Shown here in pieces: positions 1 through 64,000 of a DNA stretch of 64,000 nt. Numbering within the stretch: the stretch's first letter is position 1; each line of letters starts with the position of its first letter. Under the pieces are notes generated by a model. It saw only the letters and a program-made list of their open reading frames with translations, was not told where the DNA came from and did no database searches. Origin of the DNA: Vulcanimicrobiota bacterium (GTDB lineage: Bacteria > Vulcanimicrobiota > Xenobia > Xenobiales > JADMJV01); assembly GCA_050250895.1 (NCBI GenBank), contig JBFWNU010000001.1:2342210-2406209 (forward strand), read 5' to 3'. The position numbers and the translations under genes were made by a program.

Positions 1-532
1 CTTGACCCGGGGGCGCTCACGCTTAGGTATTTTCATGCGGGCCATCAAAGCCGCCGCCACCGGGTTCTCGCGCCGAGCGAAATCGCGCCAGGCCAGCCGT
101 TTGAGGTGAATCGCTCGAAACTCGAATACCAGTGGGGTGAAGCCGAGGGTGGTGACAACGTATCTTTCTGGAACGGACTGCCTGGTGGTGGAGTATGAGA
201 ACACGGCGATCGGATAGACGGGCAGCCCGTAGCGCTCGTGGAGAATGTTCCAGTAGCGAAACATCCGGCGGGCGAAGTCGTCGTCGTGCTGGGCTTGATG
301 CTCGACGTGGACCAGGCAGAAGGCCGGACTTCCGGCCACTGCGACCCGGGCCACGAGGTCGGCCTCGCGACGGTCGCCCAGGCCCAGTTCGGTGAACATC
401 TCCTTGTCGAAGAACTCGATCGAGGCCGGGTCGATGGCCTCGGCGACCTCGGGCAGAAACAGCTCGAGGAATTCGTAGAGAAAGAGGGTTAGCAGCTCTT
501 TGAAGAGGCGGTCGTGACGTTTTCGCATGGCG
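1..532 (-). CDS. Rpn/YhgA-like PD-(D/E)XK recombination-promoting nuclease / putative transposase (Transposase_31 / DUF4351 family); 3' end truncated by the window edge
   Basis: My own translation of the minus strand from ATG at 532 reads MRKRHDRLFKELLTLFLYEFLELFLPEVAEAIDPASIEFFDKEMF...LVHVEHQAQHDDDFARRMFRYWNILHERYGLPVYPIAVFSYS...NPVAAALMARMKIP. It is open to position 1. The HDxLFK start and the H-x-E-x-Q-S/A core are typical of the Rpn family. It is absent from the ORF track because no stop codon lies in the window. Confidence 0.6.
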
Positions 533-879
533 TCTCCAATCTCGGTCGTCGGCGACCGGAATTGGTGCCTCTTCTTGGAGTGCCCGGGGGCTCCCGTCGA
601 TGGAATTGTGAACTTTGTGGAGCCATTCTTTCGCTAGCGAACGCACTGGTCCGAATACCACCTGCCGAATGGCCCAGCTCAGCCCGGCCCACCTCGACGT
701 CAAGGCGTGGGGGCTGGCGATCGCCCACTCCGGCTGGGGGACCACTCCGGTGGGGCCAAGGCTGGGCGGACGGCCGAGAGCTGGCCGCTGCCCACCCCGC
801 CGCGCCTACGGCGGGTAAGCTGGCGCCCTAGTCCTGGCTTGGTGGGCGCTTTTTAGGTCACCGCGGAGATACGCGGGGC

Positions 880-1330
880 GCGCGGAGTTGGGTGCATTTG
901 AGTCGGATGGAGCACGCTCTGGCGTTGAGGCCCGGAGAGGGCTGTGCGGGGTGGGGCCAAGGTCGGCCGGGAGCGGCCTGGCCACACTGCCGAACGGCCC
1001 ATCCGCCCCTGCCCCGGCGACTCGGCAGCACACGCTGCCGAATTCGGCGTACCACGTGCCGAATGGCCGGCCCGTTTCGACCCGGCGAGGTTGTGGGCGT
1101 GGTGGCCGGCGGCCGGGAGCTAGCGATCCCCCACTCCGGGTGGGGCCAGGGTTGGAGGCTAGCGATCGCCCACTCCGGCTGGGGGATTTCGCCCACTCCG
1201 GGTGGGGCCAGGGTTGGAGGCTAGCGATCGCCCACTCCGGCTGGGGGATTTCGCCCACTCCGGGTGGGGCCAGGGTTGGCCGGGAGCGGCCTGGCCACAC
1301 TGCCGAACGGCCCGGCCCGCTTTCCCCGGG
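880..1330. repeat. Repeat-rich intergenic region. A 62-bp tandem repeat occurs about 2.4 times at 1131-1280 and contains GCGATCGC. A 36-bp exact direct repeat lies at 965-1000 and 1278-1313. A GCCGAATTCGGC palindrome lies near 1037-1048. The 15-mer TACCACGTGCCGAAT near 1050-1064 recurs in inverted orientation at 23297-23311 and 23420-23434.
   Basis: Direct reading of the sequence. Period 62 comes from the recurrence of CCACTCCGGGTGGGGCCAGGGTTGGAGGCTAGCGATCGCCCACTCCGGCTGGGGGATTTCGC. Confidence 0.8.
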
Positions 1331-1482
1331 GTGCCAAACTTGAAAAGACATTGTAACAAGCCAGCTACATCCAGGCCGTCATTTTGACTGGCTGGAAACT
1401 GGGGCCTGGTATCTTAAAGACACACAGAACCACGTTAGCGGAGTTGGTTCCTAGCGGACCACTCGTTCATATATAAATCGTC

Positions 1483-1516
1483 AAAACCGAGCCCGAACCC
1501 AATCTGGCTCGGTTTT
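1483..1516. terminator. Perfect 11-bp-stem hairpin AAAACCGAGCC-N12-GGCTCGGTTTT with an A-run on one side and a T-run on the other (bidirectional intrinsic-terminator-like). It overlaps the annotated TTG start of the kinase.
   Basis: Inverted repeat read directly from the sequence. It is followed by TTTTGCTTATG on the plus strand and by TTTTGACGATTT on the minus strand. Confidence 0.5.
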
Positions 1517-3758
1517 GCTTATGACCGGGGGTCACAGGGCCCACCTTGTCAAACTGTGCCTTGTGGACCCGTCAGAGACGGTGGACGTCACCCATAACAC
1601 CTTGAGCGTCGCCCGGCTCAACTCGGGGGGCGGGCCCAAGCCCGAGATACCCGGCTATAAGCTCGGCGATCGGCTGGGCCGCGGCGCCTTCGGCGAGGCC
1701 TATCGGGCTACTCAGCTGAGCACCGGTCAAGAGGTGGCGGTCAAGGTGCTGGTCTCGGTCAGCGGCCGATTTCGCGACGAGGTCGAGCGCCTTTCGCAGG
1801 TCAGCGACCACACCCACATCGTGACCCTGGTCGACGCCCAGCTCGACCATGACCCGCCTTATCTGGTCACTCCGCTTTTTAGCGGCTCGCTCCTGGATGA
1901 GGTACCCCGCCAGCCCAGCGAGGCCGACATCGAGAAGGTCTGCAGCTGGCTGCGGCAGCTGGCCGGAGCCCTCGACTACATGCACCGCCGCGGTATTCTG
2001 CACTGCGATGTCAAGCCGGCCAACGTGCTGCTCGACCGCGAAGGCAACGCCCGCCTCACCGATTTCGGCCAGGCGACCCTGCGCGACCAGAGCGAGCTTC
2101 GCCTCGGCAGTTTCTGGTTTATGCCCTGGCAGCAGGCCGAGGGAGGCCTGCCCGAGGTGACCTGGGACCTCTATGCCCTGGGAGCCACCGCCTACGCCCT
2201 CTTGACCGGCGTGCCCCCGTGCTGGTCAAAGCAAGAACAGGTAGAGTTGCAGGCCCTGACCGGCGTCGCTGAACAGGTGAAGAGATACCGGCAGGCGCTA
2301 GAGCGACCCGTCACTCCCATTCGCCAGCTCAACCCGGCCGTTGACCCTGAACTGGCTTGTATCGTCGAGTACTGTCTAAAGCTCGACCAGGGCTATGGCA
2401 GCGCCAGCGAGATCCTGTCAGACCTTGACCGCCGTGACCAGAAACGACCGCTGGCCGCGCGGCCGTTCTCGCGTGGCTACTGGCTGGAGCGGTTCGTGAC
2501 CCGCAACCGACTGAGCGTGGCGGTGGGCCTGATCGCCGTGGCCGTGCTGCTGGTCGGCTTGAGCCTCTCGTCTTATGAGGTCTACAAAGCGCGTCAGGCT
2601 CGTCAGCTCTTGATCGAGCAACGCTTCGAGCAGGGCCGCTCGATGATCGACAACGGCCAAGCCACCGGGCTGGTGTGGCTGGCCGAGGCCTACCAACTCA
2701 GCGGTCGGTCCGACTATCAGCTGGCCCTGCGCCAGGCCCTGGCCCGCCAGATGCAGATTGCCGACCCCTCGCTCTATCGCTTGCGAACGGCCACGGCCCC
2801 GAGCCCCAGCGGACGGTGGGCCATCTGGACCAATCCCGCCAACCTCCAACGCGTTCTCGTCGACCTTCGCGACGGCTCGACCGGACCGTTGCCGGCCAAC
2901 TTCTTCGGAGCCCAGCGCGAGCAGAAAGACAGGCTGCGCTATCGGCTCGATGGTATCGTGCTCGACCCCAGCCTTCCCTCGCCCGTGCCCGGCACCTGGG
3001 CCATGCGCTCTTTTGACAGCGCTCACCCCGACCAGCACGGAGCCAGCCTGGCTCTTCACCTGGCCCCCACCGGAGCTTTGCGAGCCGTGCGGGTCGACCA
3101 CGGAATCCAGGTCCAGAACGCCGCCGGCAAGGTGCTGGTCAGGGCCGAGCGCCCGGGCAAGGTGCCCCAGAGCCCCGTCTTTTCACTGCAGGGCGAACTG
3201 GCCGTGGCCTGGGAGGACGGCCAGATCAACCTCTACACCAAGGCCGAGACCAAAACCATCGACACCGACTTCGTGGCTGGTTTTCTCTGCTTTAGCCCCG
3301 ATGGTCAGTTTCTGGCCGGCAGTGGCTGGGATGCTCCTCGAGTGCGCGTCTGGACCCGCCAGGGAGCCAAAGTGGCCGACTTTTCCATCAGTGCGCCCGT
3401 GACCGATATGGTCTTCGACCAAGCTTCGCAGCTGGTGGTGTGCGCCACCCGAGTCGGTCTGGTTCACGGCTACTCGCTCATAGACCAGCAGCCTGCCTGG
3501 CCGCCCATCGAACTCGAGAACCCGGCTCGCTGGATCTACGTTCAAGAAGGCGGCCAGATCGTCACCATGTCGGATGAGGTGATGGTCTGGAAACTGCCCG
3601 AACCGCTCAACGACTCGCTGGTGAGCGCCGAAGAACTCAAGCGAGAAATCTCGCGGCGGACCGGCTGGCTCTATGACGAGAAGGCCCGGGTGAGAACCTT
3701 GAGCCGCTCAGAATACCTCGAGCGCTACGCCCCGAAAACCGTCAAGACAGCGAAATAA
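1515..3758 (+). CDS. Hanks-type Ser/Thr protein kinase with a transmembrane segment and a C-terminal beta-propeller-like extracytoplasmic domain
   Basis: G-loop LGRGAFGEAY, VAVK, catalytic HCDVKPANVLL and DFG are present. A hydrophobic segment LSVAVGLIAVAVLLVGLSL follows the kinase domain, then about 400 aa of repetitive beta-rich sequence. The start is uncertain: TTG at 1515, ATG at 1521, or a later GTG. Confidence 0.8.
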   Translation: MLMTGGHRAHLVKLCLVDPSETVDVTHNTLSVARLNSGGGPKPEIPGYKLGDRLGRGAFGEAYRATQLSTGQEVAVKVLVSVSGRFRDEVERLSQVSDHTHIVTLVDAQLDHDPPYLVTPLFSGSLLDEVPRQPSEADIEKVCSWLRQLAGALDYMHRRGILHCDVKPANVLLDREGNARLTDFGQATLRDQSELRLGSFWFMPWQQAEGGLPEVTWDLYALGATAYALLTGVPPCWSKQEQVELQALTGVAEQVKRYRQALERPVTPIRQLNPAVDPELACIVEYCLKLDQGYGSASEILSDLDRRDQKRPLAARPFSRGYWLERFVTRNRLSVAVGLIAVAVLLVGLSLSSYEVYKARQARQLLIEQRFEQGRSMIDNGQATGLVWLAEAYQLSGRSDYQLALRQALARQMQIADPSLYRLRTATAPSPSGRWAIWTNPANLQRVLVDLRDGSTGPLPANFFGAQREQKDRLRYRLDGIVLDPSLPSPVPGTWAMRSFDSAHPDQHGASLALHLAPTGALRAVRVDHGIQVQNAAGKVLVRAERPGKVPQSPVFSLQGELAVAWEDGQINLYTKAETKTIDTDFVAGFLCFSPDGQFLAGSGWDAPRVRVWTRQGAKVADFSISAPVTDMVFDQASQLVVCATRVGLVHGYSLIDQQPAWPPIELENPARWIYVQEGGQIVTMSDEVMVWKLPEPLNDSLVSAEELKREISRRTGWLYDEKARVRTLSRSEYLERYAPKTVKTAK

Positions 3759-5256
3759 GGGCTCTCTGATAGGCCTCTTCCAGGGCCAGGGAAGGCTCCA
3801 TCTGCAAGTCGGCGGCCAGCTGCTTGCGACACTCTTCGAAGTGACGCACCGCCTGCTCGGGACGACCCAGCCCCATCAATGCACTCATGCAGACCAGTCG
3901 ACTGGCCTGACAGCACGGCTCGAGCTCAAGACTCAGCTCGCCAAACTTGAGGGCCAGCTCGAGACGCTCGCTCTGCAAAGCCGCCTGCGCCACCCGCTGA
4001 TAGGCCAGCTGCATCTCGCCTTCGAGCTTGGTGCGGGTGTGAGCGGCCCAGTCGAGATAGCAGCCCTCGAGGTAGGGACCGACATACAGCTCCAGCAACC
4101 GCTGGCCGGCGCTCAGCGCCTGGTCGGGGTCGGCCGCGGCAATGGTCGCCAACAACGACTCGACCTCGCAGTAGTCGTGCCAGAAGTCGAGGCCCTCGTC
4201 GAGGCGATAGCCAGTGTGATTGCGTGGGATGGGGTTTGACTCGAGCCCATCCTGACGCAGGCTGTTGCGAAGCTTGGACAGAGCCACCATCAGGCTGCGC
4301 CGAGCCCGATTGCCCTTGCCCGGCCAGAACGCTTCCATCAGCCGGTCCTCGGTCACCGTCTGCTGGGCCGAGGCAAGATACGAGAGCAACCACGACAGCT
4401 GCTTGCCGCCCCAGCCCTCATCGAGCCTGACCCCACCCATGTGGGCCTCGAACTCGCCCAGGCTCTTGATGCGAAGGCCTTCACCGGGAGCCTTGCCGGT
4501 CTTGAGTTGGCGAGCGGCCAGATGATCGCTGACCATCTGGGCCAGCAGGCAATAACCGCCCCGCTCGAGCGGGTCGGCCGCGAAGTGGCCAACGGCATAG
4601 AGCACCAGGCGCGTCTGGCCTGAGCCGATCGGCACCGCCAGGGCCCAGCTCTCGTTCTGATTGGCCGTCGGCTGGTCGTGGGCCGGCCCGATCCATTCGT
4701 AGAAGACCGGAGCCTGCTGCTGGAGAGCTTGGGACACAAGGCTACGGCTTGGTGTTAGCGGGCCGGTTGTTTTTAGGGTTTCGTCGAACAGGCCCACGCG
4801 GGCCTTCGGCAAGACCTGGTTGAGGCGGGCGACGAGTTCTGGGACCGGCGTGTTCTCGTCTAGGATCGGTTGCACCTCGAGCATCAGCGCCATCACTTGC
4901 TCCGCCGGCCTCTGACGGGCCTGGTGCAGGTCGTCATCGGTGACCGTCTGGGCCAGCTCGGAGAGCAGCTCGAAGACCGTCTCGGCCACGCAGAACCTGC
5001 CGCCGGGGAGCAGCTCGAAGCGGTCACGCTCTTCTTGCTCGGTGAAGATAGGGGACCGGCTGCCATCGCGCCAGACCACGATGTGCGACTGCTTCACTTC
5101 TAGCCTGGCCGTGCGCCGGGAGAGCTTGGGGTCGAAGGGGATGGCCAGCTTGTCGTCGGGATCGTGGGGAGTGGAGCGTCCGAGCTGATAGAGCCCCGGC
5201 TGTAGTTCGAAGTGCGCCGTCGCCAGCGACGTCATGTGAGTGGCCCACAGGATCAC
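3742..5256 (-). CDS. FHA-domain SARP/AfsR-type transcriptional regulator (N-terminal FHA, central domain, C-terminal OmpR/PhoB-type winged HTH plus BTAD)
   Basis: FHA signature LYQLGRS...SRRTARLEV...VVWRDGSRSPIF. The SARP DNA-binding region reads LRIKSLGEFEAHMGGVRL...GGKQLSWLLSYLA...LMEAFWPG...ARRSLMVALSKLRNSL, followed by TPR-like BTAD helices. It converges on the kinase and overlaps its 3' end by 17 nt. Confidence 0.65.
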   Translation of the reverse strand: MILWATHMTSLATAHFELQPGLYQLGRSTPHDPDDKLAIPFDPKLSRRTARLEVKQSHIVVWRDGSRSPIFTEQEERDRFELLPGGRFCVAETVFELLSELAQTVTDDDLHQARQRPAEQVMALMLEVQPILDENTPVPELVARLNQVLPKARVGLFDETLKTTGPLTPSRSLVSQALQQQAPVFYEWIGPAHDQPTANQNESWALAVPIGSGQTRLVLYAVGHFAADPLERGGYCLLAQMVSDHLAARQLKTGKAPGEGLRIKSLGEFEAHMGGVRLDEGWGGKQLSWLLSYLASAQQTVTEDRLMEAFWPGKGNRARRSLMVALSKLRNSLRQDGLESNPIPRNHTGYRLDEGLDFWHDYCEVESLLATIAAADPDQALSAGQRLLELYVGPYLEGCYLDWAAHTRTKLEGEMQLAYQRVAQAALQSERLELALKFGELSLELEPCCQASRLVCMSALMGLGRPEQAVRHFEECRKQLAADLQMEPSLALEEAYQRALISLS

Positions 5257-6035
5257 GGGACGATTTACGTGGTGGGGGTTTGGCGGACCTTTTAGGTGGT
5301 CTCCCCTGGACGGGGGGGAGGCTCGATGCCCAAGGGGATGGGCTCTCTGGGGTCACGAAAAATGAAAGACACCGAGGAACGAGCTTTGCTTGGGGGGCCT
5401 CAATCACGACGTGACCCGAGGTATGGGGCGTGGATGGGTCGGGGAGGCGGACCCGTTGCGCTCCACACTTTTCCCGAGCGTGGCTTTTCGGGACCCTCAA
5501 GAATGTGGGCGACGAAGCGGAAAGGTTCCGCCTGTCCCCCGAACGTCGGAGCGAGTTTGCCAGCACGGAGAGAAGAGTCTCTTGACCGGGAGCGGGGGCG
5601 CGCAGCCCCCCAGCGTGCGCGGCCATCACCGCGTTCAGGCCTTCACCCACCAGCCACTGTTCGGCCGCGTTGCGTGCCGCCTGGAGCCACAGCTCGACGG
5701 CCTCAGGCTCTTGGTTGGTGCTTCTTTGCAGCTCCTGAACTCCTGGCCCCGGGCGACCAGATCCTTTTCCCAGGCACCCACCCTCAGGATCGAGGTAACG
5801 GCTGGTCGTCGGCGGAGTTTCAATGGCCGGGACAAGCTCGGTCTTGGAGACAAAGTTGGCGGCTTCGTTTGAGTCGAGACGGACCGTTTTAGCATGAGTT
5901 TGGTGGCCAGAGTCTCTCGGGCATTCGATGCTACGCGATGTAAAGTTGGCGGCGTCGATCCCGCTCGCATCCGGGCTTTCTTGAAGGAGGACAAAGATCG
6001 GGCTTGATGCCAAGGTCACGCCTCATTTCTCACGT

Positions 6036-6563
6036 CTACGGGCCTACGATATCACCGAGGTGGAAAAATGTGGGGGCTCCGCCCGGGTCGACAATAGTCA
6101 GCCGATGGTCGGGATAACACCATTCACGAGTTTGACTCTGGGTGGAGGGCGTCCTGACCGGCGGCTCACCCAGGACCTCAGTGACCCGATTCAGGTTCTT
6201 TAGGTCTTCTTCGTCGCTCCAAGCCTCTTCGGCCAAGGGTTCGCCATCCTGCTCCAAATTGGCTCCCGCCACACCACAGACTCGGTCCTCGGAGTCGAGC
6301 TTCAATCGCGTAAAATCGGAAAACCCGAAGTATCCCGGTTCCGTGCCGAAAGCCAGTATTGGATCGTCTCCGCGAGGCTCACCTCGTCGTGCGATGACTT
6401 CTTCCCTGGTCATTCCCAGACAGACCCCATTGATGGCAAGTCCTCTCACGGTTTTGCTAGAGGGTCTGGCGGTCCGATTTCCGATGGTGTCGAGAGGCGA
6501 ACCAGGCGGGATCACAATCTCGCCGTGGGGGGCTCTGGGCCCGTCGTCCGAGCTGTAGGGCAA
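6036..6563 (-). CDS. Hypothetical protein; paralog of the adjacent ORF (shared GMTREEV...EWCYP motifs)
   Basis: The ORF is 175 aa. INGVCLGMTREEVIARRGEP and EWCYPDHRLTI mirror IGGVTLGMSREQVTSQLGL and EWCYPNPCPVW in the upstream ORF. It has no signal peptide in its own frame. Confidence 0.4.
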   Translation of the reverse strand: MPYSSDDGPRAPHGEIVIPPGSPLDTIGNRTARPSSKTVRGLAINGVCLGMTREEVIARRGEPRGDDPILAFGTEPGYFGFSDFTRLKLDSEDRVCGVAGANLEQDGEPLAEEAWSDEEDLKNLNRVTEVLGEPPVRTPSTQSQTREWCYPDHRLTIVDPGGAPTFFHLGDIVGP

Positions 6564-7067
6564 CTCCCAGGTCTCGAAATACTTGCGTCCAAGGTTCCGT
6601 CTGTGAGTGCGAGAAAACCAATCTTCTTAGTTTCGTAACCAAAGAGTCTTACGAGCACGCGCTGTTTCTCATTCGGTAGCTCGTAAAAGAGGGAATCACC
6701 ATCCTCGCTTACAGAGGACGGGTGGCCGAACGACGCGGCGAACCCTTCCAGGGTGCCTCCTACTTGGGCCACGAGCTTGTGGTTCTGTGATAAGAAGCTG
6801 CCCTGAACGGCCACCACACCTTGACCCATGAGGAAGCATCGCCACACAGGACATGGGTTGGGATAGCACCATTCGTTCTCCATCGGACCAAAAGATAGCC
6901 CGAGTTGCGATGTCACCTGTTCTCGAGACATGCCGAGCGTGACCCCACCGATGTCGAACGGCTTGGTAGATGGCTTCTGGATAGAGGCCACGCTGGCTCG
7001 CGGACCTGCTGCCCAGGAGCGCAACAACGATGACGACAGCGACGAACCAGCGGGCACGACCGAGCAT
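6512..7067 (-). pseudogene. Probable frameshifted secreted paralog. A signal-peptide-like start (MLGRARWFVAVVIVVALLGSRSA, frame of 6696..7067) is out of frame with the mature-domain ORF 6512..7057.
   Basis: Two overlapping minus-strand ORFs in different frames. The hydrophobic N-terminus is present only in the short frame. The conserved domain lies in the long frame, which starts MPAGSS... with no signal peptide. Confidence 0.35.
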
Positions 7068-7180
7068 GCAAGAGGATTCGGTTTATCACCGGGTTTGACC
7101 TACGGCAAGCGTGTGCCAATGGCTAGGCGGCCGCAGGAGGAGGCTCCGAAAATAGGGAATCTTCAAGTGTCGGAGGACGT

Positions 7181-7984
7181 ATGAAGAAGCAGTTCGTCGC
7201 CTGTTCGCTGTTCTTGGCACTGTCGCTCTCAGCGGGAGCGCAAACGATGGGACCGTGCGGACCGTGCGGTCCAGGCGGGGGGTCGAGCCCTGGCTTCAAC
7301 CCCGGCGCCCCCATGTTGGGCCCCGGCCAGAGCGGTCCGGGCAGCGACCGGAATGCGGGCCCGCAAGCACGTTTTCGCAGCGACGATGATGTCTTCGACT
7401 ACATCCGTCAGAACTACGGCGGTAACGCCAATCAGGCCCGCCAGGACCCACGCGTCACCAGCTGGATGAAGGGCCTCGAGGGAGAAGCTCGTTACGTCTT
7501 TCAAGACCGGCTGGATCGAGCCCACGATTTCTCGGGCGACCCCACCCTGACCCGCATCACCGGCACCGCGACCAACGACTACTACTGTCACGATTTCGCC
7601 TGGCGCCAGGGTGACAAGTCGCCCCCGGCCGGCGGTCATATCAACCCCGACCCCATCCTGGCCGACCCGGCCCGGTATGGTTACGAAGTTGTCTCGGCGT
7701 CGAGTGCCCAGGCCGGTGACATCGTCGTGTATCATCAGAGCGACGGCGGCAAGGCCGACCACTCGGGCCTGGTGGTCCGGGTTCAAGACGGCAATACCTA
7801 TATGATCAGCAAGGATGTGGGCAACTCACTATTCCGTCATCAACTCGACAGCCCGCCGGGAAGTCCGAACTTCTTTCGCGGCGCCTACGGTTCCGAGGGG
7901 GTGACCATCCTGCGGCCGGGACCTTACGCTGTAAAACCGACCGCCGGTTCCGAGGCACCTCCGCCGGCTGCCTCAGGACCGTAA
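7181..7984 (+). CDS. Secreted protein with a Gly/Pro-rich linker and a CHAP/NlpC-P60-like putative cysteine peptidase domain
   Basis: Signal peptide MKKQFVACSLFLALSLSAGAQT. The RBS GGAGGACGT precedes the ATG. Cys in NDYYCHDFAW and His in GDIVVYHQSDGGKADHSGLVV are arranged like a papain-fold CHAP domain. Confidence 0.5.
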   Translation: MKKQFVACSLFLALSLSAGAQTMGPCGPCGPGGGSSPGFNPGAPMLGPGQSGPGSDRNAGPQARFRSDDDVFDYIRQNYGGNANQARQDPRVTSWMKGLEGEARYVFQDRLDRAHDFSGDPTLTRITGTATNDYYCHDFAWRQGDKSPPAGGHINPDPILADPARYGYEVVSASSAQAGDIVVYHQSDGGKADHSGLVVRVQDGNTYMISKDVGNSLFRHQLDSPPGSPNFFRGAYGSEGVTILRPGPYAVKPTAGSEAPPPAASGP

Positions 7985-8025
7985 GAGACCGCGCAAGCCG
8001 TTCGGGGATACCTGACCCGCCGCCT

Positions 8026-8640
8026 CTACAGTCGAGCCCTCAAGAACTCGAGCAGCTCTTCCAACTCGGGTGCGCAGCCCCGCCCAAGGTTCAGATTGGC
8101 GTCGGCCGTGACTCGCCGCAGGGTGGTGCCCCCGTCCAGTGCCTGACCGAGCACCAGATAGTCCGCCAATTGCAGGTCATCATCGAGCAGAACGACGGAG
8201 AAATGGGGAGCCAGGATCGTGCCCTTCAGCTTCTCGAGCAGCGTCTCCTCCGACGCTGTCTCCAGGTCCGCGACCTGTAACGGTGGGAACTTGGGGTAGC
8301 CGATGATTCGGTATTGTAGGCCTTCTTTGAGAGTGCCCGAATCCCCCGACACCGCACTGAACTCTTTGGCGAATTCCTCATCAGGCTCAAAGCCTGCCAT
8401 GATGGCCGAGCCTTGGCAGCAAAGAATGCCCGCCAATCTTGGCTTGGCCACAAGCATTTTGAAGTTCCCGCCAACCTCATCGTGATAGAGGTAGTAGGGA
8501 AGGAGCGAATAGGCTGCCGTGTAGCAAACCTGCTTGGAATCCGGACGGTCGGACTTCTTCTCTTTTTTGAAGAGCGAACTCAATGGTTCTCCGTGGCCTC
8601 CTTTCGTATCGACTCTCGCTTCAAAGCACCCGCGGCCCAA
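8026..8640 (-). CDS. Hypothetical protein (204-aa ORF). The true start may be an internal Met (MLVAKPRLAGILCC...).
   Basis: Long ORF in a lower-GC stretch with no recognisable motif. Confidence 0.4.
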   Translation of the reverse strand: MGRGCFEARVDTKGGHGEPLSSLFKKEKKSDRPDSKQVCYTAAYSLLPYYLYHDEVGGNFKMLVAKPRLAGILCCQGSAIMAGFEPDEEFAKEFSAVSGDSGTLKEGLQYRIIGYPKFPPLQVADLETASEETLLEKLKGTILAPHFSVVLLDDDLQLADYLVLGQALDGGTTLRRVTADANLNLGRGCAPELEELLEFLRARL

Positions 8641-8677
8641 CGAACCTAAAATAGGCGGCCAGCTTATTTTAGGTTCG
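8641..8677. promoter_or_regulatory. AT-rich perfect dyad CGAACCTAAAATA-N11-TATTTTAGGTTCG (13-bp arms) immediately upstream of the 8026..8640 gene. This is a candidate operator.
   Basis: Read directly. A second TTAAAATAAG motif lies about 8686. Confidence 0.4.
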
Positions 8678-8848
8678 GGCCAAACTTAAAATAAGCCTTG
8701 GTTAGAGCTTCATCTCGCCGTGGCGGGCAAACCTACCTACGGTCGCGGGTATCGAGTGGATCGCGCGGGCACGCTGGGCCACAGTCATCATTCGCTCGAG
8801 CGCCAGAACTAGACTGCCACGCGGCCACCAGCTCGTATGCAAGTCCCT

Positions 8849-9262
8849 CTAGTCTTTGATTTGATGGTGAGGCATCCATCGACCGAGCTCTTCCTCCAAC
8901 AATCGGCCGAGATAGTCTACTCCGCTGCGCACCTCTTTGTTGTTGCCGGAGGTGACCAATGGGAGAATCATGCGAAGCTCTGGAAAGCGATGGATGACAG
9001 ATTCGGGGTCTGCGGCCGCGAAATAGATTGCGACTCGCCGCGCGAGTTTGAAAAGCGTTTTGTACTCTTGACCTTGACGCTGTCGTCTTACCTGTCGGCG
9101 TTCCCTGGCCAGGTTTTTGCGATGACTACGGGATTCTAGGCTTCGACGTTTGGCTCCGGAGAGCGGACGTTCTGACTTCAGTGTTCTTCGCACCTCGTTG
9201 CCGCCCGGTGCGATGGGCCGAGTGATAGTCACCATTATATCCCAGCTCGCCGCCCCGAACAA
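8849..9262 (-). CDS. Hypothetical basic protein (137-aa ORF). The frame and strand are uncertain, because an overlapping +ORF 8837..9139 also exists.
   Basis: The C-terminal half (KTLFKLARRVAIYFAAADPESVIHRFPELRMILPLVTSGNNKEVRSGVDYLGRLLEEELGRW) looks protein-like. The N-terminal half is Arg-rich. Confidence 0.25.
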   Translation of the reverse strand: MFGAASWDIMVTITRPIAPGGNEVRRTLKSERPLSGAKRRSLESRSHRKNLARERRQVRRQRQGQEYKTLFKLARRVAIYFAAADPESVIHRFPELRMILPLVTSGNNKEVRSGVDYLGRLLEEELGRWMPHHQIKD

Positions 9263-9368
9263 TCGCTGCCCTGGCCTGACCAGACAGGGGACGAGCGAAG
9301 ATGAGGAGGCTCGCGTTGCCCGAGGAGATCTTCAGGGGGTGGTGGCGATCTCTCGGACCTGATCACCG

Positions 9369-9638
9369 ATGGAGAGTGGTTCTGCAGAACGTCTGTCCCT
9401 GCTGGTGGAGCCAGTGCCGCAACTGGGGCCCGCTGAAAAGCTTCGTATTGCCCTCAAGCTTGCTCAGGCGGGGGTCGAGATGAAGAGGCAGGCGCTCATT
9501 CGCCAGTATCCGAGCGAAACTCCGGAGCAGATCTCCGCGCGGATGCTGGAATGGCAATGTCGACGAGTCGAAGCGCCGTATGGTGATTGCCCGGGGACCT
9601 GGCTGGCGACTAGGACCAGGTCATTTGACTGTCTCTAG
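9369..9638 (+). CDS. Hypothetical small protein (89 aa). Its 3' third is duplicated as a degenerate copy at 10613-10715.
   Basis: The ORF reads ...QYPSETPEQISARMLEWQCRRVEAPYGDCPG. A paralogous, frameshifted copy (YPSETREQVP... / LEWQCRRVEAPCGDCPG) lies about 1.1 kb downstream. Confidence 0.3.
   Translation: MESGSAERLSLLVEPVPQLGPAEKLRIALKLAQAGVEMKRQALIRQYPSETPEQISARMLEWQCRRVEAPYGDCPGTWLATRTRSFDCL
9495..9605. repeat. Left copy of a roughly 105-bp imperfect direct repeat (about 85% identical to 10613-10715) flanking the HTH cassette
   Basis: Aligned by eye: CCAGTATCCGAGCGAAACTCCGGAGCAGATCTCC...CTGGAATGGCAATGTCGACGAGTCGAAGCGCCGTATGGTGATTGCCCGGGGACCTGG against GGTATCCGAGCGAAACCCGGGAGCAAGTCCCC...CTGGAATGGCAATGTCGGCGAGTCGAAGCGCCTTGTGGCGATTGTCCCGGCACCGGG. 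Confidence 0.7.
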
Positions 9639-10153
9639 CTCGCGGATGACGTCCCGGTATCGAGAAAGACAGGCTCTTCTCCGGGGAAGACCGCCTGCAC
9701 GCGTAGCTCTCCGCCTAGAGCGGCGATGTACCTCTGCAGGGTGGTGAGCTGGATGTCTCCCTTTTCCAATCTTGAGACACTTGACTGCTGTATCCCAAGC
9801 CGCTCGGCGAGCTGAACCTGTGTGAGGCCTCGCAGCTCTCGAAGGCGGCTGCGAAGTACGCCCATCGGCGGCCTGGTTGCTTTGCCCTCCGATAGAAGCT
9901 CGATGGCACGCGCAACAGCCTGTTCTAGCTTGGGATAGACTTCGTCGGAACCTTCCCCGTAGCCAGCTTGTCCCGTCGAGAGGCCAAAGCCCTTGTGCGG
10001 TCTCCACTCTACCGCGACAGAATGGCCGTCAAGCTCCAGGTCCAACCACCAGCGCCCGGCAGCATCGCGCGGACGGTCGAGGTATGACTTCAGTTCCGGA
10101 AGCTCTCTCCTCACTGCTCGTTCCAATTTCTCGATCGCGTTCATTCTGGCCAC
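9635..10153 (-). CDS. XRE-family helix-turn-helix protein with an uncharacterised 90-aa N-terminal domain
   Basis: C-terminal HTH LRELRGLTQVQLAERLGIQQSSVSRLEKGD. The N-terminal domain (WWLDLELDGHSVAVEWRPHKGFG...) matches nothing I recognise. It overlaps the upstream gene by 13 nt, so it is probably in an operon. Confidence 0.6.
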   Translation of the reverse strand: MARMNAIEKLERAVRRELPELKSYLDRPRDAAGRWWLDLELDGHSVAVEWRPHKGFGLSTGQAGYGEGSDEVYPKLEQAVARAIELLSEGKATRPPMGVLRSRLRELRGLTQVQLAERLGIQQSSVSRLEKGDIQLTTLQRYIAALGGELRVQAVFPGEEPVFLDTGTSSAS

Positions 10154-10512
10154 ACTCCCTTTCCGTCAGCTCCGTTCTTTCTAAAGAGAATCTCACCAGA
10201 TTCCGGGGGCGTCGCAACCCGGCGTGTTTCGATGGCGCCGTTGGGCCCCAGGAACGTGTTGTGCTGTCGACTGCGGAAGCGTTGAACTCCGTCAAAGCCG
10301 TCGACATTCCTGAGGCTGTCCTTCTGTGGTGGATACATCCGTCCGTCAGTCTGCCAGTTTTCTGGGTCGTAAACAATCCCGGTGAACTCATCCTCAACCT
10401 GGTTCAGTGTCTGCTCAATTTGCAGCAAAGCCTCCTCGGCGTTCCCCGCTGCGGACAGGGCGGCCAGCCTTCGGAAGAATTCCTGCAGGCGTTCGGCGCG
10501 AGAAGATTCCAA
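10141..10512 (-). CDS. Hypothetical 123-aa protein, first gene of the two-gene cassette
   Basis: ORF MESSRAERLQEFFRRLAALSAAGNAEEALLQIEQTLNQVEDEFTGIVYDPENWQTDGRMYPPQKDSL... with no recognisable motif. Confidence 0.45.
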   Translation of the reverse strand: MESSRAERLQEFFRRLAALSAAGNAEEALLQIEQTLNQVEDEFTGIVYDPENWQTDGRMYPPQKDSLRNVDGFDGVQRFRSRQHNTFLGPNGAIETRRVATPPESGEILFRKNGADGKGVWPE

Positions 10513-10612
10513 GAAAGCCTCCAGTAAGTTCCAGCGCTACAGAAAATATAGCTCATAATGCATACCTGGGCAAGATGCGCCAGCGTGCATATTCCAGGAA
10601 GCCTCGATCGAG

Positions 10613-10715
10613 CGCCATCTGGTATCCGAGCGAAACCCGGGAGCAAGTCCCCATGCGCCCTGGAATGGCAATGTCGGCGAGTCGAAGCGCCTTGTGGCGA
10701 TTGTCCCGGCACCGG
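10613..10715. repeat. Right copy of the roughly 105-bp direct repeat; a degenerate pseudo-copy of the 3' end of ORF 9369..9638
   Basis: See the left copy. The coding frame is disrupted between the YPSET and LEWQCRRVEAP segments. Confidence 0.7.
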
Positions 10716-10720
10716 GTGGT

Positions 10721-11041
10721 ATGATGACAATCATGGCCGAGCACGACGACACCTTATGGGTCATCACGATAGACCCCGCAATTGAGCACTACATCGAAAG
10801 AGTCAATGCTGGGGAGGCTCCACTCCACCAATCGTTCGTCGAGGCTCTCCATCGAGCCCTGGAGCACCATCTTAAAGATCCCGAGGTCCCGAGAAGGCTG
10901 CTGAGTATGCCTACATCGGTCCTCTTCCTGCGGGAGATATTCCGGGAAACAATGCCCGACCTGGCCGTCGTGACCTGGACCGACTTGGGACCGAAACAGC
11001 GCGTGGGTTGTGTTCTGATGCTGGAAGTCACAGAGATTTGA
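10721..11041 (+). CDS. Hypothetical protein (about 106 aa from the internal ATG; the ORF track gives 10694)
   Basis: MMTIMAEHDDTLWVITIDPAIEHYIERVNAGEAPLHQSFVEALHRALEHHLKDPEVPRRLL... has protein-like composition but no recognisable motif. Confidence 0.35.
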   Translation: MMTIMAEHDDTLWVITIDPAIEHYIERVNAGEAPLHQSFVEALHRALEHHLKDPEVPRRLLSMPTSVLFLREIFRETMPDLAVVTWTDLGPKQRVGCVLMLEVTEI

Positions 11042-11088
11042 CCGGGTAGTGGGCGTGTGATACCGGCCAAGACTGGGATCAGGCCGCT

Positions 11089-12981
11089 TCACTCCAGCAG
11101 GCGACGGAACTCGGCGGCCCGGTCGTGGAAGCGGCGTTGCCATAGTTCGAGGCAGACCAGGCCCCAGAGCTTGCGGCCAAAGCGGGGCTCGGCGTCGAGG
11201 CCCGCCAGCACCTGGTGATGGTCGACATAGTCGCGCTCCCGGCTGAGCAGGTCGCGCACGAAGTCGCGGGCGGGGCCCTGGAACCACTCGGCCACCGGGG
11301 TGGGAAAGCCCATTTTGTCCTGGCGCTGGGCGATCTCTTTGGGCACGTAGCCGCCCATGGCGTTGCGAAAGACGTGCTTGAGGGTGCCGTCGCGAAACTT
11401 GACGCTGGCGGGCATGGTGGCGGCCAGTTCGACCATGGGGTGGTCGAGCAGCGGCACCCGCGACTCGAGGCCGTGGGCCATGCTGACCCGGTCCTCGACG
11501 TGCAGCAGGGCCGGCAACAGCGTCTTGAAGTCGAAGTTGGTCATCAGGTCGAAATACGAATCGCGCCGCACGTTGGGCCCGTAGAAGATCGACGAGAACA
11601 CCTCGAAGGGCGAGTATTCGGGCAGCTGGTCCCAGCGGATCTCGTCGCGCAGGGTCTGGGCCCGGTCGACCAGGCGAAAATAGCGCCGGTCCATCGACTC
11701 GAACAGGCCCTCTGACCAGAAGCTCTGCAGCAGCGGCTTGTAGTTGCGCAGGGCGGTCAGGTTGGGGATGATCGACTCGTAGGTGACCACGAAGTTGCCG
11801 TTGTGCATGGTGCCGTCGATGGCGGCTTTGATGCACTGCTCGAAATAGGCGATCAGATAGCGGGTGTAGCCTCCGAAGAGCTCGTCGCCGCCCTGGCCTC
11901 CGAGCACCACCTTGCGATGGCGGGCGGCCTCGCGGCTGACCACGAACTGCGAGAACGAGCCGGGGCCGGCCACCGGATAGTCGAGATGGTAGATGACCTT
12001 CTCGATGTCGGCCAGAAAGTCGTCGACGGTGATGTCGACCGAAATCAGCTCGAAGTGGTGGCGGTCTGACACCAGTTTGGCATAGGCACTCTCGTCGTAC
12101 TCGGGGCCCAGGTCAAAGCGCCCGTGAAACCCCACGAAGGGGCGGCTGCGCTCGGCCGCCAGGCTGGCCACCAGACTCGAGTCGAGGCCTCCGGAAAGGT
12201 AGGCTCCCAGGGGCACGTCGGCCCGCAAGTGCAGCTCGATCGACTCGTGGACCAGATCATTTAAGCGGCGCTCGAAGTAGAGCTCGGTGTGCTCGAGGTC
12301 GACCCCGTAATAGACCTCCCAGTAGCGGCGCGTGCGGGTGCCCTCGGCGTCGCGCCAGAGCAAGTGGCCGGCCTCGAGCTCGCGCACCTGACGAAAGAGG
12401 GTCTTGCCGGCCAGACAGAACTGAAAGACCAGATAGTCCATCAGGCCTTCGTTGTCGGTGGCCACCTCGGGCAGAAAGGGCAGCAGCGCCTTGGGCTCGG
12501 AGGCGAAATAGAAGACTCCCCCCTGCTCGGTGTAGTAGAACGGCTTGATCCCGAAGCGGTCGCGGGCGCAAAACAGGCGCTGGTTGGCCTCGTCCCAGAG
12601 GGCGAAGCTGAACATGCCGCGCAGCTTGTCGAGGACCGCCTCGCCCCAGCGGCGATAGCCCACCAGGATGACCTCGGTGTCGCAGGTGGTGCGAAAGTTC
12701 TCTTCGCCAAGCTCCTGGCGCAGCTCGAGATAGTTGTAGATCTCGCCGTTGTAGGTCAGGTAGTTGCCGTGGCCGTCGCTCATGGGCTGGGCCCCGCCCT
12801 CGAGGTCGATAATCGACAGGCGGCGGTGGGCCAGACCCAGGCGGCCGCTGGGGTGAGTCCAGACTCCGTGGCCGTCGGGGCCGCGGTGGGCCAGCAGATC
12901 GTTCATGACGGTCAGGCCACGTTCGAGGTGGGGGAGGGGGCCGGGACTCACGATTCCGGCAATGCCGCACATAGAGAACAA
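11089..12981 (-). CDS. Asparagine synthase (glutamine-hydrolysing) family amidotransferase (AsnB-like)
   Basis: N-terminal Ntn nucleophile MCGIAGIV. The synthetase domain carries the PP-loop YLSGGLDSS. Length is 630 aa. It is divergent from the carbamoyltransferase operon. Confidence 0.85.
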   Translation of the reverse strand: MFSMCGIAGIVSPGPLPHLERGLTVMNDLLAHRGPDGHGVWTHPSGRLGLAHRRLSIIDLEGGAQPMSDGHGNYLTYNGEIYNYLELRQELGEENFRTTCDTEVILVGYRRWGEAVLDKLRGMFSFALWDEANQRLFCARDRFGIKPFYYTEQGGVFYFASEPKALLPFLPEVATDNEGLMDYLVFQFCLAGKTLFRQVRELEAGHLLWRDAEGTRTRRYWEVYYGVDLEHTELYFERRLNDLVHESIELHLRADVPLGAYLSGGLDSSLVASLAAERSRPFVGFHGRFDLGPEYDESAYAKLVSDRHHFELISVDITVDDFLADIEKVIYHLDYPVAGPGSFSQFVVSREAARHRKVVLGGQGGDELFGGYTRYLIAYFEQCIKAAIDGTMHNGNFVVTYESIIPNLTALRNYKPLLQSFWSEGLFESMDRRYFRLVDRAQTLRDEIRWDQLPEYSPFEVFSSIFYGPNVRRDSYFDLMTNFDFKTLLPALLHVEDRVSMAHGLESRVPLLDHPMVELAATMPASVKFRDGTLKHVFRNAMGGYVPKEIAQRQDKMGFPTPVAEWFQGPARDFVRDLLSRERDYVDHHQVLAGLDAEPRFGRKLWGLVCLELWQRRFHDRAAEFRRLLE

Positions 12982-13050
12982 CTACGCGTCGGGCGCCAAA
13001 CGACCTTCAGGCGGCGGAGGAACTCGAACGGTCGACTCAAAGATAACAGG

Positions 13051-13452
13051 GTGAAAGAAGACCTCGCCGCCAATCGCCGCGCCGGGGTGATCCAGGCCCT
13101 GGTGGCGGGCCTGGTGGGTGGCTTGTCTTTTCACTTCTGGCGGGTCGAGGTGGCCTATGTCGCTTTCGGCTTTTGCGGCCTGTTTCTGGTGGCCGGGCTG
13201 TTCTCTCCTGGAGGGCTCTATCCGGCCATTCGCAAGGTCTTTGACGGCTTCGGTCGGGTCGTGGGCACGGTGCTGACCTGGGTCTTGCTGGTGCCTACCT
13301 ACTGGCTGTTTTTTACTCCCTTTCACCTGCTCTTTCGCCGCGGCAGCCGCGATTCGATGACTCGCCGGCTCGATAAAGAGGCAGCCTCGTATTGGATCGA
13401 GCGCAGCGGTCAGGTGCCCGAGCCCGAGAGCTACGAGCGGCAGTTTCGATGA
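13051..13452 (+). CDS. SxtJ-like small membrane protein (partner protein of carbamoyltransferases)
   Basis: These are the last 133 codons of ORF-track entry 12289..13452, whose 5' part is antisense to asnB. GTG at 13051 (residue 255) begins VKEDLAANRRAGVIQALVAGLVGGLSFHFW...LTWVLLVPTYWLFFTPFHLLFRRGSRD, which has two hydrophobic segments. It overlaps the carbamoyltransferase ATG by 4 nt. Confidence 0.5.
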   Translation: MKEDLAANRRAGVIQALVAGLVGGLSFHFWRVEVAYVAFGFCGLFLVAGLFSPGGLYPAIRKVFDGFGRVVGTVLTWVLLVPTYWLFFTPFHLLFRRGSRDSMTRRLDKEAASYWIERSGQVPEPESYERQFR

Positions 13453-15269
13453 ACATTCTCGGCATCAGCGCCTTTTACCACGACTCGGCCGCCTGCCTGG
13501 TCGAGTCGGGCCGCATCGTGGCCGCCGCTCAGGAGGAGCGCTTCACCCGCAAGAAAGCCGACGCCGACTTTCCTTACGAGTCGGTGCGCTACTGCCTGAG
13601 CCAGATGCAGGGCGAGCTGGCGGCGGTCGCCTTTTATGATAAGCCGTTGACCAAGTTCCATCGCATCCTCGAGACCTATCTTTCGGTGGCTCCCCGGGGT
13701 CTCAAGCCTTATCTGCAGGCCGTGCCCCTGTGGTTGCGCGAGAAGCTGTGGATTCATCCTCAGATCCAGCAGGCGCTCGAGCAATGCGGGGTCAAGGCTC
13801 CCGAGCAGTTCTACTTTCCCGAGCACCACGAATCGCACGCCGCCAGCGCCTTTTATCCCAGCCCGTTTCAAGAGGCGGCCATCGTCACCCTCGACGGAGT
13901 GGGCGAGTGGACCACCACCAGCATCGCCGTGGGCGAGGGCAACCAGGTTCGCATGGTGCGCGAGCTGCACTTTCCTCATTCGCTGGGAATGTTGTATTCG
14001 GCTTTCACCTACTATACCGGCTTCAAGGTGAATTCGGGCGAGTATAAACTGATGGGACTGGCTCCCTACGGCCAGCCCACCTATGTTGACAAGATCAAGG
14101 ACCACCTCATCGACATCAAGGCCGACGGCTCGTATCGGCTGAATATGGACTACTTCGCGTATCTTGACGACCTGGTGATGGTCAATGAGCGCTTTCACCA
14201 GCTTTTCGGAGGCGAACCGCGTCAGGCCGAGTCGCCTTTGACCCGGCGCGAGATGGACCTGGCCGCCTCGATCCAGGTGGTGACCGAAGAGGTGGTGCTA
14301 AAGATAGCCGCCCATGCCCGCGAGCTGACCGGCAAAGCCAACCTTTGTCTGGCCGGCGGGGTGGCCCTCAACTGCGTGGCCAACGGTCGTCTGCTGCGGG
14401 AGGGGATTTTCGACGACCTTTGGATTCAGCCGGCCGCGGGCGATGCCGGCGGAGCGCTGGGAGCGGCCATGTTGGTCTGGCACCAGATTGAAGGCAAGCC
14501 GCGCCAGGCCGGCCCCACCGATCAGATGCAGGGAGCCTATCTCGGGCCTGAATATAGCCCTGAGGAGATCCGCGCCTTTCTGGACGAGCACGGCTACGTC
14601 TATGAAGAACTGGCGCCCCAGGAGTGGGCCAGCCGGTTGGCCGAGATCCTCGACGGCGAGAACGTCATCGGCTTGCTCCAGGGGCGCATGGAGTTTGGCC
14701 CGCGGGCGCTGGGCAATCGCTCGATTATCGGTGATGCCCGCTCGCCCAAGATGCAGGCGGCCATGAACCTCAAGATCAAGTACCGCGAGAGCTTTCGCCC
14801 GTTCGCTCCCAGTTGTCTGGAGGAGTGCATCGGCGAGTATTTCGAACTCGACCGGCCCTCGCCTTACATGCTGCTGGTGGCCCAGGTCCAGCCAGAGCGT
14901 TGCGTGCCGCCCCAGGGCGACGAGCGCGAGCTGGAGGTGCGCGAGTGGGTCAACCGCCCGCGCTCGGATATTCCGGCCATTACCCACGTCGATTTTTCGG
15001 CCCGGGTTCAGTCGGTCAATCAGACCACCAATCCCAGCTATTACGCTCTGCTCAAGGCTTTTCAAGCGCGCACCGGTTTTGGCATCATCACCAACACCAG
15101 TTTCAACGTGCGCGGAGAGCCCATCGTGTGCACGCCTGAGGACGCCTATCGCTGTTTTATGCGCACCGAGATGGACTATCTGGTGCTGGGGCCGTTTCTG
15201 TTGGCCAAGCCCGCCCAGCCCGAGTGGAAAGAAACCAAAAAGTGGCAAGAAGACTTCGTGCTGGATTGA
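13449..15269 (+). CDS. Carbamoyltransferase (NodU/CmcH/SxtI family)
   Basis: Starts at the internal Met of the ORF (MNILGISAFYHDSAACLVESGRIVAAAQEERFTRKK), the characteristic N-terminus of this family. About 606 aa. Confidence 0.85.
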   Translation: MNILGISAFYHDSAACLVESGRIVAAAQEERFTRKKADADFPYESVRYCLSQMQGELAAVAFYDKPLTKFHRILETYLSVAPRGLKPYLQAVPLWLREKLWIHPQIQQALEQCGVKAPEQFYFPEHHESHAASAFYPSPFQEAAIVTLDGVGEWTTTSIAVGEGNQVRMVRELHFPHSLGMLYSAFTYYTGFKVNSGEYKLMGLAPYGQPTYVDKIKDHLIDIKADGSYRLNMDYFAYLDDLVMVNERFHQLFGGEPRQAESPLTRREMDLAASIQVVTEEVVLKIAAHARELTGKANLCLAGGVALNCVANGRLLREGIFDDLWIQPAAGDAGGALGAAMLVWHQIEGKPRQAGPTDQMQGAYLGPEYSPEEIRAFLDEHGYVYEELAPQEWASRLAEILDGENVIGLLQGRMEFGPRALGNRSIIGDARSPKMQAAMNLKIKYRESFRPFAPSCLEECIGEYFELDRPSPYMLLVAQVQPERCVPPQGDERELEVREWVNRPRSDIPAITHVDFSARVQSVNQTTNPSYYALLKAFQARTGFGIITNTSFNVRGEPIVCTPEDAYRCFMRTEMDYLVLGPFLLAKPAQPEWKETKKWQEDFVLD

Positions 15270-15288
15270 CAGAATAGAGCCAGAGACC

Positions 15289-15450
15289 ATGAAACTAAGC
15301 TATCTTGGAAAGCTGCTCAAAGAGCTCTATCTGTTCGCCAAGAAAGAGAAGGCCTACTGGATCGTGCCGCTGGTGCTGATGCTGCTGCTCTTCTCGGTGC
15401 TGGTGGTCACGGGGCAAACGGTGGCTCCCTTTATCTACACCCTGTTTTGA
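15289..15450 (+). CDS. SxtK-like small membrane protein (DUF5989-like; carbamoyltransferase-associated)
   Basis: Internal ATG of ORF 15079..15450 gives MKLSYLGKLLKELYLFAKKEKAYWIVPLVLMLLLFSVLVVTGQTVAPFIYTLF (53 aa, one TM). It starts 20 nt after the carbamoyltransferase stop. Confidence 0.55.
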   Translation: MKLSYLGKLLKELYLFAKKEKAYWIVPLVLMLLLFSVLVVTGQTVAPFIYTLF

Positions 15451-16700
15451 CCCCCGATTACGTGCTGGGGTGCCTGGGCCGCTATTGGCCCACCGGCGGG
15501 CGGCTGATTCTCGAGCTTCCCCTGGTCCAGCATACCCGCGGAGGTCATCAGCTGCGCCTGGTGTCGCTGCCGGATTGGCACCCCGGCGAGTTGTTGGTGC
15601 CGGCCTGGGCCGCTCCCGAGGGTGACTGGGAGCGGGTGGACTGGCTGGGGGCGGCCATGTGGTTTTTGCACGGTCAGGCCGAGCGCGATCTCGAGCGGGT
15701 GCACGGGCCGGTCCACTCCTACAGTCTGCGCCTGGATCTCGACTCGCGCATGTGGGATAAAGCCTGGGTCAACCGCATCGCGCTCTTTTTGCGAGCCTGG
15801 GTGGCCCATCGTCTGGGCCAGAGCGAGGCCGAGTTGTTCGGGCCCAGGCCCAAGGCCGAATTTATGCTCACCCACGATGTGGACGCGGTGGCCAAGACCG
15901 TGGCCATCCGCGGCAAGCAGACTGCCTTCCATCTGTTCAACGGGCTCCGTCAACTGGCCCGCGGTCGCCTGGGAGGAGCGGTGGCGGCCTGGCGGCGCGC
16001 GGTGCAGTTCTCGGTCTCGGCCGAAGATTATTGGTGTTTCGAGTGGCTGATGGCGCTCGAGGCCGCTCATGGCGTGACCAGCCACTACAACTTCTATGGC
16101 GGACCCGGCGGATGGGGGCGGGATCCCGTGCGCCTGCTGCTCGACCCGGCCTACAACGTGGACCACCCGCGCCTGCGCGAGGTGCTGGCCCGACTGGTGA
16201 CCGCCGGCCACGCGGTGGGTTTGCACCAGTCTTTTCACGCCTGGCAAGACGCCGCTTCCATGGCGCGCGAGAAGGCTCGCCTCGAGGCGGCCCTGGGCCG
16301 GCCGGTCAAGGAGTGCCGCCAACACTGGTTGCGTTTCTCCTGGCAGCACACATGGCAGGCTCAGCAAGAGGCTGGATTGACCCTTGACAGCACTCTGGGC
16401 TTCAACGACCGGCCCGGATTTCGCACGGCCGGGGCCCTGCGCTACCATCCCTGGGACCCCGAAACCGGCCGGCCCATGGGCCTGGAAGTGGTGCCGATGG
16501 TCTTGATGGATTCGCATCTCTACGATTATCTGGGTCTTGACGACGAGGCCGAGCGACGCCGCCACATCGACCACTGGCTCGACGAGGTGATGGCGGTGGG
16601 CGGCGTGGCCAGCCTGACCTGGCACCAGCGGGTGGTCAGCCAGGACTATGGCTGGGGACCGGGCTACGAGCACGTGCTGGCCCGAGTGGCCCCCCGCTGA
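15447..16700 (+). CDS. Polysaccharide deacetylase-like protein (ArnD/NodB-type fold suggested)
   Basis: An HDVD motif (LTHDVDAVAKT) resembles the D-x-D metal site of NodB/ArnD deacetylases. Length is 417 aa. The start overlaps the previous gene's stop. Confidence 0.45.
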   Translation: MTPDYVLGCLGRYWPTGGRLILELPLVQHTRGGHQLRLVSLPDWHPGELLVPAWAAPEGDWERVDWLGAAMWFLHGQAERDLERVHGPVHSYSLRLDLDSRMWDKAWVNRIALFLRAWVAHRLGQSEAELFGPRPKAEFMLTHDVDAVAKTVAIRGKQTAFHLFNGLRQLARGRLGGAVAAWRRAVQFSVSAEDYWCFEWLMALEAAHGVTSHYNFYGGPGGWGRDPVRLLLDPAYNVDHPRLREVLARLVTAGHAVGLHQSFHAWQDAASMAREKARLEAALGRPVKECRQHWLRFSWQHTWQAQQEAGLTLDSTLGFNDRPGFRTAGALRYHPWDPETGRPMGLEVVPMVLMDSHLYDYLGLDDEAERRRHIDHWLDEVMAVGGVASLTWHQRVVSQDYGWGPGYEHVLARVAPR

Positions 16701-16737
16701 GAGAAGGTCACCGGGTTTGGGCGCCGAAAACAGCGGT

Positions 16738-18234
16738 ATGACAAGGGTTCTGCGAGCGACCGACCTGTCCGAGCACATGCACGAGGATTGGGCCGAGGCC
16801 AAACGTCCCATTCGGGTGCTATTGATCCAGCCTCCTACCTCGGGTTGTGTGCGCTCCCTTTTGCCGCAGGTCGAGCAAGACGGCGAGGGTATCGGCTTCA
16901 AGCCTCCCCTGGGGTTGCTGTATGTGGCCAGCATGACGGCCGCCTCGACCCCCCACGAGGTGAAGGTTATCGACGCTATCGGCCAGCGCAAGAGCTTCGA
17001 TGACCTGGTGGCCGAGGCCAGGGCGTTTGAGCCCGACCTCATCGGCATTTCGGCCTGGACCGACTGGTGGTATCCGGCCTATCACACCGGCGAGTTGCTC
17101 AAGGAGGCCCTGCCCAAGGCCCACCTTTGCTACGGCGGGCCCCACGTCAGCATCTATGCCCAGGCTACCCTGGACGTTCCGTTTGTCGACAGCGTGATCG
17201 TGGGTGACGGCGAGGTTCCTTTTATGTGCCTGGCCAACATGCTGGCTAACGACAAGCTCGACAACCGGCTGCCCGGACTGCATCTAAAGCAGCACGGGGT
17301 GAAAGAGTGCCAGCAGTTCTTCATTCACGACGACCTCGACAACCTGCCTCTACCCGACCGTCGCATGTTGCCGCTCGAGCCTTACAGCTCGGTGCTGGGC
17401 AAAGGTCGCCTTTTGACTACGATGGTGACCAGCCGCGGTTGCCCCCACAAATGCACCTTCTGCAAGCTCAACTTCCAGAAGACCCTGTGTCGCTCGGCCG
17501 ACAACGTGCTGCGCGAGTTCGAAGACATCCACTCGCTGGGCATCAAGGAGGTCGAGCTCTACGACGACACCTTCACCTGGGCGCGTCAACGGGTGCTCGA
17601 TATCTGCCAGGGCTTGATCGACCGCCAGCTCGGCCTCGAGTGGGCCGTGCGTGACAGGGTTAGCAACGCCCGCGTCGATCTGCTCGACCGCATGTACGCG
17701 GCCGGCTGCCGCCGCGTTCACTACGGTATCGAATCGGGAGTCGACCGGGTGCTCGAGAAGATGCGCAAGAAGACCACCGTGCGCCTGGCCCGGCGGGCCG
17801 TGCAGATCGCCAAGGACACTGGCCTCACCGTGCTGACCTACTTCATGTTCGGCAACCTCGACGAGACCCTCGACGACATGCAGCGCACCATCGACTTTGC
17901 CCTCGAGCTCGACGCCGACTTCTGCGAGTTTTCCATCACCATCCCCTATGCCGGCACCGAGATGTACGAAGAGGCCCTCGAGACCGGCCTCATCAAAGAA
18001 GACTACTGGGCCGAATACGCCCGCAAGCCCGTGCCCGACTTCATGCCGCCCAAGCTCATCGAAACGGCGGCCAGCCTGGAGCAGCTCATCGAGATTCGCA
18101 ACCGGGCCGTGCGCAGCTTCTATTTCCGCCCTAAGTACATCATCAATCAGGCCCGCAAGGTCACCAACCCCGTCGAGTTCTTGCGCAAGGCCAAAATGGG
18201 CGGCAAACTCTTCAATTCGGTCTATGCCAGGTAA
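16738..18234 (+). CDS. Cobalamin-binding (class B) radical SAM enzyme
   Basis: N-terminal B12-binding-like region (RVLLIQPPTSG...). The radical-SAM cluster motif is SRGCPHKCTFC. The start is taken at the internal ATG (MTRVLRA); the ORF track begins at 16648 and overlaps the upstream gene. Confidence 0.8.
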   Translation: MTRVLRATDLSEHMHEDWAEAKRPIRVLLIQPPTSGCVRSLLPQVEQDGEGIGFKPPLGLLYVASMTAASTPHEVKVIDAIGQRKSFDDLVAEARAFEPDLIGISAWTDWWYPAYHTGELLKEALPKAHLCYGGPHVSIYAQATLDVPFVDSVIVGDGEVPFMCLANMLANDKLDNRLPGLHLKQHGVKECQQFFIHDDLDNLPLPDRRMLPLEPYSSVLGKGRLLTTMVTSRGCPHKCTFCKLNFQKTLCRSADNVLREFEDIHSLGIKEVELYDDTFTWARQRVLDICQGLIDRQLGLEWAVRDRVSNARVDLLDRMYAAGCRRVHYGIESGVDRVLEKMRKKTTVRLARRAVQIAKDTGLTVLTYFMFGNLDETLDDMQRTIDFALELDADFCEFSITIPYAGTEMYEEALETGLIKEDYWAEYARKPVPDFMPPKLIETAASLEQLIEIRNRAVRSFYFRPKYIINQARKVTNPVEFLRKAKMGGKLFNSVYAR

Positions 18235-18240
18235 CGCTTA

Positions 18241-19452
18241 GTGATCCCACGTTTGCGGCCTCCCTTTGGCCTGCTCGAGCTGGCCCTGGCGGCCGTCCCT
18301 CGCCCCGGATACGACGAAGCTCGTTTCGAGCAGGCGTTTGCCAATAAGTTTGGCTTTGAGCACGGGCTGTTCTTTCCTTACGGGCGCAGTGCGCTCTACG
18401 CGCTACTCAAGGTTCGCGGCCAGGACCGCCAGGTGGTCATGCCCGCTTATACTTGCTCGGTGGTGGCCCATGCGGTGGCTTTGTCGGGCAACAAGCCGGT
18501 CTTTGTCGACTGCGGCCAAGAGCACTTCAACATGCCGCCCGCCGCCCTCGAGCCAGCGCTTGACGAGCAAACCTCGATGGTCATCCTGACGCCCATCTTC
18601 GGCTATCCCATCGAACGCCGCGATTGCGAGGCGGTCATCAAGAAGAAGTCGCCCGACGCCTTCGTGCTTTACGACCTGGCCTATGCCTTCGGGGTTCACG
18701 ACAAGCGAGGTCCTCAGGCCCAGGAGGCCGACGCGGCCCTCTTCGGCCTGGGCATCGGCAAGCAGCTCTCGACCCTTTTCGGAGGCATCTTGCTGCTGCG
18801 AGACCCCGAGCTCTATCAGGCGGTCAAGGAATTTCGCGACCAGACCTTCAAGAAGCCCGGCCGGCTGGCCGGGCTCAACAAATTCAGCTATGGCAAGGCC
18901 GTCTACTTTGCTTTTCGTGAGCCGTTCTTGAGCCTGGTCGACCTGCTCGAGCGCAAGACCCCGCTGCTCAATCGCTTCACCCGCCACTATTACGGCGTCG
19001 ACGGCATCGCCATGCCGGCCGATTTTCAGGTCAGGCCGACGGCTCTGCAAGCTCGGCTGGGATTGTCGCAGCTCGAGCGCTACGACCAGATCGAGACCCA
19101 GCGCTGGGCCATCGGCCAACGCTACGAACTCAAGCTGGCTCAGGCGGGCTTCAAGGTTTTCGAGGGCCAGGAGAGCCAGACTTATTCGCATTTTCCCCTG
19201 GCAGTGGCCGAGCGGGACAGGGTCATCGCTGCCATGCTCGACAAAGGCGTGGGCCTGGGCAAGCTGATCGACTACAGCTGCCCTTGCCTGCCGGGCTATG
19301 ACTACTCGCCCGACGCTCATCCCCACTCCTACTGGTTCTCGCAGCATCTCGTCAATTTGCCCTGCTGGCCCGGCATGACGGTCGCCCAGGTCGACCAAGT
19401 GATCGAGGCGCTCGGCGCCTGCCGCGACCAGTCGCCCAAAGATTTCCTGTGA
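18241..19452 (+). CDS. DegT/DnrJ/EryC1/StrS-family PLP-dependent sugar aminotransferase
   Basis: Family-typical N-terminus (FEQAFANKFGFEHGLFFPYGRSALYALLKV...VVMPAYTC) and a length of 403 aa. Confidence 0.8.
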   Translation: MIPRLRPPFGLLELALAAVPRPGYDEARFEQAFANKFGFEHGLFFPYGRSALYALLKVRGQDRQVVMPAYTCSVVAHAVALSGNKPVFVDCGQEHFNMPPAALEPALDEQTSMVILTPIFGYPIERRDCEAVIKKKSPDAFVLYDLAYAFGVHDKRGPQAQEADAALFGLGIGKQLSTLFGGILLLRDPELYQAVKEFRDQTFKKPGRLAGLNKFSYGKAVYFAFREPFLSLVDLLERKTPLLNRFTRHYYGVDGIAMPADFQVRPTALQARLGLSQLERYDQIETQRWAIGQRYELKLAQAGFKVFEGQESQTYSHFPLAVAERDRVIAAMLDKGVGLGKLIDYSCPCLPGYDYSPDAHPHSYWFSQHLVNLPCWPGMTVAQVDQVIEALGACRDQSPKDFL

Positions 19453-21257
19453 ACCGCTGGCTGGTGCTGGTGGGTCTGGCCTTTTGTGCCTACGCCGTGG
19501 TGGCCCTGGGCGACTTCAAGGTGTTGCTGGCCACTACCCACGGCGACGACGGGCCGGTCGTCTACGCCGACTATGCGGCTCATCCCGATCGCTACCAAAA
19601 GGACATCCTGGCCATCTATGCGCCGGTGCAACTGCGGGCCACGGCCCAGAACTGGCTGCCGGTGCGGCTGCGACCCATCCTCTCGCCCGAGCGCTTCGCC
19701 TGGCTGATGGCCTTTCTCCAGATGGCCTTGCTCGGGCCGGCCGCCTGGCTGCTGGCCTATAATCTCAGCAGCGACCGCTGGGTGGCCTGGGTCTATCCGC
19801 TCTGGTTGGCCTCGACCTTTGCCTGGGAGTGGAACCTGGCCAACTACGACACCAGCCTCCATCTGCCTTATCCCGCCCAATTGGGCTTTTCCCTAACGTT
19901 GCTGGCCTTCGGTCTGGCCCTGGCCGAGAAGCCCTGGCCCGCTCTAGCAGTGCTGGCGGTGGTGGCCCTCTTTCACCCGGTGTTGACCCTGCTCGGCGGC
20001 CTGGTGCTGGGCCTGACCTGGTGGCGCCGCCAACAGCTGGCGGTCGCGCCGATGCTGGGATTGGCGGCAGCGCTGGCCCTGGCGGTGGGGCCGGCGCTCT
20101 TGCTGGCGTCCTCGGTCGAACAACTGGGACGCCCCGAGATGCTCGAAGGCATGCGGGTCAATCAGCACGTCTCGCCGTGGAACTTTCCCCAGGTGTTCTG
20201 GCCGCGTTGCTGGACCCTGCTGGGCTTTGTCGTCCTCTATGCTCTGGCCTGGAAGGACCAGAGCGAACCCGGCCGCGCTCTGGGCACGGCCACCCTGGTG
20301 GTGGTGGTTCTCTTTGCCGGCTCGCATCTAGTCGGCGGCTGGTTGGGCATTCCCTTCCTGCTAAAGCTGATCGGCTTGCGCTCGACGCAGCTGATGGTCC
20401 TGTTCGGATTGCCCGTGGTGCTGGCCTATTTGGGCGGGCGCCTGGACGGCTCGACTCGCGAACGCTGGGCAGCCCTGACGCTGCTGCTCTTACTCGGCCT
20501 CTTTCGCCGGGGCTTTTTCTGGGGACCGCTGCTGGTGCTGGTGGCCGAGCGCCTCGGCTGGAAAGGGCTGGCCCGGGGCGTGGCGGTGGGCTGGAGCAGC
20601 CTGGTGATCATCCTGGTCTTAGGCGGCCTGCTGGTCGACCCCATCCTGTTTCGAGGCGCCCTGGTGTTGATGCCCGGCCTGGTACCCACCCGGCCGGTGG
20701 TGTTGCTCGTATTGCTGGTGGCGCTGGCCTGGTTGGTGGCCAGCCTTCCCCGCCACACTCGCCGTCTGGCGGTGGTGTTGGTGGGAGTGCTGGCTCTCTA
20801 CAGCGCCGTCGAGTTGGGCCAGAAGTCGCATTCGCCCAAGGCGGTAGCCCTCTATCAGGCTCAGACCTGGAGTGCGGCCAATACGCCCGAGACGGCCAGG
20901 TTCGTCGAGTTCGCCGGCACCTGGCGCAACCTGGCTCATCGCTCTACCGTCAACCCGCGGGCCTCGGTCTGGTATCTCTACTCGGGCGACGCTCGCCTGC
21001 GGGTCTTCGACGACGCCTATCTGCGCTTCTATGGTCTGGAAGATGCCTTTCGGCGCGACACCCAATGGTCGCTGTATCTCAAGCAGATGCGAGCCTTCTA
21101 TACTCTCGACGAGGCAGGGGTGAAGGCCCTGGTCGACCAGTTCGGGGGCGACTATCTGGTTCACGACAAGACCGTCGGCCCGCCGCGCTTGAGCTTTCCG
21201 GTGGCCTACGAGAACGACGCCTACGTCATTTATCGGGTGGGTAACCCAGGCTCGTGA
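19449..21257 (+). CDS. Polytopic membrane protein, putative GT-C-fold glycosyltransferase (ArnT/PMT-like architecture: about 12 TM helices plus a roughly 150-aa C-terminal soluble domain)
   Basis: Many hydrophobic helices. An acidic HGDDGP motif sits in the first extracytoplasmic loop after TM1, where GT-C enzymes carry their DD/DE motif. The start overlaps the aminotransferase stop. Confidence 0.45.
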   Translation: MNRWLVLVGLAFCAYAVVALGDFKVLLATTHGDDGPVVYADYAAHPDRYQKDILAIYAPVQLRATAQNWLPVRLRPILSPERFAWLMAFLQMALLGPAAWLLAYNLSSDRWVAWVYPLWLASTFAWEWNLANYDTSLHLPYPAQLGFSLTLLAFGLALAEKPWPALAVLAVVALFHPVLTLLGGLVLGLTWWRRQQLAVAPMLGLAAALALAVGPALLLASSVEQLGRPEMLEGMRVNQHVSPWNFPQVFWPRCWTLLGFVVLYALAWKDQSEPGRALGTATLVVVVLFAGSHLVGGWLGIPFLLKLIGLRSTQLMVLFGLPVVLAYLGGRLDGSTRERWAALTLLLLLGLFRRGFFWGPLLVLVAERLGWKGLARGVAVGWSSLVIILVLGGLLVDPILFRGALVLMPGLVPTRPVVLLVLLVALAWLVASLPRHTRRLAVVLVGVLALYSAVELGQKSHSPKAVALYQAQTWSAANTPETARFVEFAGTWRNLAHRSTVNPRASVWYLYSGDARLRVFDDAYLRFYGLEDAFRRDTQWSLYLKQMRAFYTLDEAGVKALVDQFGGDYLVHDKTVGPPRLSFPVAYENDAYVIYRVGNPGS

Positions 21258-22260
21258 AATAGTCGGCCAGTTGCTGGGCCACGAATTGGTTGCCGGCGGG
21301 GGTATGGTGGATGAAGTCCACATACATGCCTTCTCGACCCCGCTCGTCAAAGGCGTGGCGAAGGTCGAGGTAGTGCACATGCTCGCGCCCTTCGGCCGCC
21401 CCCGCCAGCACCGCGTTGAGGTCTACGATGAGGTGCTCCCAGAGGTCGACGTAGCCGGTGAAGTCTTTCCAGTGGGGCAGGTTGGCGTTGCGAGCCGGGT
21501 CGGCCCCCGAATAATAGAACGGGTCGATGGGCAGCAAGACCACCTCGGTCTCGGGTCCGATCTGATCCAGCCATTGCGGCAACTGTTCTTTAAGGTAGGC
21601 AATCAGCCGGTCGTCGGGGTAGGCCTGGTGGTTTTCGCGGCTCAGGTGCCGGCGGGCGGCCACATAGTAGAACAGAGCTAGAGCGTGAGGCCGGGGCGGC
21701 TCGCCCCCGGCCAGGCGCACCTGGGCCCAGGTGACCTCGGGCGACCAGCGCTCGCGAAATTGCGTCAACAGCGACATGTCGTTAGCCGCCTGCACGGTCA
21801 ACAGCCTGGTCTTGACCCTGGGAGCCACCTCGATGCGATAGCGAGCAAACGACTGGCGCAGGTTATAGGAAGGCACCCCGGCGTTGAGCACCTGCCCCGG
21901 ATAGCGCTCGCCGAGGTAGGCGGAATAGGTCTCGTCATCACCGACTCCGGAACCGAAGGGCACCGAGTCGCCCAGGCACACGATGCGAGTGTCAGGCCCT
22001 GGGGGCCGCCCGCGAAAGCCCTGCTCATTGATGTGCACCCCCGAGTGATCGCCCGGCTTGAGAGTGTAACCGCGCTCGTCGTCGACGGGCACGGCGTAGC
22101 CGACCTTGAACTGCTGGGTGGGAGCCGGCTGCCAGACGAAGCGCCCCTGGGTAAGGCGAAAGTGAATCTGCAAGAGCAACTCGAGTCCCACCAACCCCAG
22201 CAGGCTGGTGATGATCACCAGAGCTAGAGCCAGTTGCCAGCGTTTGGGTTCGGACTCCAT
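21226..22260 (-). CDS. Membrane-anchored SGNH/GDSL-family hydrolase
   Basis: Start taken at the internal Met (MESEPKRWQLALALVIITSLLGLVGLELLL, a TM anchor). The GDS motif is CLGDSVPFGSG. The upstream 103 codons of the ORF-track entry overlap the divergent gene and are probably not translated. Confidence 0.6.
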   Translation of the reverse strand: MESEPKRWQLALALVIITSLLGLVGLELLLQIHFRLTQGRFVWQPAPTQQFKVGYAVPVDDERGYTLKPGDHSGVHINEQGFRGRPPGPDTRIVCLGDSVPFGSGVGDDETYSAYLGERYPGQVLNAGVPSYNLRQSFARYRIEVAPRVKTRLLTVQAANDMSLLTQFRERWSPEVTWAQVRLAGGEPPRPHALALFYYVAARRHLSRENHQAYPDDRLIAYLKEQLPQWLDQIGPETEVVLLPIDPFYYSGADPARNANLPHWKDFTGYVDLWEHLIVDLNAVLAGAAEGREHVHYLDLRHAFDERGREGMYVDFIHHTPAGNQFVAQQLADYFTSLGYPPDK

Positions 22261-22338
22261 CGGAAGCCTTTTCGCAGCCGCGATGGGACCTCCTGGAAGA
22301 GCGGCGGGAGCGCGGGCTCTGGTCGCGAACCCAGCCAG

Positions 22339-23154
22339 GTGCTGACCATCTCTAACCAGGATACCCAGATTCAAATCGCCCCCGAGCGCGGCGCCATCGT
22401 GACCAGCCTGAAGGTCCACGGCCACGAGCTGCTCTTTCTCAACCAGGCCACCTTCGACGACCCCAGGGCCAACGTGCGCGGGGGAATCCCCGTCTTGTTC
22501 CCCATTTGTGGACCGTTGGCCGGGCCCGACGATGCATGGGCGGGTCAGCGCTTCGCGATGAAACAGCACGGCTTTGCCCGCAATCTAGCCTGGCCGCTGG
22601 TCGAGCACAGCCCCGACAAGCTGGCGCTGGAGCTGGTCGACTCGCCCGAAACCCGAGCCCAATACCCGTTTGCCTTCCGCTATCGCCTGACCTTTCGGGC
22701 CTTGCCTGACGGCCTCGCCATCGACCAGGAGGTGGAAAATCGCGGGGCGGAGACCATGCCCTTCCAGCTTGGCTTTCATCCGTACTTTCTGGCCTCCGAC
22801 AAGCCGGCTCTGGGCTGGCGGCTGCCGGTCAGCGACTATCAAGATCACAAGAGCGAGGCGGGCGGTCCGTTCCATGGCTTTGACTTTGCGGCCGACGAGA
22901 TCGACTGGGCCTTCCCCGAGCCGATCACCCGGAAAGCCTCGTTCGTCGACCCCGGCCGGGGCCTCGAGGTGAGCCTGACCTACGAAGAACCTTACCGGAT
23001 GCTGGTCTTCTGGACCCTCAAAGACCAGCCCTTCGTCTGCCTCGAGCCGTGGACCTCGGGTCGGCTGGCCTTCCCCGGCGGCCCGGTCGAACGCCTCGCC
23101 CCCGGCGGGCGACTCGAAACCGGCGTAACCGTGACCGCCTCTGCCCTGGGCTAA
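22339..23154 (+). CDS. Aldose 1-epimerase family protein (glucose-6-phosphate 1-epimerase/YeaD-like)
   Basis: LTISNQDTQIQIAPERGAIVTSLKVHGHELLF is characteristic of the family. A GTG start at 22339 is preferred over ATG at 22234, which overlaps the divergent gene's start. Confidence 0.65.
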   Translation: MLTISNQDTQIQIAPERGAIVTSLKVHGHELLFLNQATFDDPRANVRGGIPVLFPICGPLAGPDDAWAGQRFAMKQHGFARNLAWPLVEHSPDKLALELVDSPETRAQYPFAFRYRLTFRALPDGLAIDQEVENRGAETMPFQLGFHPYFLASDKPALGWRLPVSDYQDHKSEAGGPFHGFDFAADEIDWAFPEPITRKASFVDPGRGLEVSLTYEEPYRMLVFWTLKDQPFVCLEPWTSGRLAFPGGPVERLAPGGRLETGVTVTASALG

Positions 23155-23283
23155 GTGGGTGCTGGCTGGGGTTTAGCGCGGAGATCACGCCGAGGACGCG
23201 AGGTCGCGGAGAGGGCGGCTCGAGGCGCAAGGGGACGCTCTTGCGATTTTTATGGCTTGCTTGAGCTCGGCAGAACCGCCGGC

Positions 23284-23540
23284 CAGGTGGTGCCGGATTC
23301 GGCACGTGGTAGCGCCGTACTCGGCCGAGGTTGCTCTTCCGTGCGGAAGTCGGCTTGCCCGCGACCGTGGTCGAGCCACCCAGGCTGGTCGGCGGCGGTA
23401 CGGCACCAGGTGGTGCCGGATTCGGCACGTGGTAGCGCCGTACTCGGCCGAGGATGCTCTTCCGTGCGGAAGTCGGCTTGCCCGCGACCGTGGTCGAGCC
23501 ACCCAGGCTGCCGGCGGCGGTACGGCACCAGGTGGTCGCC
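23284..23540. repeat. Tandem repeat of about 123 bp with about 2.1 copies. Each unit contains the hairpin GTGCCGgattCGGCAC.
   Basis: Read directly. The unit starts CAGGTGGTGCCGGATTCGGCACGTGGTAGCGCCGTACTCGGCCGAGG. It is related to motifs at 1037-1064. Confidence 0.75.
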
Positions 23541-23923
23541 AGGACGCTCACCCCACGCCCCCAAAGCCCTCTCCGTGCCCTCCTGATCTCCGCGGTTTAC
23601 TTCTCAGGCGCGCCACTGGCGAGCCGCACCGACCTGTGCTTCGACCACGCGCCGCGCCGCCACGACAGACGCGCCGCGGTATTCCCAATCTCGTGCGCCC
23701 AGCCCCCCTCAGCGCCTTTGCGAGCTCTGCGGTTTTGTCAACGAGCGCTGCCCTCGGCCAACGCCCACCTCTCCGTGAACTCCGAGACCTCCGTGTTGGT
23801 ACGCCAGCCCCCGCGCCCCCCGCGGAACTCCGCGGTGCCCCCAAAAGCGCCTGCCTTCGAGATACTTCGCCCCTCGAGGCGCCTTTGCGACCTTGGCGGT
23901 TTTCCCCACCAGCCCTCCACTGG

Positions 23924-23953
23924 CTTGACCGTCAAAAGGCCTGTCGATATACT
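23924..23953 (+). promoter_or_regulatory. Sigma70-like promoter TTGACC-N17-TATACT ending about 17 nt before the miaB ATG (short or absent leader)
   Basis: Read directly; coordinates are accurate to about 1 nt. Confidence 0.5.
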
Positions 23954-23969
23954 GCACTGGGTGAATGCG

Positions 23970-25352
23970 ATGACCGACAAGCAAGCCGTGACCAAGCTCG
24001 GCACATATTATCTGCAAACCTATGGCTGCCAGATGAACGAGTATGACTCCGAGTTGCTCGGCTGGCTGCTCGAACGCTTGCACTACACGCCTTGCTCCGA
24101 GCCGGCCGAGGCCGATATCGCGGTCTTCAACACTTGCTGTGTGCGCGACAACGCCGATCAGAAAGTCTACGGCCGTATCGGCGACTTCAAGAACCACAAG
24201 CTGACCAACCCCAACCAGGTGCTGGCGGTGGCCGGTTGTCTGGCGCAAAAAGACGGAGAGGCTTTCCTCGAGCGCTTTCCCCAGGTCGACGTGGTGGTGG
24301 GCACCCACAACCTGCAGGACCTGCCCGACCTGATCGCCCGAGTCCAGAACGGCGAGGGCCGTTTCGTCAAGGTCGACCGCGTGGGCGACCACTTCAATCT
24401 TCCTTCTAACCCCCGCAAGAAGCACTCGGCCATGGTCACCATTTCCATGGGCTGCGACCAGTGGTGCACCTTCTGCATCGTGCCCTACGTGCGCGGGCAA
24501 CTCAAGAGCCGTCCCCTGCCCCAGGTGCTGTCCGAGGTCAAACGCCTGGCCTGGGAAGGTCATCGCGAGATTCTGTTGCTGGGCCAGAACGTCAACGACT
24601 ACGGCCGCGACCTCGAGGGCGAGGTCGATTTCGCCGACCTCATCGACGGCACCAGGGGCATGCGAGGCCTCGACCGCCTGCGCTTTACTTCGCCTCATCC
24701 CCACTATTTCACTCAGCGGGTCATCGATTCGATGGCCGCCAACCCGGCCGTGTGCGAGCATATCCATCTGCCGGTCCAGTCGGGCGACGACGAGGTGCTC
24801 AAGCGGATGCGCCGGCTCTACACTCAGGCCGAATTCCTCGACCTGGTGGCCCGCATGCGCAAGGCCATTCCTACTTTGTCGCTGACGACCGACATCATCG
24901 TGGGCTATCCCGGCGAGACCGAGGAGCAGTTCCAGCACACCCTCGATGTGGTGCGCGAAGTGGGCTTCTCGTCGGCCTTCATGTTCGCCTATTCACCCCG
25001 GCCGGGCACGCCCGGCTCGCTGTTTAAAGACCAGGTTCCTGAAGACGAGAAGATGGATAGGCTCTATCGCCTGATCGAGGTCCAGAACAACCTCTCGCTG
25101 GCTCAGAATCTCGAAATGGTCGGGCGCGAGTTCGAATTGCTGGTGGAGGGTCCGTCCAAGAAAGATCCGACCCGCTTCACCGGACGCACGCGCTGCAACC
25201 GGCTGGTCCACTTTGCTCACGAGGGCCACTCGTTGACCGGTCACCTGGTCAGGGTCAAGCTCGAGAAAGCCTACACCTGGGGCTTCATCGGCGGCCTGCT
25301 CGAGGCCGAAGCGAAACCGGGCGCCTGGGGATTGGCCGCGAACTCGGCATGA
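23970..25352 (+). CDS. miaB: tRNA-2-methylthio-N6-dimethylallyladenosine synthase (radical SAM methylthiotransferase)
   Basis: The internal Met of ORF 23454.. gives MTDKQAVTKLGTYYLQTYGCQMNEYDSE, the MiaB MTTase N-terminus. A radical-SAM core and a TRAM-like C-terminus follow. About 460 aa. Confidence 0.9.
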   Translation: MTDKQAVTKLGTYYLQTYGCQMNEYDSELLGWLLERLHYTPCSEPAEADIAVFNTCCVRDNADQKVYGRIGDFKNHKLTNPNQVLAVAGCLAQKDGEAFLERFPQVDVVVGTHNLQDLPDLIARVQNGEGRFVKVDRVGDHFNLPSNPRKKHSAMVTISMGCDQWCTFCIVPYVRGQLKSRPLPQVLSEVKRLAWEGHREILLLGQNVNDYGRDLEGEVDFADLIDGTRGMRGLDRLRFTSPHPHYFTQRVIDSMAANPAVCEHIHLPVQSGDDEVLKRMRRLYTQAEFLDLVARMRKAIPTLSLTTDIIVGYPGETEEQFQHTLDVVREVGFSSAFMFAYSPRPGTPGSLFKDQVPEDEKMDRLYRLIEVQNNLSLAQNLEMVGREFELLVEGPSKKDPTRFTGRTRCNRLVHFAHEGHSLTGHLVRVKLEKAYTWGFIGGLLEAEAKPGAWGLAANSA

Positions 25353-27397
25353 GGTGGCTCCGTCCGGGTCTTCCGGACCTGGCTGGACGGCTTTTGCTAG
25401 AAGGTCTCGAAGCGGCATGTCTGGGCGCGGCTGCGGCCCGGGGTTGGGTCGTTCTTCGGACCGGAGGCCATCGCTATGAGCTGGTGGCCTGTCTGGGAAC
25501 TTCGCCCCCCTCTAAGAATCGCATGACCGCTGTCTTGCCCGAACGTAACGGCGCGCTCGACGCCACGGCGGCCCGAAACTTCAGTCCCTTTCCCGATCCA
25601 GGCACGGTGCAGATGTTTCGCATTGGCTCGGGCGCCCTTTTTCTGGAGGGTCGTTCGAACCCCTCGATGCGGCTCTTAGAGATGGTCACTCTGGCCCTCG
25701 AGCGGCTCGACTCCGAGCGCGAGATGGCCAGCCTGCGTCAAAAGGTCAAGCGGCTCGGCAAGCAGCTCAAAGCGGTCAAACGCAGCAGCCACCGCCTTCT
25801 GCCCGAACTCGAGAACACCGAACGACGGGCCGGAGCGCTCTCGGCCTGGTATCAGCACGCTGCCCAGATGCTGGCCTCGTCTCACCTGGGCTCGAGCCTG
25901 CCGGGATTGGTCGAGCGAGCCAAAGCTCTACTCGAGGTCGAGTTCGGGGCCGTGCTGACCCGCGAACTCAAGCGCGTCAGGCTCTGGGGTGGCGAGAGTC
26001 TGCGCCGAGTGGTGGGCAGCACTTTCGACATCAAGCGGCTGGGCTCGATCGGCCGGCAAGTCTTACTCACGGGTGAGGTGTATAACTCGGGCTCGCCCAA
26101 GGCTCGTTTCGAGAGCAGCAAGCTGTTCGGCTCGATCGGCTTGAAATCGCTGCTGGCCGTGCCCATGAAGGTCGAGGGCCGAGTGCTGGGAGCCTTTCTG
26201 CTGGGCTCTGAGCAAGATCACGAGTTCCTCTCGGACGAGATCGACCTGGCCCGCTTGATGGCCTATCAGTCTGCCCTCTTTCTAGAGAATGCTCTGTTGG
26301 TCTCGGGGGCCGACGTCGAGCGCGTGGTGGCCCGGGCGGTGCTCGAGAGTATGGCCGACGGCGTGTTTACCCTGGATTGGGAGAAGCGGATCACCTCGTT
26401 CAACCCGGCCGCCGAGCACATCACCGGGTGGAAAGCAGAAGACGCGGTGGGCCGCCGCTGCTCTGAGGTCATGCGAGGCCAGTATTTGTGTCCCGGCGCC
26501 AAGAAGCCCACCGGTTGCGAAGAGAACTGTCCCCTGCTGGCTCTGCTGGCCGATCAAGAACTGATGGAGACGGGTCTCACCGTCGAGGGCACTATCAAGA
26601 CCGCCAATGGCGAGCCGCGCTACGTCAGTTCGTCGTATTCGGTGGTGGCCGATCGGGGCGACCTGCTGGGCGCGGTCGTGCTCTTTCGTGACATCACCGA
26701 GAAGAAGGCTCTCGAGCAGATGAAGTCTGACTACGCGGCCGCCCTCTCTCACGACCTCAAGACCCCGCTGACCGCCATGAAGGGTTACGCCGTGACGCTC
26801 TTGCGCCATGGCGAGAAGCTCGACGAAGAGACCCGGCACGAGGCTCTCGAGGTGATCAACTCCGAGATCGACCGGGTCACCCGCATGTTCGACAATCTGC
26901 TCCACCAGGCGCGCATCGAGGCCGGCATGCAGACCCGCTATCTCGAGCCGATCGACCTGCACGAGGCGATCGGCAAGGTGGTCAGCCTGCACAACTTCTC
27001 GAGCCGCAAGCACAGCCTCAAGGCCAACGTTCCCGAAGGGTTGATGGTGCGCGGCGACCGCGACCAGCTCGACCAGATCCTCAATAACCTGGTCTCGAAC
27101 GCCGTCAAATACAGCCCCGCCGGCTGTCACATCATGGTCCGGGCCGAGGCCGACGACCGCTTCGCCCGGGTCGAGGTCGAAGACGATGGCCCTGGCATTC
27201 CCGAAGACCAGATTCCCTATGTCTTCGAGCGTTTTCGCCGGGTCGAGGACCGCCTCAGTCGCCAGGTGCGAGGCAGCGGCCTGGGCCTTTACATCACCCG
27301 CATGCTGGTAGAAGGCCTGGGCGGTGACGTGGGCGTCAACAGTCGCCGCGGCGAGGGCAGCAACTTCTGGTTTCGCCTGCCCCTGCATCGGAACTGA
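25349..27397 (+). CDS. Sensor histidine kinase with GAF, PAS, HisKA and HATPase domains
   Basis: HisKA H-box YAAALSHDLKTPLTAMKGY and HATPase N/G boxes (NLVSNAVKYS, GSGLGL). The upstream region is GAF/PAS-like. Confidence 0.8.
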   Translation: MRWLRPGLPDLAGRLLLEGLEAACLGAAAARGWVVLRTGGHRYELVACLGTSPPSKNRMTAVLPERNGALDATAARNFSPFPDPGTVQMFRIGSGALFLEGRSNPSMRLLEMVTLALERLDSEREMASLRQKVKRLGKQLKAVKRSSHRLLPELENTERRAGALSAWYQHAAQMLASSHLGSSLPGLVERAKALLEVEFGAVLTRELKRVRLWGGESLRRVVGSTFDIKRLGSIGRQVLLTGEVYNSGSPKARFESSKLFGSIGLKSLLAVPMKVEGRVLGAFLLGSEQDHEFLSDEIDLARLMAYQSALFLENALLVSGADVERVVARAVLESMADGVFTLDWEKRITSFNPAAEHITGWKAEDAVGRRCSEVMRGQYLCPGAKKPTGCEENCPLLALLADQELMETGLTVEGTIKTANGEPRYVSSSYSVVADRGDLLGAVVLFRDITEKKALEQMKSDYAAALSHDLKTPLTAMKGYAVTLLRHGEKLDEETRHEALEVINSEIDRVTRMFDNLLHQARIEAGMQTRYLEPIDLHEAIGKVVSLHNFSSRKHSLKANVPEGLMVRGDRDQLDQILNNLVSNAVKYSPAGCHIMVRAEADDRFARVEVEDDGPGIPEDQIPYVFERFRRVEDRLSRQVRGSGLGLYITRMLVEGLGGDVGVNSRRGEGSNFWFRLPLHRN

Positions 27398-27405
27398 TTT
27401 GCCCC

Positions 27406-27732
27406 ATGAGCCGAGCCTGGCGACTTCGCTGCCTGATGGTTTTGCTCACCATGTTTTTTGTCTGCTTCGGGCGAGGTCGTCCCAGTCATTGGAGATACCT
27501 CGTCAGCGACGACCAGGGTCACCGCTACTATCTCGATGAGCGGCGTTTGGAGAAGACCCCCACCGGCTACCGGTTCTACCTTCGCTGCGACTCCGGCCAG
27601 GCTCGCTACGAACTGGATCTCGAGCGCGCAACCGTGGCCCGGCTGGGCCAACCGCCCCAACCCCTGGCCTCCAACAGCGTGGCCGCGGCGGTGCGCAGTC
27701 GCTTGCTCGAACTCGAACAGGTCCAGAAATGA
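27406..27732 (+). CDS. Hypothetical secreted small protein
   Basis: Signal-like N-terminus MSRAWRLRCLMVLLTMFFVCFG; 108 aa. Confidence 0.4.
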   Translation: MSRAWRLRCLMVLLTMFFVCFGRGRPSHWRYLVSDDQGHRYYLDERRLEKTPTGYRFYLRCDSGQARYELDLERATVARLGQPPQPLASNSVAAAVRSRLLELEQVQK

Positions 27733-27734
27733 AA

Positions 27735-27757
27735 AAGCCCCGCCGCAGCGGGGCTTG
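27735..27757 (-). terminator. Intrinsic terminator for the minus-strand lipoprotein gene: 9-bp stem AAGCCCCGC-cgca-GCGGGGCTT followed by T5 on the minus strand. It may also act bidirectionally.
   Basis: Read directly between convergent genes. Confidence 0.65.
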
Positions 27758-27771
27758 ACGGAAAGGACGAA

Positions 27772-28596
27772 CTAGGGCGTGCCCACCACGCGGGGCTCGC
27801 CATAGAAGAAATCGTCGACGACCACGATGTCCTGGGTGCCTCCGTTGCTGACGTCGTTGGGACCGGCAGCTGCGGTTACGCCCATGGCCGCGTCACCCTG
27901 GGTGATTTTCACTGAGGTGATCTTGGAACCGTTCGTGAACACCACCCCCAGAAACGAGTGGCCATTGGCGTCGCTGCGGGTGGGCACCTGGAAGACGCCG
28001 AGACTGGTGTTGCCGTTGAAATACTCGACGGTGGTGGTGCCAGCGTTGTCCACATCGCTGAAAACTGCGCCAAACCCCGTCACGGCGGCGGGAACGCCGG
28101 TCGCGCCGGGAATCTCGAAGCGCGCCCACAGAATGCGGCTGCTGGTAGCGGCAAAAAGGTTGTTGGCGCTAAAGGGCGTGAACTGGTTGGGATAATCGGC
28201 ATTGAGATTGGCGAAGGCATTATTGCTGGCTCGCAACTGGTTGCCGCCCGCGCCCACGATCAGGCCCCGAGTGGCCGGGCTGGTGTTGGCGTTGTTGAAG
28301 AAGTCGAAGGGAAAGGCGGCAGGTTCGACGGGCACAATGCCGGCGTCCCAGTTGATCGAGCGAAAGCCGGTGGCCTGAGAGCCTGCCGTACTGGCATTGT
28401 TGGCGCCCCCGATCAGAGCTTGGAACGCGTTGATGGCGGCCTGGACGTTGGCCGCTCCAGAACCGGTGAAGACCTGAAATCCCGCTTGTTGAGCCTGGGC
28501 GATTTCAGGGACAAAGTCGTTGCTTTCGTCGCAGCCGACAAACGCAAGCATTGATGCGAGCCCTGCCGCGACGGCAAGGCGCTTGAACCATTTCAT
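27772..28596 (-). CDS. Putative lipoprotein (Ala/Gly/Asn-rich, secreted)
   Basis: Start taken at the internal Met with the strong SD AGGGAGGG. MKWFKRLAVAAGLASMLAFVGC is a lipobox-like signal. The ORF-track start at 28809 is probably not used. Confidence 0.6.
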   Translation of the reverse strand: MKWFKRLAVAAGLASMLAFVGCDESNDFVPEIAQAQQAGFQVFTGSGAANVQAAINAFQALIGGANNASTAGSQATGFRSINWDAGIVPVEPAAFPFDFFNNANTSPATRGLIVGAGGNQLRASNNAFANLNADYPNQFTPFSANNLFAATSSRILWARFEIPGATGVPAAVTGFGAVFSDVDNAGTTTVEYFNGNTSLGVFQVPTRSDANGHSFLGVVFTNGSKITSVKITQGDAAMGVTAAAGPNDVSNGGTQDIVVVDDFFYGEPRVVGTP

Positions 28597-28710
28597 GATT
28601 ACCCTCCCTGTTGTTTGGTCGAGGCTGCTTCTTGCTCTGTGTGAATAAACCTGGGGCCTTATGACGATCGGATCGTCAGGATTTGGCACCTCGGCGTCGA
28701 AGCTTGGCTC

Positions 28711-29181
28711 ATGCGCCTGTGGATAGTCGCTTTGGTCCTCTTCCTCGGCTGGCCGGCCCGGGCGGACGAGGTGCAGACCTATTACCAGCGGGCCGCGGCG
28801 GGCTCGCACCGTCAGTTGCCCACGGCGTCGACCTATCGAGCGGTTTATTTCTCGCTTTGCCTGGGCGACCAGGCTCCTACCGATGACGAGATGTCCGCGA
28901 GCGTGACCCGCGAGATATCCATTCTATTGGCGGCTCTGGCGGTGGACGCCAGCGCTTTAGAAGGGCTTGGCCCCAGCCTCGACTATCCCTATCTGGTGGC
29001 TAGCCGCTTGCAAGCTAAGCTCGACCCGGGGCTGGTCTGGCTGGCGGCCTGCCACGGTCTGGCCGCCAGCACGGGCGACGACCAGACCTACTTCTTCCCC
29101 GCCGATGAGTACGACGGGTTGCCCAGCTGTTTCGGCCCATACAGCGGGCCGCGCATGCACCCCCCTTATCAGCAAAGGTAG
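28711..29181 (+). CDS. Hypothetical secreted protein
   Basis: Signal peptide MRLWIVALVLFLGWPARA; 156 aa. Confidence 0.45.
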   Translation: MRLWIVALVLFLGWPARADEVQTYYQRAAAGSHRQLPTASTYRAVYFSLCLGDQAPTDDEMSASVTREISILLAALAVDASALEGLGPSLDYPYLVASRLQAKLDPGLVWLAACHGLAASTGDDQTYFFPADEYDGLPSCFGPYSGPRMHPPYQQR

Positions 29182-29238
29182 GTGGGCAGCGGCCGCCCCG
29201 GTAAAGGAACTGGCCTGCCAGTCGTGAATCTCAGGGCC

Positions 29239-30369
29239 GTGAAACAGAGAGTTTGCATTCTGATATCCCTCTTGCTGCTAGCGGCTTCCCCGGGCTTGGC
29301 CCAGATGGCCGAGAGCCTGCGCGAAGAGTTCCATGACCAGGCGGAGTACGGGCTGGTTGTGATCAACGACGGCGAGACCGGGCGCATCAAGGGGGCGATG
29401 GGTGACCCCACCACCCGAGTGCTGGTGCTACAGGTTTTTGCCCCCAATCTCGGTCAGGCCGACAGTGAGGCCATTCTGGAATGGGTCCGCCAGGGACACA
29501 GTGTCTGGTTCTACGACGCTCGGCTGGCGCCCATGTTCGGCATGAAGCCTTACTTTCTCAGCAAAGAGCAGTTCAAGACCAAGGACGAGAAGGGCGAACT
29601 GGGGGGCCACAAGCGGGCCGGAGTGGCCACGGTCGGGTTGGCCCATCGGGCCCACGCGGTGGTCACCGGCTGCGGTCAGGCTACCATCTTTATGCCCGAA
29701 CTCGAGGTCGAGGGCGAGAAGCGATATGGGGCCGTCGAGGTGGCCGGCGACACCTTCGGGGTGCTGCAGTTCAGCCTCGATTCCCCGGCGCTGATGGCGC
29801 TGCGGCGCGATGGCAAAGGGCTGATCGTCTACAAGGCGCTGCTCTGGCCCGAGGTGCTCTCGGGCGACCGGCTGCAATCCAATCTGCTGGAATACTCGGC
29901 CGGCTTCCAGGTGCCGGGGCCGGCCGGTGAAGGCAAAGTCGGCGACCCGCCCGGCCCCCAGGCCGCCTATGTCGAAGGCAACCCGGCCGTAGAGATCGGT
30001 GCGGGCGTGCCCCCCGAGAATCCTGGCACCACCCTGGCGCCGGTAGCCAAAGGTCCCGAGCCCGCGGCCGGCAAGGCGGATTCGGACCTGCTCTGGACGC
30101 TCGACGACGAGCAGGTCAACGGCGTCCTCGACCTCAAAGAGTTGCGTTTCGAGACCGGCAGCGACAGTCTGACCGTGCCGGTCGATCAGGTCCGTTCGGT
30201 CGATTTAGGCGGCCGCCTCAACCTGGACCGCCTCGAAACCGTCAGCGGCAAGATCTATAAAGGAATGCTGCTGACTCCCGAGTTCAAGCTGCGTTCAGGC
30301 AACAACGAGCGCACCTTCGAGAAGACCGATCTCAAGCGCATCGAATTCAGGAGGACGCATGAGTCTTGA
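29239..30369 (+). CDS. Hypothetical secreted protein
   Basis: GTG start gives the signal peptide [21 protein letters not shown]. About 376 aa. Confidence 0.5.
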
Positions 30370-31768
30370 CCAGGAGTTGACGCCACGCCAGATCGTGGCC
30401 GAACTCGACCGTTACATCATCGGCCAGAAGGATGCCAAGCGGGCCGTGGCCGTCGCTTTACGCAATCGTTATCGGCGTGAGCGCCTCGACGAGAGCTTTC
30501 GCGACGAGGTCATTCCCAAAAATATCTTGATGATCGGACCGACCGGGGTGGGCAAGACCGAAGTGGCCCGGCGCCTGGCCCGATTGGCCAATGCTCCCTT
30601 TATCAAAGTGGAAGCCACCAAGTTCACCGAGGTGGGCTATGTGGGCCGCGATGTCGAGTCGATGATCCGCGATCTGGTCGAGATCTCGGTGCGCATGGTC
30701 GAGCGAGAGCGCATCGAAGAGGTCAAGGCCCGGGCCGAAGACCTGGCCATCGACCGCATTGTCGAGAAGCTGCGCCCCGGTAAGCGCCGCGAGGCTCCCT
30801 CCAACCCGCTGGCCGCTCTCTTTGGCGGGGGCAGTCAACCCGAGGCTCCCGACGACCACGAGCAAGAGCAGCGCGACCGCCTCGAGCACGACCGCGAGCA
30901 GATTCGCAAGGCCATCGCCGCCGGCGAACTCGACGACCAGTATATCGAGATTGAAGTCGAAGAAAGCATTCCCTCTGAAATTCAGGTCTTCTCCAACATG
31001 GGTATGGAGGAGATGGGCATCAACTTTCAAGACATTCTGGGCGGGTTGTTGCCCCGTCGCAAGAAGGCTCGCAACGTCAAGATCGAAGAGGCGCGCAAGT
31101 TGCTGGCCGTAGAAGAGGCCCGCAAGCTGATCGACGCCGACGAAGTCAAGCGCGAGGCCATTCGTCGAGTCGAGCGCCGCGGCATCGTCTTTCTCGACGA
31201 GGTCGACAAGATCGCCGGCCGGGGCAAGGACGGGGGCTCTGGCCCCGATGTGTCGCGCGAGGGCGTGCAGCGTGACATTTTGCCCATCATCGAGGGCTCG
31301 ACGGTAGCCTCCAAGCATGGTCCGGTCAAGACCGACCACATCCTGTTCGTGGCGGCCGGGGCTTTCCACATCAGCAAGCCTTCGGACCTGATTCCCGAGT
31401 TGCAGGGTCGTTTTCCCATTCGGGTCGAGCTAGAGAGCCTCTCGGGTGAGGATTTCCGCCGCATTCTCACCGAGCCCGAGAACGCCCTCACCCGCCAGTA
31501 TCAGGCTTTGCTGGGCACCGAAGGGGTGGACCTCGAGTTCACCGAGGACGGCATCGACGAGATGTCCAAGATCGCCCAGCAGGTCAACGAGACCACCGAG
31601 AACATCGGCGCCCGGCGTCTGCATACCATTCTCGAGAAGGTGCTCGAGCATGTCTCGTTCCAGGCTCCCGAACTCGATGACCCCAAGATCGTGGTGAGTT
31701 CGGCCTATGTGCGCGAGCAACTCAAAGAAGTGCTCGAAGACAAGGATTTATCGAAGTTCATCTTGTAG
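30359..31768 (+). CDS. hslU: ATP-dependent protease ATPase subunit HslU
   Basis: [40 protein letters not shown] and the Walker A motif GPTGVGKTE. An AGGAGGA RBS precedes the ATG. No hslV lies upstream. Confidence 0.9.
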
Positions 31769-31769
31769 T

Positions 31770-31798
31770 TTGACGCCCTGACCGCCCTCTGATATATT
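31770..31798 (+). promoter_or_regulatory. Sigma70-like promoter TTGACG-N17-TATATT about 100 nt upstream of rpsB
   Basis: Read directly. Confidence 0.5.
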
Positions 31799-31897
31799 AG
31801 GGGGCACTTCACAGCGGACCCGATCGCGCAAGCGGTGCCAAATCAAGGTTCTTGGGCGAGATGACGGTCCGTGAGGATAACAAAAACCGGAGGAATA

Positions 31898-32803
31898 ATG
31901 TCTGTAATCAGCATGAAACAGCTGCTGGAGGCCGGTGTTCATTTCGGCCACCAGACCCGTCGTTGGAACCCGAAGATGTCGCGCTACATCTTCACCGAGC
32001 GCAACGGCATCTACATCATCGACCTGCAGAAGACGGTCATCAAGCTCAAAGATGCCTACCACTTCGTCAAAGCCGTGGTCAAAGGCCAGGTCGACTACGA
32101 GACCTTCGAAGTCTCCGAGACCCAGATCGACGATCCCCGCCCCGTGCTTTTCGTGGGCACCAAGAAGCAAGCCATGGAGACCGTCTCCGAAGAGGCTATC
32201 CGCTGCGGCGAGTTCTTCGTGGTCCAGCGTTGGTTGGGCGGCATGCTCACCAACTATAAGACCATTCAAAAGCGCGTCACCCGCCTGAAGAACCTCGAGG
32301 AGATGAAAGAAACCGGCGTTTTCGATCGTCTGCCCAAGAAAGAGGTTCTCAAGCTCGAAGACCAGCGCAAGAAGCTCGAGAAGTTCCTCGGCGGCATCAA
32401 GGACATGCCCGCCCTGCCTGGTTGCCTGTTCGTGGTCGACCCCCGCAAGGAATACATCGCCGTCAACGAAGCCCGCAAACTGGGTATTCCGGTGGTGGCT
32501 ATCGTCGACACCAACTGCGACCCCGATGTCATCGATTTCCCCATCCCCGGTAATGACGACGCCATTCGCGCCGTGCGCCTGATCACCGGTAAGATGGCCG
32601 ACGCCGTCATCGAAGCCAAGGCCGAGATGGAAGCCGAAATCGCCGCTCGCGAGCCCGACGATGAAGCCCGGGCGGATGAGATGGACGCGGCTGCCGCGGG
32701 CGACGCGGCCGGCGCCACCGTCGAGACCGAGACGGTCACTTACACCACCGAAGATGGCGAGACCGAGTCCGTGCGGGTGGGCGTATGGAGAGCTGAAGAG
32801 TAG
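31898..32803 (+). CDS. rpsB: 30S ribosomal protein S2, with an acidic C-terminal extension of about 50 aa
   Basis: The internal Met after the GGAGGAATA RBS gives [27 protein letters not shown]. Confidence 0.9.
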
Positions 32804-32818
32804 AGGAGAGAGAAGGAA

Positions 32819-33415
<597 letters not shown>

Positions 33416-33426
33416 GCCTCGCCCCA

Positions 33427-33449
33427 GGGCTCCCCGTAGAGGGGAGCCC
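33427..33449 (+). terminator. Hairpin GGGCTCCCC-gtaga-GGGGAGCCC downstream of tsf, with no T-tract
   Basis: Perfect 9-bp inverted repeat read directly. Confidence 0.4.
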
Positions 33450-33506
33450 CGGCCCGCTGGTCGGGCAATTTACAGTCCCGGACAGGGCGCGTTAGTCTGG
33501 AGCAAG

Positions 33507-34670
33507 GTGAGCCCCGAATTCGATCAACAGCCCCCGCAGGTGTATTACGTGCTGGTCGCCGGCGAGCAACGGATCGCCATGTCTCATGATGGGACACCTG
33601 TGCGGGTCGGTCGCAACGTCGACAACGACATCGTCTTTGCCGATACCGAGACCAGCCGTCGCCACGCCGAGTTTCGGTGCCGCAACGGGTTGCTCGAGGT
33701 GCGAGACATGCGCTCGATGAACGGCACCCTGCTCGAGGGGCGGCGGATCGTGCCCGAGTTCTGGTGGAAGGTCAATCCCAACCAGATTCTGCAGGTCGGC
33801 ATTAACGAACTCTATTTCGAGCGTCTACCAGGCGCCACCGGCGAGCCCCCCGCTTTCGTCCAGGAAGACTGGTTGGAAGAGGCCGACACCGAGTCGGTCG
33901 TGCGCACCAACTTCGACGCAGCCGCTGCCCAGGACTATGATATGGTTCTCGAGCCTCCGCCGCGCCTATCGCCCCCTCCGCCACCCCCGTCGAACGCCTG
34001 GCTCGAAGAGCCGGCCCGTGTGCCCGAACCCGAGCCCGAGCCGCAGCCGTGGCAAGATGAGGACGGCTGGGACCCTGAGACCGAGGACCCGGGCGTGCCC
34101 CCCATCGAAGACCTGGCGCCCCTGGGAGCACCCACCGATGAGTGGGAGGAACTCCCTGTCCCCGAGACCGAGTTTATCCCGGTACCCGAAACCGAGTTCG
34201 TGTATGAGTCGGCCGAGGAGGTGCCTGACCAGCCCGCAACCGAGCCCGAGCCCGAGCCCGAGCTTGAATCCTCAGAAGAGATGCCGCCGGCTCCTGCGGC
34301 CGAGGAAGAGTCCGACGAAATCGAACTCGAGGCGCCGGTGCGCTCCCAGCCCGTGCTCGCTCCCGAGGATATCCGCTTCAAGCCCACCATGATCTTGCCC
34401 GATGGGCGGCTGGCCCGGGTTGACCCTCTCGGCGAAGGGCGAGTGGTGGTCAGCATCGCCGAGCCTTTGCTGGGCTCGTCGGGTGAAACCGACCTGGTGC
34501 GCCTGGGGGTTGACGCCCAGGGTCGCCCGGTGATGGGCGTGCGCAAAGAATACGAGGCGAATGAATTCGCCGACTACCTCGAGCAGCAAGGGTTGGCCGC
34601 TCCCCGCGAGCGAACCCCCGCAGACAAGCCGTTGCCTCCGGGCCTCGAGCTTGGCGGCGAAGGCCGCTAG
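33507..34670 (+). CDS. FHA-domain protein with a long Pro/Glu-rich acidic low-complexity region
   Basis: FHA core [47 protein letters not shown]. It is followed by [24 protein letters not shown]... repeats. Confidence 0.75.
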
Positions 34671-34788
34671 TGGAGCCCCAAGGAAGGAATGGATCGGCTG
34701 GGAAAGAATATGGCCTCGGCCGTCACCAAAGCCATGGCCACGCCCTTCGAACACAAATTTGGGTCCGCTCCGGATCTCTGGAGGAGAA

Positions 34789-35550
34789 ATGAGCTGCTTG
34801 GTGTCTGAATCTGCCACTGCCCAATCCGAGAATTCCCGTCTGGCCTACGGACGAATTTTGCTGAAGCTGTCGGGCGAGGTCTTCGCCGGCTCGGCCGAAT
34901 TCGGCGTCGACAGCAACACGGTCCGTCGCTACGCCGAAGAGATCCGCGAGATCTATGAGCTGGGCGTGCAGGTTGCCGTGGTCGTGGGGGGAGGCAACAT
35001 CTGGCGCGGCCGAATGGCCCCCGACATGGAGCGGGCCACCGCCGACCAGATGGGCATGATTGCCACCGTGATCAACGCTCTGGCCCTGCAGGATGCGCTC
35101 GAGAAATGCGATGTGCACACCCGCGTGCTCACGGCCATCGAGATGAAGGATGTGGCCGAGCCGTTCATTCGCCGCAAAGCCGTTCGCCATCTCGAGAAGG
35201 GTCGGGTGGTCATTTTCGCCGGCGGTATCGGCAGCCCGTATTTTACCACCGACACCACGGCTGCCCTGCGCGGACTCGAAATCGGCGCCGACGCCATTTT
35301 CAAAGGCACCAAGGTCGACGGGGTCTACGATGGGGACCCTGTCCTCAACCCGGATGCCAAGAAGTTTCAGCAACTCACTTACATTGAAGTTTTGCGTCTG
35401 GGCCTCAAGGTCATGGACGCCACCGCCGTGTCGCTTTGCATGGACAATCGTCTGGCGATCGTCGTGTTCGACATCACCCAGGAGGGCAATATTCGGCGCA
35501 TCGTGGCCGGCGAAGAAATCGGAACATTGGTCAAGGAGGAGCGCAAGTAA
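34789..35550 (+). CDS. pyrH: UMP kinase
   Basis: Internal ATG after the GGAGGAGAA RBS, followed by [20 protein letters not shown]...[11 protein letters not shown]. Confidence 0.9.
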
Positions 35551-36098
35551 TGGATACTATCGCGTTTGACGACTACGAAGAGAAGATGATGAAGTCGATC
35601 GAATCGCTGGGGCGGGACTTTGCCGCTGTCCGTTCGGGGCGCGCTTCGCCCGCGCTGGTCGAGAAAGTCATGGTCGAGGCCTACGGCACCGAGATGCCCC
35701 TCAATCAGGTCGCCAGCATTTCGGTGCCCGAAGCCAGGTTGTTGGTGATCCAGCCCTTCGACAAAAACAACATCGCGGCCATCGAGCGAGCCATCCACAA
35801 GAGCGATCTCGGCATCAATCCGTCCAACGACGGCAGCGTGATCCGTTTGGGATTCCCCGCGCTCACCGAAGAGCGTCGCAAAGATCTGGTCAAGATGGTC
35901 AAAAAGCGCGCCGAAGAGGCCAGGGTCTCGATTCGCAACATCCGCCGCGATGCGATGGAGGACATCAAGAAGGTCGACGGCGTACCCGAAGACGAGGTCA
36001 AACGTTCGCAGGATCAGGTGCAAAAGCTGACCGACCGTTATGTCGACGAGATCGACAGGAGCCTCGACAACAAAGAGAAGGAGATCATGGAGGTCTGA
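35550..36098 (+). CDS. frr: Ribosome recycling factor
   Basis: Starts [46 protein letters not shown]. The ATG overlaps the pyrH stop codon. Confidence 0.9.
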   Translation: MDTIAFDDYEEKMMKSIESLGRDFAAVRSGRASPALVEKVMVEAYGTEMPLNQVASISVPEARLLVIQPFDKNNIAAIERAIHKSDLGINPSNDGSVIRLGFPALTEERRKDLVKMVKKRAEEARVSIRNIRRDAMEDIKKVDGVPEDEVKRSQDQVQKLTDRYVDEIDRSLDNKEKEIMEV

Positions 36099-36296
36099 GC
36101 GAGGCCAATCTGCTCGGTAAGACCTTCCCAGCCGCTCTGTCCTTGCACCAGGGGCCCCTGCGCGTGGTGCTGACCAGTCCCTTTCGACCCTGTCTCGGCA
36201 GTGGTGCGCTCAGAGTGATCGGTCAGCGTCAAGAGGAGTCGGGAGCCCTTTGGATACTGGCCTACGAGCAGTATCACCGGCTGGAACCCGCCCAAC

Positions 36297-37028
36297 GTGG
36301 ACGATAGTCTCGACCTTTCCCGGCTGCCACGGCACGTGGCCGTGATCATGGATGGCAACCGGCGCTGGGCCAAAGAGCGCAAGCTTCCTGTCCTGCTCGG
36401 CCATCGGGCCGGGGTAAAGTCTTTTCGGCGCGTGCTCGAAACCTGCCGCGAGTTGGGCATCCGGCATCTGACCGCCTACGCCTTTTCGGCCGAGAACTGG
36501 CGGCGGGCGCCGGCCGAGGTGCGGGTGTTGATGCAACTGTTCGAGCAGTACACCCGTCGCGAGCGCGAGAAGCTTCGCCGAACGGGCATCTGCTTTCGCA
36601 CCATCGGGCGGATCGAGCTCCTGCCGCCCGAGGTGTGGCAAGAGTTTCGGCGCACGGAAGAGGCTACCGCCGATAACCGCGACATGATCTTGAACCTGGC
36701 CGTCAACTACGGCTCGCGTGACGAGATTGTCGAGGCCGCACGCCGGGTTTCTCGCGACTTGCGCGAGGGTAAACTCCAAGAGGACGAGTTGGACGAAGAG
36801 CGATTCGGCCGGTATCTGTGGACAGGTGACCAGCCCGACCCGGACTTGCTCATTCGCACCAGCGGAGAGCTGAGGGTTTCGAACTTTCTCCTCTGGCAAC
36901 TCGCCTACACGGAATTCTATTTCACGCCGCTCTACTGGCCCGATATCGATCGCCGCGTCCTGATGGACGCACTGCTTGAGTATCAACAGCGGGAGCGCCG
37001 CTACGGAGGCACTGCCGTCTCGTCATGA
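36297..37028 (+). CDS. uppS: Ditrans,polycis-undecaprenyl-diphosphate synthase
   Basis: HVAVIMDGNRRWAKER signature. Confidence 0.85.
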   Translation: MDDSLDLSRLPRHVAVIMDGNRRWAKERKLPVLLGHRAGVKSFRRVLETCRELGIRHLTAYAFSAENWRRAPAEVRVLMQLFEQYTRREREKLRRTGICFRTIGRIELLPPEVWQEFRRTEEATADNRDMILNLAVNYGSRDEIVEAARRVSRDLREGKLQEDELDEERFGRYLWTGDQPDPDLLIRTSGELRVSNFLLWQLAYTEFYFTPLYWPDIDRRVLMDALLEYQQRERRYGGTAVSS

Positions 37029-37843
37029 ACGAACCCGCTCAACCCCAGAGTTCTCTCCTACGCCGGGTCATCACCGGCTTGCTGCTGTCGGTGGCCACCC
37101 TGGCCATGATCTGGTTGGGGGTCATTCCCTTCGCCATTCAGGTGCTGGTCCTGGCCGGCTTTGGTCTCGACGAATACTTCGGCATGGCCGAAAAGAAGGG
37201 CCTGAGACCGGCTCGTAGCCTGGGCAAGATCGCCGGCATGGTCATTCTCGTGGGAGCGGTTTTTCTCTCTGAAGCCCAGCTCACACGCCTGTTGATGGTG
37301 GCCATCATTTCCATTTGCGTGGTCATCGTGCTGCGCTCGCGCGATTACGTGTCCACCTTTTTGGCCGGTTCGTCGACCGTGTTGGGCGTGGTCTATCTGG
37401 GCTGGATGTTCTCGTTTATCATCCTGCTGCGGCGGCTCGATCACGGCGCGGCCCTGGTAACCCTGCTGGTGGTGGCCTCGGCTTTCACCGATATGGGTGG
37501 TTACTTCATCGGACGCTGGCTTGGCCGCATCAAGCTTTATCCCACCGTCAGTCCCAAGAAGACGGTAGAGGGGTCGCTGGGTGCGGTGGTCTTTGCCCTG
37601 GCCGCCTGCTGGTGGGTGGGGGCCTGGCTCTCGATCGCTCCCATTCATCGCTTCGGCCTGGGCCTCTTGGTGGCGGTGGTGGGTCAACTGGGCGACCTGT
37701 TCGAGTCGGCCCTCAAGCGCGACGTCGGGGTGAAAGATTCCGGCACCGTCATCGCCGGTCACGGCGGGGCCCTGGACCGCTTTGACTCGTTGACTTTCTC
37801 CTCCCCGCTGTTTTATCTCTATGCGGTGACTTTCGCCTTATGA
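37025..37843 (+). CDS. cdsA: Phosphatidate cytidylyltransferase
   Basis: Multi-TM protein carrying the CdsA C-terminal signature DMGGYFIGRWLGRIKLYPTVSPKKTVEGSLGAVVFAL. Confidence 0.85.
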   Translation: MNEPAQPQSSLLRRVITGLLLSVATLAMIWLGVIPFAIQVLVLAGFGLDEYFGMAEKKGLRPARSLGKIAGMVILVGAVFLSEAQLTRLLMVAIISICVVIVLRSRDYVSTFLAGSSTVLGVVYLGWMFSFIILLRRLDHGAALVTLLVVASAFTDMGGYFIGRWLGRIKLYPTVSPKKTVEGSLGAVVFALAACWWVGAWLSIAPIHRFGLGLLVAVVGQLGDLFESALKRDVGVKDSGTVIAGHGGALDRFDSLTFSSPLFYLYAVTFAL

Positions 37844-39003
37844 AGAAGATCAGTCTGATCGGCTCGACCGGCTCGATCGGAACCCAGACTCTGGACGTGG
37901 TCGAGGCCAACCCCGACCGCTATCGGGTGGTCGCCCTGGCCGCCCGGCGCTCGTGGCAACTGCTGGCCGAACAGGCCCGCAAGTTCGAGCCGGCGGTGGT
38001 GGCCACCCTCGACGAAGAAGCCGCCGCACAGCTGGAAGGCGCGCTGGCCGATACCGACATCAAGGTACTCGCCGGAATGGACGGGGTGGTTCAGGCTGCC
38101 GCCTGGGCCGGCACCGACCTGACCGTCTCGTCCCTGGTGGGAATGGCCGGCTTGCTGCCGACCCTGGCCGCTCTCGAGGCCGGCATCTCGGTGGCCCTGG
38201 CTAACAAAGAGGCGCTGGTGGTGGGAGGCGACCTGGTCACCCGCGCGGCCCAGGCCAACGGCTGCCACCTGCTGCCCATCGACTCCGAGCACTCGGCCAT
38301 CTTTCAGTGTCTACAGGGAGAGCAGCGCGCTCAGGTTTCACGCCTCATTCTGACCGCCTCGGGCGGGCCGTTTCGCACCTTCGCCAGGGCACGCCTCACC
38401 CAGGTCAAGGCCAGCGACGCGCTCAAGCACCCCACCTGGGACATGGGAGCCAAGATCACGATCGACTCAGCCAGCCTGATGAACAAAGGCTTCGAGGTGC
38501 TCGAGGCCAAGCATTTGTTCGGCCTGCCGCTGGACATGGTGGATGTCTGGGTGCATCCCCAGAGCATCGTGCATTCCCTGGTCGAGTTCATCGACGGTTC
38601 GGTCATCGCCCAGTTGGGTCCGCCCGACATGCGTACCCCCATCCAATACGCCCTGTCCTATCCCGAGCGTATCGCCCCCATCTGGTCGCGGCTCGAGTTA
38701 CCGGCCATGGCCAACCTCAGCTTCGAGGCCCCGCGCTGGGACGACTTTCCCTGTTTGCGCCTGGCTTTCGAGGCCGGCCGCCAGGGAGGATCGATGCCGG
38801 CCGTGCTCAACGCCGCCAACGAGGTGGCCGTGGCCGCTTTTCTCGAAGACCAGATCACCTTCCTCGACATCCCCCGCATCCTCCAGGCCACCTGTGCGGC
38901 CCATACCCTGATCGCCGAGCCAACCGTCGACAATTTGCTGGAAGTGGATGCCTGGGCCCGTGCTTTTGCCGCTAAAGTAGGGGCCGCACCCATCAACGTA
39001 TAA
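37840..39003 (+). CDS. dxr: 1-deoxy-D-xylulose 5-phosphate reductoisomerase
   Basis: MKKISLIGSTGSIGTQTLDVV... is the Dxr N-terminal NADPH-binding motif. Confidence 0.9.
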   Translation: MKKISLIGSTGSIGTQTLDVVEANPDRYRVVALAARRSWQLLAEQARKFEPAVVATLDEEAAAQLEGALADTDIKVLAGMDGVVQAAAWAGTDLTVSSLVGMAGLLPTLAALEAGISVALANKEALVVGGDLVTRAAQANGCHLLPIDSEHSAIFQCLQGEQRAQVSRLILTASGGPFRTFARARLTQVKASDALKHPTWDMGAKITIDSASLMNKGFEVLEAKHLFGLPLDMVDVWVHPQSIVHSLVEFIDGSVIAQLGPPDMRTPIQYALSYPERIAPIWSRLELPAMANLSFEAPRWDDFPCLRLAFEAGRQGGSMPAVLNAANEVAVAAFLEDQITFLDIPRILQATCAAHTLIAEPTVDNLLEVDAWARAFAAKVGAAPINV

Positions 39004-39013
39004 GTTCACCGAC

Positions 39014-40822
39014 GTGGAAGCCTTACTCAGAATCTTGCTCGGACTGCTGGCCGTCGTGGGCGCGTTCGGATTTATCATCTTCATCCATGAGATGGGACAC
39101 TTTCTAGCCGCTCGGGCGGTAGGTATTCGGTGCCCCGACTTCGCCATCGGCTTTGGCCCTTCGTTGTTCGAGTTTCGCTGGCGGGGCACCCGGTTTGCGG
39201 TTCGTCTGTTCCCCATCGGTGGTTACGTCTTGATGACCGGCGAAGAGCCCGAAGCTAACGACCACGAGACCTGGCACGACCGGGTCCATCGCGTCCTGGG
39301 CGGTTGCTCGCTGCCGGCCACCCCTAAGGAGCTACGCGCCTATCTAGAAGAACGGCGAGATTCTCTGCTCGAGAACGGGCTCAGCCAGCAGGCCATCGAC
39401 GAGGTGGACGAGCACCTGAGGTTTCTGGCCGACAAGAGCTATCCCAACCTCGAGCAGGTCGAAGGCAACTTCAATCACCGGACCATCCCCCAACGCATGC
39501 TGGTGATCTCGGGCGGGGTGCTGATGAACTTTGCCGCCACCATCCTGATTCTGGTGTTCTCTGGACTGGTCTATGGGCGGGGCGATATCTTCTCGGATTT
39601 CACTCCTCGGGTACGCGAAGCCATGAAGGACCGTCCGGCTGCAGCGGCGGGCCTCGAGCAAGGTGACAAAATCGTGAGTGTGGGCGGAGTCGAGCTGCTC
39701 TCGGGGGCCGACATGATCGATGTGCTGGGCCAGTATCCCGGCCAGAAGGTTGCCCTGACTTTCACCCGCTGGGACGAGCCCCCTCGCACGGTCGAGGTGG
39801 TCCCCGATCTGGCCTCGAAGGGTATCGTTTTTCGGGGGTCGCCGCCCCGGGTTGTGGCCGATCAAGAGCCGCTCAAAGCCGGCCAGGTGGTGACCGCGGT
39901 CAATGGTCAACCGGTAGCTGACATCGTCGCGATGGCCGACGCCCTCAAACAAGCGCTCGCCGACAAGAAGAGCGACCAGGAGGTCGAGGTGGCTCTCACC
40001 CTCGAGGGCGTCGCTGATCCAATCAAGCTCAAAGGCGAAGCCGACCAGCTCGCGCCCAGAGGCCAGATTGGCGTTTTGTTGGGCTCGGTCGCGCGCATCC
40101 ATCTCGAGACGGAGAAGACCACCACCGTCACCGAAGTGACGCCCGACAGTCTGGCCGCCAGGATGGGCATCCAGCCCGGCGACAAACTGGTGAGTATCAA
40201 TGGCTATGACGCTTTTTCGCCGGCCACCGAAGTGGGCCACGGCTCGCTGGTCAGCTTTGCCCTCGAGCGCCTCGCCCAACGTGACGGGCCCATTCAATAC
40301 CAGGTTCTAGTAGCTCGGGGTGATGACTTCGAACTGCTCAAGGCCGAGGGGCGGGCCGCTAACCTCGATGAATTGGGCGTGTCCCTCACTCCCCTCGGCT
40401 TCGGGGCCATCGTCAAGTCGCCCCTGGACTGGATCGAGCACTCCGTCACCATTCCCGTCAAGTTGCTCGTGGGGTGGTGGAGTGGCCGGGTCGAGGGCAA
40501 GGAAATCGCCCAGGGAGTGTCCGGGCCGATTGGTATCATGCAGACGATCTATGTGATCTCGCACAACGGACTGGCTGCCTTTCTCTTCTTCCTGGGGCTG
40601 CTCAATGCCGCCGTCGGCGGGTTCAACCTGATCCCTTTTCCGGCGCTTGATGGCAGCCGGCTGCTGATCCTGATGCTGGCCGGCTTGCGCGGGCGCGAGT
40701 TTGATCCCGACAAAGAAGCACGGTTCCACTTCACGGGTCTGGTGATTCTGCTGACCCTGGTGATCTTCGTGACCTTCTTCGATGTGCAGCGGCTGTTCGG
40801 CGGCTCGCTGCCTATTGAGTAA
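39014..40822 (+). CDS. rseP: RIP zinc metalloprotease (site-2 protease, RseP family) with multiple PDZ domains; 602 aa
   Basis: HEMGHFLAARAVG is the HExxH motif in TM1. PDZ-like segments include GLEQGDKIVSVGG and GIQPGDKLVSING. A C-terminal LDGSR motif is present. Confidence 0.8.
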   Translation: MEALLRILLGLLAVVGAFGFIIFIHEMGHFLAARAVGIRCPDFAIGFGPSLFEFRWRGTRFAVRLFPIGGYVLMTGEEPEANDHETWHDRVHRVLGGCSLPATPKELRAYLEERRDSLLENGLSQQAIDEVDEHLRFLADKSYPNLEQVEGNFNHRTIPQRMLVISGGVLMNFAATILILVFSGLVYGRGDIFSDFTPRVREAMKDRPAAAAGLEQGDKIVSVGGVELLSGADMIDVLGQYPGQKVALTFTRWDEPPRTVEVVPDLASKGIVFRGSPPRVVADQEPLKAGQVVTAVNGQPVADIVAMADALKQALADKKSDQEVEVALTLEGVADPIKLKGEADQLAPRGQIGVLLGSVARIHLETEKTTTVTEVTPDSLAARMGIQPGDKLVSINGYDAFSPATEVGHGSLVSFALERLAQRDGPIQYQVLVARGDDFELLKAEGRAANLDELGVSLTPLGFGAIVKSPLDWIEHSVTIPVKLLVGWWSGRVEGKEIAQGVSGPIGIMQTIYVISHNGLAAFLFFLGLLNAAVGGFNLIPFPALDGSRLLILMLAGLRGREFDPDKEARFHFTGLVILLTLVIFVTFFDVQRLFGGSLPIE

Positions 40823-42011
40823 CTTCCAGGGCCATCAGGCTGAAGTCGTCGCGGAGCGGGCGTTGCGAAAAGGCGTGCACCCGCCGTTCGATGGTCTTGA
40901 GCAGCTCCGAGACTCCCCGGTCCAGGTGCTGGCGCAGATGGCTTTCGAGCCCTTCCAGGCCGAAGAACTGGCGAGCCGGGTCGCGCACTTCCACCACTCC
41001 GTCGCTATAGATCAGCAGGCGGTCGCCCGCTTCGAGCTGCAATCGTCCCTCTTCCCAGCGGGCCTCGGGACGAATTCCGATGGGGATGCCGCCCTCCATC
41101 AGGCGGCGAATCTGGCCGTTTTGCTTGATGAGCAAGGGGGGCAAGTGACCGGCCCGGCTGTATTGCAGCTCGAGCGTACGGTGGTTGAGCACCCCGTAGA
41201 AGAAGGTGAAGAAGGTCGAGGCGTCACCGCTGTGGTTGTCGCGGTTGAGAATCTCGAACACCTCCGAGGGTGAGCAGATACGATAGTGGGGCGGCTCGCT
41301 GAGGGCTTTCTTGAGGGGGGTGTTGAGGCTCATGTCGGGGGTGAGGATGCGATGGATCCCCACCGAGAGCATCACCGCCTGCACGCCATGTCCACAGACG
41401 TCGAGCATATAGAAGGCGATGTGGTCCTCGGTCAGTCGGAAGATGTTCAGCGAGTCGCCGCTGACGTAGTGGCAAGGTAGAAAGGTGTAGTCGAAGCGAA
41501 TGCTCCCCAGTTCGGGTAGGCGCGAGGGCAACAGGGCCCGCTGGGCCTCTTCGGCCGAGCGCAGGTCGGCCTCGAGCAGTTGCGCCTTCTGCTCGAGTTG
41601 TTGCACGGTCTTTTGCAGGTCGCGCTTGAGGTTGAGAACCCTGAGCCCGGCTCGGATGCGGGCCCGCAACTCGTCGGCTTCAAACGGCTTGACCAGGTAG
41701 TCGTCGGCGCCGAGGTCCAGGCCCAGCACCCGGTCTTCGGCTCTCCACTTGACGGTCAGCATCAAAAAGAAGGGTTGGGCGATGTCGGTGTGTTCGCGCA
41801 CATGGCGAAGCAGTTCCGGCCCGTCCATCCTCGGCATCATCCAGTCCGAGATGATGATGTCTGGTTGGTGGCGCATGAAAAGCTCGACCGCTTCCTGGCC
41901 GTCTTCGGCCAGAAGGACGTGGTAATTCGGTTCCGAGCTTAGACTGTTGAGTAACAGGCTGCGCGAGATCGGATCGTCATCGGCGATCAGGATCGTCAGG
42001 GTCTCGCCCAT
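40812..42011 (-). CDS. Response regulator with a PP2C/SpoIIE-type Ser/Thr phosphatase output domain (RsbU-like)
   Basis: Receiver domain ILIADDDPISRSLL...DWMMPRMDG, followed by a PPM domain (FYMLDVCGHGVQAVMLS...). Confidence 0.8.
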   Translation of the reverse strand: MGETLTILIADDDPISRSLLLNSLSSEPNYHVLLAEDGQEAVELFMRHQPDIIISDWMMPRMDGPELLRHVREHTDIAQPFFLMLTVKWRAEDRVLGLDLGADDYLVKPFEADELRARIRAGLRVLNLKRDLQKTVQQLEQKAQLLEADLRSAEEAQRALLPSRLPELGSIRFDYTFLPCHYVSGDSLNIFRLTEDHIAFYMLDVCGHGVQAVMLSVGIHRILTPDMSLNTPLKKALSEPPHYRICSPSEVFEILNRDNHSGDASTFFTFFYGVLNHRTLELQYSRAGHLPPLLIKQNGQIRRLMEGGIPIGIRPEARWEEGRLQLEAGDRLLIYSDGVVEVRDPARQFFGLEGLESHLRQHLDRGVSELLKTIERRVHAFSQRPLRDDFSLMALEVTQ

Positions 42012-42083
42012 AGCCGGTCAGTTTGACATCTGGCGCGGTCCTTCCCCCAGGACTTTGGGTGAGACTGGGGAACAGCCAGCCCC

Positions 42084-43082
42084 ATGAGCCGGACTCCCCG
42101 TCGCGATAGCAAGCGCCGTCAGGTGGACACCCAGGAGGCCGAGAAGGTGCTCCGCTCGGGGGGGCTAGTGGCCTTTCCCACCGAGTTCGGCTATCGCCTG
42201 GCCGGCTCGGCCCGTCGTCCCGAGACCATCGCTCGTCTGCGCGAGCGAACCGGGCGCCAGAGTTCGCGGCCACTCATCCTGACGATGGGCGGGTTGGAGC
42301 AGGCCGAAGAGTTTGCCGAGGTCAGCCAGTCGGCCGAAGCCTTATGGGAGATCTTTGCCCCGGGGCCGTTGGTCACGTTGTTAGCCCGCCGGCCCGAGGT
42401 GGATCCCGCGATCAGTCATACTCTCAAGGTGGGCGTGCATTTTCCGTCGCACCCCCTGGCCCGCCAGCTACTGCGAGACTTCGAGCCGCTCGTGAGCAGC
42501 GGGGTCAGGGCCCGCGAGCTGGCTGATTATGTGCTCGAGGCTCAGGACCCACCGCTGGAGCTGGTGGCCACCGTGGTTGACGCCACTTCGCACCCGGTCC
42601 GTCTGATCGAGTCGGGCTTCATCTCCACTCGCGAGCTGGAGTTCGCCCTGGGCCATCGACCTTTGCTTTCGGGCGACGAAGCTTGTCCCCGGCGCTTTAC
42701 CCGCTTTCGTCCCGAGGTCACCATTCTAGCGGTAGTGGGGGATCCTCAGCGCACGGCTCGGCGTCTGCGCAACCTGCGCGACTCTTTCCGCCTGTCGCAA
42801 AGCGTGAGGATGCTGGTTTCGACCGAGCTCGCCGAGGAGCATTTCGCTGACGAATCGGGGGTGATCCGACTGGGTAGCCGCAACCGACCCGAAGAGTTCG
42901 AGGCGCAATTGTTCTTGCAACTGGGCGACCTCGAGCGCCAGACCTCGGGGGTGGCCCTGATCGAGGGGCTGGCCGGCAGCCCGAGCGTGATGGAGCGCCT
43001 CGAGCAGTTGGCTCAACAAGTCATCAACACGGATAATCCCGGCTATTCGGGCATCGGGGTCGAGGAGTCGGCCTCGCAATGA
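42084..43082 (+). CDS. YrdC/Sua5-family protein (L-threonylcarbamoyladenylate synthase-like) with a C-terminal extension
   Basis: The YrdC-like N-terminal region reads LRSGGLVAFPTEFGYRLAGSA. 332 aa. Confidence 0.55.
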   Translation: MSRTPRRDSKRRQVDTQEAEKVLRSGGLVAFPTEFGYRLAGSARRPETIARLRERTGRQSSRPLILTMGGLEQAEEFAEVSQSAEALWEIFAPGPLVTLLARRPEVDPAISHTLKVGVHFPSHPLARQLLRDFEPLVSSGVRARELADYVLEAQDPPLELVATVVDATSHPVRLIESGFISTRELEFALGHRPLLSGDEACPRRFTRFRPEVTILAVVGDPQRTARRLRNLRDSFRLSQSVRMLVSTELAEEHFADESGVIRLGSRNRPEEFEAQLFLQLGDLERQTSGVALIEGLAGSPSVMERLEQLAQQVINTDNPGYSGIGVEESASQ

Positions 43083-43801
43083 ACTTTGCTCTGCTCGAGA
43101 GCTGGCCCGAGCTGGCTTCGACCAATGACCGGGTGCGCGAGTTGGCCGAGCTTGGCGCGGCCGAAGGCAGCTCGGTGGTGGCCGACCGTCAGAGCGGCGG
43201 GCGAGGTCGCCTGGGTCGCGTCTGGCATTCGCCCGAGGGCGGGCTTTGGGTCTCGACCTTGCTGCGTCCCGAGCAGGCCGACGGCTTGTCGCTATTAGGG
43301 GCGTTGGCTTGCCGCCGAGCCCTGGCGGGGTTCGGCTTCGAGTGCCGGGTCCGCTGGCCCAACGACCTTCTGCTGAGCGGCAAGAAGGTAGCTGGCGTGC
43401 TGGTAGAGACCCGGCTGCGCGGAGCCGGATGTGATTTTGCCGTGCTGGGCCTGGGGGTGAATGTGGCCGTGAAAGAGTTTCCGCCCGAGCTGACCGAGAT
43501 CGCTACCAGCCTTTGTCTGGAAGGTTCGGCACCCTCGCGCGAACAGGTCCTGGCCGCTTATGTCCAGCAGCTCGAGTCGCTCTATCAAGAACTGCGCAGT
43601 CACGGGGTTGCCTCATTGGTAGCCGAGGCCAATGCTCATCTCGATCTGGTCGACCGGGCCATCGAGCTCGAGCTGGGTGAGCAGACGGTCCGGGGGCGAC
43701 TGGCGGGTCTTGACCCGCGCGGAGGGTTGGTGCTTGCCGATGGTAGGGTATACTATTCTGCTGAGCGCCTGCGACCTGCAGGACCGATTCTCGAGGATTG
43801 A
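43079..43801 (+). CDS. birA: Biotin--[acetyl-CoA-carboxylase] ligase (catalytic domain only; no N-terminal HTH)
   Basis: GRGRLGRVWHSPEGGLWVSTLLRP is the BirA signature. Confidence 0.8.
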   Translation: MNFALLESWPELASTNDRVRELAELGAAEGSSVVADRQSGGRGRLGRVWHSPEGGLWVSTLLRPEQADGLSLLGALACRRALAGFGFECRVRWPNDLLLSGKKVAGVLVETRLRGAGCDFAVLGLGVNVAVKEFPPELTEIATSLCLEGSAPSREQVLAAYVQQLESLYQELRSHGVASLVAEANAHLDLVDRAIELELGEQTVRGRLAGLDPRGGLVLADGRVYYSAERLRPAGPILED

Positions 43802-43813
43802 GAAGGTGCCAAC

Positions 43814-44017
43814 ATGTCCGTCTATAAAATGACCGAAATTGTGGGAGTGTCCAGCGAGAGCTTTGCCGATGCTATCGAAAAAGCCATCGCCGAGGCCACC
43901 AAAGCGGTTGGACGGATGGCCTGGTTCGAGGTGGCCGAGCAGCGCGGAACCATCGAGATGGGCCAGATTCGCGAGTATCAGGTCAAGCTTAACGTGGGCT
44001 TTCGCATCTCAGACTAG
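43814..44017 (+). CDS. Dodecin (flavin-binding small protein)
   Basis: The 67-aa protein MSVYKMTEIVGVSSESFADAIEKAIAEATKAVGRMAWFEVAEQRGTIEMGQIREYQVKLNVGFRISD matches the dodecin pattern. Confidence 0.8.
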   Translation: MSVYKMTEIVGVSSESFADAIEKAIAEATKAVGRMAWFEVAEQRGTIEMGQIREYQVKLNVGFRISD

Positions 44018-45155
44018 CGCCGGGGCCTTCGATCGGCTGAATCCAGGCCGCCTCGGTTTCGGGCGGGCGCGACGAGTTCTCTTTAGGTTGTGACGAACTG
44101 ACCTTGGCCCGCAGATAGAGTTCGTCCCCGGCGAAGTGATAACCGGGCTCGGTGCCTTCGACGATGGCCAGCACCTCGGCCGGTTGGCCGCCCCGGCTGC
44201 CGATGAATTGGGTCGAATATTCCACTCCGGGAGTCGGCTTGATGGTCAGCTGCATCCCCGTCGCGAAGCTTTCGATAGCGGCCAGTTCCACGCCCGTGCT
44301 GGAGTAGAATTGGCCGTCCTTCATCGCCGCCATCAGCGAGTTGGCCGAAAGCTCGTCGGCCTCCACCATGACCCAGCCCCGGCCCGGGTTGCTCTGGGCG
44401 GGGTCCAGCCGGTGATAGTCGTGAGCGTCGTCGGTGGCCAGACCATAAACCAAACTGTCTCCCTGGCACAGCCTCCCCACCAGGGCTTGGTCCCACAGCT
44501 TTTCGGTGCTCGCGTGGTTGGCGTCGCCCGCGTCGGCCGACAACCAGTGCCCGTTGTAAGCCTCGAAGAAGACCGGCTCGTCGGTCCTTAGCTGGATGAG
44601 GTCGCTGGCATTGAGGGTGTAGTGGTAGTTGGGATGGTTGATGACCACCAGGTCGGCGGCCTGGGAGGCCAGTTGGTGGTCGCGGTTGAGCTTTTCCCCG
44701 GCGGTTTCGCCCCCCAGCGGAGCGAGCGGGTGGTCAAGGTTGTGGGCGTTGAGGTGAAGGTGCTCGCTGTCGGTCAGTTCCTCGCTCTGGATGAGCAGGA
44801 ACTGGTCGGGCTGCTCGAACTTGTCCCGGTACTCTGCTAACGTCTTGAGGCGAACCTGGCCGTCGGGCCGCTGTTCGACCCACTGGTCACCGAACTCCTG
44901 GCGATAGCGCTCGACCTTGTCGGGGCTGGTGCCGACCCACTTTTCTCCCTCTTGCAGCCGATTGTGCTCGGTCAAAGCGAGAAAGTGATAGCCGCGTTGC
45001 TGGTAGTCATCGACGGCCTGCTCGGGAAAAGCCTGGCCATCGCTCCACAGGGTATGGGTGTGCATGTTGCCCTTGTACCAGTTGGGTGCCGCCTGGGCCG
45101 AGACGAACGGCGTCACCGCCATCATGGCTGCACACACCAGGCTTCGCGTCTTCAT
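43989..45155 (-). CDS. Secreted PHP-domain metal-dependent hydrolase (CehA/McbA-like)
   Basis: Signal peptide, then NMHTHTLWSDG and LALTEHN, which are PHP metal-binding motifs. Confidence 0.7.
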   Translation of the reverse strand: MKTRSLVCAAMMAVTPFVSAQAAPNWYKGNMHTHTLWSDGQAFPEQAVDDYQQRGYHFLALTEHNRLQEGEKWVGTSPDKVERYRQEFGDQWVEQRPDGQVRLKTLAEYRDKFEQPDQFLLIQSEELTDSEHLHLNAHNLDHPLAPLGGETAGEKLNRDHQLASQAADLVVINHPNYHYTLNASDLIQLRTDEPVFFEAYNGHWLSADAGDANHASTEKLWDQALVGRLCQGDSLVYGLATDDAHDYHRLDPAQSNPGRGWVMVEADELSANSLMAAMKDGQFYSSTGVELAAIESFATGMQLTIKPTPGVEYSTQFIGSRGGQPAEVLAIVEGTEPGYHFAGDELYLRAKVSSSQPKENSSRPPETEAAWIQPIEGPGASLRCESPR

Positions 45156-45237
45156 GGCCTTAGCTTAGAGAAGCCGTGTCACGACCTCGTTAAACCCGGC
45201 CCGGTCTTCGGTCTCTTCCCGCGATCTTTCCCCGAGG

Positions 45238-45318
45238 TCCCCCACTCCGTCCCACCTATCCCACTTCGCCCCACTCACCCCACTATGCCCCACCACCTCC
45301 ACTTCATCCCACCCGCCA
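45238..45318. repeat. Short-period CCCAC(T)-rich tract: about 8 tandem units of 8-11 bp
   Basis: cccactccgt cccacctat cccacttcg ccccactca ccccactatg ccccaccacct ccacttcat cccacccgcc, read directly. It lies between clpS and the PHP hydrolase start. Confidence 0.7.
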
Positions 45319-45360
45319 ACCGGGCTTCTACCGTCTACCGACTGAGCCAACGACGGAAAA

Positions 45361-45666
45361 CTAGAAGTCGTCGACTTCGACCTGTAAGCCGTGGCTGCGC
45401 AACTGGGCCGCTACCCGGTGGCACTTCTCGCGAGTGCCTTCGTAGCAGACGGCTCGGCCCTGAGTGTGGGCGGTGTGGGTCACGTGGCTGGCCACCTCGT
45501 GGGAGCAGCCGGTCGCTTTCTGGATCCAGAGCACCACGTCGTCAAACTTGTGGACGTGGTCGTTGTAGAGAATCACCCGCCAGTTCCTTTCCGGGCGGGA
45601 TTTTCTTTCGGTGTCCTGATGGGTCTGCGTATCCGGAAGTGCGGTGCTCACGTCGCCAACCATCAT
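45361..45666 (-). CDS. clpS: ATP-dependent Clp protease adaptor ClpS
   Basis: WRVILYNDHVHKFDDVVLWIQKATGCSHEVASHVTHTAHTQGRAVC aligns with the ClpS core [24 protein letters not shown]...AVHYQGKAIC. Confidence 0.75.
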   Translation of the reverse strand: MMVGDVSTALPDTQTHQDTERKSRPERNWRVILYNDHVHKFDDVVLWIQKATGCSHEVASHVTHTAHTQGRAVCYEGTREKCHRVAAQLRSHGLQVEVDDF

Positions 45667-45892
45667 ACCCCGGCGGGAGCGGAGGTATGCGCCGCGAGGG
45701 GCTCGAGTGGGAAGAGTGGGGGATTTCGGAGGGCTTCCTGCCCGGTTTGGACCAAAAATGGGAAAATCTTCAAAAAAAAATTGTGAACTTTTTTCACGCT
45801 GTTTCCCAGCATCTGGGGGGGTGGCCTCGTCGAGGGCCCTAGATGTAGTGGTTGGCTGTTTCTTTTATGTTGCTAACTGCTCAATGCCTTTG

Positions 45893-45922
45893 TTGACAGC
45901 GATTCACGGCCGTGCTTATAAT
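45893..45922 (+). promoter_or_regulatory. Consensus sigma70 promoter TTGACA-N18-TATAAT (Pmra) upstream of mraZ
   Basis: Read directly. Sequence just upstream is AT-rich. Confidence 0.6.
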
Positions 45923-45923
45923 T

Positions 45924-45950
45924 GTGGGGCGAGGTGGGGCAAAGTGGAGG
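45924..45950 (+). promoter_or_regulatory. Three direct TGGGG-like repeats at 10-bp spacing (GTGGGGC-gag-GTGGGGC-aaa-GTGGAGG); putative MraZ operator
   Basis: Matches the published TGGGN-N5 x3 MraZ binding architecture. Located between the -10 element and the mraZ start. Confidence 0.55.
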
Positions 45951-45963
45951 ACGATGGAACAGA

Positions 45964-46416
45964 GTGGATGAGTCGACCACGGAATACCTGTTCTCAGGGA
46001 CTTACGAGCACACTCTTGATGACAAGGGTCGGTTGACAATTCCCTCCTCGTTTCGTCAGGACTTCAGTGATGGAGCCGTATTGCGCAAGAGCAACGATGG
46101 CTCGGTCGAAGTTCTGCCTCGCGCGGCATGGAACCTTTTTCTACATGAACTTAAAAAGATTTCAAAGACCGATGTCAGGGGTCAACGGTGGGTGACCAGG
46201 CAACTGGCCGCCGCCACGTCTGTCGAGCTTGACAAGCAAGGGCGCGTATTGGTCTCGCAAGACCTGCGCGGTCACGGCGAGTTGGAGTTCGGCAAAGTGG
46301 TGGTAACCGGGGCGCTAGACCGCCTCAAGGTTTGGAATGCTCGGCGATGGGCCGAGCTCGAGACCGAGGAAATGGAGGAACTCGACGACTATGTTTATGA
46401 GAAGTACCAAATCTAA
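45964..46416 (+). CDS. mraZ: Transcriptional regulator MraZ
   Basis: YLFSGTYEHTLDDKGRLTIPSSFR plus a second DxxGR repeat (LDKQGRVLVSQDLR). GTG at 45964 is preferred because TTG at 45922 overlaps the promoter. Confidence 0.85.
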   Translation: MDESTTEYLFSGTYEHTLDDKGRLTIPSSFRQDFSDGAVLRKSNDGSVEVLPRAAWNLFLHELKKISKTDVRGQRWVTRQLAAATSVELDKQGRVLVSQDLRGHGELEFGKVVVTGALDRLKVWNARRWAELETEEMEELDDYVYEKYQI

Positions 46417-46578
46417 GCTCTCCTACTCCCGTTTCCCTGTCAAGGTTCTGATGCCACCGGCTCCGCCCTGGCGGAGACGGTCGCCTACTCCCGGACCGGG
46501 TACCGGGGGACGGCAGACTCGCCCAGAGCGACTCGAGTTGGTAGACAAGCGAGCGGTCGAGGGCGAGAACGGAACTAG

Positions 46579-47502
46579 TTGACCGACTACCATCGCCCCG
46601 TCATGGTGGCCCAGGTGCTGGAATGTCTCGCTGTGCGCGAGTCCGACCTGGTGGCCGACATGACGTTGGGCGGAGGCGGGCACAGCCAGGCGTTGCTGGC
46701 CTGTCTCGGAGAGAGCGGTCGCCTGGTCGGGTTGGATCGTGATGAGGATGCCGTGCAAGCGGCTGGGGATCGGCTTTCGAGTGATCCTCGTTTTACGGCC
46801 GTCAAGGCCGCGTTTGATGAGTTTGGAGAGGCGTTGACAAGGTTGGGCTGGCCGAAAGCGGATAAGGTGTTGATGGACCTGGGGGTCTCCTCCTATCAGC
46901 TCGACACGGCCGACCGCGGATTCAGTTTTCAATCTGAGGGCCCCCTCGATATGCGCATGGACCGCCAGGCCCGCTTGAGCGCCGCAGAACTGGTCAATAC
47001 CACCGAGGAAGGCCGTCTGGCCGATATTCTTTTCGAATACGGCGAAGAGAAGCGCTCGCGCGCCATCGCTCGGGCTATCGTGGCCGAGCGTCGCCGCCAG
47101 CCAATCAGCACCACCCGCCATTTGGCCGACGTGGTGGTCTCGGTGCTGGGGCGAAAGGGCCGCATTCACCCGGCCACGCGCACCTTTCAGGCCTTGCGCA
47201 TCGCCGTCAATAGCGAGCTCGAGCAACTGCGCGACGGCCTCGAGCAGGTTGTCGAGCGGCTGGCCCCCGGGGGGCGTCTGGCTGTGCTCAGCTACCACTC
47301 TCTCGAAGACCGTATCGTAAAGTCTTTTTTTTCTCGCGCGGCCGGACAGTGCGTTTGTCCGCGCGAGTTTCCTGTCTGTCGCTGCAACCCGCAAGAGCGG
47401 GTGCGGCGCCTAACCCGCAAGCCGGTGGTGGCCGACGCCGGCGAGGTGCGCGAGAACCCTCGCGCTCGTTCGGCCAAACTGCGTGTGGTGGAGAAACTGT
47501 GA
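46579..47502 (+). CDS. rsmH: 16S rRNA (cytosine1402-N4)-methyltransferase
   Basis: HRPVMVAQVLECL...DMTLGGGGHSQALL is the RsmH/MraW signature. Confidence 0.9.
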   Translation: MTDYHRPVMVAQVLECLAVRESDLVADMTLGGGGHSQALLACLGESGRLVGLDRDEDAVQAAGDRLSSDPRFTAVKAAFDEFGEALTRLGWPKADKVLMDLGVSSYQLDTADRGFSFQSEGPLDMRMDRQARLSAAELVNTTEEGRLADILFEYGEEKRSRAIARAIVAERRRQPISTTRHLADVVVSVLGRKGRIHPATRTFQALRIAVNSELEQLRDGLEQVVERLAPGGRLAVLSYHSLEDRIVKSFFSRAAGQCVCPREFPVCRCNPQERVRRLTRKPVVADAGEVRENPRARSAKLRVVEKL

Positions 47503-47513
47503 GGAAGGTGGAG

Positions 47514-47894
47514 GTGTCCGTGGATAACGAGATTTCTGAGCACAAAAAGAGCAAGCGCTTGCGAGAAGGTCTACCCTGGTCTTATCCCGTGGTCGGGTTT
47601 GCGGCCGTGTCCATTTTGTTGGTGGCCTACCTTTGTCAGTTCGCCCAGATCGTGAGTATTCAATATACGCTGCTCGAGCTCCGCGGCGAGCGCCGAGTCC
47701 TGGAGCGCGAGCAGAACGAACTCGAGCTGGCTATTCAAGAGTTGACCTCGCTCGAGCGCGTCGAGACCGTGGCTGTCAAGCAGCTCGGCATGGTTCCCCC
47801 TTCCAATCGCGAGGTGCTGCAGGTGCTGCCGACGGCGGCCGCCGAGGTGCGGCAGTTGGCCGCCACCAACCCCAATGAGGGGGCTCAGCCATAA
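47514..47894 (+). CDS. ftsL: Cell division protein FtsL-like (single TM plus coiled coil)
   Basis: Position after rsmH. TM segment VVGFAAVSILLVAYLCQFAQIV, followed by a leucine-rich coiled coil. An RBS GAGGAAGG precedes a GTG start. Confidence 0.6.
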   Translation: MSVDNEISEHKKSKRLREGLPWSYPVVGFAAVSILLVAYLCQFAQIVSIQYTLLELRGERRVLEREQNELELAIQELTSLERVETVAVKQLGMVPPSNREVLQVLPTAAAEVRQLAATNPNEGAQP

Positions 47895-47982
47895 TGTTTG
47901 AGGGGGTCGAAGGGCGCCAGTCCGACATCATGATTTTCCTGGAAGCAGACTGCTTTGATTTTTCCATCGGAGGAAGCGCACG

Positions 47983-49779
47983 TTGAACGGATGGGCCGGC
48001 GTGAGCCGCAGTCGCCTGATCATGCTCTTCTGGCTGTTCGCAGCCGTTTGTGGTCTATTGACGCTGCGCCTGACTCAGGTGCAGTGGATCGAGCATCCGC
48101 GTTACCTGGCCCAGGCCGACGCCCAGCACCTGGGCCAGGCCGAGCTGCCGGCTTTGCGGGGCGAGATTCGCGACCGCAATAACGTGGTGCTGGCCACCAG
48201 CATCGCGCTGTATTCGGTGGCGGTCAATCCTGAAGAGGCGCGGGCCAAGCTTCAGGAATACAAGAATGAACCTGACAAGGCTCCCGAGGGGGCCCCTACC
48301 ACGACTCGCGAGCTGGCCGAGAATCTGGCTCCCCTGGTCAACTGGAAGGTCGACGCCCTCGAAGACGTGCTCAGCCGTCCAGGTACCTTCGCCTGGCTGG
48401 CCCGCAAAGTGCCCGACGAGACGGCTGATGCTTTCAAGGCCAAAGAGAAACTGCTGCCCGGTGCCTGGCTGGCCAAAGAGCCGACCCCCGGCAAGCGCTT
48501 CTATCCTAAAGGCAGTCTCGCCTCGCATCTGGTGGGCACCACCGGTATCGACGACCAGGGTCTGGATGGACTCGAGTCGGCCTGGGACACCTACCTGGCC
48601 GGTGAGCCCGGCATCATCAAAGCCTTCATGGATCGCGACGGCTGGGCCACCCTGGGTCAGCCCGCCGCGCTGATTCGTCCCGCCGAACCGGGCAAGAACG
48701 TCATCTTGACCATCGACGAGACCATTCAGTATGTGGCTGAGCGCGAACTGGCCAAGCAGGTCAAGGACTACAAAGCCAGCGGTGGTATCGTCATCGTCAT
48801 GGATGCTCGCACCGGCGAGGTGCTGGCCATGGCCATCAATCCAACCTTCCCGGCGAAAGACTTCGGCAAGGTCGATCCGGCCGTGCGCCGCAACCGGGCC
48901 ATTACCGACCCCTACGAGCCGGGCTCGACTTTCAAGGTCTTCCTGGCGGCCTCGGCGGTCGATTCGGGGATCAAGATCAGCGACACCTTCCGGGCGGGCG
49001 GAGTGCTCTATATCGGCGGCTGGAGCATCCATAACGCCAGCGACGGTCTGTATGCTGGCGCGGCCGAGACCCTGGCCGACATTATCGCCTATTCTTTCAA
49101 TATCGGCACCGCCTCCATCGCGATGCGCTTGGGCCGCGACAAGTTTTACAAGCACCTGCTCGCCTTCGGCTTCGGCTCGAAGACCGGCATCGATCTGGTG
49201 GGCGAGAGTGAGGGCATCCTCTCCAATGGTAAGGACTGGGCCGAGATCAACCTGGCCACGATTTCCTTCGGTCAGGGTGTGGCTTGCACTCCGATTCAGT
49301 TGGTGTCGGCCATGCAGGCCGTGGCCAACGGCGGCATTCGCATGCAGCCTCGGGTGGTCAAAGCCATCACCGACGAGCAAGGCAATGTGGTCAAGCGTTT
49401 CGAGCCCACCGAGCTAGGGCGCCCCATCAGTCCTGCCGCGGCTGCCGATATGGTGAAAGTGCTGCGCGGCGTGGTCGAAAAAGGAACCGGGAAAAAAGCC
49501 CAGATTCCTGGCTATTTGGTCGCTGGCAAGACAGGTACAGCGCAACTCGTGGAGAATGGAGTCTACGCACCGGGAAAATACGTGGCGTCTTTTCTCGGGT
49601 TTGCTCCTGCTGACGACCCGCGAGTAGTCATTTTGGTGAAGATCGAAAAGCCCACTCCTTATTGGGGTGGTCTGGTGGCCGGCCCCGTGTTTCACGCGGT
49701 TGGCCAGGAGGCTCTATGGAAGCTGGGGGTCCAACCCGATCCCAAGCTGCTCAAAGAGGCCGAAAACGGGCTGGAGTAA
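47983..49779 (+). CDS. ftsI: Class B penicillin-binding protein (FtsI/SpoVD-type transpeptidase)
   Basis: N-terminal TM, a dimerisation domain, and transpeptidase motifs STFK (GSTFKV), SxN-like and KTGT (GKTGTAQ). Confidence 0.85.
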   Translation: MNGWAGVSRSRLIMLFWLFAAVCGLLTLRLTQVQWIEHPRYLAQADAQHLGQAELPALRGEIRDRNNVVLATSIALYSVAVNPEEARAKLQEYKNEPDKAPEGAPTTTRELAENLAPLVNWKVDALEDVLSRPGTFAWLARKVPDETADAFKAKEKLLPGAWLAKEPTPGKRFYPKGSLASHLVGTTGIDDQGLDGLESAWDTYLAGEPGIIKAFMDRDGWATLGQPAALIRPAEPGKNVILTIDETIQYVAERELAKQVKDYKASGGIVIVMDARTGEVLAMAINPTFPAKDFGKVDPAVRRNRAITDPYEPGSTFKVFLAASAVDSGIKISDTFRAGGVLYIGGWSIHNASDGLYAGAAETLADIIAYSFNIGTASIAMRLGRDKFYKHLLAFGFGSKTGIDLVGESEGILSNGKDWAEINLATISFGQGVACTPIQLVSAMQAVANGGIRMQPRVVKAITDEQGNVVKRFEPTELGRPISPAAAADMVKVLRGVVEKGTGKKAQIPGYLVAGKTGTAQLVENGVYAPGKYVASFLGFAPADDPRVVILVKIEKPTPYWGGLVAGPVFHAVGQEALWKLGVQPDPKLLKEAENGLE

Positions 49780-49798
49780 ATCTGAGAAGGAGGCCGAC

Positions 49799-50017
49799 AT
49801 GCACGACAATTTCGACGTAGAGGAATTTGTTAGACAATTCACGAGTCCCGCTCCGCAAAGGGTCAGAAAGCCTGCTGCGGAGATTATGATGGCGCCGGTT
49901 CCGACTCGGGTCGGACCCCGCCTCGATCGCACGCGTGGGGGCAAGAAGCGCTGGGTCACCAGGCTCGATATGAAGCCAAATCTCAAGCGCTTTACAAAAG
50001 AAGTCCCTATGCTATAA
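49799..50017 (+). CDS. Hypothetical small basic protein (72 aa) between ftsI and murE
   Basis: Strong RBS GAAGGAGG 7 nt upstream of the ATG. Reads MHDNFDVEEFVRQFTSPAPQRVRKPAAEIMMAPVPTRVGPRLDRTRGGKKRW... Confidence 0.35.
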   Translation: MHDNFDVEEFVRQFTSPAPQRVRKPAAEIMMAPVPTRVGPRLDRTRGGKKRWVTRLDMKPNLKRFTKEVPML

Positions 50018-50090
50018 TGGGTCGATTTTTTCGTGGAACGGGCGCTAAACCGGGGTTTTTAGGGCTTAATTGGTTGGGAGGATAGCAAAA

Positions 50091-51653
50091 GTGAAGTTGG
50101 CTGATTTGGCGACAAGCCTTGGGGCGACCAGCATCCACGGTGACCTGGATACGGAGATCACGGGGGTTGCCTATGACTCCCGAAAGGTTCAGCCAGGTGA
50201 CCTTTTCGTCTGTATCCCCGGCTTTCAATCCGACGGCCACGACTTCGCGCAGAAAGCCGCTGACGCTGGGGCGGCCGCGCTGGTGATCGAGCGCTCCGTC
50301 GACCTGACCACGGCCGTGCCCAGTTTGCGGGTGGCTTCGGCCCGCCGCGCCCTGGCGACGGCGGCAGCGTCTCTGGCTGACTATCCGGCTCGCAAGCTTT
50401 TGACCGTGGGCATTACCGGCACCAACGGCAAGACCTCGACGGCCTATCTCTGTCAGGCCGTCTTGCGTGAAGGCGGCTTTCGTCCCGGCTTGATCGGCAC
50501 CATCCACGCCCTGGTAGGCGAGCGGGTGGTGCCGTTGCGCAATACTACTCCCGAATCGGCCGACTTGCAGGGCCTTTTGGGCGAGATGGTCGAGGCCGAA
50601 CTCGACGCCGTGGTCATGGAAGTTTCGTCCCACGCTCTGGTGCTCGAACGCACCCACGATCTGCCCTTCGATGTCGGCGTTTTTACCAACCTCACCCAGG
50701 ACCACCTCGACTTCCATCAGACCATGGAAAACTACTTCCAGGCCAAAATGGAGCTCTTCCGCCAGTTGGGTAACGACTGGAGCCGGGTGACCACTCCCTT
50801 TGCCGTCATCAATCTCGATGACGAGTATGCCCGGCGGATCCTGCCCGAGTTGCAGGTTCCCTACGTTACTTACGGTTTCCATCCCGATGCCCATGTGCGG
50901 GCCACCGACCTCGAGGTCAGCCCCGCTGGCGTGAGCTACACCGTTTCGACTCCGGTCGGCGAAGAGCGGGTCGAGCTGCAACTGTCGGGTCTGTTCAACG
51001 TCCAGAACTCCCTGGCCGCCATTTCGGCCGGCCTGGCCCAGCGCATCGACCTGACCGACGCCGTGCGCGGAGTCGAATCGGTACCGGGCGTTCGAGGCCG
51101 CTTCGAGCTGGTGCGCGAGGGCCAGGATTATACCGTGGTGGTCGACTATGCCCACACCCCCGACGGGCTCGAGAATCTGCTCACTTCCGCCCGCCAGGTC
51201 ACTCGCGGACGGTTGCTGACGGTCTTCGGGTGCGGTGGCGATCGCGATGCGGCCAAGCGACCCATGATGGGCGAGATCGCCGGGCGTCTCTCCGACCATG
51301 TCATCGCCACCTCCGACAATCCTCGTAGCGAACAGCCAGAGACCATTCTCGATGCCATCGAGAAAGGGCTTGCCCCGACCGGCGTCAGCTATGAGCGCGA
51401 GGCGGACCGGGCCAGCGCCATCGGGCGCGCCATCGGCATGGCTGGCCCTGGCGACACCGTGGTGATTGCCGGCAAGGGCCACGAGAATTATCAGATCTTT
51501 GCCGATCGGACCATCCACTTCGACGATGTCGAGGTTGCCGGTCAGGCCATTCGAGTTCGCCTGGGAAAGGGCGGTAAGCCGGCGAGCCGCACTAACGATC
51601 AGGCCTGGACCGAGCGCCGCCGCACCACTGCGGCCCTGGAGCAAACAAGATAA
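50091..51653 (+). CDS. murE: UDP-N-acetylmuramoyl-L-alanyl-D-glutamate--2,6-diaminopimelate ligase
   Basis: GITGTNGKTST P-loop. The DNPR motif (ATSDNPRSE) indicates meso-DAP specificity. Confidence 0.9.
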   Translation: MKLADLATSLGATSIHGDLDTEITGVAYDSRKVQPGDLFVCIPGFQSDGHDFAQKAADAGAAALVIERSVDLTTAVPSLRVASARRALATAAASLADYPARKLLTVGITGTNGKTSTAYLCQAVLREGGFRPGLIGTIHALVGERVVPLRNTTPESADLQGLLGEMVEAELDAVVMEVSSHALVLERTHDLPFDVGVFTNLTQDHLDFHQTMENYFQAKMELFRQLGNDWSRVTTPFAVINLDDEYARRILPELQVPYVTYGFHPDAHVRATDLEVSPAGVSYTVSTPVGEERVELQLSGLFNVQNSLAAISAGLAQRIDLTDAVRGVESVPGVRGRFELVREGQDYTVVVDYAHTPDGLENLLTSARQVTRGRLLTVFGCGGDRDAAKRPMMGEIAGRLSDHVIATSDNPRSEQPETILDAIEKGLAPTGVSYEREADRASAIGRAIGMAGPGDTVVIAGKGHENYQIFADRTIHFDDVEVAGQAIRVRLGKGGKPASRTNDQAWTERRRTTAALEQTR

Positions 51654-53021
51654 GTGCCATCCTTTTCTCTGCAAGAGATCCAGGCTGCCACGGGAGCGAG
51701 TCCGGTCACCGGAGCCTCGCTCCCTGACGTTTTTACAGGTGTCAGCACCGACACCCGCAATCTCTTACCCGGGCAACTCTTTGTGCCTCTGGTGGGCGAG
51801 CGCTTCGATGGCCACGACTATCTAGATCAGGCCCTGGCAGCGGGGGCCACGGGCGTGCTCTGGTCTCGGCCCGAGCGCCCCGCCTCGGCCCCGTTGCTGG
51901 CGGTCGAAGACACTCTCGAGGCCTATCAGTGGCTGGGCTCGGCTTATCTCAAGCGGTTGGGCGTGCCGGTGGTGGCCATCACCGGTTCGACCGGCAAGAC
52001 CACCACCAAAGACCTGGTGGCTGCCATGCTGAGCAGCCGTTATCGGGTGCACAAGACCGAGGCCAATTACAACAACGATATCGGCGTGCCGCTGACCCTG
52101 CTGACCATGCCCGAGGATACCGAAGTGGCCGTGCTCGAGTTGGCCATGCGAGGGGCCGGCCAGATCCGTCGCCTGGCCCGCTTGCTCGATGCCAGGGTGG
52201 GCCTGATTACCAACATCGGGGAGTCCCATATCGAGCTACTGGGTAGCCTCGAGGCCATCGCCGACGCGAAAGGCGAGTTGCTCGAGTGTCTGAGTTCAGA
52301 GGCGGTGGCCGTGTTGCCGGCCTGCAGCCCGTTCTTTGCTCGGCTGGCCGGCAAAACCAAAGCCACCATCCGGAGTTTCTCGGCCCATCCCGGCGCCCGC
52401 GCCACCCTGTCGCCCCTGGCCCTCGAGAACCTTGGTATCGACGGCTGGCGCATCACCCTCGAGGGCGGGCGTCCGTTCGTGTTCTCTCTGCCCGGAACCC
52501 ATCACCTCGAGGATCTCATGGCGGCCCTGTTGGCGGTCGCAGAGCTGGGCGTCAAAGTCGAAGATTGCTCTGGCGTTCTGCGTTCCTTTAGGCCCACAGG
52601 TCTGCGCATGGAGGTGCTGAATCTTTCTGGTGGCGTGAAAGTGATCAATGACTCTTATAATGCGGCTCCGGCCTCGGTAGAGGGCGCCCTCGAGGTGCTT
52701 TGCGGAACCACCAATCGCCGGGTGGCCGTACTCGGCGACATGCTCGAGTTGGGCGAACACGCAGCCGAAGGCCACCAGCGCGTGGGTCGTGCCTGCGCAC
52801 GCCTGGGCGTCGACTTTCTTCTGGCGGTGGGCAGCCAGAGCCGAGCCCTGGCCGAGGCGGCCCGGGAGGGCGGAGTCGACAATGTGGTGTGGGTCGCCTC
52901 GCGCGAAGAAGCAGCCGGTGTGCTCAAGACATCGCTGCAGCCCAATGACTGGGTGCTGTTCAAAGCCTCCCGGGGCATGGGGCTGGATCAATTGGTGGCC
53001 GGTCTGGGGGCAAGCTCATGA
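51654..53021 (+). CDS. murF: UDP-N-acetylmuramoyl-tripeptide--D-alanyl-D-alanine ligase
   Basis: Mur ligase P-loop ITGSTGKTTTKD, in the MurF position of the cluster. Confidence 0.85.
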   Translation: MPSFSLQEIQAATGASPVTGASLPDVFTGVSTDTRNLLPGQLFVPLVGERFDGHDYLDQALAAGATGVLWSRPERPASAPLLAVEDTLEAYQWLGSAYLKRLGVPVVAITGSTGKTTTKDLVAAMLSSRYRVHKTEANYNNDIGVPLTLLTMPEDTEVAVLELAMRGAGQIRRLARLLDARVGLITNIGESHIELLGSLEAIADAKGELLECLSSEAVAVLPACSPFFARLAGKTKATIRSFSAHPGARATLSPLALENLGIDGWRITLEGGRPFVFSLPGTHHLEDLMAALLAVAELGVKVEDCSGVLRSFRPTGLRMEVLNLSGGVKVINDSYNAAPASVEGALEVLCGTTNRRVAVLGDMLELGEHAAEGHQRVGRACARLGVDFLLAVGSQSRALAEAAREGGVDNVVWVASREEAAGVLKTSLQPNDWVLFKASRGMGLDQLVAGLGASS

Positions 53022-53998
53022 GTCTTCCGGTAGCCAAGTTCGCAACCGCTGGCTTAGCCGGTCTGGGCTTTACCCTGTGCGCCATGCCGATCTTTTTGGC
53101 CTACATGCGTCGCCTGGGCTGGGGGCAAGAGATTCGTCCTGAAGGTCCGGCGGATCATCAGTCTAAAGCGGGCACGCCGACCATGGGGGGCGGGGTCTTG
53201 ATACCGGCGGCCATGCTGGCCTCTTTGTGCGCCGGTCTCTACAGCCTCGACCTGGCCTTTTTCTGGTTTATTACGTTGGGGTGCTTCTTGCTGGGTCTGG
53301 TCGACGATATGACCGCCATCACCAAGAAACGCAACCTCGGCCTGAAAGCCCGCCACAAACTGATCATTCAGGGCAGCCTCGGGCTGATGACGGGTCTGTA
53401 CCTGGTCCTCTCTCGCGATAACCCTGGCTTCTGGTTTCCCGGCTTGGGCCGGATCGAAGGCTGGGGTTGGGTGATGGCCCTGGCCCTGGTGGTGCTGACC
53501 TCGAGCACGAACGCGGTCAACCTCACCGATGGGCTCGACGGTCTGGCGGCCGGCACCGTCACCAGCGCCATGCTGGCCTACGGAGTGATTTGCGCCCATC
53601 GAGGCCAGGTCGAGTTGGCCACGGCGGCTCTGGCTCTGGTGGGGGCTCTGCTGGGTTTTCTCTGGTTCAACTGCTATCCGGCCAAGCTGTTCATGGGCGA
53701 CACCGGCAGTCTGGGCCTGGGTGGGGCGCTGGCTCTGCTGGCGCTGCTTTCGGATACTCCTTTTTTGCTGATGGTGATTGGCGGGGTGTTCGTGGCCGAG
53801 GCTGTCTCGGTCATCCTCCAGGTCACCTATTTCAAGACCACTGGTGGCAAGCGGATCTTTCGCATGAGTCCGCTCCACCATCACTTTAGCCTGGGCGGCT
53901 TGCACGAGGTTCAGGTTACCACCCGTTTCTGGCTGGTGGGAGCCCTGCTCGGTCTGCTGGGCGTCTATCTATACTTCCTTATATATGTTTCTTTCTAG
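53018..53998 (+). CDS. mraY: Phospho-N-acetylmuramoyl-pentapeptide-transferase
   Basis: Polytopic membrane protein with the MraY motifs NAVNLTDGLDGLA and DTGSLGLGGAL. Confidence 0.9.
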   Translation: MSLPVAKFATAGLAGLGFTLCAMPIFLAYMRRLGWGQEIRPEGPADHQSKAGTPTMGGGVLIPAAMLASLCAGLYSLDLAFFWFITLGCFLLGLVDDMTAITKKRNLGLKARHKLIIQGSLGLMTGLYLVLSRDNPGFWFPGLGRIEGWGWVMALALVVLTSSTNAVNLTDGLDGLAAGTVTSAMLAYGVICAHRGQVELATAALALVGALLGFLWFNCYPAKLFMGDTGSLGLGGALALLALLSDTPFLLMVIGGVFVAEAVSVILQVTYFKTTGGKRIFRMSPLHHHFSLGGLHEVQVTTRFWLVGALLGLLGVYLYFLIYVSF

Positions 53999-55415
53999 TT
54001 TGAATAATCTTCAAGTGACGGTCCTGGGGCTGGGTAAAAGCGGGCTGGCCCTGGCTCGCGAACTGGGGGCCAGGGGGTGTCGTCTGCTCTTGAGCGACAC
54101 CCGCACTCAGGAACAGTTGGCCCCGGTGCTGGCCGAGTTGGGCGAGCTCGAATACGAACTCGAGGCCGGAGGACACACCGCTCGAGTCTATGAGGGCCAA
54201 GACCTGGTCGTCATCAGCCCCGGCGTGTCGATTCATCATCCAATCCTGAAAGCGGCCTTGCAGGCCGGCGTGCCGGTGGCCGGCGAGGTAGAGATCGCGG
54301 CGCGCTTGAGCGAGCTTCCTTTTGTGGCCGTGACCGGAACCAACGGCAAGTCGACCACCGTGACTCTGATCGGATCCATGCTGGGGCGGCGTGGCCTGGT
54401 GGCCGGCAACATCGGCACTCCGCTGGTGGGACAGGTGACCCACGCCGAGCCGGGGGTCGAGTGGGTGGTGGCCGAGATCTCGAGCTTTCAGCTCGAGTCT
54501 ACTCACACTTTTCGTCCGCGCATTGCGGTCTTGACCAACCTGACTCCGGATCATCTCGATCGCCACCCCAACCTGGAAGAATACGAGGCTGCCAAAGCCC
54601 GAATGTTCTCGTGCCTGGGTCACGGCGATGTCGCCGTGCTCCCGCTCGACGAGCCGCACGGCCCGCGCTTTGCCGAGTGGATTCAAAACGGCCAGTTTCC
54701 GGCCTGGCTGGACGGATTTGAGCCGCCGGCGCGTGAGGGGCGGCCGCGTCTGGTCTGGTTCTCGGGTCAGCGCGAACCCGACCAGGGGGTCTGGTGCCAC
54801 GACGGCCGAGTTTATCACCAGGCGGACGGCCACACCCGCGAACTGTTTGACTGGAACTTTCCCAACCTGCCCGGGCCCCACAATCTGGTCAACGGGTTGG
54901 CGGCCACGGCCGTGGCCCTCGAGTTGGGGGTCGACCTCGACGACATCGTGCGGGCCTTGCGCGAACACCACAATCTTCATTTTCGTCTGGAGCGGGTGGC
55001 CGTGCTCGACGGAGTCGAATACATCAACGACTCCAAAGCCACCAACGTGGCCTCGGTGGTGGCCGCCCTCGAGGCCTGCCCCCAGCCGATCGTGTTGATC
55101 GCCGGCGGCAAGGATAAAGGCTTTGACTTTTCCGAGTTGGCCTCGGCCATCGCCCGCCGCGTCAGGCATCTGATGCTTATCGGCGAGGCCGCCCAGCGAC
55201 TGCAAGAGGCGGTTCAGAGCACCGGGTTCGATTCTATCGTGCGTTGTCAAAGTCTAAAAGAAGCGGTCGAGCGGGCTCACGCCTGCGCCGAGCCGGGGGG
55301 TAGCGTGCTGCTTTCGCCAGCCTGTTCAAGTTTTGATATGTTCGCCCACGCCGAGGAGCGGGGCGAGAAGTTCAGCCAGTTCGTAAGAGAACTGGACGCG
55401 GAGGTATCGGTATGA
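53985..55415 (+). CDS. murD: UDP-N-acetylmuramoylalanine--D-glutamate ligase
   Basis: VLGLGKSGLALARELGARG (Rossmann-type) and GTNGKSTT. Confidence 0.9.
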   Translation: MFLSSLNNLQVTVLGLGKSGLALARELGARGCRLLLSDTRTQEQLAPVLAELGELEYELEAGGHTARVYEGQDLVVISPGVSIHHPILKAALQAGVPVAGEVEIAARLSELPFVAVTGTNGKSTTVTLIGSMLGRRGLVAGNIGTPLVGQVTHAEPGVEWVVAEISSFQLESTHTFRPRIAVLTNLTPDHLDRHPNLEEYEAAKARMFSCLGHGDVAVLPLDEPHGPRFAEWIQNGQFPAWLDGFEPPAREGRPRLVWFSGQREPDQGVWCHDGRVYHQADGHTRELFDWNFPNLPGPHNLVNGLAATAVALELGVDLDDIVRALREHHNLHFRLERVAVLDGVEYINDSKATNVASVVAALEACPQPIVLIAGGKDKGFDFSELASAIARRVRHLMLIGEAAQRLQEAVQSTGFDSIVRCQSLKEAVERAHACAEPGGSVLLSPACSSFDMFAHAEERGEKFSQFVRELDAEVSV

Positions 55416-56773
55416 AGAAACACGCCGATGGGTGGGTTCTGACCATCGCGTTGAGCCTATGTATCCTGGGCATCGTGATGGTATTCTCGTCATCGCTGGT
55501 GACCACCGCGTCCTCCTACGACTTCAATCGCGATCCATACTTCTTCTTGAGGCGGCAACTGGTCTACTTCGTGCTCGCCCTGATCTGTATGGCCGTGGTT
55601 CGACGCATCGACCTCGAGGTGTGGCGCCCCTGGTTGGGTTTTCCCAGCGTGGTATCGGCAGTAGGGCTGCTGATCATGGTGTTGATTGCTGGTCCCGAGA
55701 TTAATGGCGCCCACCGTTGGATCATCATCGGCGGATTCCAGTTCCAGCCGGCCGAGTTCGCCAAGCTTGCCATCATCTTCTATATGGCGGACTTTTTAGC
55801 CCGGCGGGGCGAGAAGATCCAACACTTCATCCGGGTGGTACCCGCCCTGGCCATCTGGGGGATCGTCCTCATCCTGATCGAGCGAGAGCCGGACCTCGGC
55901 ACCGCCCTTGTGGTGGCCGGAGTGTTCATGGCCATGCTCTATGTGGCCGGTGCGCGCCTGTTCCATCTGGGCTCGATGGCCGGAGCCGGAGCCCTGGTGG
56001 TGGTCATGAGCATCATCGCCAAGCCCTACCGGATCAAGCGCATCACCGCCTTTCTCAATCCCGAGCAAGACCCTCAAGGCTCGGGCTATCACGCCATCCA
56101 ATCGCTGATCGCGCTGGGCTCGGGTGGTGTGCTCGGGCGCGGCCTGGGGGCCAGTCATCAGAAGTTCAAGTACCTGCCCGAGGCCCACACCGACTACATC
56201 TTCGCCATTCTGGGTGAAGAGTTGGGATTGCTCGGCGCGGCGGCCGTGCTGGTGCTCTTCGTCTGTTTGCTCTACAAGGGCTTCCGCATCGCTGTCCACT
56301 GCCGCCAGCCCTACTTCCGTTTTCTGGCCGCCGGTTTGACCTTCCAGTTGACTTTGCAAGCTCTGCTCAATATCGGTGTGGTCAGCGGGGCCCTGCCCAG
56401 CACGGGCATTCCGCTGCCTTTCATCTCGTATGGAGGCACTTCGCTTCTCTCCTCGCTGATTTCCATCGGGCTGCTGCTCAACATCAGCGAAGCCAGTGCC
56501 CGCCATCGGGCCAGTCGCAAAAAGCCCACCAGAAAGGTTCGCCGCGCTCGCTCGGGGGCAACCCTGACTTCCTCGCGAGAGGACAGTGTCGAGCCGGTCT
56601 CGAGCGGCAGTTGGGAACGCGACGCCGCCGGCGAAAGACTGCGCTCCTCGAAAGAGAGCCTGCCTCGGCCGGCGGTGGAGCCAGGACTGGTGAAGCAGGG
56701 AAGGGTAGGTTGGGGGTATCGTCGGCGCTCGCTTCGGAAAAGCGATGAGTGGGAAACAGGATCCCACCGCTAG
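55412..56773 (+). CDS. ftsW: SEDS-family peptidoglycan glycosyltransferase FtsW, with a Ser/Arg/Pro-rich C-terminal extension of about 90 aa
   Basis: Ten-TM SEDS pattern. Position between murD and murG. Confidence 0.85.
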   Translation: MKKHADGWVLTIALSLCILGIVMVFSSSLVTTASSYDFNRDPYFFLRRQLVYFVLALICMAVVRRIDLEVWRPWLGFPSVVSAVGLLIMVLIAGPEINGAHRWIIIGGFQFQPAEFAKLAIIFYMADFLARRGEKIQHFIRVVPALAIWGIVLILIEREPDLGTALVVAGVFMAMLYVAGARLFHLGSMAGAGALVVVMSIIAKPYRIKRITAFLNPEQDPQGSGYHAIQSLIALGSGGVLGRGLGASHQKFKYLPEAHTDYIFAILGEELGLLGAAAVLVLFVCLLYKGFRIAVHCRQPYFRFLAAGLTFQLTLQALLNIGVVSGALPSTGIPLPFISYGGTSLLSSLISIGLLLNISEASARHRASRKKPTRKVRRARSGATLTSSREDSVEPVSSGSWERDAAGERLRSSKESLPRPAVEPGLVKQGRVGWGYRRRSLRKSDEWETGSHR

Positions 56774-56786
56774 GGATAGAAAGACT

Positions 56787-56809
56787 GGCCGCCTTCGAGC
56801 GGCCTTTTT
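56787..56809 (+). terminator. Terminator-like hairpin GGCCGC-cttcga-GCGGCC followed by T5, within the dcw cluster between ftsW and murG
   Basis: Read directly. An unusually AT-rich roughly 60-nt segment follows it. Confidence 0.45.
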
Positions 56810-56874
56810 CGTTTGGAGGAATTTGAAAAAAAATCAAAGAACTAGAAACATACGTTCTGAGGGGAATAGGCTTT

Positions 56875-57978
56875 TTGAGCAAAGTCGTCTTTGCTGGAGG
56901 TGGTACCGGCGGACATCTCTATCCCGGCCTCGCGGTGGCGGATCGCCTTCGCTCGGCTGGTAACGAGGTGTGCTTTATCGGTACGCGCCGGGGGGTGGAG
57001 GCTCGGGTTGTGCCCAACTGTGGCTACCCGATCTATTTTGTCCGCGCCCGCGGCTTGTCGTCGCGGCCAATTCCTCTTTTGAAGGCCCTGGCCGAAACGT
57101 TCGTCGGCTTCTTGCAGAGCGTGAAGCTGTTCGTGGGCTGCAAGCCCGACCTGGTGGTCGGCACCGGCGGCTATGTGAGCGCCCCGGCCGTGCTGGCCGC
57201 GGCGATGGTGGGGGTGCCGGTGGTGGTGCTCGAGCAGAATGCCGTACCCGGCAAAGCCACCCGTTTTCTGGCTCGCCTGGCTGACCAGGTCTGCCTGAGC
57301 TTTCCCGAGTCGGCCAATCTACTCAGCGGCGACAAGGTCGTGGTGACCGGCAATCCGGTGCGCCCCGAGTTGATGAATTGCGAGCGCGGCGCCGCCCGCC
57401 GCCAACTAGAATTAGACAGCGACCGTCCCACCCTGCTCATCACCGGGGCCAGCCAGGGCGCAAGCAGCCTCAATCGGGCTACCATGAAAGCTCTGGTGCG
57501 CTGGCGCGACAATCCCTGGACGGTGTTGCACCTGACCGGCGCGTCGCAGCATGAGCAGGTCGCTCGCGAGGCTGCTCCCCTGGTTGAGGGAGGACAGCTC
57601 GACTATCGACCCATAGCCTATCTCGACGATATCGGTTCGGCCTATGCCAGTGCCGACCTGGTGGTGTCGCGGGCCGGCGCCACCACCATCGCCGAACTCA
57701 CTTGCCTGGGGTTGCCCGCCATTTTGGTGCCCTATCCCTTTGCCGGTGGGCATCAGACCCAGAACGCCGAGGCCATGGCCAGAGCTGGCGGAGCCATTCT
57801 GGTGGCCGATGAGAAAATAGAAGAAGAGTTGACCGGGTTAGTGGAGGGGCTATTCCGGGAACCAGAAAAGCTCGAACAAATGCGCGGGGCCAGTGCCTGC
57901 CTGGGAGAACCCGAGGCACTGAATCGTATTGCCGGGATTTGCGAGACCTTAGCCAAGACAGGGAGGACACGACAATGA
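56875..57978 (+). CDS. murG: UDP-N-acetylglucosamine--N-acetylmuramyl-(pentapeptide) pyrophosphoryl-undecaprenol N-acetylglucosamine transferase
   Basis: VVFAGGGTGGHLYPGLAVA is the N-terminal G-loop. Confidence 0.85.
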   Translation: MSKVVFAGGGTGGHLYPGLAVADRLRSAGNEVCFIGTRRGVEARVVPNCGYPIYFVRARGLSSRPIPLLKALAETFVGFLQSVKLFVGCKPDLVVGTGGYVSAPAVLAAAMVGVPVVVLEQNAVPGKATRFLARLADQVCLSFPESANLLSGDKVVVTGNPVRPELMNCERGAARRQLELDSDRPTLLITGASQGASSLNRATMKALVRWRDNPWTVLHLTGASQHEQVAREAAPLVEGGQLDYRPIAYLDDIGSAYASADLVVSRAGATTIAELTCLGLPAILVPYPFAGGHQTQNAEAMARAGGAILVADEKIEEELTGLVEGLFREPEKLEQMRGASACLGEPEALNRIAGICETLAKTGRTRQ

Positions 57979-59405
57979 AGGAAGGCCAGCATGTCCATTT
58001 CGTAGGCATCGGCGGCATCGGGATGAGCGGTATCGCCCGTGTCTTGCTGGAAATGAACTGGAGAGTGTCCGGCTCTGACCTGCGTTCTTCTGGCATCACA
58101 GAAGGGCTGCGGGCCCTGGGGGCTACGATTTTTGAGGGCCACCGGGCCGAGAATGTGGCCGAGGCCGATGTGATCGTGCTTTCTTCGGCCATTCCCGCTT
58201 CCAACCCCGAACTGGTGGAAGCTCGTCGTCGCAATCTGCCGGTCTATGGCCGCAGTGAAATGCTGGGTTTCTTGATGCGCCAGCGGTTCGGCATCGCCGT
58301 GGCCGGGACCCACGGTAAGACCACCACGACCTCTATGGTGGCCCGTGTTCTCGAAGCGAGCAGTCTGCGCCCCACCGTCATCATCGGGGGCGAGGTCAAC
58401 GACATCGGTGGGAACGCAAAACTTGGCCTGGGCGAACACCTGGTGGCCGAAGCCGACGAGTCGGACGCATCCTTTCTTGACCTCGACCCGCGGGTAGCCG
58501 TCATCACGAATATCGATTCCGACGTCAATCTTTCGGCTCCGCCCTTCGCTTCGCTGAACTTCGACTACGATCTCACCATGAATAAGATCGAGGAAATGTT
58601 CGAGCATTTCATGGCCCGTGTCCCGGCCGACACCGGGAAGTTGATCCTCTGCTTTGACAATGAACGCGTGCGCAAGGTTTCGCAGCGGGTCGAGCGCGAG
58701 AAGATCAGCTACGCCCTCGACCACCCGGCGGACCTGACCTGCAAGGGCATCGAACTCAAGGGCTTCGGCTCGACCTGCACCGTGATCTACAAAGGCGAGA
58801 AGCTGGGTTTGCTACGACTGGGCGTACCCGGCCGGCACAACATCTCCAATGCCCTGGCGGCCATCGCCTGTGGTTTGTCCATCGGCCTGGAGCCGGCCGC
58901 CATCTTCGTCGCTCTGGAGAGGTTTGAAGGGGTGCAGCGCCGCTTTCAGATCCTGGGCGAGTTCGGGGGCGTGACCATCGTCGACGACTATGCCCACAAC
59001 CCGCAGAAGATTCAGGCGGCTCTGCACGCTGCCCGCTCGGCCAATCCTCACCGCGTGATCGGCGTCTTTCAGCCCCACCGCTATACTCGCACCAAGTTTC
59101 TGGCCCACGAGTTCGCCGTCTCTTTCGAAGATGCCGACGTGGTGCTGGTGACCGACATCTATTCGGCCGGCGAGGTGCCCATCGTCGGCGCTCGCGCCGA
59201 GAACGTGGTCGAACTCATTCGCCAACACGGTAAACCCGCTAAAGTGGTCTACACGCCTCACAAAGCCGATATGATTCGTTATCTGGTGGAGGAGTGCGAG
59301 CCGGGTGATGTGGTCGTGACCCTTGGCGCCGGTGACATCGGTGCCTGGGGCGCCAGCCTGGGCGACTTCCTGGGAAAGCCACCGGCCGACCGGGCGGCGA
59401 TGTAG
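57975..59405 (+). CDS. murC: UDP-N-acetylmuramate--L-alanine ligase
   Basis: Internal ATG after the GGGAGGA RBS gives MKEGQHVHFVGIGGIGMSGIARVLLEM. A Mur ligase P-loop GTHGKTTTTS follows. Confidence 0.9.
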   Translation: MKEGQHVHFVGIGGIGMSGIARVLLEMNWRVSGSDLRSSGITEGLRALGATIFEGHRAENVAEADVIVLSSAIPASNPELVEARRRNLPVYGRSEMLGFLMRQRFGIAVAGTHGKTTTTSMVARVLEASSLRPTVIIGGEVNDIGGNAKLGLGEHLVAEADESDASFLDLDPRVAVITNIDSDVNLSAPPFASLNFDYDLTMNKIEEMFEHFMARVPADTGKLILCFDNERVRKVSQRVEREKISYALDHPADLTCKGIELKGFGSTCTVIYKGEKLGLLRLGVPGRHNISNALAAIACGLSIGLEPAAIFVALERFEGVQRRFQILGEFGGVTIVDDYAHNPQKIQAALHAARSANPHRVIGVFQPHRYTRTKFLAHEFAVSFEDADVVLVTDIYSAGEVPIVGARAENVVELIRQHGKPAKVVYTPHKADMIRYLVEECEPGDVVVTLGAGDIGAWGASLGDFLGKPPADRAAM

Positions 59406-59913
59406 AGTAGCTCTCGGCCTGCGGCCGACGAGGAGCGTCGGCTTCGCCGCCGGATTTCGACGCTGCGCGTCGACAGGGAGCGCCGACTTCGTCGTCGGGA
59501 GAAGGAGCCGTGCGCTTCGCGCGGAGATTTCGGCCTTCGGCCGACGAGGAGCGTCGGCTTCGCCGCCGGGATTTCGACGCTGCGCGTCGACAGGGAGCCC
59601 CGACTTCGTCGTCGGGAGAAGGAGCCGAGCGCTTCGCGCGGAGATTTCGGCCTTCGGCCGACAGGGAGAGCCGCTAGCGCCGCTAGAAATCTCTCTCGGA
59701 GGGAGCGGTAGCGACTGACGCTCCTTTCTCGGCCGCAGGCCGCTCCTTTTCCCGTGAGCGAAGCGAGCGCTCCTTTTCCCGGGCCGTTCCTTTCCCCGTG
59801 AGCGAAGCGAGCGCTCCTCTCTCGGCCGCAGGCCGCTCCTTTCCCCACGGGAAGGGAATTTTTTTCAAGTTCGCGAAGAATGGCTGACATGGCTGTTTCA
59901 AGGCCATGAAGAA
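59405..59913. repeat. Complex repeat-rich spacer between murC and ftsQ. A tandem repeat of about 116 bp occurs about 2.3 times at 59423-59680. It is followed by mirrored motifs in A-B...B-A order at 59727-59845 (A=CTCGGCCGCAGGCCGCTCCT, B=CCCGTGAGCGAAGCGAGCGCTCC).
   Basis: Read directly. Motif A is the reverse complement of CTCGGCCTGCGGCCGAG at 59411-59427. Confidence 0.75.
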
Positions 59914-60768
59914 GTGGACTCGGGAATGCAAGCCCGCAATCTCCAAACAAAGCTAAAGACTCGCAGGCATCTCACTCACGGTCGCCGTGGGGGGGTCGTC
60001 TATCGCAAGCCCAGAAGGGCGAAAGGTCCGCGACGTGAGGCCTTTACGGCCAGCCCTCGGCGTCTTTTCTTGATTTTTCTGTTTCTGGTTGCCCAGTTGA
60101 TCTTTGCCGGGTCCGAGCTGTTCAATATCCGCGATATCTCGATTTCGGGCGTGTCGCCCATCACCAACGAGGCTCTGCTTGAGCAAGCCCGCCTCGGGCC
60201 CGACGCCAACTACTGGTCGGTTTCGCCCGACACCATCGAACGGCGGCTACTGAGCTTCCATGAGTTGCGCACCGTCGATGTCGAGCGGGTCTTTCCGGGG
60301 ATGGTTTCGATTCGGGTGGCCCAGCGCCATCCCCGTTATCAGGTGGCCATGACCGCGGCCAAGCCCGAATGGTTTCAGGCCGACGCCGATGGGGTGATTT
60401 TGGGCAAAGCGACGGCTGACTCGAAGTTTCCCAGGATTATGGTCGACCAGCCCGTGGTGCAGGGGGCCCGGCTGCCGCGCGAGTCCGCCTTCGCGGTGCG
60501 CGAGTCGGTGCGCTGGCTGCACACTCTTTTGCCCGGCAAGCCGATCTCTTATCACGTCGACGCAAATTACGAGGTCACGATCAAGACGCTCTATCGCGGG
60601 GTGACTTTGTCGATCAAGGTCGGTCAGATGGAGCGCATGGAGTATAAAGCCGGTGTGCTGAAAGCCCTGGCGGGCCAGTTCAAAAGCCAGAAGGGCCAGT
60701 TCGAGCTGGTCGACTTGCGCTACGCTACCCCGGTGGTTCGTCTGAAAGCCGAGAAGAAACCCGAGTAA
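59914..60768 (+). CDS. ftsQ: Cell division protein FtsQ/DivIB (TM plus POTRA domain)
   Basis: Basic N-terminus, TM segment LFLIFLFLVAQLIFAGS, and a POTRA-like region FNIRDISISGVSPITNEALL. Confidence 0.7.
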   Translation: MDSGMQARNLQTKLKTRRHLTHGRRGGVVYRKPRRAKGPRREAFTASPRRLFLIFLFLVAQLIFAGSELFNIRDISISGVSPITNEALLEQARLGPDANYWSVSPDTIERRLLSFHELRTVDVERVFPGMVSIRVAQRHPRYQVAMTAAKPEWFQADADGVILGKATADSKFPRIMVDQPVVQGARLPRESAFAVRESVRWLHTLLPGKPISYHVDANYEVTIKTLYRGVTLSIKVGQMERMEYKAGVLKALAGQFKSQKGQFELVDLRYATPVVRLKAEKKPE

Positions 60769-60856
60769 ATCAGGGTTTACGCTGTGCCCGCGGTGTGCTA
60801 GAATCGGCCCGAGGGGCCGGGCGGCTTTCATCCCGGCCCGGAAAGAAGAACTTGTT

Positions 60857-61678
60857 TTGGAACCGAAGGCGTCCGCGCAGTTGTCTATAGTGCAGGCGGA
60901 CGGTGTCATAAAACCTGGCGGCCAGAACTGGCAGTTGCCTGTGATGTTAGCCAGCCTCTTGCTCGGGGTCGTGATTTCGCTTCAGTTCCGCTCCAGCCGG
61001 GCCGTGGTCGAGACCCCCCAGGGTGAGCGCACTGAGTTGATCGCTCTGGTAAAGAGCCTCGAGTCTGAACGCAACAAGCTTTCAGCCGAATTGACCGAGA
61101 CGCGAGACCGTCTCGGCGAGATCGAGGCGGCTCTAGGCCAGGGGCAGTCCATGAATCAGCAGCTGAATGCCCAGTTCGAGTCGGCCCGCGTCCAGGCGGG
61201 CCTGATGTCGATGAAAGGCCCCGGTGTCGTTGTCCGCATGGCCGACTCGCCTCGCAAGCCCGGTCAAGAAGAAGACCCTTACTTTTACATCGTCCATGAC
61301 GTGGATATCCAGGCTCTGGTGAACGAATTATGGGCGGCCGGGGCCGAGGCAGTGTCGGTCAACGATCAGCGCATCGTCACTCGCAGCTCGATCCGCTGCG
61401 TGGGCCCTACCATTCTGGTCAACGCCAACCGGCTTGCCTCGCCCTATATCATCAAAGCGATCGGCCCGGCCTCGGACCTCGAGGGTGGGCTGCGCATGCC
61501 GGGTGGTTACATCGACAGCATGAGCGCGCTGGTGAACAATGGAGGCGAAGTGGTGGTGAGCCGCCTGCAGGAAGTGGTCGTGCCCACCTATCACGGTAGC
61601 CTGGTCAACCGATATGCCAAACCCGTCGAAGGCGCGGGGAGCAGTACCGGAGCAACCGGAGAATTGACGGCCGAATAG
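60857..61678 (+). CDS. DUF881-family protein (YlxW/YlxX-like, dcw-associated)
   Basis: N-terminal TM, a coiled-coil region, and a C-terminal DUF881-like domain (YFYIVHDVDIQALVNELWAAGAEAVSVNDQRIV). In the divIB-ylxW-ylxX-sbp position. Confidence 0.65.
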   Translation: MEPKASAQLSIVQADGVIKPGGQNWQLPVMLASLLLGVVISLQFRSSRAVVETPQGERTELIALVKSLESERNKLSAELTETRDRLGEIEAALGQGQSMNQQLNAQFESARVQAGLMSMKGPGVVVRMADSPRKPGQEEDPYFYIVHDVDIQALVNELWAAGAEAVSVNDQRIVTRSSIRCVGPTILVNANRLASPYIIKAIGPASDLEGGLRMPGGYIDSMSALVNNGGEVVVSRLQEVVVPTYHGSLVNRYAKPVEGAGSSTGATGELTAE

Positions 61679-61680
61679 TT

Positions 61681-62034
61681 ATGTGGGTAGTGGTTGGTCT
61701 GCTTTTAGGAGTAATTGTGGGGTTGGTGGTGCCCTTCCAGATCCCAGTGGCTATCTCCAAGTATGTCTCGGTAGCCTTCTTGGGAGGATTGGACTCGGTG
61801 CTGGGGGGGACTCGGGCCGGGCTCGAGCATCGTTTCGACCTGTGGGTCTTCTCGACCGGATTTTTCACCAATATCATCCTGGCGGTGCTGGTGACCTGGG
61901 TAGGCCAGGTGCTCGGCGCGGACCTCTATCTGGCGGCGGTGGTGACCTTCGGCTTTCGCATCTTCGCCAACCTGGGCCCCATCCGGCGCCACCTCATCGG
62001 GCGCCCGGCCCTGGCTCAGTCGGTCTTGCCGTAG
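61681..62034 (+). CDS. sbp: Small basic protein Sbp (DUF1290)
   Basis: 117 aa with about 4 TM segments. It immediately follows DUF881, as in Bacillus. Confidence 0.6.
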   Translation: MWVVVGLLLGVIVGLVVPFQIPVAISKYVSVAFLGGLDSVLGGTRAGLEHRFDLWVFSTGFFTNIILAVLVTWVGQVLGADLYLAAVVTFGFRIFANLGPIRRHLIGRPALAQSVLP

Positions 62035-62630
62035 TTCTCTAGCCAGCGCATCGTCTCGGTCACTCCGTGCTTTTTCTCGTATTCCAAGATGATCGAGATG
62101 GCCCGCCCGAAAGTAAAATGACGGATCTTCAAGAGCTTGGCTGCCTCTTTCGGGTGGGTTGGCAGCAGCAGGTGGTATTCGATCCAGCGCGCCATGCCCT
62201 CGCGTAGTCCGCGGTCGCCCATCAGAATGGACTTTTCTCGCTGGTAAGCATGCACGAGTTCATGGCCTAGAATCGAGCGAAATCGCGGTCGAGGCAGCCC
62301 GGGAATCACCATGACCTGATGGGCTTTCTTGTCGCCGAATTCCTGCGGGGTGTAGCGACCCATGTTGCCTTCGGCGTGGTAGAAGCCCGCCTTCCAGCCG
62401 GCCGCGGGCGGCTGCTTGAGTTCTAGCAAGACGGGCCAGGTAAGGGAAATGCCGTATTCTTTCTTGAGTAGCGGGCGCAACTCGTCGAGCACCAGGCGAG
62501 CCTGGACCGAGCCGTTGACGGTTTTCGCCTCGGCGAAATCCGAGAGAGTCATCTGAAATTCAGCCCGCCCGGTAAGGGCGAACTCGAGGGCCCGGCCGAC
62601 GCGGGTGACCAGCTTTTCTACCAGGTCCAT
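62016..62630 (-). CDS. Hypothetical protein with an HExxH motif (HELVHAYQ); putative zinc metallopeptidase-like
   Basis: 204-aa ORF convergent with sbp. Confidence 0.45.
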   Translation of the reverse strand: MDLVEKLVTRVGRALEFALTGRAEFQMTLSDFAEAKTVNGSVQARLVLDELRPLLKKEYGISLTWPVLLELKQPPAAGWKAGFYHAEGNMGRYTPQEFGDKKAHQVMVIPGLPRPRFRSILGHELVHAYQREKSILMGDRGLREGMARWIEYHLLLPTHPKEAAKLLKIRHFTFGRAISIILEYEKKHGVTETMRWLENYGKTD

Positions 62631-62686
62631 AGCTCGATTATACCATTGAACAAGGAGCTTGCCAGTCCTACCAGGAAGCCGTTCGG

Positions 62687-63622
62687 ATGAATATTTGCGT
62701 CACCGGCGGGGCCGGTTTCATCGGGTCGAATCTGGTCGATCTGCTGGTCGAGAACGGCCACCGGGTGGTCGTCATCGACGATCTAGGGACCGGCCGCCGC
62801 GGCAACCTCCGCCCCGAGGTTCCATTCTACGAGTGTTCGGTGGGCGCCCCCCGGGTGCGCGATGTGCTGGTGGAACACGCCGTCGAGGTGGTTTGTCATC
62901 ATGCGGCCCAGATCGACGTGCGGAAGTCGATCGAGGACCCGGTCCACGACGCCGGGGTCAACATCCTCGAAGGCCTGCGCCTGCTCGACGCCTGCCGCAG
63001 CGCGGGCGTCAAGAAAGTCGTCTACGCCTCGACCGGCGGGGCCATCTATGGTGATCCGGGCATCGAGGCCCTGCCGGCTGACGAGTCGACCCCGGTGCGC
63101 CCACTGAGTGGCTACGGCATCTCGAAACACACCCTCGAGCACTACCTCGAGCTTTATCGTTCGCTCTACGGCCTGGGCTATACGGTGCTTCGCTACGCCA
63201 ACATCTACGGCCCACGCCAGGACCCTCTGGGCGAGGCCGGTGTGATCGCCATCTTCACCGATTGCGTGCTCTCGGGCAAGACGCCACGAATCTTCGGCGA
63301 CGGGCAGCAGACCCGCGACTATGTCTACGTCGGTGACGTGTGCCGGGCCAATCTGCTGGCCTTGACCGCGGGCGACGGCGAGATCCTCAACATCGGGACC
63401 GCGGTCGAGACCACCGTCATCGGGCTACTCGAAGAACTCAACCGGGCCACCGACCAATCGGTCGAGGCCAGCTTTGAAGCCGCCCGACCCGGCGAGGTCT
63501 ATCGGATCGCTCTCAGCTTTGGCCGAGCCGAGAAAGTCTTGGGTTGGCGGCCCGAGGTGGATCTGGCCGAAGGTCTGCGCAAGACCATCGCCTTCCAACG
63601 GAGCCTGGCTAAAGCTGAGTGA
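62687..63622 (+). CDS. NAD-dependent epimerase/dehydratase (UDP-glucose 4-epimerase GalE-like)
   Basis: VTGGAGFIGSNLV Rossmann motif; the YxxxK motif is in YGISKHTLE. Confidence 0.8.
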   Translation: MNICVTGGAGFIGSNLVDLLVENGHRVVVIDDLGTGRRGNLRPEVPFYECSVGAPRVRDVLVEHAVEVVCHHAAQIDVRKSIEDPVHDAGVNILEGLRLLDACRSAGVKKVVYASTGGAIYGDPGIEALPADESTPVRPLSGYGISKHTLEHYLELYRSLYGLGYTVLRYANIYGPRQDPLGEAGVIAIFTDCVLSGKTPRIFGDGQQTRDYVYVGDVCRANLLALTAGDGEILNIGTAVETTVIGLLEELNRATDQSVEASFEAARPGEVYRIALSFGRAEKVLGWRPEVDLAEGLRKTIAFQRSLAKAE

Positions 63623-64000
63623 TCGGGAGGCTCTGGTCGCCGACCCGCACTTCGTCTTGTAGCCAGGAGAGGTCCACCGCGGAGTCGGTGCCGGTCAGAT
63701 AGAGCTTGAGTTGTTCGGCCGTCATGTGCCGACTGAGCACGACATGGAGCGAGTGCACGGTGGCCTCGTTGCGGTGCTCGACCGCCCAAGCGTGCAGCTC
63801 GGGCAGCTTCATCTGGCTCGAGGCCGAGAACGTGTTGAGACCGGTCTCCAACTGATAGGCTTTGCCCAGTTCGCCCCGGTCGGAGAAGGCCTGGTGATCT
63901 TCTCGCAGTTGCTCAGAGATCTCTTCTCGGGAGATATCGGGCAGCGCGGGCGTCGGGTTGCTGGCTTCACTGGCCAGTATACTGCTGCTGCGCTCGAGCG
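63609..64000 (-). CDS. 3' portion of a longer minus-strand gene (hypothetical); its 5' end lies beyond the window
   Basis: My own translation shows the frame stays open from the window edge down to the stop at 63609 (...LERSSSILASEASNPTPALPDISREEISEQLREDHQAFSDRGELGKAYQLETGLNTF...). The ORF track only shows it from an internal TTG. Confidence 0.4.
   Translation of the reverse strand, partial: LERSSSILASEASNPTPALPDISREEISEQLREDHQAFSDRGELGKAYQLETGLNTFSASSQMKLPELHAWAVEHRNEATVHSLHVVLSRHMTAEQLKLYLTGTDSAVDLSWLQDEVRVGDQSLPITQL

Follow-up and report, generated by a model that had tools for sequence, protein, structure and literature searches.

A carbamoyltransferase-SxtJ-DUF5989 module with a frequent membrane-anchored SGNH partner in a sugar-modification operon of a Vulcanimicrobiota bacterium

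Introduction

The SxtI/SxtJ/SxtK trio of the saxitoxin biosynthesis clusters, whose genes have been known since 2008 (Kellmann et al. 2008, as reported in the papers that cite it), combines a NodU/CmcH-type carbamoyltransferase with members of the PF19588 (SxtJ) and PF19451 (DUF5989/SxtK) families, all encoded by adjacent, co-oriented genes. The literature already treats the three proteins as acting together (PMC2679770, PMC12300590, PMC5132012), and in the saxitoxin papers neither a physical complex nor an activity has been demonstrated for SxtJ and SxtK (PMC2885083, PMC12300590). The acceptor in these clusters is a small, soluble alkaloid, and SxtL, their GDSL protein, has been proposed to be a decarbamoylase (PMC2679770). 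Elsewhere in the enzyme family, the stand-alone proteins TobZ, NovN, GdmN and NodU share the two-domain architecture, Carbam_trans_N followed by Carbam_trans_C, of the carbamoyltransferase studied here. TobZ, NovN and GdmN are described as enzymes that O-carbamoylate their antibiotic substrates directly, and to our knowledge none of the four enzymes has SxtJ or DUF5989 partners.

As for the smallest of the three proteins, its C-terminus brings in a second group of systems. In DltX and PatA, FXYXXF serves as a tyrosine acyl-shuttle motif with a demonstrated acyl-tyrosine function (PMC12148441, PMC13653941; for the DltX mechanism, Schultz et al. 2023, as reported in papers that cite it). DltX, a protein of 49 aa, ends in FIYNEF, and the motif of PatA reads FIYANF (PMC12148441, PMC13653941). 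Teichoic acid D-alanylation, with the MBOAT protein DltB and the SGNH protein DltD, and peptidoglycan O-acetylation by PatA and PatB both involve an SGNH partner, a transferase on the outer side of the membrane that is supplied by DltX or PatA; such a partner recurs below.

Here we describe a trio of the saxitoxin type in a Vulcanimicrobiota bacterium, analysed within a window of 64,000 nucleotides (the whole stretch of DNA under study). Its three genes belong to the same three families and are likewise adjacent and co-oriented. In contrast with the saxitoxin order I-J-K, they are arranged as J-CT-K, where J is the SxtJ-like protein, CT the carbamoyltransferase and K the DUF5989 protein. Unlike saxitoxin SxtJ, J belongs to a divergent subfamily that falls below the Pfam SxtJ model. 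The sxt clusters carry the GDSL/SGNH gene sxtL alongside the trio, and an SGNH gene accompanies about half of the loci studied here. Finally, the context is a cell-envelope glycan operon instead of an alkaloid toxin cluster, so that the acceptor must differ from that of saxitoxin.

Results

The gene of J (133 aa) occupies positions 13051..13452 of the forward strand, from a GTG start to the TGA at 13450-13452, and its stop overlaps the ATG of the CT gene (13449..15269, forward strand, 606 aa) by 4 nt (ATGA at 13449). After a spacing of 19 nt (15270-15288), the gene of K (15289..15450, 53 aa) runs on the same strand from ATG 15289 to the TGA at 15448-15450. J makes up the 3' third of a mechanical ORF of 387 aa (12289..13452), the 5' part of which is antisense to an asnB-like gene (11089..12981, reverse strand). 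K is nested in the mechanical ORF 15079..15450, and the ORF list places the start of CT upstream, at TTG 13392. The original prediction had read most of this layout as we find it: J in the last third of an ORF antisense to asnB, K starting at an internal ATG with one hydrophobic span, and the 4-nt overlap; its downstream gap of 20 nt has to be corrected to 19 nt. The statement that the two genes are unannotated and hidden does not hold, as it is an artefact of listing the longest ORFs, and the names SxtJ and DUF5989 are already in use in RefSeq.

A trivial reading would be that CT stands alone and that the ORFs of J and K, next to it, are frames that stay open by chance in DNA rich in G+C. Their nesting in longer mechanical ORFs is in its favour, as are the GTG start of J, with just a weak AGG immediately 5', and the 69-nt gap between asnB and J, in which a promoter and terminator scan of 12800-15700 found no convincing site. 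However, G+C content by codon position (GC1/2/3) is 0.66/0.46/0.75 for J and 0.54/0.26/0.76 for K, the pattern of real genes in this window of 62.6% G+C (CT, 0.64/0.41/0.79), whereas the 5' extensions of the two long ORFs are off-pattern, at 0.85/0.43/0.67 (ORF 12289..13452) and 0.40/0.73/0.54 (ORF 15079..15450). Database relatives are numerous, with 15,845 SxtJ-family representatives at 50% identity in a profile search and, for DUF5989, no fewer than 7,993 clusters at 90% identity. J has a confident AF2 model (pLDDT 88.7), and both proteins are kept beside carbamoyltransferases across phyla. A J orthologue with 89% identity is also called with the identical GTG start and length in GCA_020431725.1, an NCBI MAG of Candidatus Eremiobacteraeota. 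Both small genes are real, as had been predicted; conservation and codon-position G+C refute the idea of spurious ORFs, which we rejected and which retains next to no probability.

CT belongs to the NodU/CmcH/TobZ family of O-carbamoyltransferases (Carbam_trans_N, E 3.5e-100, 336 bits; Carbam_trans_C, E 2.9e-70, 236 bits) and presumably depends on ATP and carbamoyl phosphate, by analogy with characterised members of the family. No transmembrane segment is predicted in it, and the enzyme appears to be soluble. Its homologues in the PDB include NovN, GdmN and TobZ (E 1e-77 to 2e-88), and the alignments to these three end at about residue 590, short of an extreme C-terminal tail that is conserved in the subfamily (...W..[ED]F.LD). 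Tails ending in LD are found in 84 of the 98 related carbamoyltransferases listed, several of which are cut by contig ends. The match to the NodU equivalog NF041651 remains below its cut-off (144 bits against 1000). Carbamoyltransferases linked to J and K share 54-68% identity across phyla, and among plasmid-borne enzymes those of the J/K-linked type are at least 52% identical to the window CT, as against at most 39% for NodU-like and antibiotic-type enzymes. By sequence comparison, the J/K-linked carbamoyltransferases form a distinct orthologous enzyme subfamily.

A direct Pfam match makes K a clear member of the DUF5989/SxtK family: it matches PF19451 with 59.7 bits (cut-off 27, E 2.8e-16), from profile position 2 to 49 of 49, corresponding to residues 8-53. 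Beyond DUF5989, an hmmscan of K at E<=10 returned chance matches only and no DltX family, and a PDB profile search retrieved neither DltX nor another meaningful chain. K consists of a basic N-terminal segment, one transmembrane helix (a single hydrophobic span, residues 20-50) and an uncharged C-terminus ending in APFIYTLF. The charge bias predicts an N-in/C-out topology, with 4.6 Lys or Arg residues per homologue in the 15 aa before the helix versus 0.03 after it (n=120). All 120 homologues from the database end in APFIYT[ILV]F, and the Tyr and the final Phe of the hexapeptide are invariant in all homologues examined. Since FIYTLF fits FXYXXF, K is a single-helix microprotein that bears this motif at its predicted extracytoplasmic end. 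DltX has the same build, namely some 50 aa, a single helix, an N-in/C-out orientation and the hexapeptide at the extreme C-terminus. A C-terminal F.Y..F is rare otherwise, being present in one other distinct ORF among the 9,813 ORFs of the loci.

J was assigned by profile methods, as direct searches of Pfam and NCBIfam gave nothing, and PF19588 was not matched even at E<=10 with J or its close relatives as the query. Yet hhalign of the J family against PF19588 members gave a probability of 99.5% (E 3.3e-22, 126 columns), and a profile including J finds 2,908 clusters or more, almost all of PF19588 and some named 'SxtJ family membrane protein'. Remote homology thereby places J securely as a divergent SxtJ member, and the SxtJ-like and SxtK-like identities proposed originally are both upheld by profile searches. 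J has three helices (residues 2-29, 32-51 and 56-97) and a basic tail that carries conserved ASYW and C-terminal ERQF motifs. The charge distribution in 127 family members predicts an N-out/C-in topology, with a conserved outer loop, S-P-x-x-L. The membrane part has no conserved polar or catalytic residue, and the suggestion that these small proteins form a substrate channel thus finds no specific support. Longer database matches to J or K (P0233 and others) were considered as fusions and rejected as over-extended gene calls; among the best database matches there is no natural fusion between J, K and CT, the top J and K matches being all single-domain.

The expectation of a conserved triad could be put into numbers. 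We took a sample of metagenome loci from an alignment-based scan and counted over the 45 loci with at least 1 kb on each side; a scan of genome contigs with a single CT sequence gave 6 loci only, exact peptide words being too specific. J is present in 43 of the 45 metagenome loci, and both J and K lie on the strand of the carbamoyltransferase gene in 38. Gene order varies among these 38 complete triads, with 27 CT-J-K, nine J-K-CT and two J-CT-K, the last being the order of the window. Five loci with adequate flank have J without K. The six genome-derived loci contain J and K in every case that is not cut off, and searches begun from K or J found a carbamoyltransferase gene adjacent in Nitrospira, Balneola-like and other contigs. 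In Aquisphaera, the RefSeq annotation reads 'carbamoyltransferase / SxtJ family membrane protein / DUF5989 family protein', and in the loci L014-L017 the trio stands alone among housekeeping genes. The presence of both partners in 38 of 45 loci in permuted gene orders indicates that the trio is probably a functional unit, and their co-inheritance suggests that the three proteins may be interdependent or form a complex. The trio as such is already known, with Pfam families for both partners and names in RefSeq.

A new point is that a membrane-anchored SGNH family is a frequent fourth partner of the module. In the window, it is represented by S, an SGNH/GDSL-family protein of 344 aa with an N-terminal transmembrane anchor (21226..22260, reverse strand, ATG 22260). 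We chose its start from GC3 and the transmembrane segment, the mechanical ORF reaching 22569. S faces the end of the operon in convergent orientation and is not adjacent to the trio, as it lies 5.8 kb downstream of K on the opposite strand. It matches Lipase_GDSL_2 of Pfam with 36.1 bits (cut-off 32.9) and a locally built HMM of the SGNH family that recurs beside CT-J-K modules with 203 bits. Alignment of this family reveals an invariant Gly, Ser (block I) and His (block V), the Ser and His being the catalytic residues. A transmembrane segment is found at the N-terminus of 29 of 31 members, in most cases with positive charges in front of it. Of the 26 loci with at least 3 kb of flank on each side, 14 contain the family, together with J in all 14 and with K in 13, and its gene often sits between those of the carbamoyltransferase and of J and K; in about half of the loci it is missing within 3-4 kb. 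It occurs in 13 of 21 loci with K versus one of five without, numbers too small for significance. One locus, L006, encodes a J-TM-SGNH fusion, the sole real fusion that we saw, in which the SGNH domain is placed across the membrane from the J tail. A Ralstonia variant combines a mini-J of one helix with a soluble SGNH protein and lacks K. Among proteins of solved structure, the SGNH partner has its nearest relative in CgnD of the crocagin cluster (PDB 8a2n; E 2.8e-22 over nearly the full profile), a cluster that also holds a carbamoyltransferase, CgnI (PMC10070186). CgnD, a soluble protein in purification and crystallisation, is a very slow leader peptidase in vitro (PMC10070186), whereas the SGNH partners described here carry an N-terminal membrane anchor.

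The triad heads an operon of sugar-modifying enzymes. On the forward strand, K is followed by a 417-aa protein (15447..16700) that is distantly similar to the sugar-nucleotide deacetylase VimE (NF053580, E 5.5e-20, far under the family cut-off; no Pfam match) and whose mechanical TTG start overlaps the stop of K (TTGA). Next are genes for a B12-binding radical SAM enzyme (16648..18234; Pfam B12-binding and Radical_SAM), a DegT/DnrJ/EryC1-type sugar aminotransferase (18241..19452; PF01041, E 1.6e-37) and a polytopic membrane protein of 602 aa (19449..21257), with some 10-12 spans by hydropathy and a C-terminal soluble domain. The last has no Pfam match, so it is not recognisable as an MBOAT or AT3 protein. 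Neither type was detected by Pfam in the window operon, nor is either listed among the Pfam-annotated called genes of L001-L005 and L012-L018. On the other side, the asnB-like gene codes for a glutamine-hydrolysing, asparagine-synthase-like amidotransferase (Pfam and TIGR01536) and is divergent from J, 69 nt from its start. L001 has the same layout, and asnB-like genes also occur near the module in L013 and L035. There is no homologue of the 602-aa protein in the other 100 loci, nor has the 417-aa protein a match elsewhere among the loci, and matches to the radical SAM and DegT genes are only sporadic; judging from these comparisons, all four genes lie outside the conserved module. Neighbours elsewhere include Wzy, flippase and glycosyltransferase genes (L012 and L013) and an exosortase EPS cluster (L101).

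Discussion

We consider it probable, with considerable room for doubt, that the locus encodes an SxtI/J/K-type module that docks CT at the membrane and in which K carries or hands over the carbamoyl group or positions the SGNH protein. In such a module, a soluble O-carbamoyltransferase would work together with two small proteins of the inner membrane. The basic cytoplasmic tail of J (ASYW...ERQF) may be the docking element for CT, with the C-terminal tail of the enzyme (W..EF.LD) as its likely counterpart. If the J tail docks CT, carbamoylation would take place at the membrane, and its target would be a cell-envelope glycan that is either membrane-bound or exported. K would display its invariant FIYT[LIV]F on the outer face, beside the S-P-x-x-L loop of J. 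The FXYXXF motif and the frequent presence of an anchored SGNH partner make the carriage or hand-over of carbamoyl, or the positioning of the SGNH protein, on the outer side the likeliest role for K. The module would thus couple cytoplasmic activation to extracytoplasmic modification.

The Dlt and Pat systems and the window module share a context of cell-envelope polymer modification. In contrast, Dlt and Pat have an MBOAT protein and the window operon has no recognisable MBOAT or AT3 protein; their donor is an acyl-CoA or carrier-protein system instead of a carbamoyltransferase; and J has no counterpart in them. A more specific proposal, which we regard as possible and no better than tentative, is that CT, SxtJ, DUF5989 and SGNH proteins together form a machine, not recognised before, that carbamoylates cell-envelope polymers across the membrane without an MBOAT protein. 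CT, held on the SxtJ tail, would load the tyrosine of the DUF5989 FIYT[LIV]F motif, directly or via a J/K assembly. The catalytic serine of the anchored SGNH protein would then take the carbamoyl group from the tyrosine and pass it on to an extracytoplasmic glycan. We know of no report of a carbamoyl-tyrosine intermediate.

Several observations weigh against the membrane-docked module that we favour. Its operon shows no MBOAT or AT3 protein in Pfam searches, the component that in Dlt, Pat and OatA delivers the acyl group to the tyrosine of the shuttle; the three helices of J offer no conserved polar membrane residue; the SGNH gene is absent from about half of the loci and is remote and on the other strand in the window; and there are the five J-only loci and the Ralstonia variant. 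The characterised relatives of CT are described as direct enzymes, TobZ, NovN and GdmN each carbamoylating the final hydroxyl of its substrate. For saxitoxin, the acceptor is small and soluble and SxtL is a proposed decarbamoylase (PMC2679770), and CgnD is a slow peptidase (PMC10070186). A tether at the cytoplasmic face would accommodate much of this: J and K would hold CT at the inner leaflet, where an undecaprenyl-phosphate-linked sugar or another lipid-linked precursor would be modified before flipping. The motif of K would then be a packing or assembly element devoid of chemistry, and the SGNH protein either an esterase unrelated to the trio or a product-trimming decarbamoylase, an activity proposed for SxtL (PMC2679770). 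The direct action of the characterised enzymes, the missing MBOAT/AT3 conduit, the SGNH-less loci and the conserved cytoplasmic tail of J, a protein with no catalytic-looking residues, all suit this reading. However, it leaves unexplained why conservation in K is strongest at the very C-terminus, which is uncharged and by prediction outside the cell, why this hexapeptide is a motif with a demonstrated acyl-tyrosine function, why the outer loop of J is conserved, and why an outward-facing, anchored SGNH protein occurs inside the module or fused to J. We hold the tether to be rather unlikely, although worth keeping in view.

Alternatively, J and K might regulate CT or help to export its product and form no catalytic unit with it. 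Some reviews of saxitoxin class them in this way, with sxtJ and sxtK tabulated as 'Regulatory' in PMC7073992, and small membrane proteins often modulate partner enzymes. However, Pfam and HMMER searches found no DNA-binding, sensor or transporter features in J and K, and their four helices taken together are too few for a transporter. Near-universal co-inheritance and tight translational coupling, even where the trio stands alone (L014-L017), fit subunits better, which makes accessory functions of this kind improbable in our view.

For the bare triad, the window adds nothing new, and it is the comparative work that yields a concrete mechanism that is cheap to test. What is new is the SGNH fourth partner, the FXYXXF C-terminus of DUF5989 and the absence of a recognisable MBOAT protein from the operon. 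SxtJ and DUF5989 are very large families, and in many phyla they accompany a single, highly conserved subfamily of carbamoyltransferases. If the proposed mechanism is true, SxtJ and SxtK, two large orphan families, would gain a function, and the means by which bacteria attach carbamoyl groups to surface polymers outside the cytoplasm would become clear. Textbook accounts of saxitoxin synthesis would need revision at the last step of the pathway, and the acyl-tyrosine shuttle of the Dlt, Pat and OatA systems would extend to carbamoyl transfer, in at least 8,000 DUF5989 clusters from many phyla.

Gene layout and operon context

The carbamoyltransferase gene (CT, 606 aa; 13449..15269, + strand, ATG start) is flanked by two small genes on the same strand. 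Upstream of it, J (13051..13452, GTG start, 133 codons, TGA at 13450-13452) occupies, as read from the sequence, the 3' third of a longer entry of the longest-ORF track (12289..13452), the 5' part of which is antisense to an asnB-like amidotransferase gene (11089..12981, - strand). Downstream, K (15289..15450, 53 codons) starts at an internal ATG of another such entry (15079..15450). The original prediction had placed both genes in this manner, and the sequence confirms it. The 4-nt overlap that it described upstream also stands, as the ATG of CT at 13449 makes J and CT overlap by ATGA, but the downstream gap is 19 nt rather than 20. The G+C content by codon position (J 0.66/0.46/0.75; K 0.54/0.26/0.76; CT 0.64/0.41/0.79) supports both small frames and speaks against the long 5' extensions (0.85/0.43/0.67 and 0.40/0.73/0.54). 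What does not hold is the description of the two genes as hidden or unannotated. An 89% identical J orthologue in a Candidatus Eremiobacteraeota MAG (GCA_020431725.1), adjoining the same asnB/CT layout, is called by NCBI with an identical GTG start and length, and RefSeq names the trio in the cultured Aquisphaera giovannonii under the locus tags OJF2_RS38365-75. Being hidden is thus a property of the longest-ORF track, not of biology.

J, CT and K head a tightly packed + strand operon. Around 15445-15450, the next ORF opens at a TTG (15447) that shares bases with the TGA stop codon of K (15448-15450) as TTGA, which suggests translational coupling through the operon if this TTG is the true start. 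That ORF encodes a VimE-like putative deacetylase and is followed by genes for a B12-radical SAM enzyme, a DegT aminotransferase and, in last place, a polytopic membrane protein of 602 aa (19449-21257), all on the + strand. In the latter, about 10-12 hydrophobic spans precede a soluble domain of ~150 aa at the C-terminus; the protein has no Pfam match and no relative in the 100 other loci that we compared. None of the operon genes beyond J, CT and K is recurrent in related loci. As the module is found in O-antigen or EPS clusters elsewhere, its acceptor is most likely a cell-envelope glycan.

Three genes without relation to CT, J and K lie upstream of this operon (1515-5256 and 7181-7984); they encode a 747-aa Ser/Thr protein kinase, a BTAD/Trans_reg_C regulator of 504 aa, which is convergent, and a protein with a CHAP domain. 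Elsewhere in the window (23454-25352, + strand), a MiaB/RimO-like methylthiotransferase (UPF0004, Radical_SAM, TRAM) has recognised domains only from residue ~185, and therefore has either an N-terminal extension of about 180 aa or a start called too early.

Identity of the three proteins

CT matches both Pfam carbamoyltransferase domains and shows full-length homology to NovN, GdmN and TobZ, which are O-carbamoyltransferases of solved structure. It is not a NodU equivalog, scoring 144 bits against a cut-off of 1000. By sequence comparison, CTs linked to J and K are unusually conserved across phyla, with 54-63% identity between Eremiobacterota, Nitrospirota, Bacteroidota/Balneolota, Myxococcota, Gemmatimonadota and Planctomycetota. 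A gap in identity sets this group apart in a plasmid collection, where its members (Sinorhizobium, Ralstonia, Aquisphaera, Gemmatirosa, Photobacterium) are at least 52% identical and every other carbamoyltransferase at most 39%. Members of the subfamily share a conserved tail at the extreme C-terminus, ...W..[ED]F.LD (15213-15269 in the window, and at the ends of the CT genes of loci L002-L098), which lies beyond the part aligned to TobZ, GdmN and NovN and ends in LD in 84 of the 98 tails listed. This tail is a candidate docking peptide.

The SxtK-like identity proposed for K was borne out, as K is an unambiguous member of DUF5989 (59.7 bits, cut-off 27). J has no Pfam or NCBIfam match, even at E<=10, and only 14 word-sharing relatives, the weakest of which carry PF19588 (SxtJ). 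Profile-profile comparison of its close relatives with PF19588 members gave a probability of 99.5% (E 3e-22, 126 columns). Searching with a profile that includes the window J brings up at least 2,908 clusters; almost all of them are PF19588, and some bear the NCBI name 'SxtJ family membrane protein'. The same profile gives 15,845 representatives in an exhaustive search. These matches identify J, at the level of sequence profiles, as a divergent SxtJ, in line with what had been proposed. DUF5989, for which there are at least 7,993 clusters, is no less abundant than SxtJ.

Conservation of the triad

An alignment-based metagenome scan with CT yielded 80 loci at 55-68% identity, whose six-frame ORFs were searched with HMMs built from the alignments. 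In the counted set of 45 loci, each with flanks of 1 kb or more, J and K are both present on the CT strand in 38, which upholds the predicted co-occurrence. The order is CT-J-K in 27 of these triads, J-K-CT in nine and J-CT-K, that of the window, in only two. The remaining seven loci have J only (four), a reversed J fragment (one) or neither gene (two), and the majority of truncated loci fit the same orders. Homologues of the small proteins also lie beside carbamoyltransferases elsewhere, as the original prediction required: starting from relatives of J or K, we found CT adjacent in every sufficiently long contig except one, L018, in which J and K are followed by insertion sequences without an adjacent CT.

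In that contig (ENA ERZ25070844, 5368-8475), transposase genes of the DDE and IS66 types come after SxtJ and DUF5989, along with a gene for the defence-associated DruA, and the module looks as if insertion sequences had broken it up. The partner family described below is represented 4.7 kb downstream, on the opposite strand, by an AlgX-like SGNH gene.

Four Balneola-like contigs (L014-L017) carry the trio as CT-K-J, alone among housekeeping genes (yicC/gmk/rpoZ/coaBC and DinB/msrB) and outside any polysaccharide cluster. Their J has 129 aa and no Pfam match. About 4 kb away is a gene for a protein of 669 aa. The N-terminal part of this protein matches the HMM of the SGNH partner family, and its Pfam matches to GDSL and TPR are faint. 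The persistence of the trio through permutations of order and in such isolation is strong evidence that it is a functional unit.

The original sxt description of 2008 is said to have noted that sxtJ and sxtK homologues often lie beside O-carbamoyltransferase genes. In all saxitoxin clusters, sxtI, sxtJ and sxtK are adjacent core genes (PMC5132012). No homologue of sxtJ or sxtK has been characterised (PMC2885083), and one review tabulates both as 'regulatory' (PMC7073992). In view of this literature and of the RefSeq naming, the reading of the small membrane proteins as partners of CT was correct but not new. The triad is an already named and widespread module, and the finding is real and correctly interpreted. 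The window copy adds a member to it, one in which J is divergent and the order, J-CT-K, is rare.

An SGNH protein as fourth partner

In a Polyangiaceae MAG (JADJRH010000001.1; locus L006, 2409-4001, + strand), a 531-aa ORF has an SxtJ-like domain at its N-terminus, then a single additional transmembrane helix, then an SGNH/GDSL domain. This natural fusion of SxtJ to an SGNH partner lies directly upstream of CT, with DUF5989 downstream of CT. When a local iterative HMM was seeded with its SGNH domain together with SGNH-like neighbours in other loci, a single family (S) emerged, present in about half of all loci and often located between CT and J/K (L010, L024, L073, L076, L080). In the 26 loci that have flanks of at least 3 kb each, J, K and S occur together in 13, J and K without S in eight, J alone in three, J and S without K in one, and none of the three in one. 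The window member (21226..22260, - strand) faces the last gene of the operon in convergent orientation. The family has an invariant Gly and Ser in block I and an invariant His in block V, and part of its members exceed the Pfam threshold for AlgX, an SGNH acetyltransferase.

An N-terminal hydrophobic helix, usually preceded by positive charges, is present in 29 of 31 members with a recognisable GDS block, and S is thus predicted to be anchored N-in with its SGNH domain outside the cytoplasm. Independently, the L006 fusion would leave the tail of J on one side of the membrane and the SGNH domain on the other.

Similar company is found in known systems. The GDSL gene sxtL follows sxtK in sxt clusters (PMC2679770), much as the SGNH family lies near about half of our loci. 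The nearest solved structure to the S family (alignment A7) is CgnD of the crocagin cluster (PDB 8a2n, E 3e-22). That cluster also encodes a carbamoyltransferase, CgnI; CgnD, described as a 'protease', is very slow in vitro, and its authors raised the possibility of carbamoylation before CgnD action (PMC10070186).

Topology and possible roles of J and K

The AlphaFold2 model of J, from a 66-sequence alignment, has a pLDDT of 88.7 and helices at 2-29, 32-51 and 56-97 followed by an extended tail; three hydrophobic segments are found in 114 of 127 family members. Across these 127 members, the 15 residues after the last segment hold 3.4 K/R (net +1.5) and the N-terminal flank has a net charge of -1.0, from which an N-out/C-in topology is predicted. 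Near-invariant positions are R9; in the outer loop, P53, L56 and G68; then P90 and R96; and, in the cytoplasmic tail, A111, Y114, W115, R118, Q131 and F132. The family alignment has no conserved polar residue within the membrane, which speaks for J being an adaptor rather than a catalyst or the channel envisaged in the original prediction. K is predicted to be N-in/C-out, since the 15 residues that precede its helix hold 4.6 K/R, against 0.03 beyond the helix. K is most strongly conserved at the uncharged extreme C-terminus: APFIYT[ILV]F closes the sequence in 120 of 120 top database homologues, and further variants in our loci are conservative only, with the Tyr and last Phe invariant.

The FIYTLF of K fits FXYXXF, the 'acyl shuttle' motif in the extracytoplasmic C-terminus of DltX, a 49-aa single-helix microprotein ending in FIYNEF; MBOAT proteins such as PatA end in the same motif (FIYANF), the Tyr of which passes D-alanyl or acetyl groups to the catalytic Ser of the membrane-anchored SGNH transferase DltD or PatB (PMC12148441, PMC13653941). 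K thus resembles DltX in size, topology, a motif at the very end of the protein and kind of partner. Such an ending is uncommon: taking all loci together, F.Y..F closes 70 of the 9,813 ORFs that are 40 aa or longer, and 68 of those 70 are K genes. Our literature search found no publication tying DltX or the acyl shuttle to carbamoyltransferases, SxtK or DUF5989.

CT probably docks on the cytoplasmic tail of J and, more tentatively, we propose that the Tyr of K shuttles carbamoyl to the extracytoplasmic SGNH partner. Unlike Dlt and Pat systems, however, neither the window operon (by Pfam) nor the gene tables of L001-L005 and L012-L018 contain an MBOAT or AT3 protein, and J looks too small for a conduit. 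This is the main obstacle, as it leaves no evident route for a cytoplasmic carbamoyl group to a Tyr on the outer face.

A variant module on a Ralstonia solanacearum megaplasmid (CP052107.1, 1851578-1865404) comprises, in order, genes for an iron-containing redox enzyme, CT (55% identical to that of the window), a 68-aa 'hypothetical protein', an SGNH protein, a second, shorter carbamoyltransferase, an ATP-grasp protein and an MFS transporter. The 68-aa protein is a single-helix mini-J resembling only the last helix and tail of SxtJ; the SGNH protein is soluble, without membrane anchor, and DUF5989 is absent from the module. This fits the idea that K accompanies an outward-facing SGNH protein, in what is a single lineage. 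Among plasmid records in which a carbamoyltransferase was matched, 475 in all, Ralstonia makes up 133.

On balance, we favour a membrane-coupled carbamoylation module with J and K as subunits, whereas the full carbamoyl relay is a tentative proposal that we hold to be rather doubtful. The value of the window copy lies in what its comparison suggests about the two small proteins: J is probably a cytoplasmic docking adaptor and K, by analogy with DltX, probably a tyrosine shuttle working with an extracytoplasmic SGNH partner.
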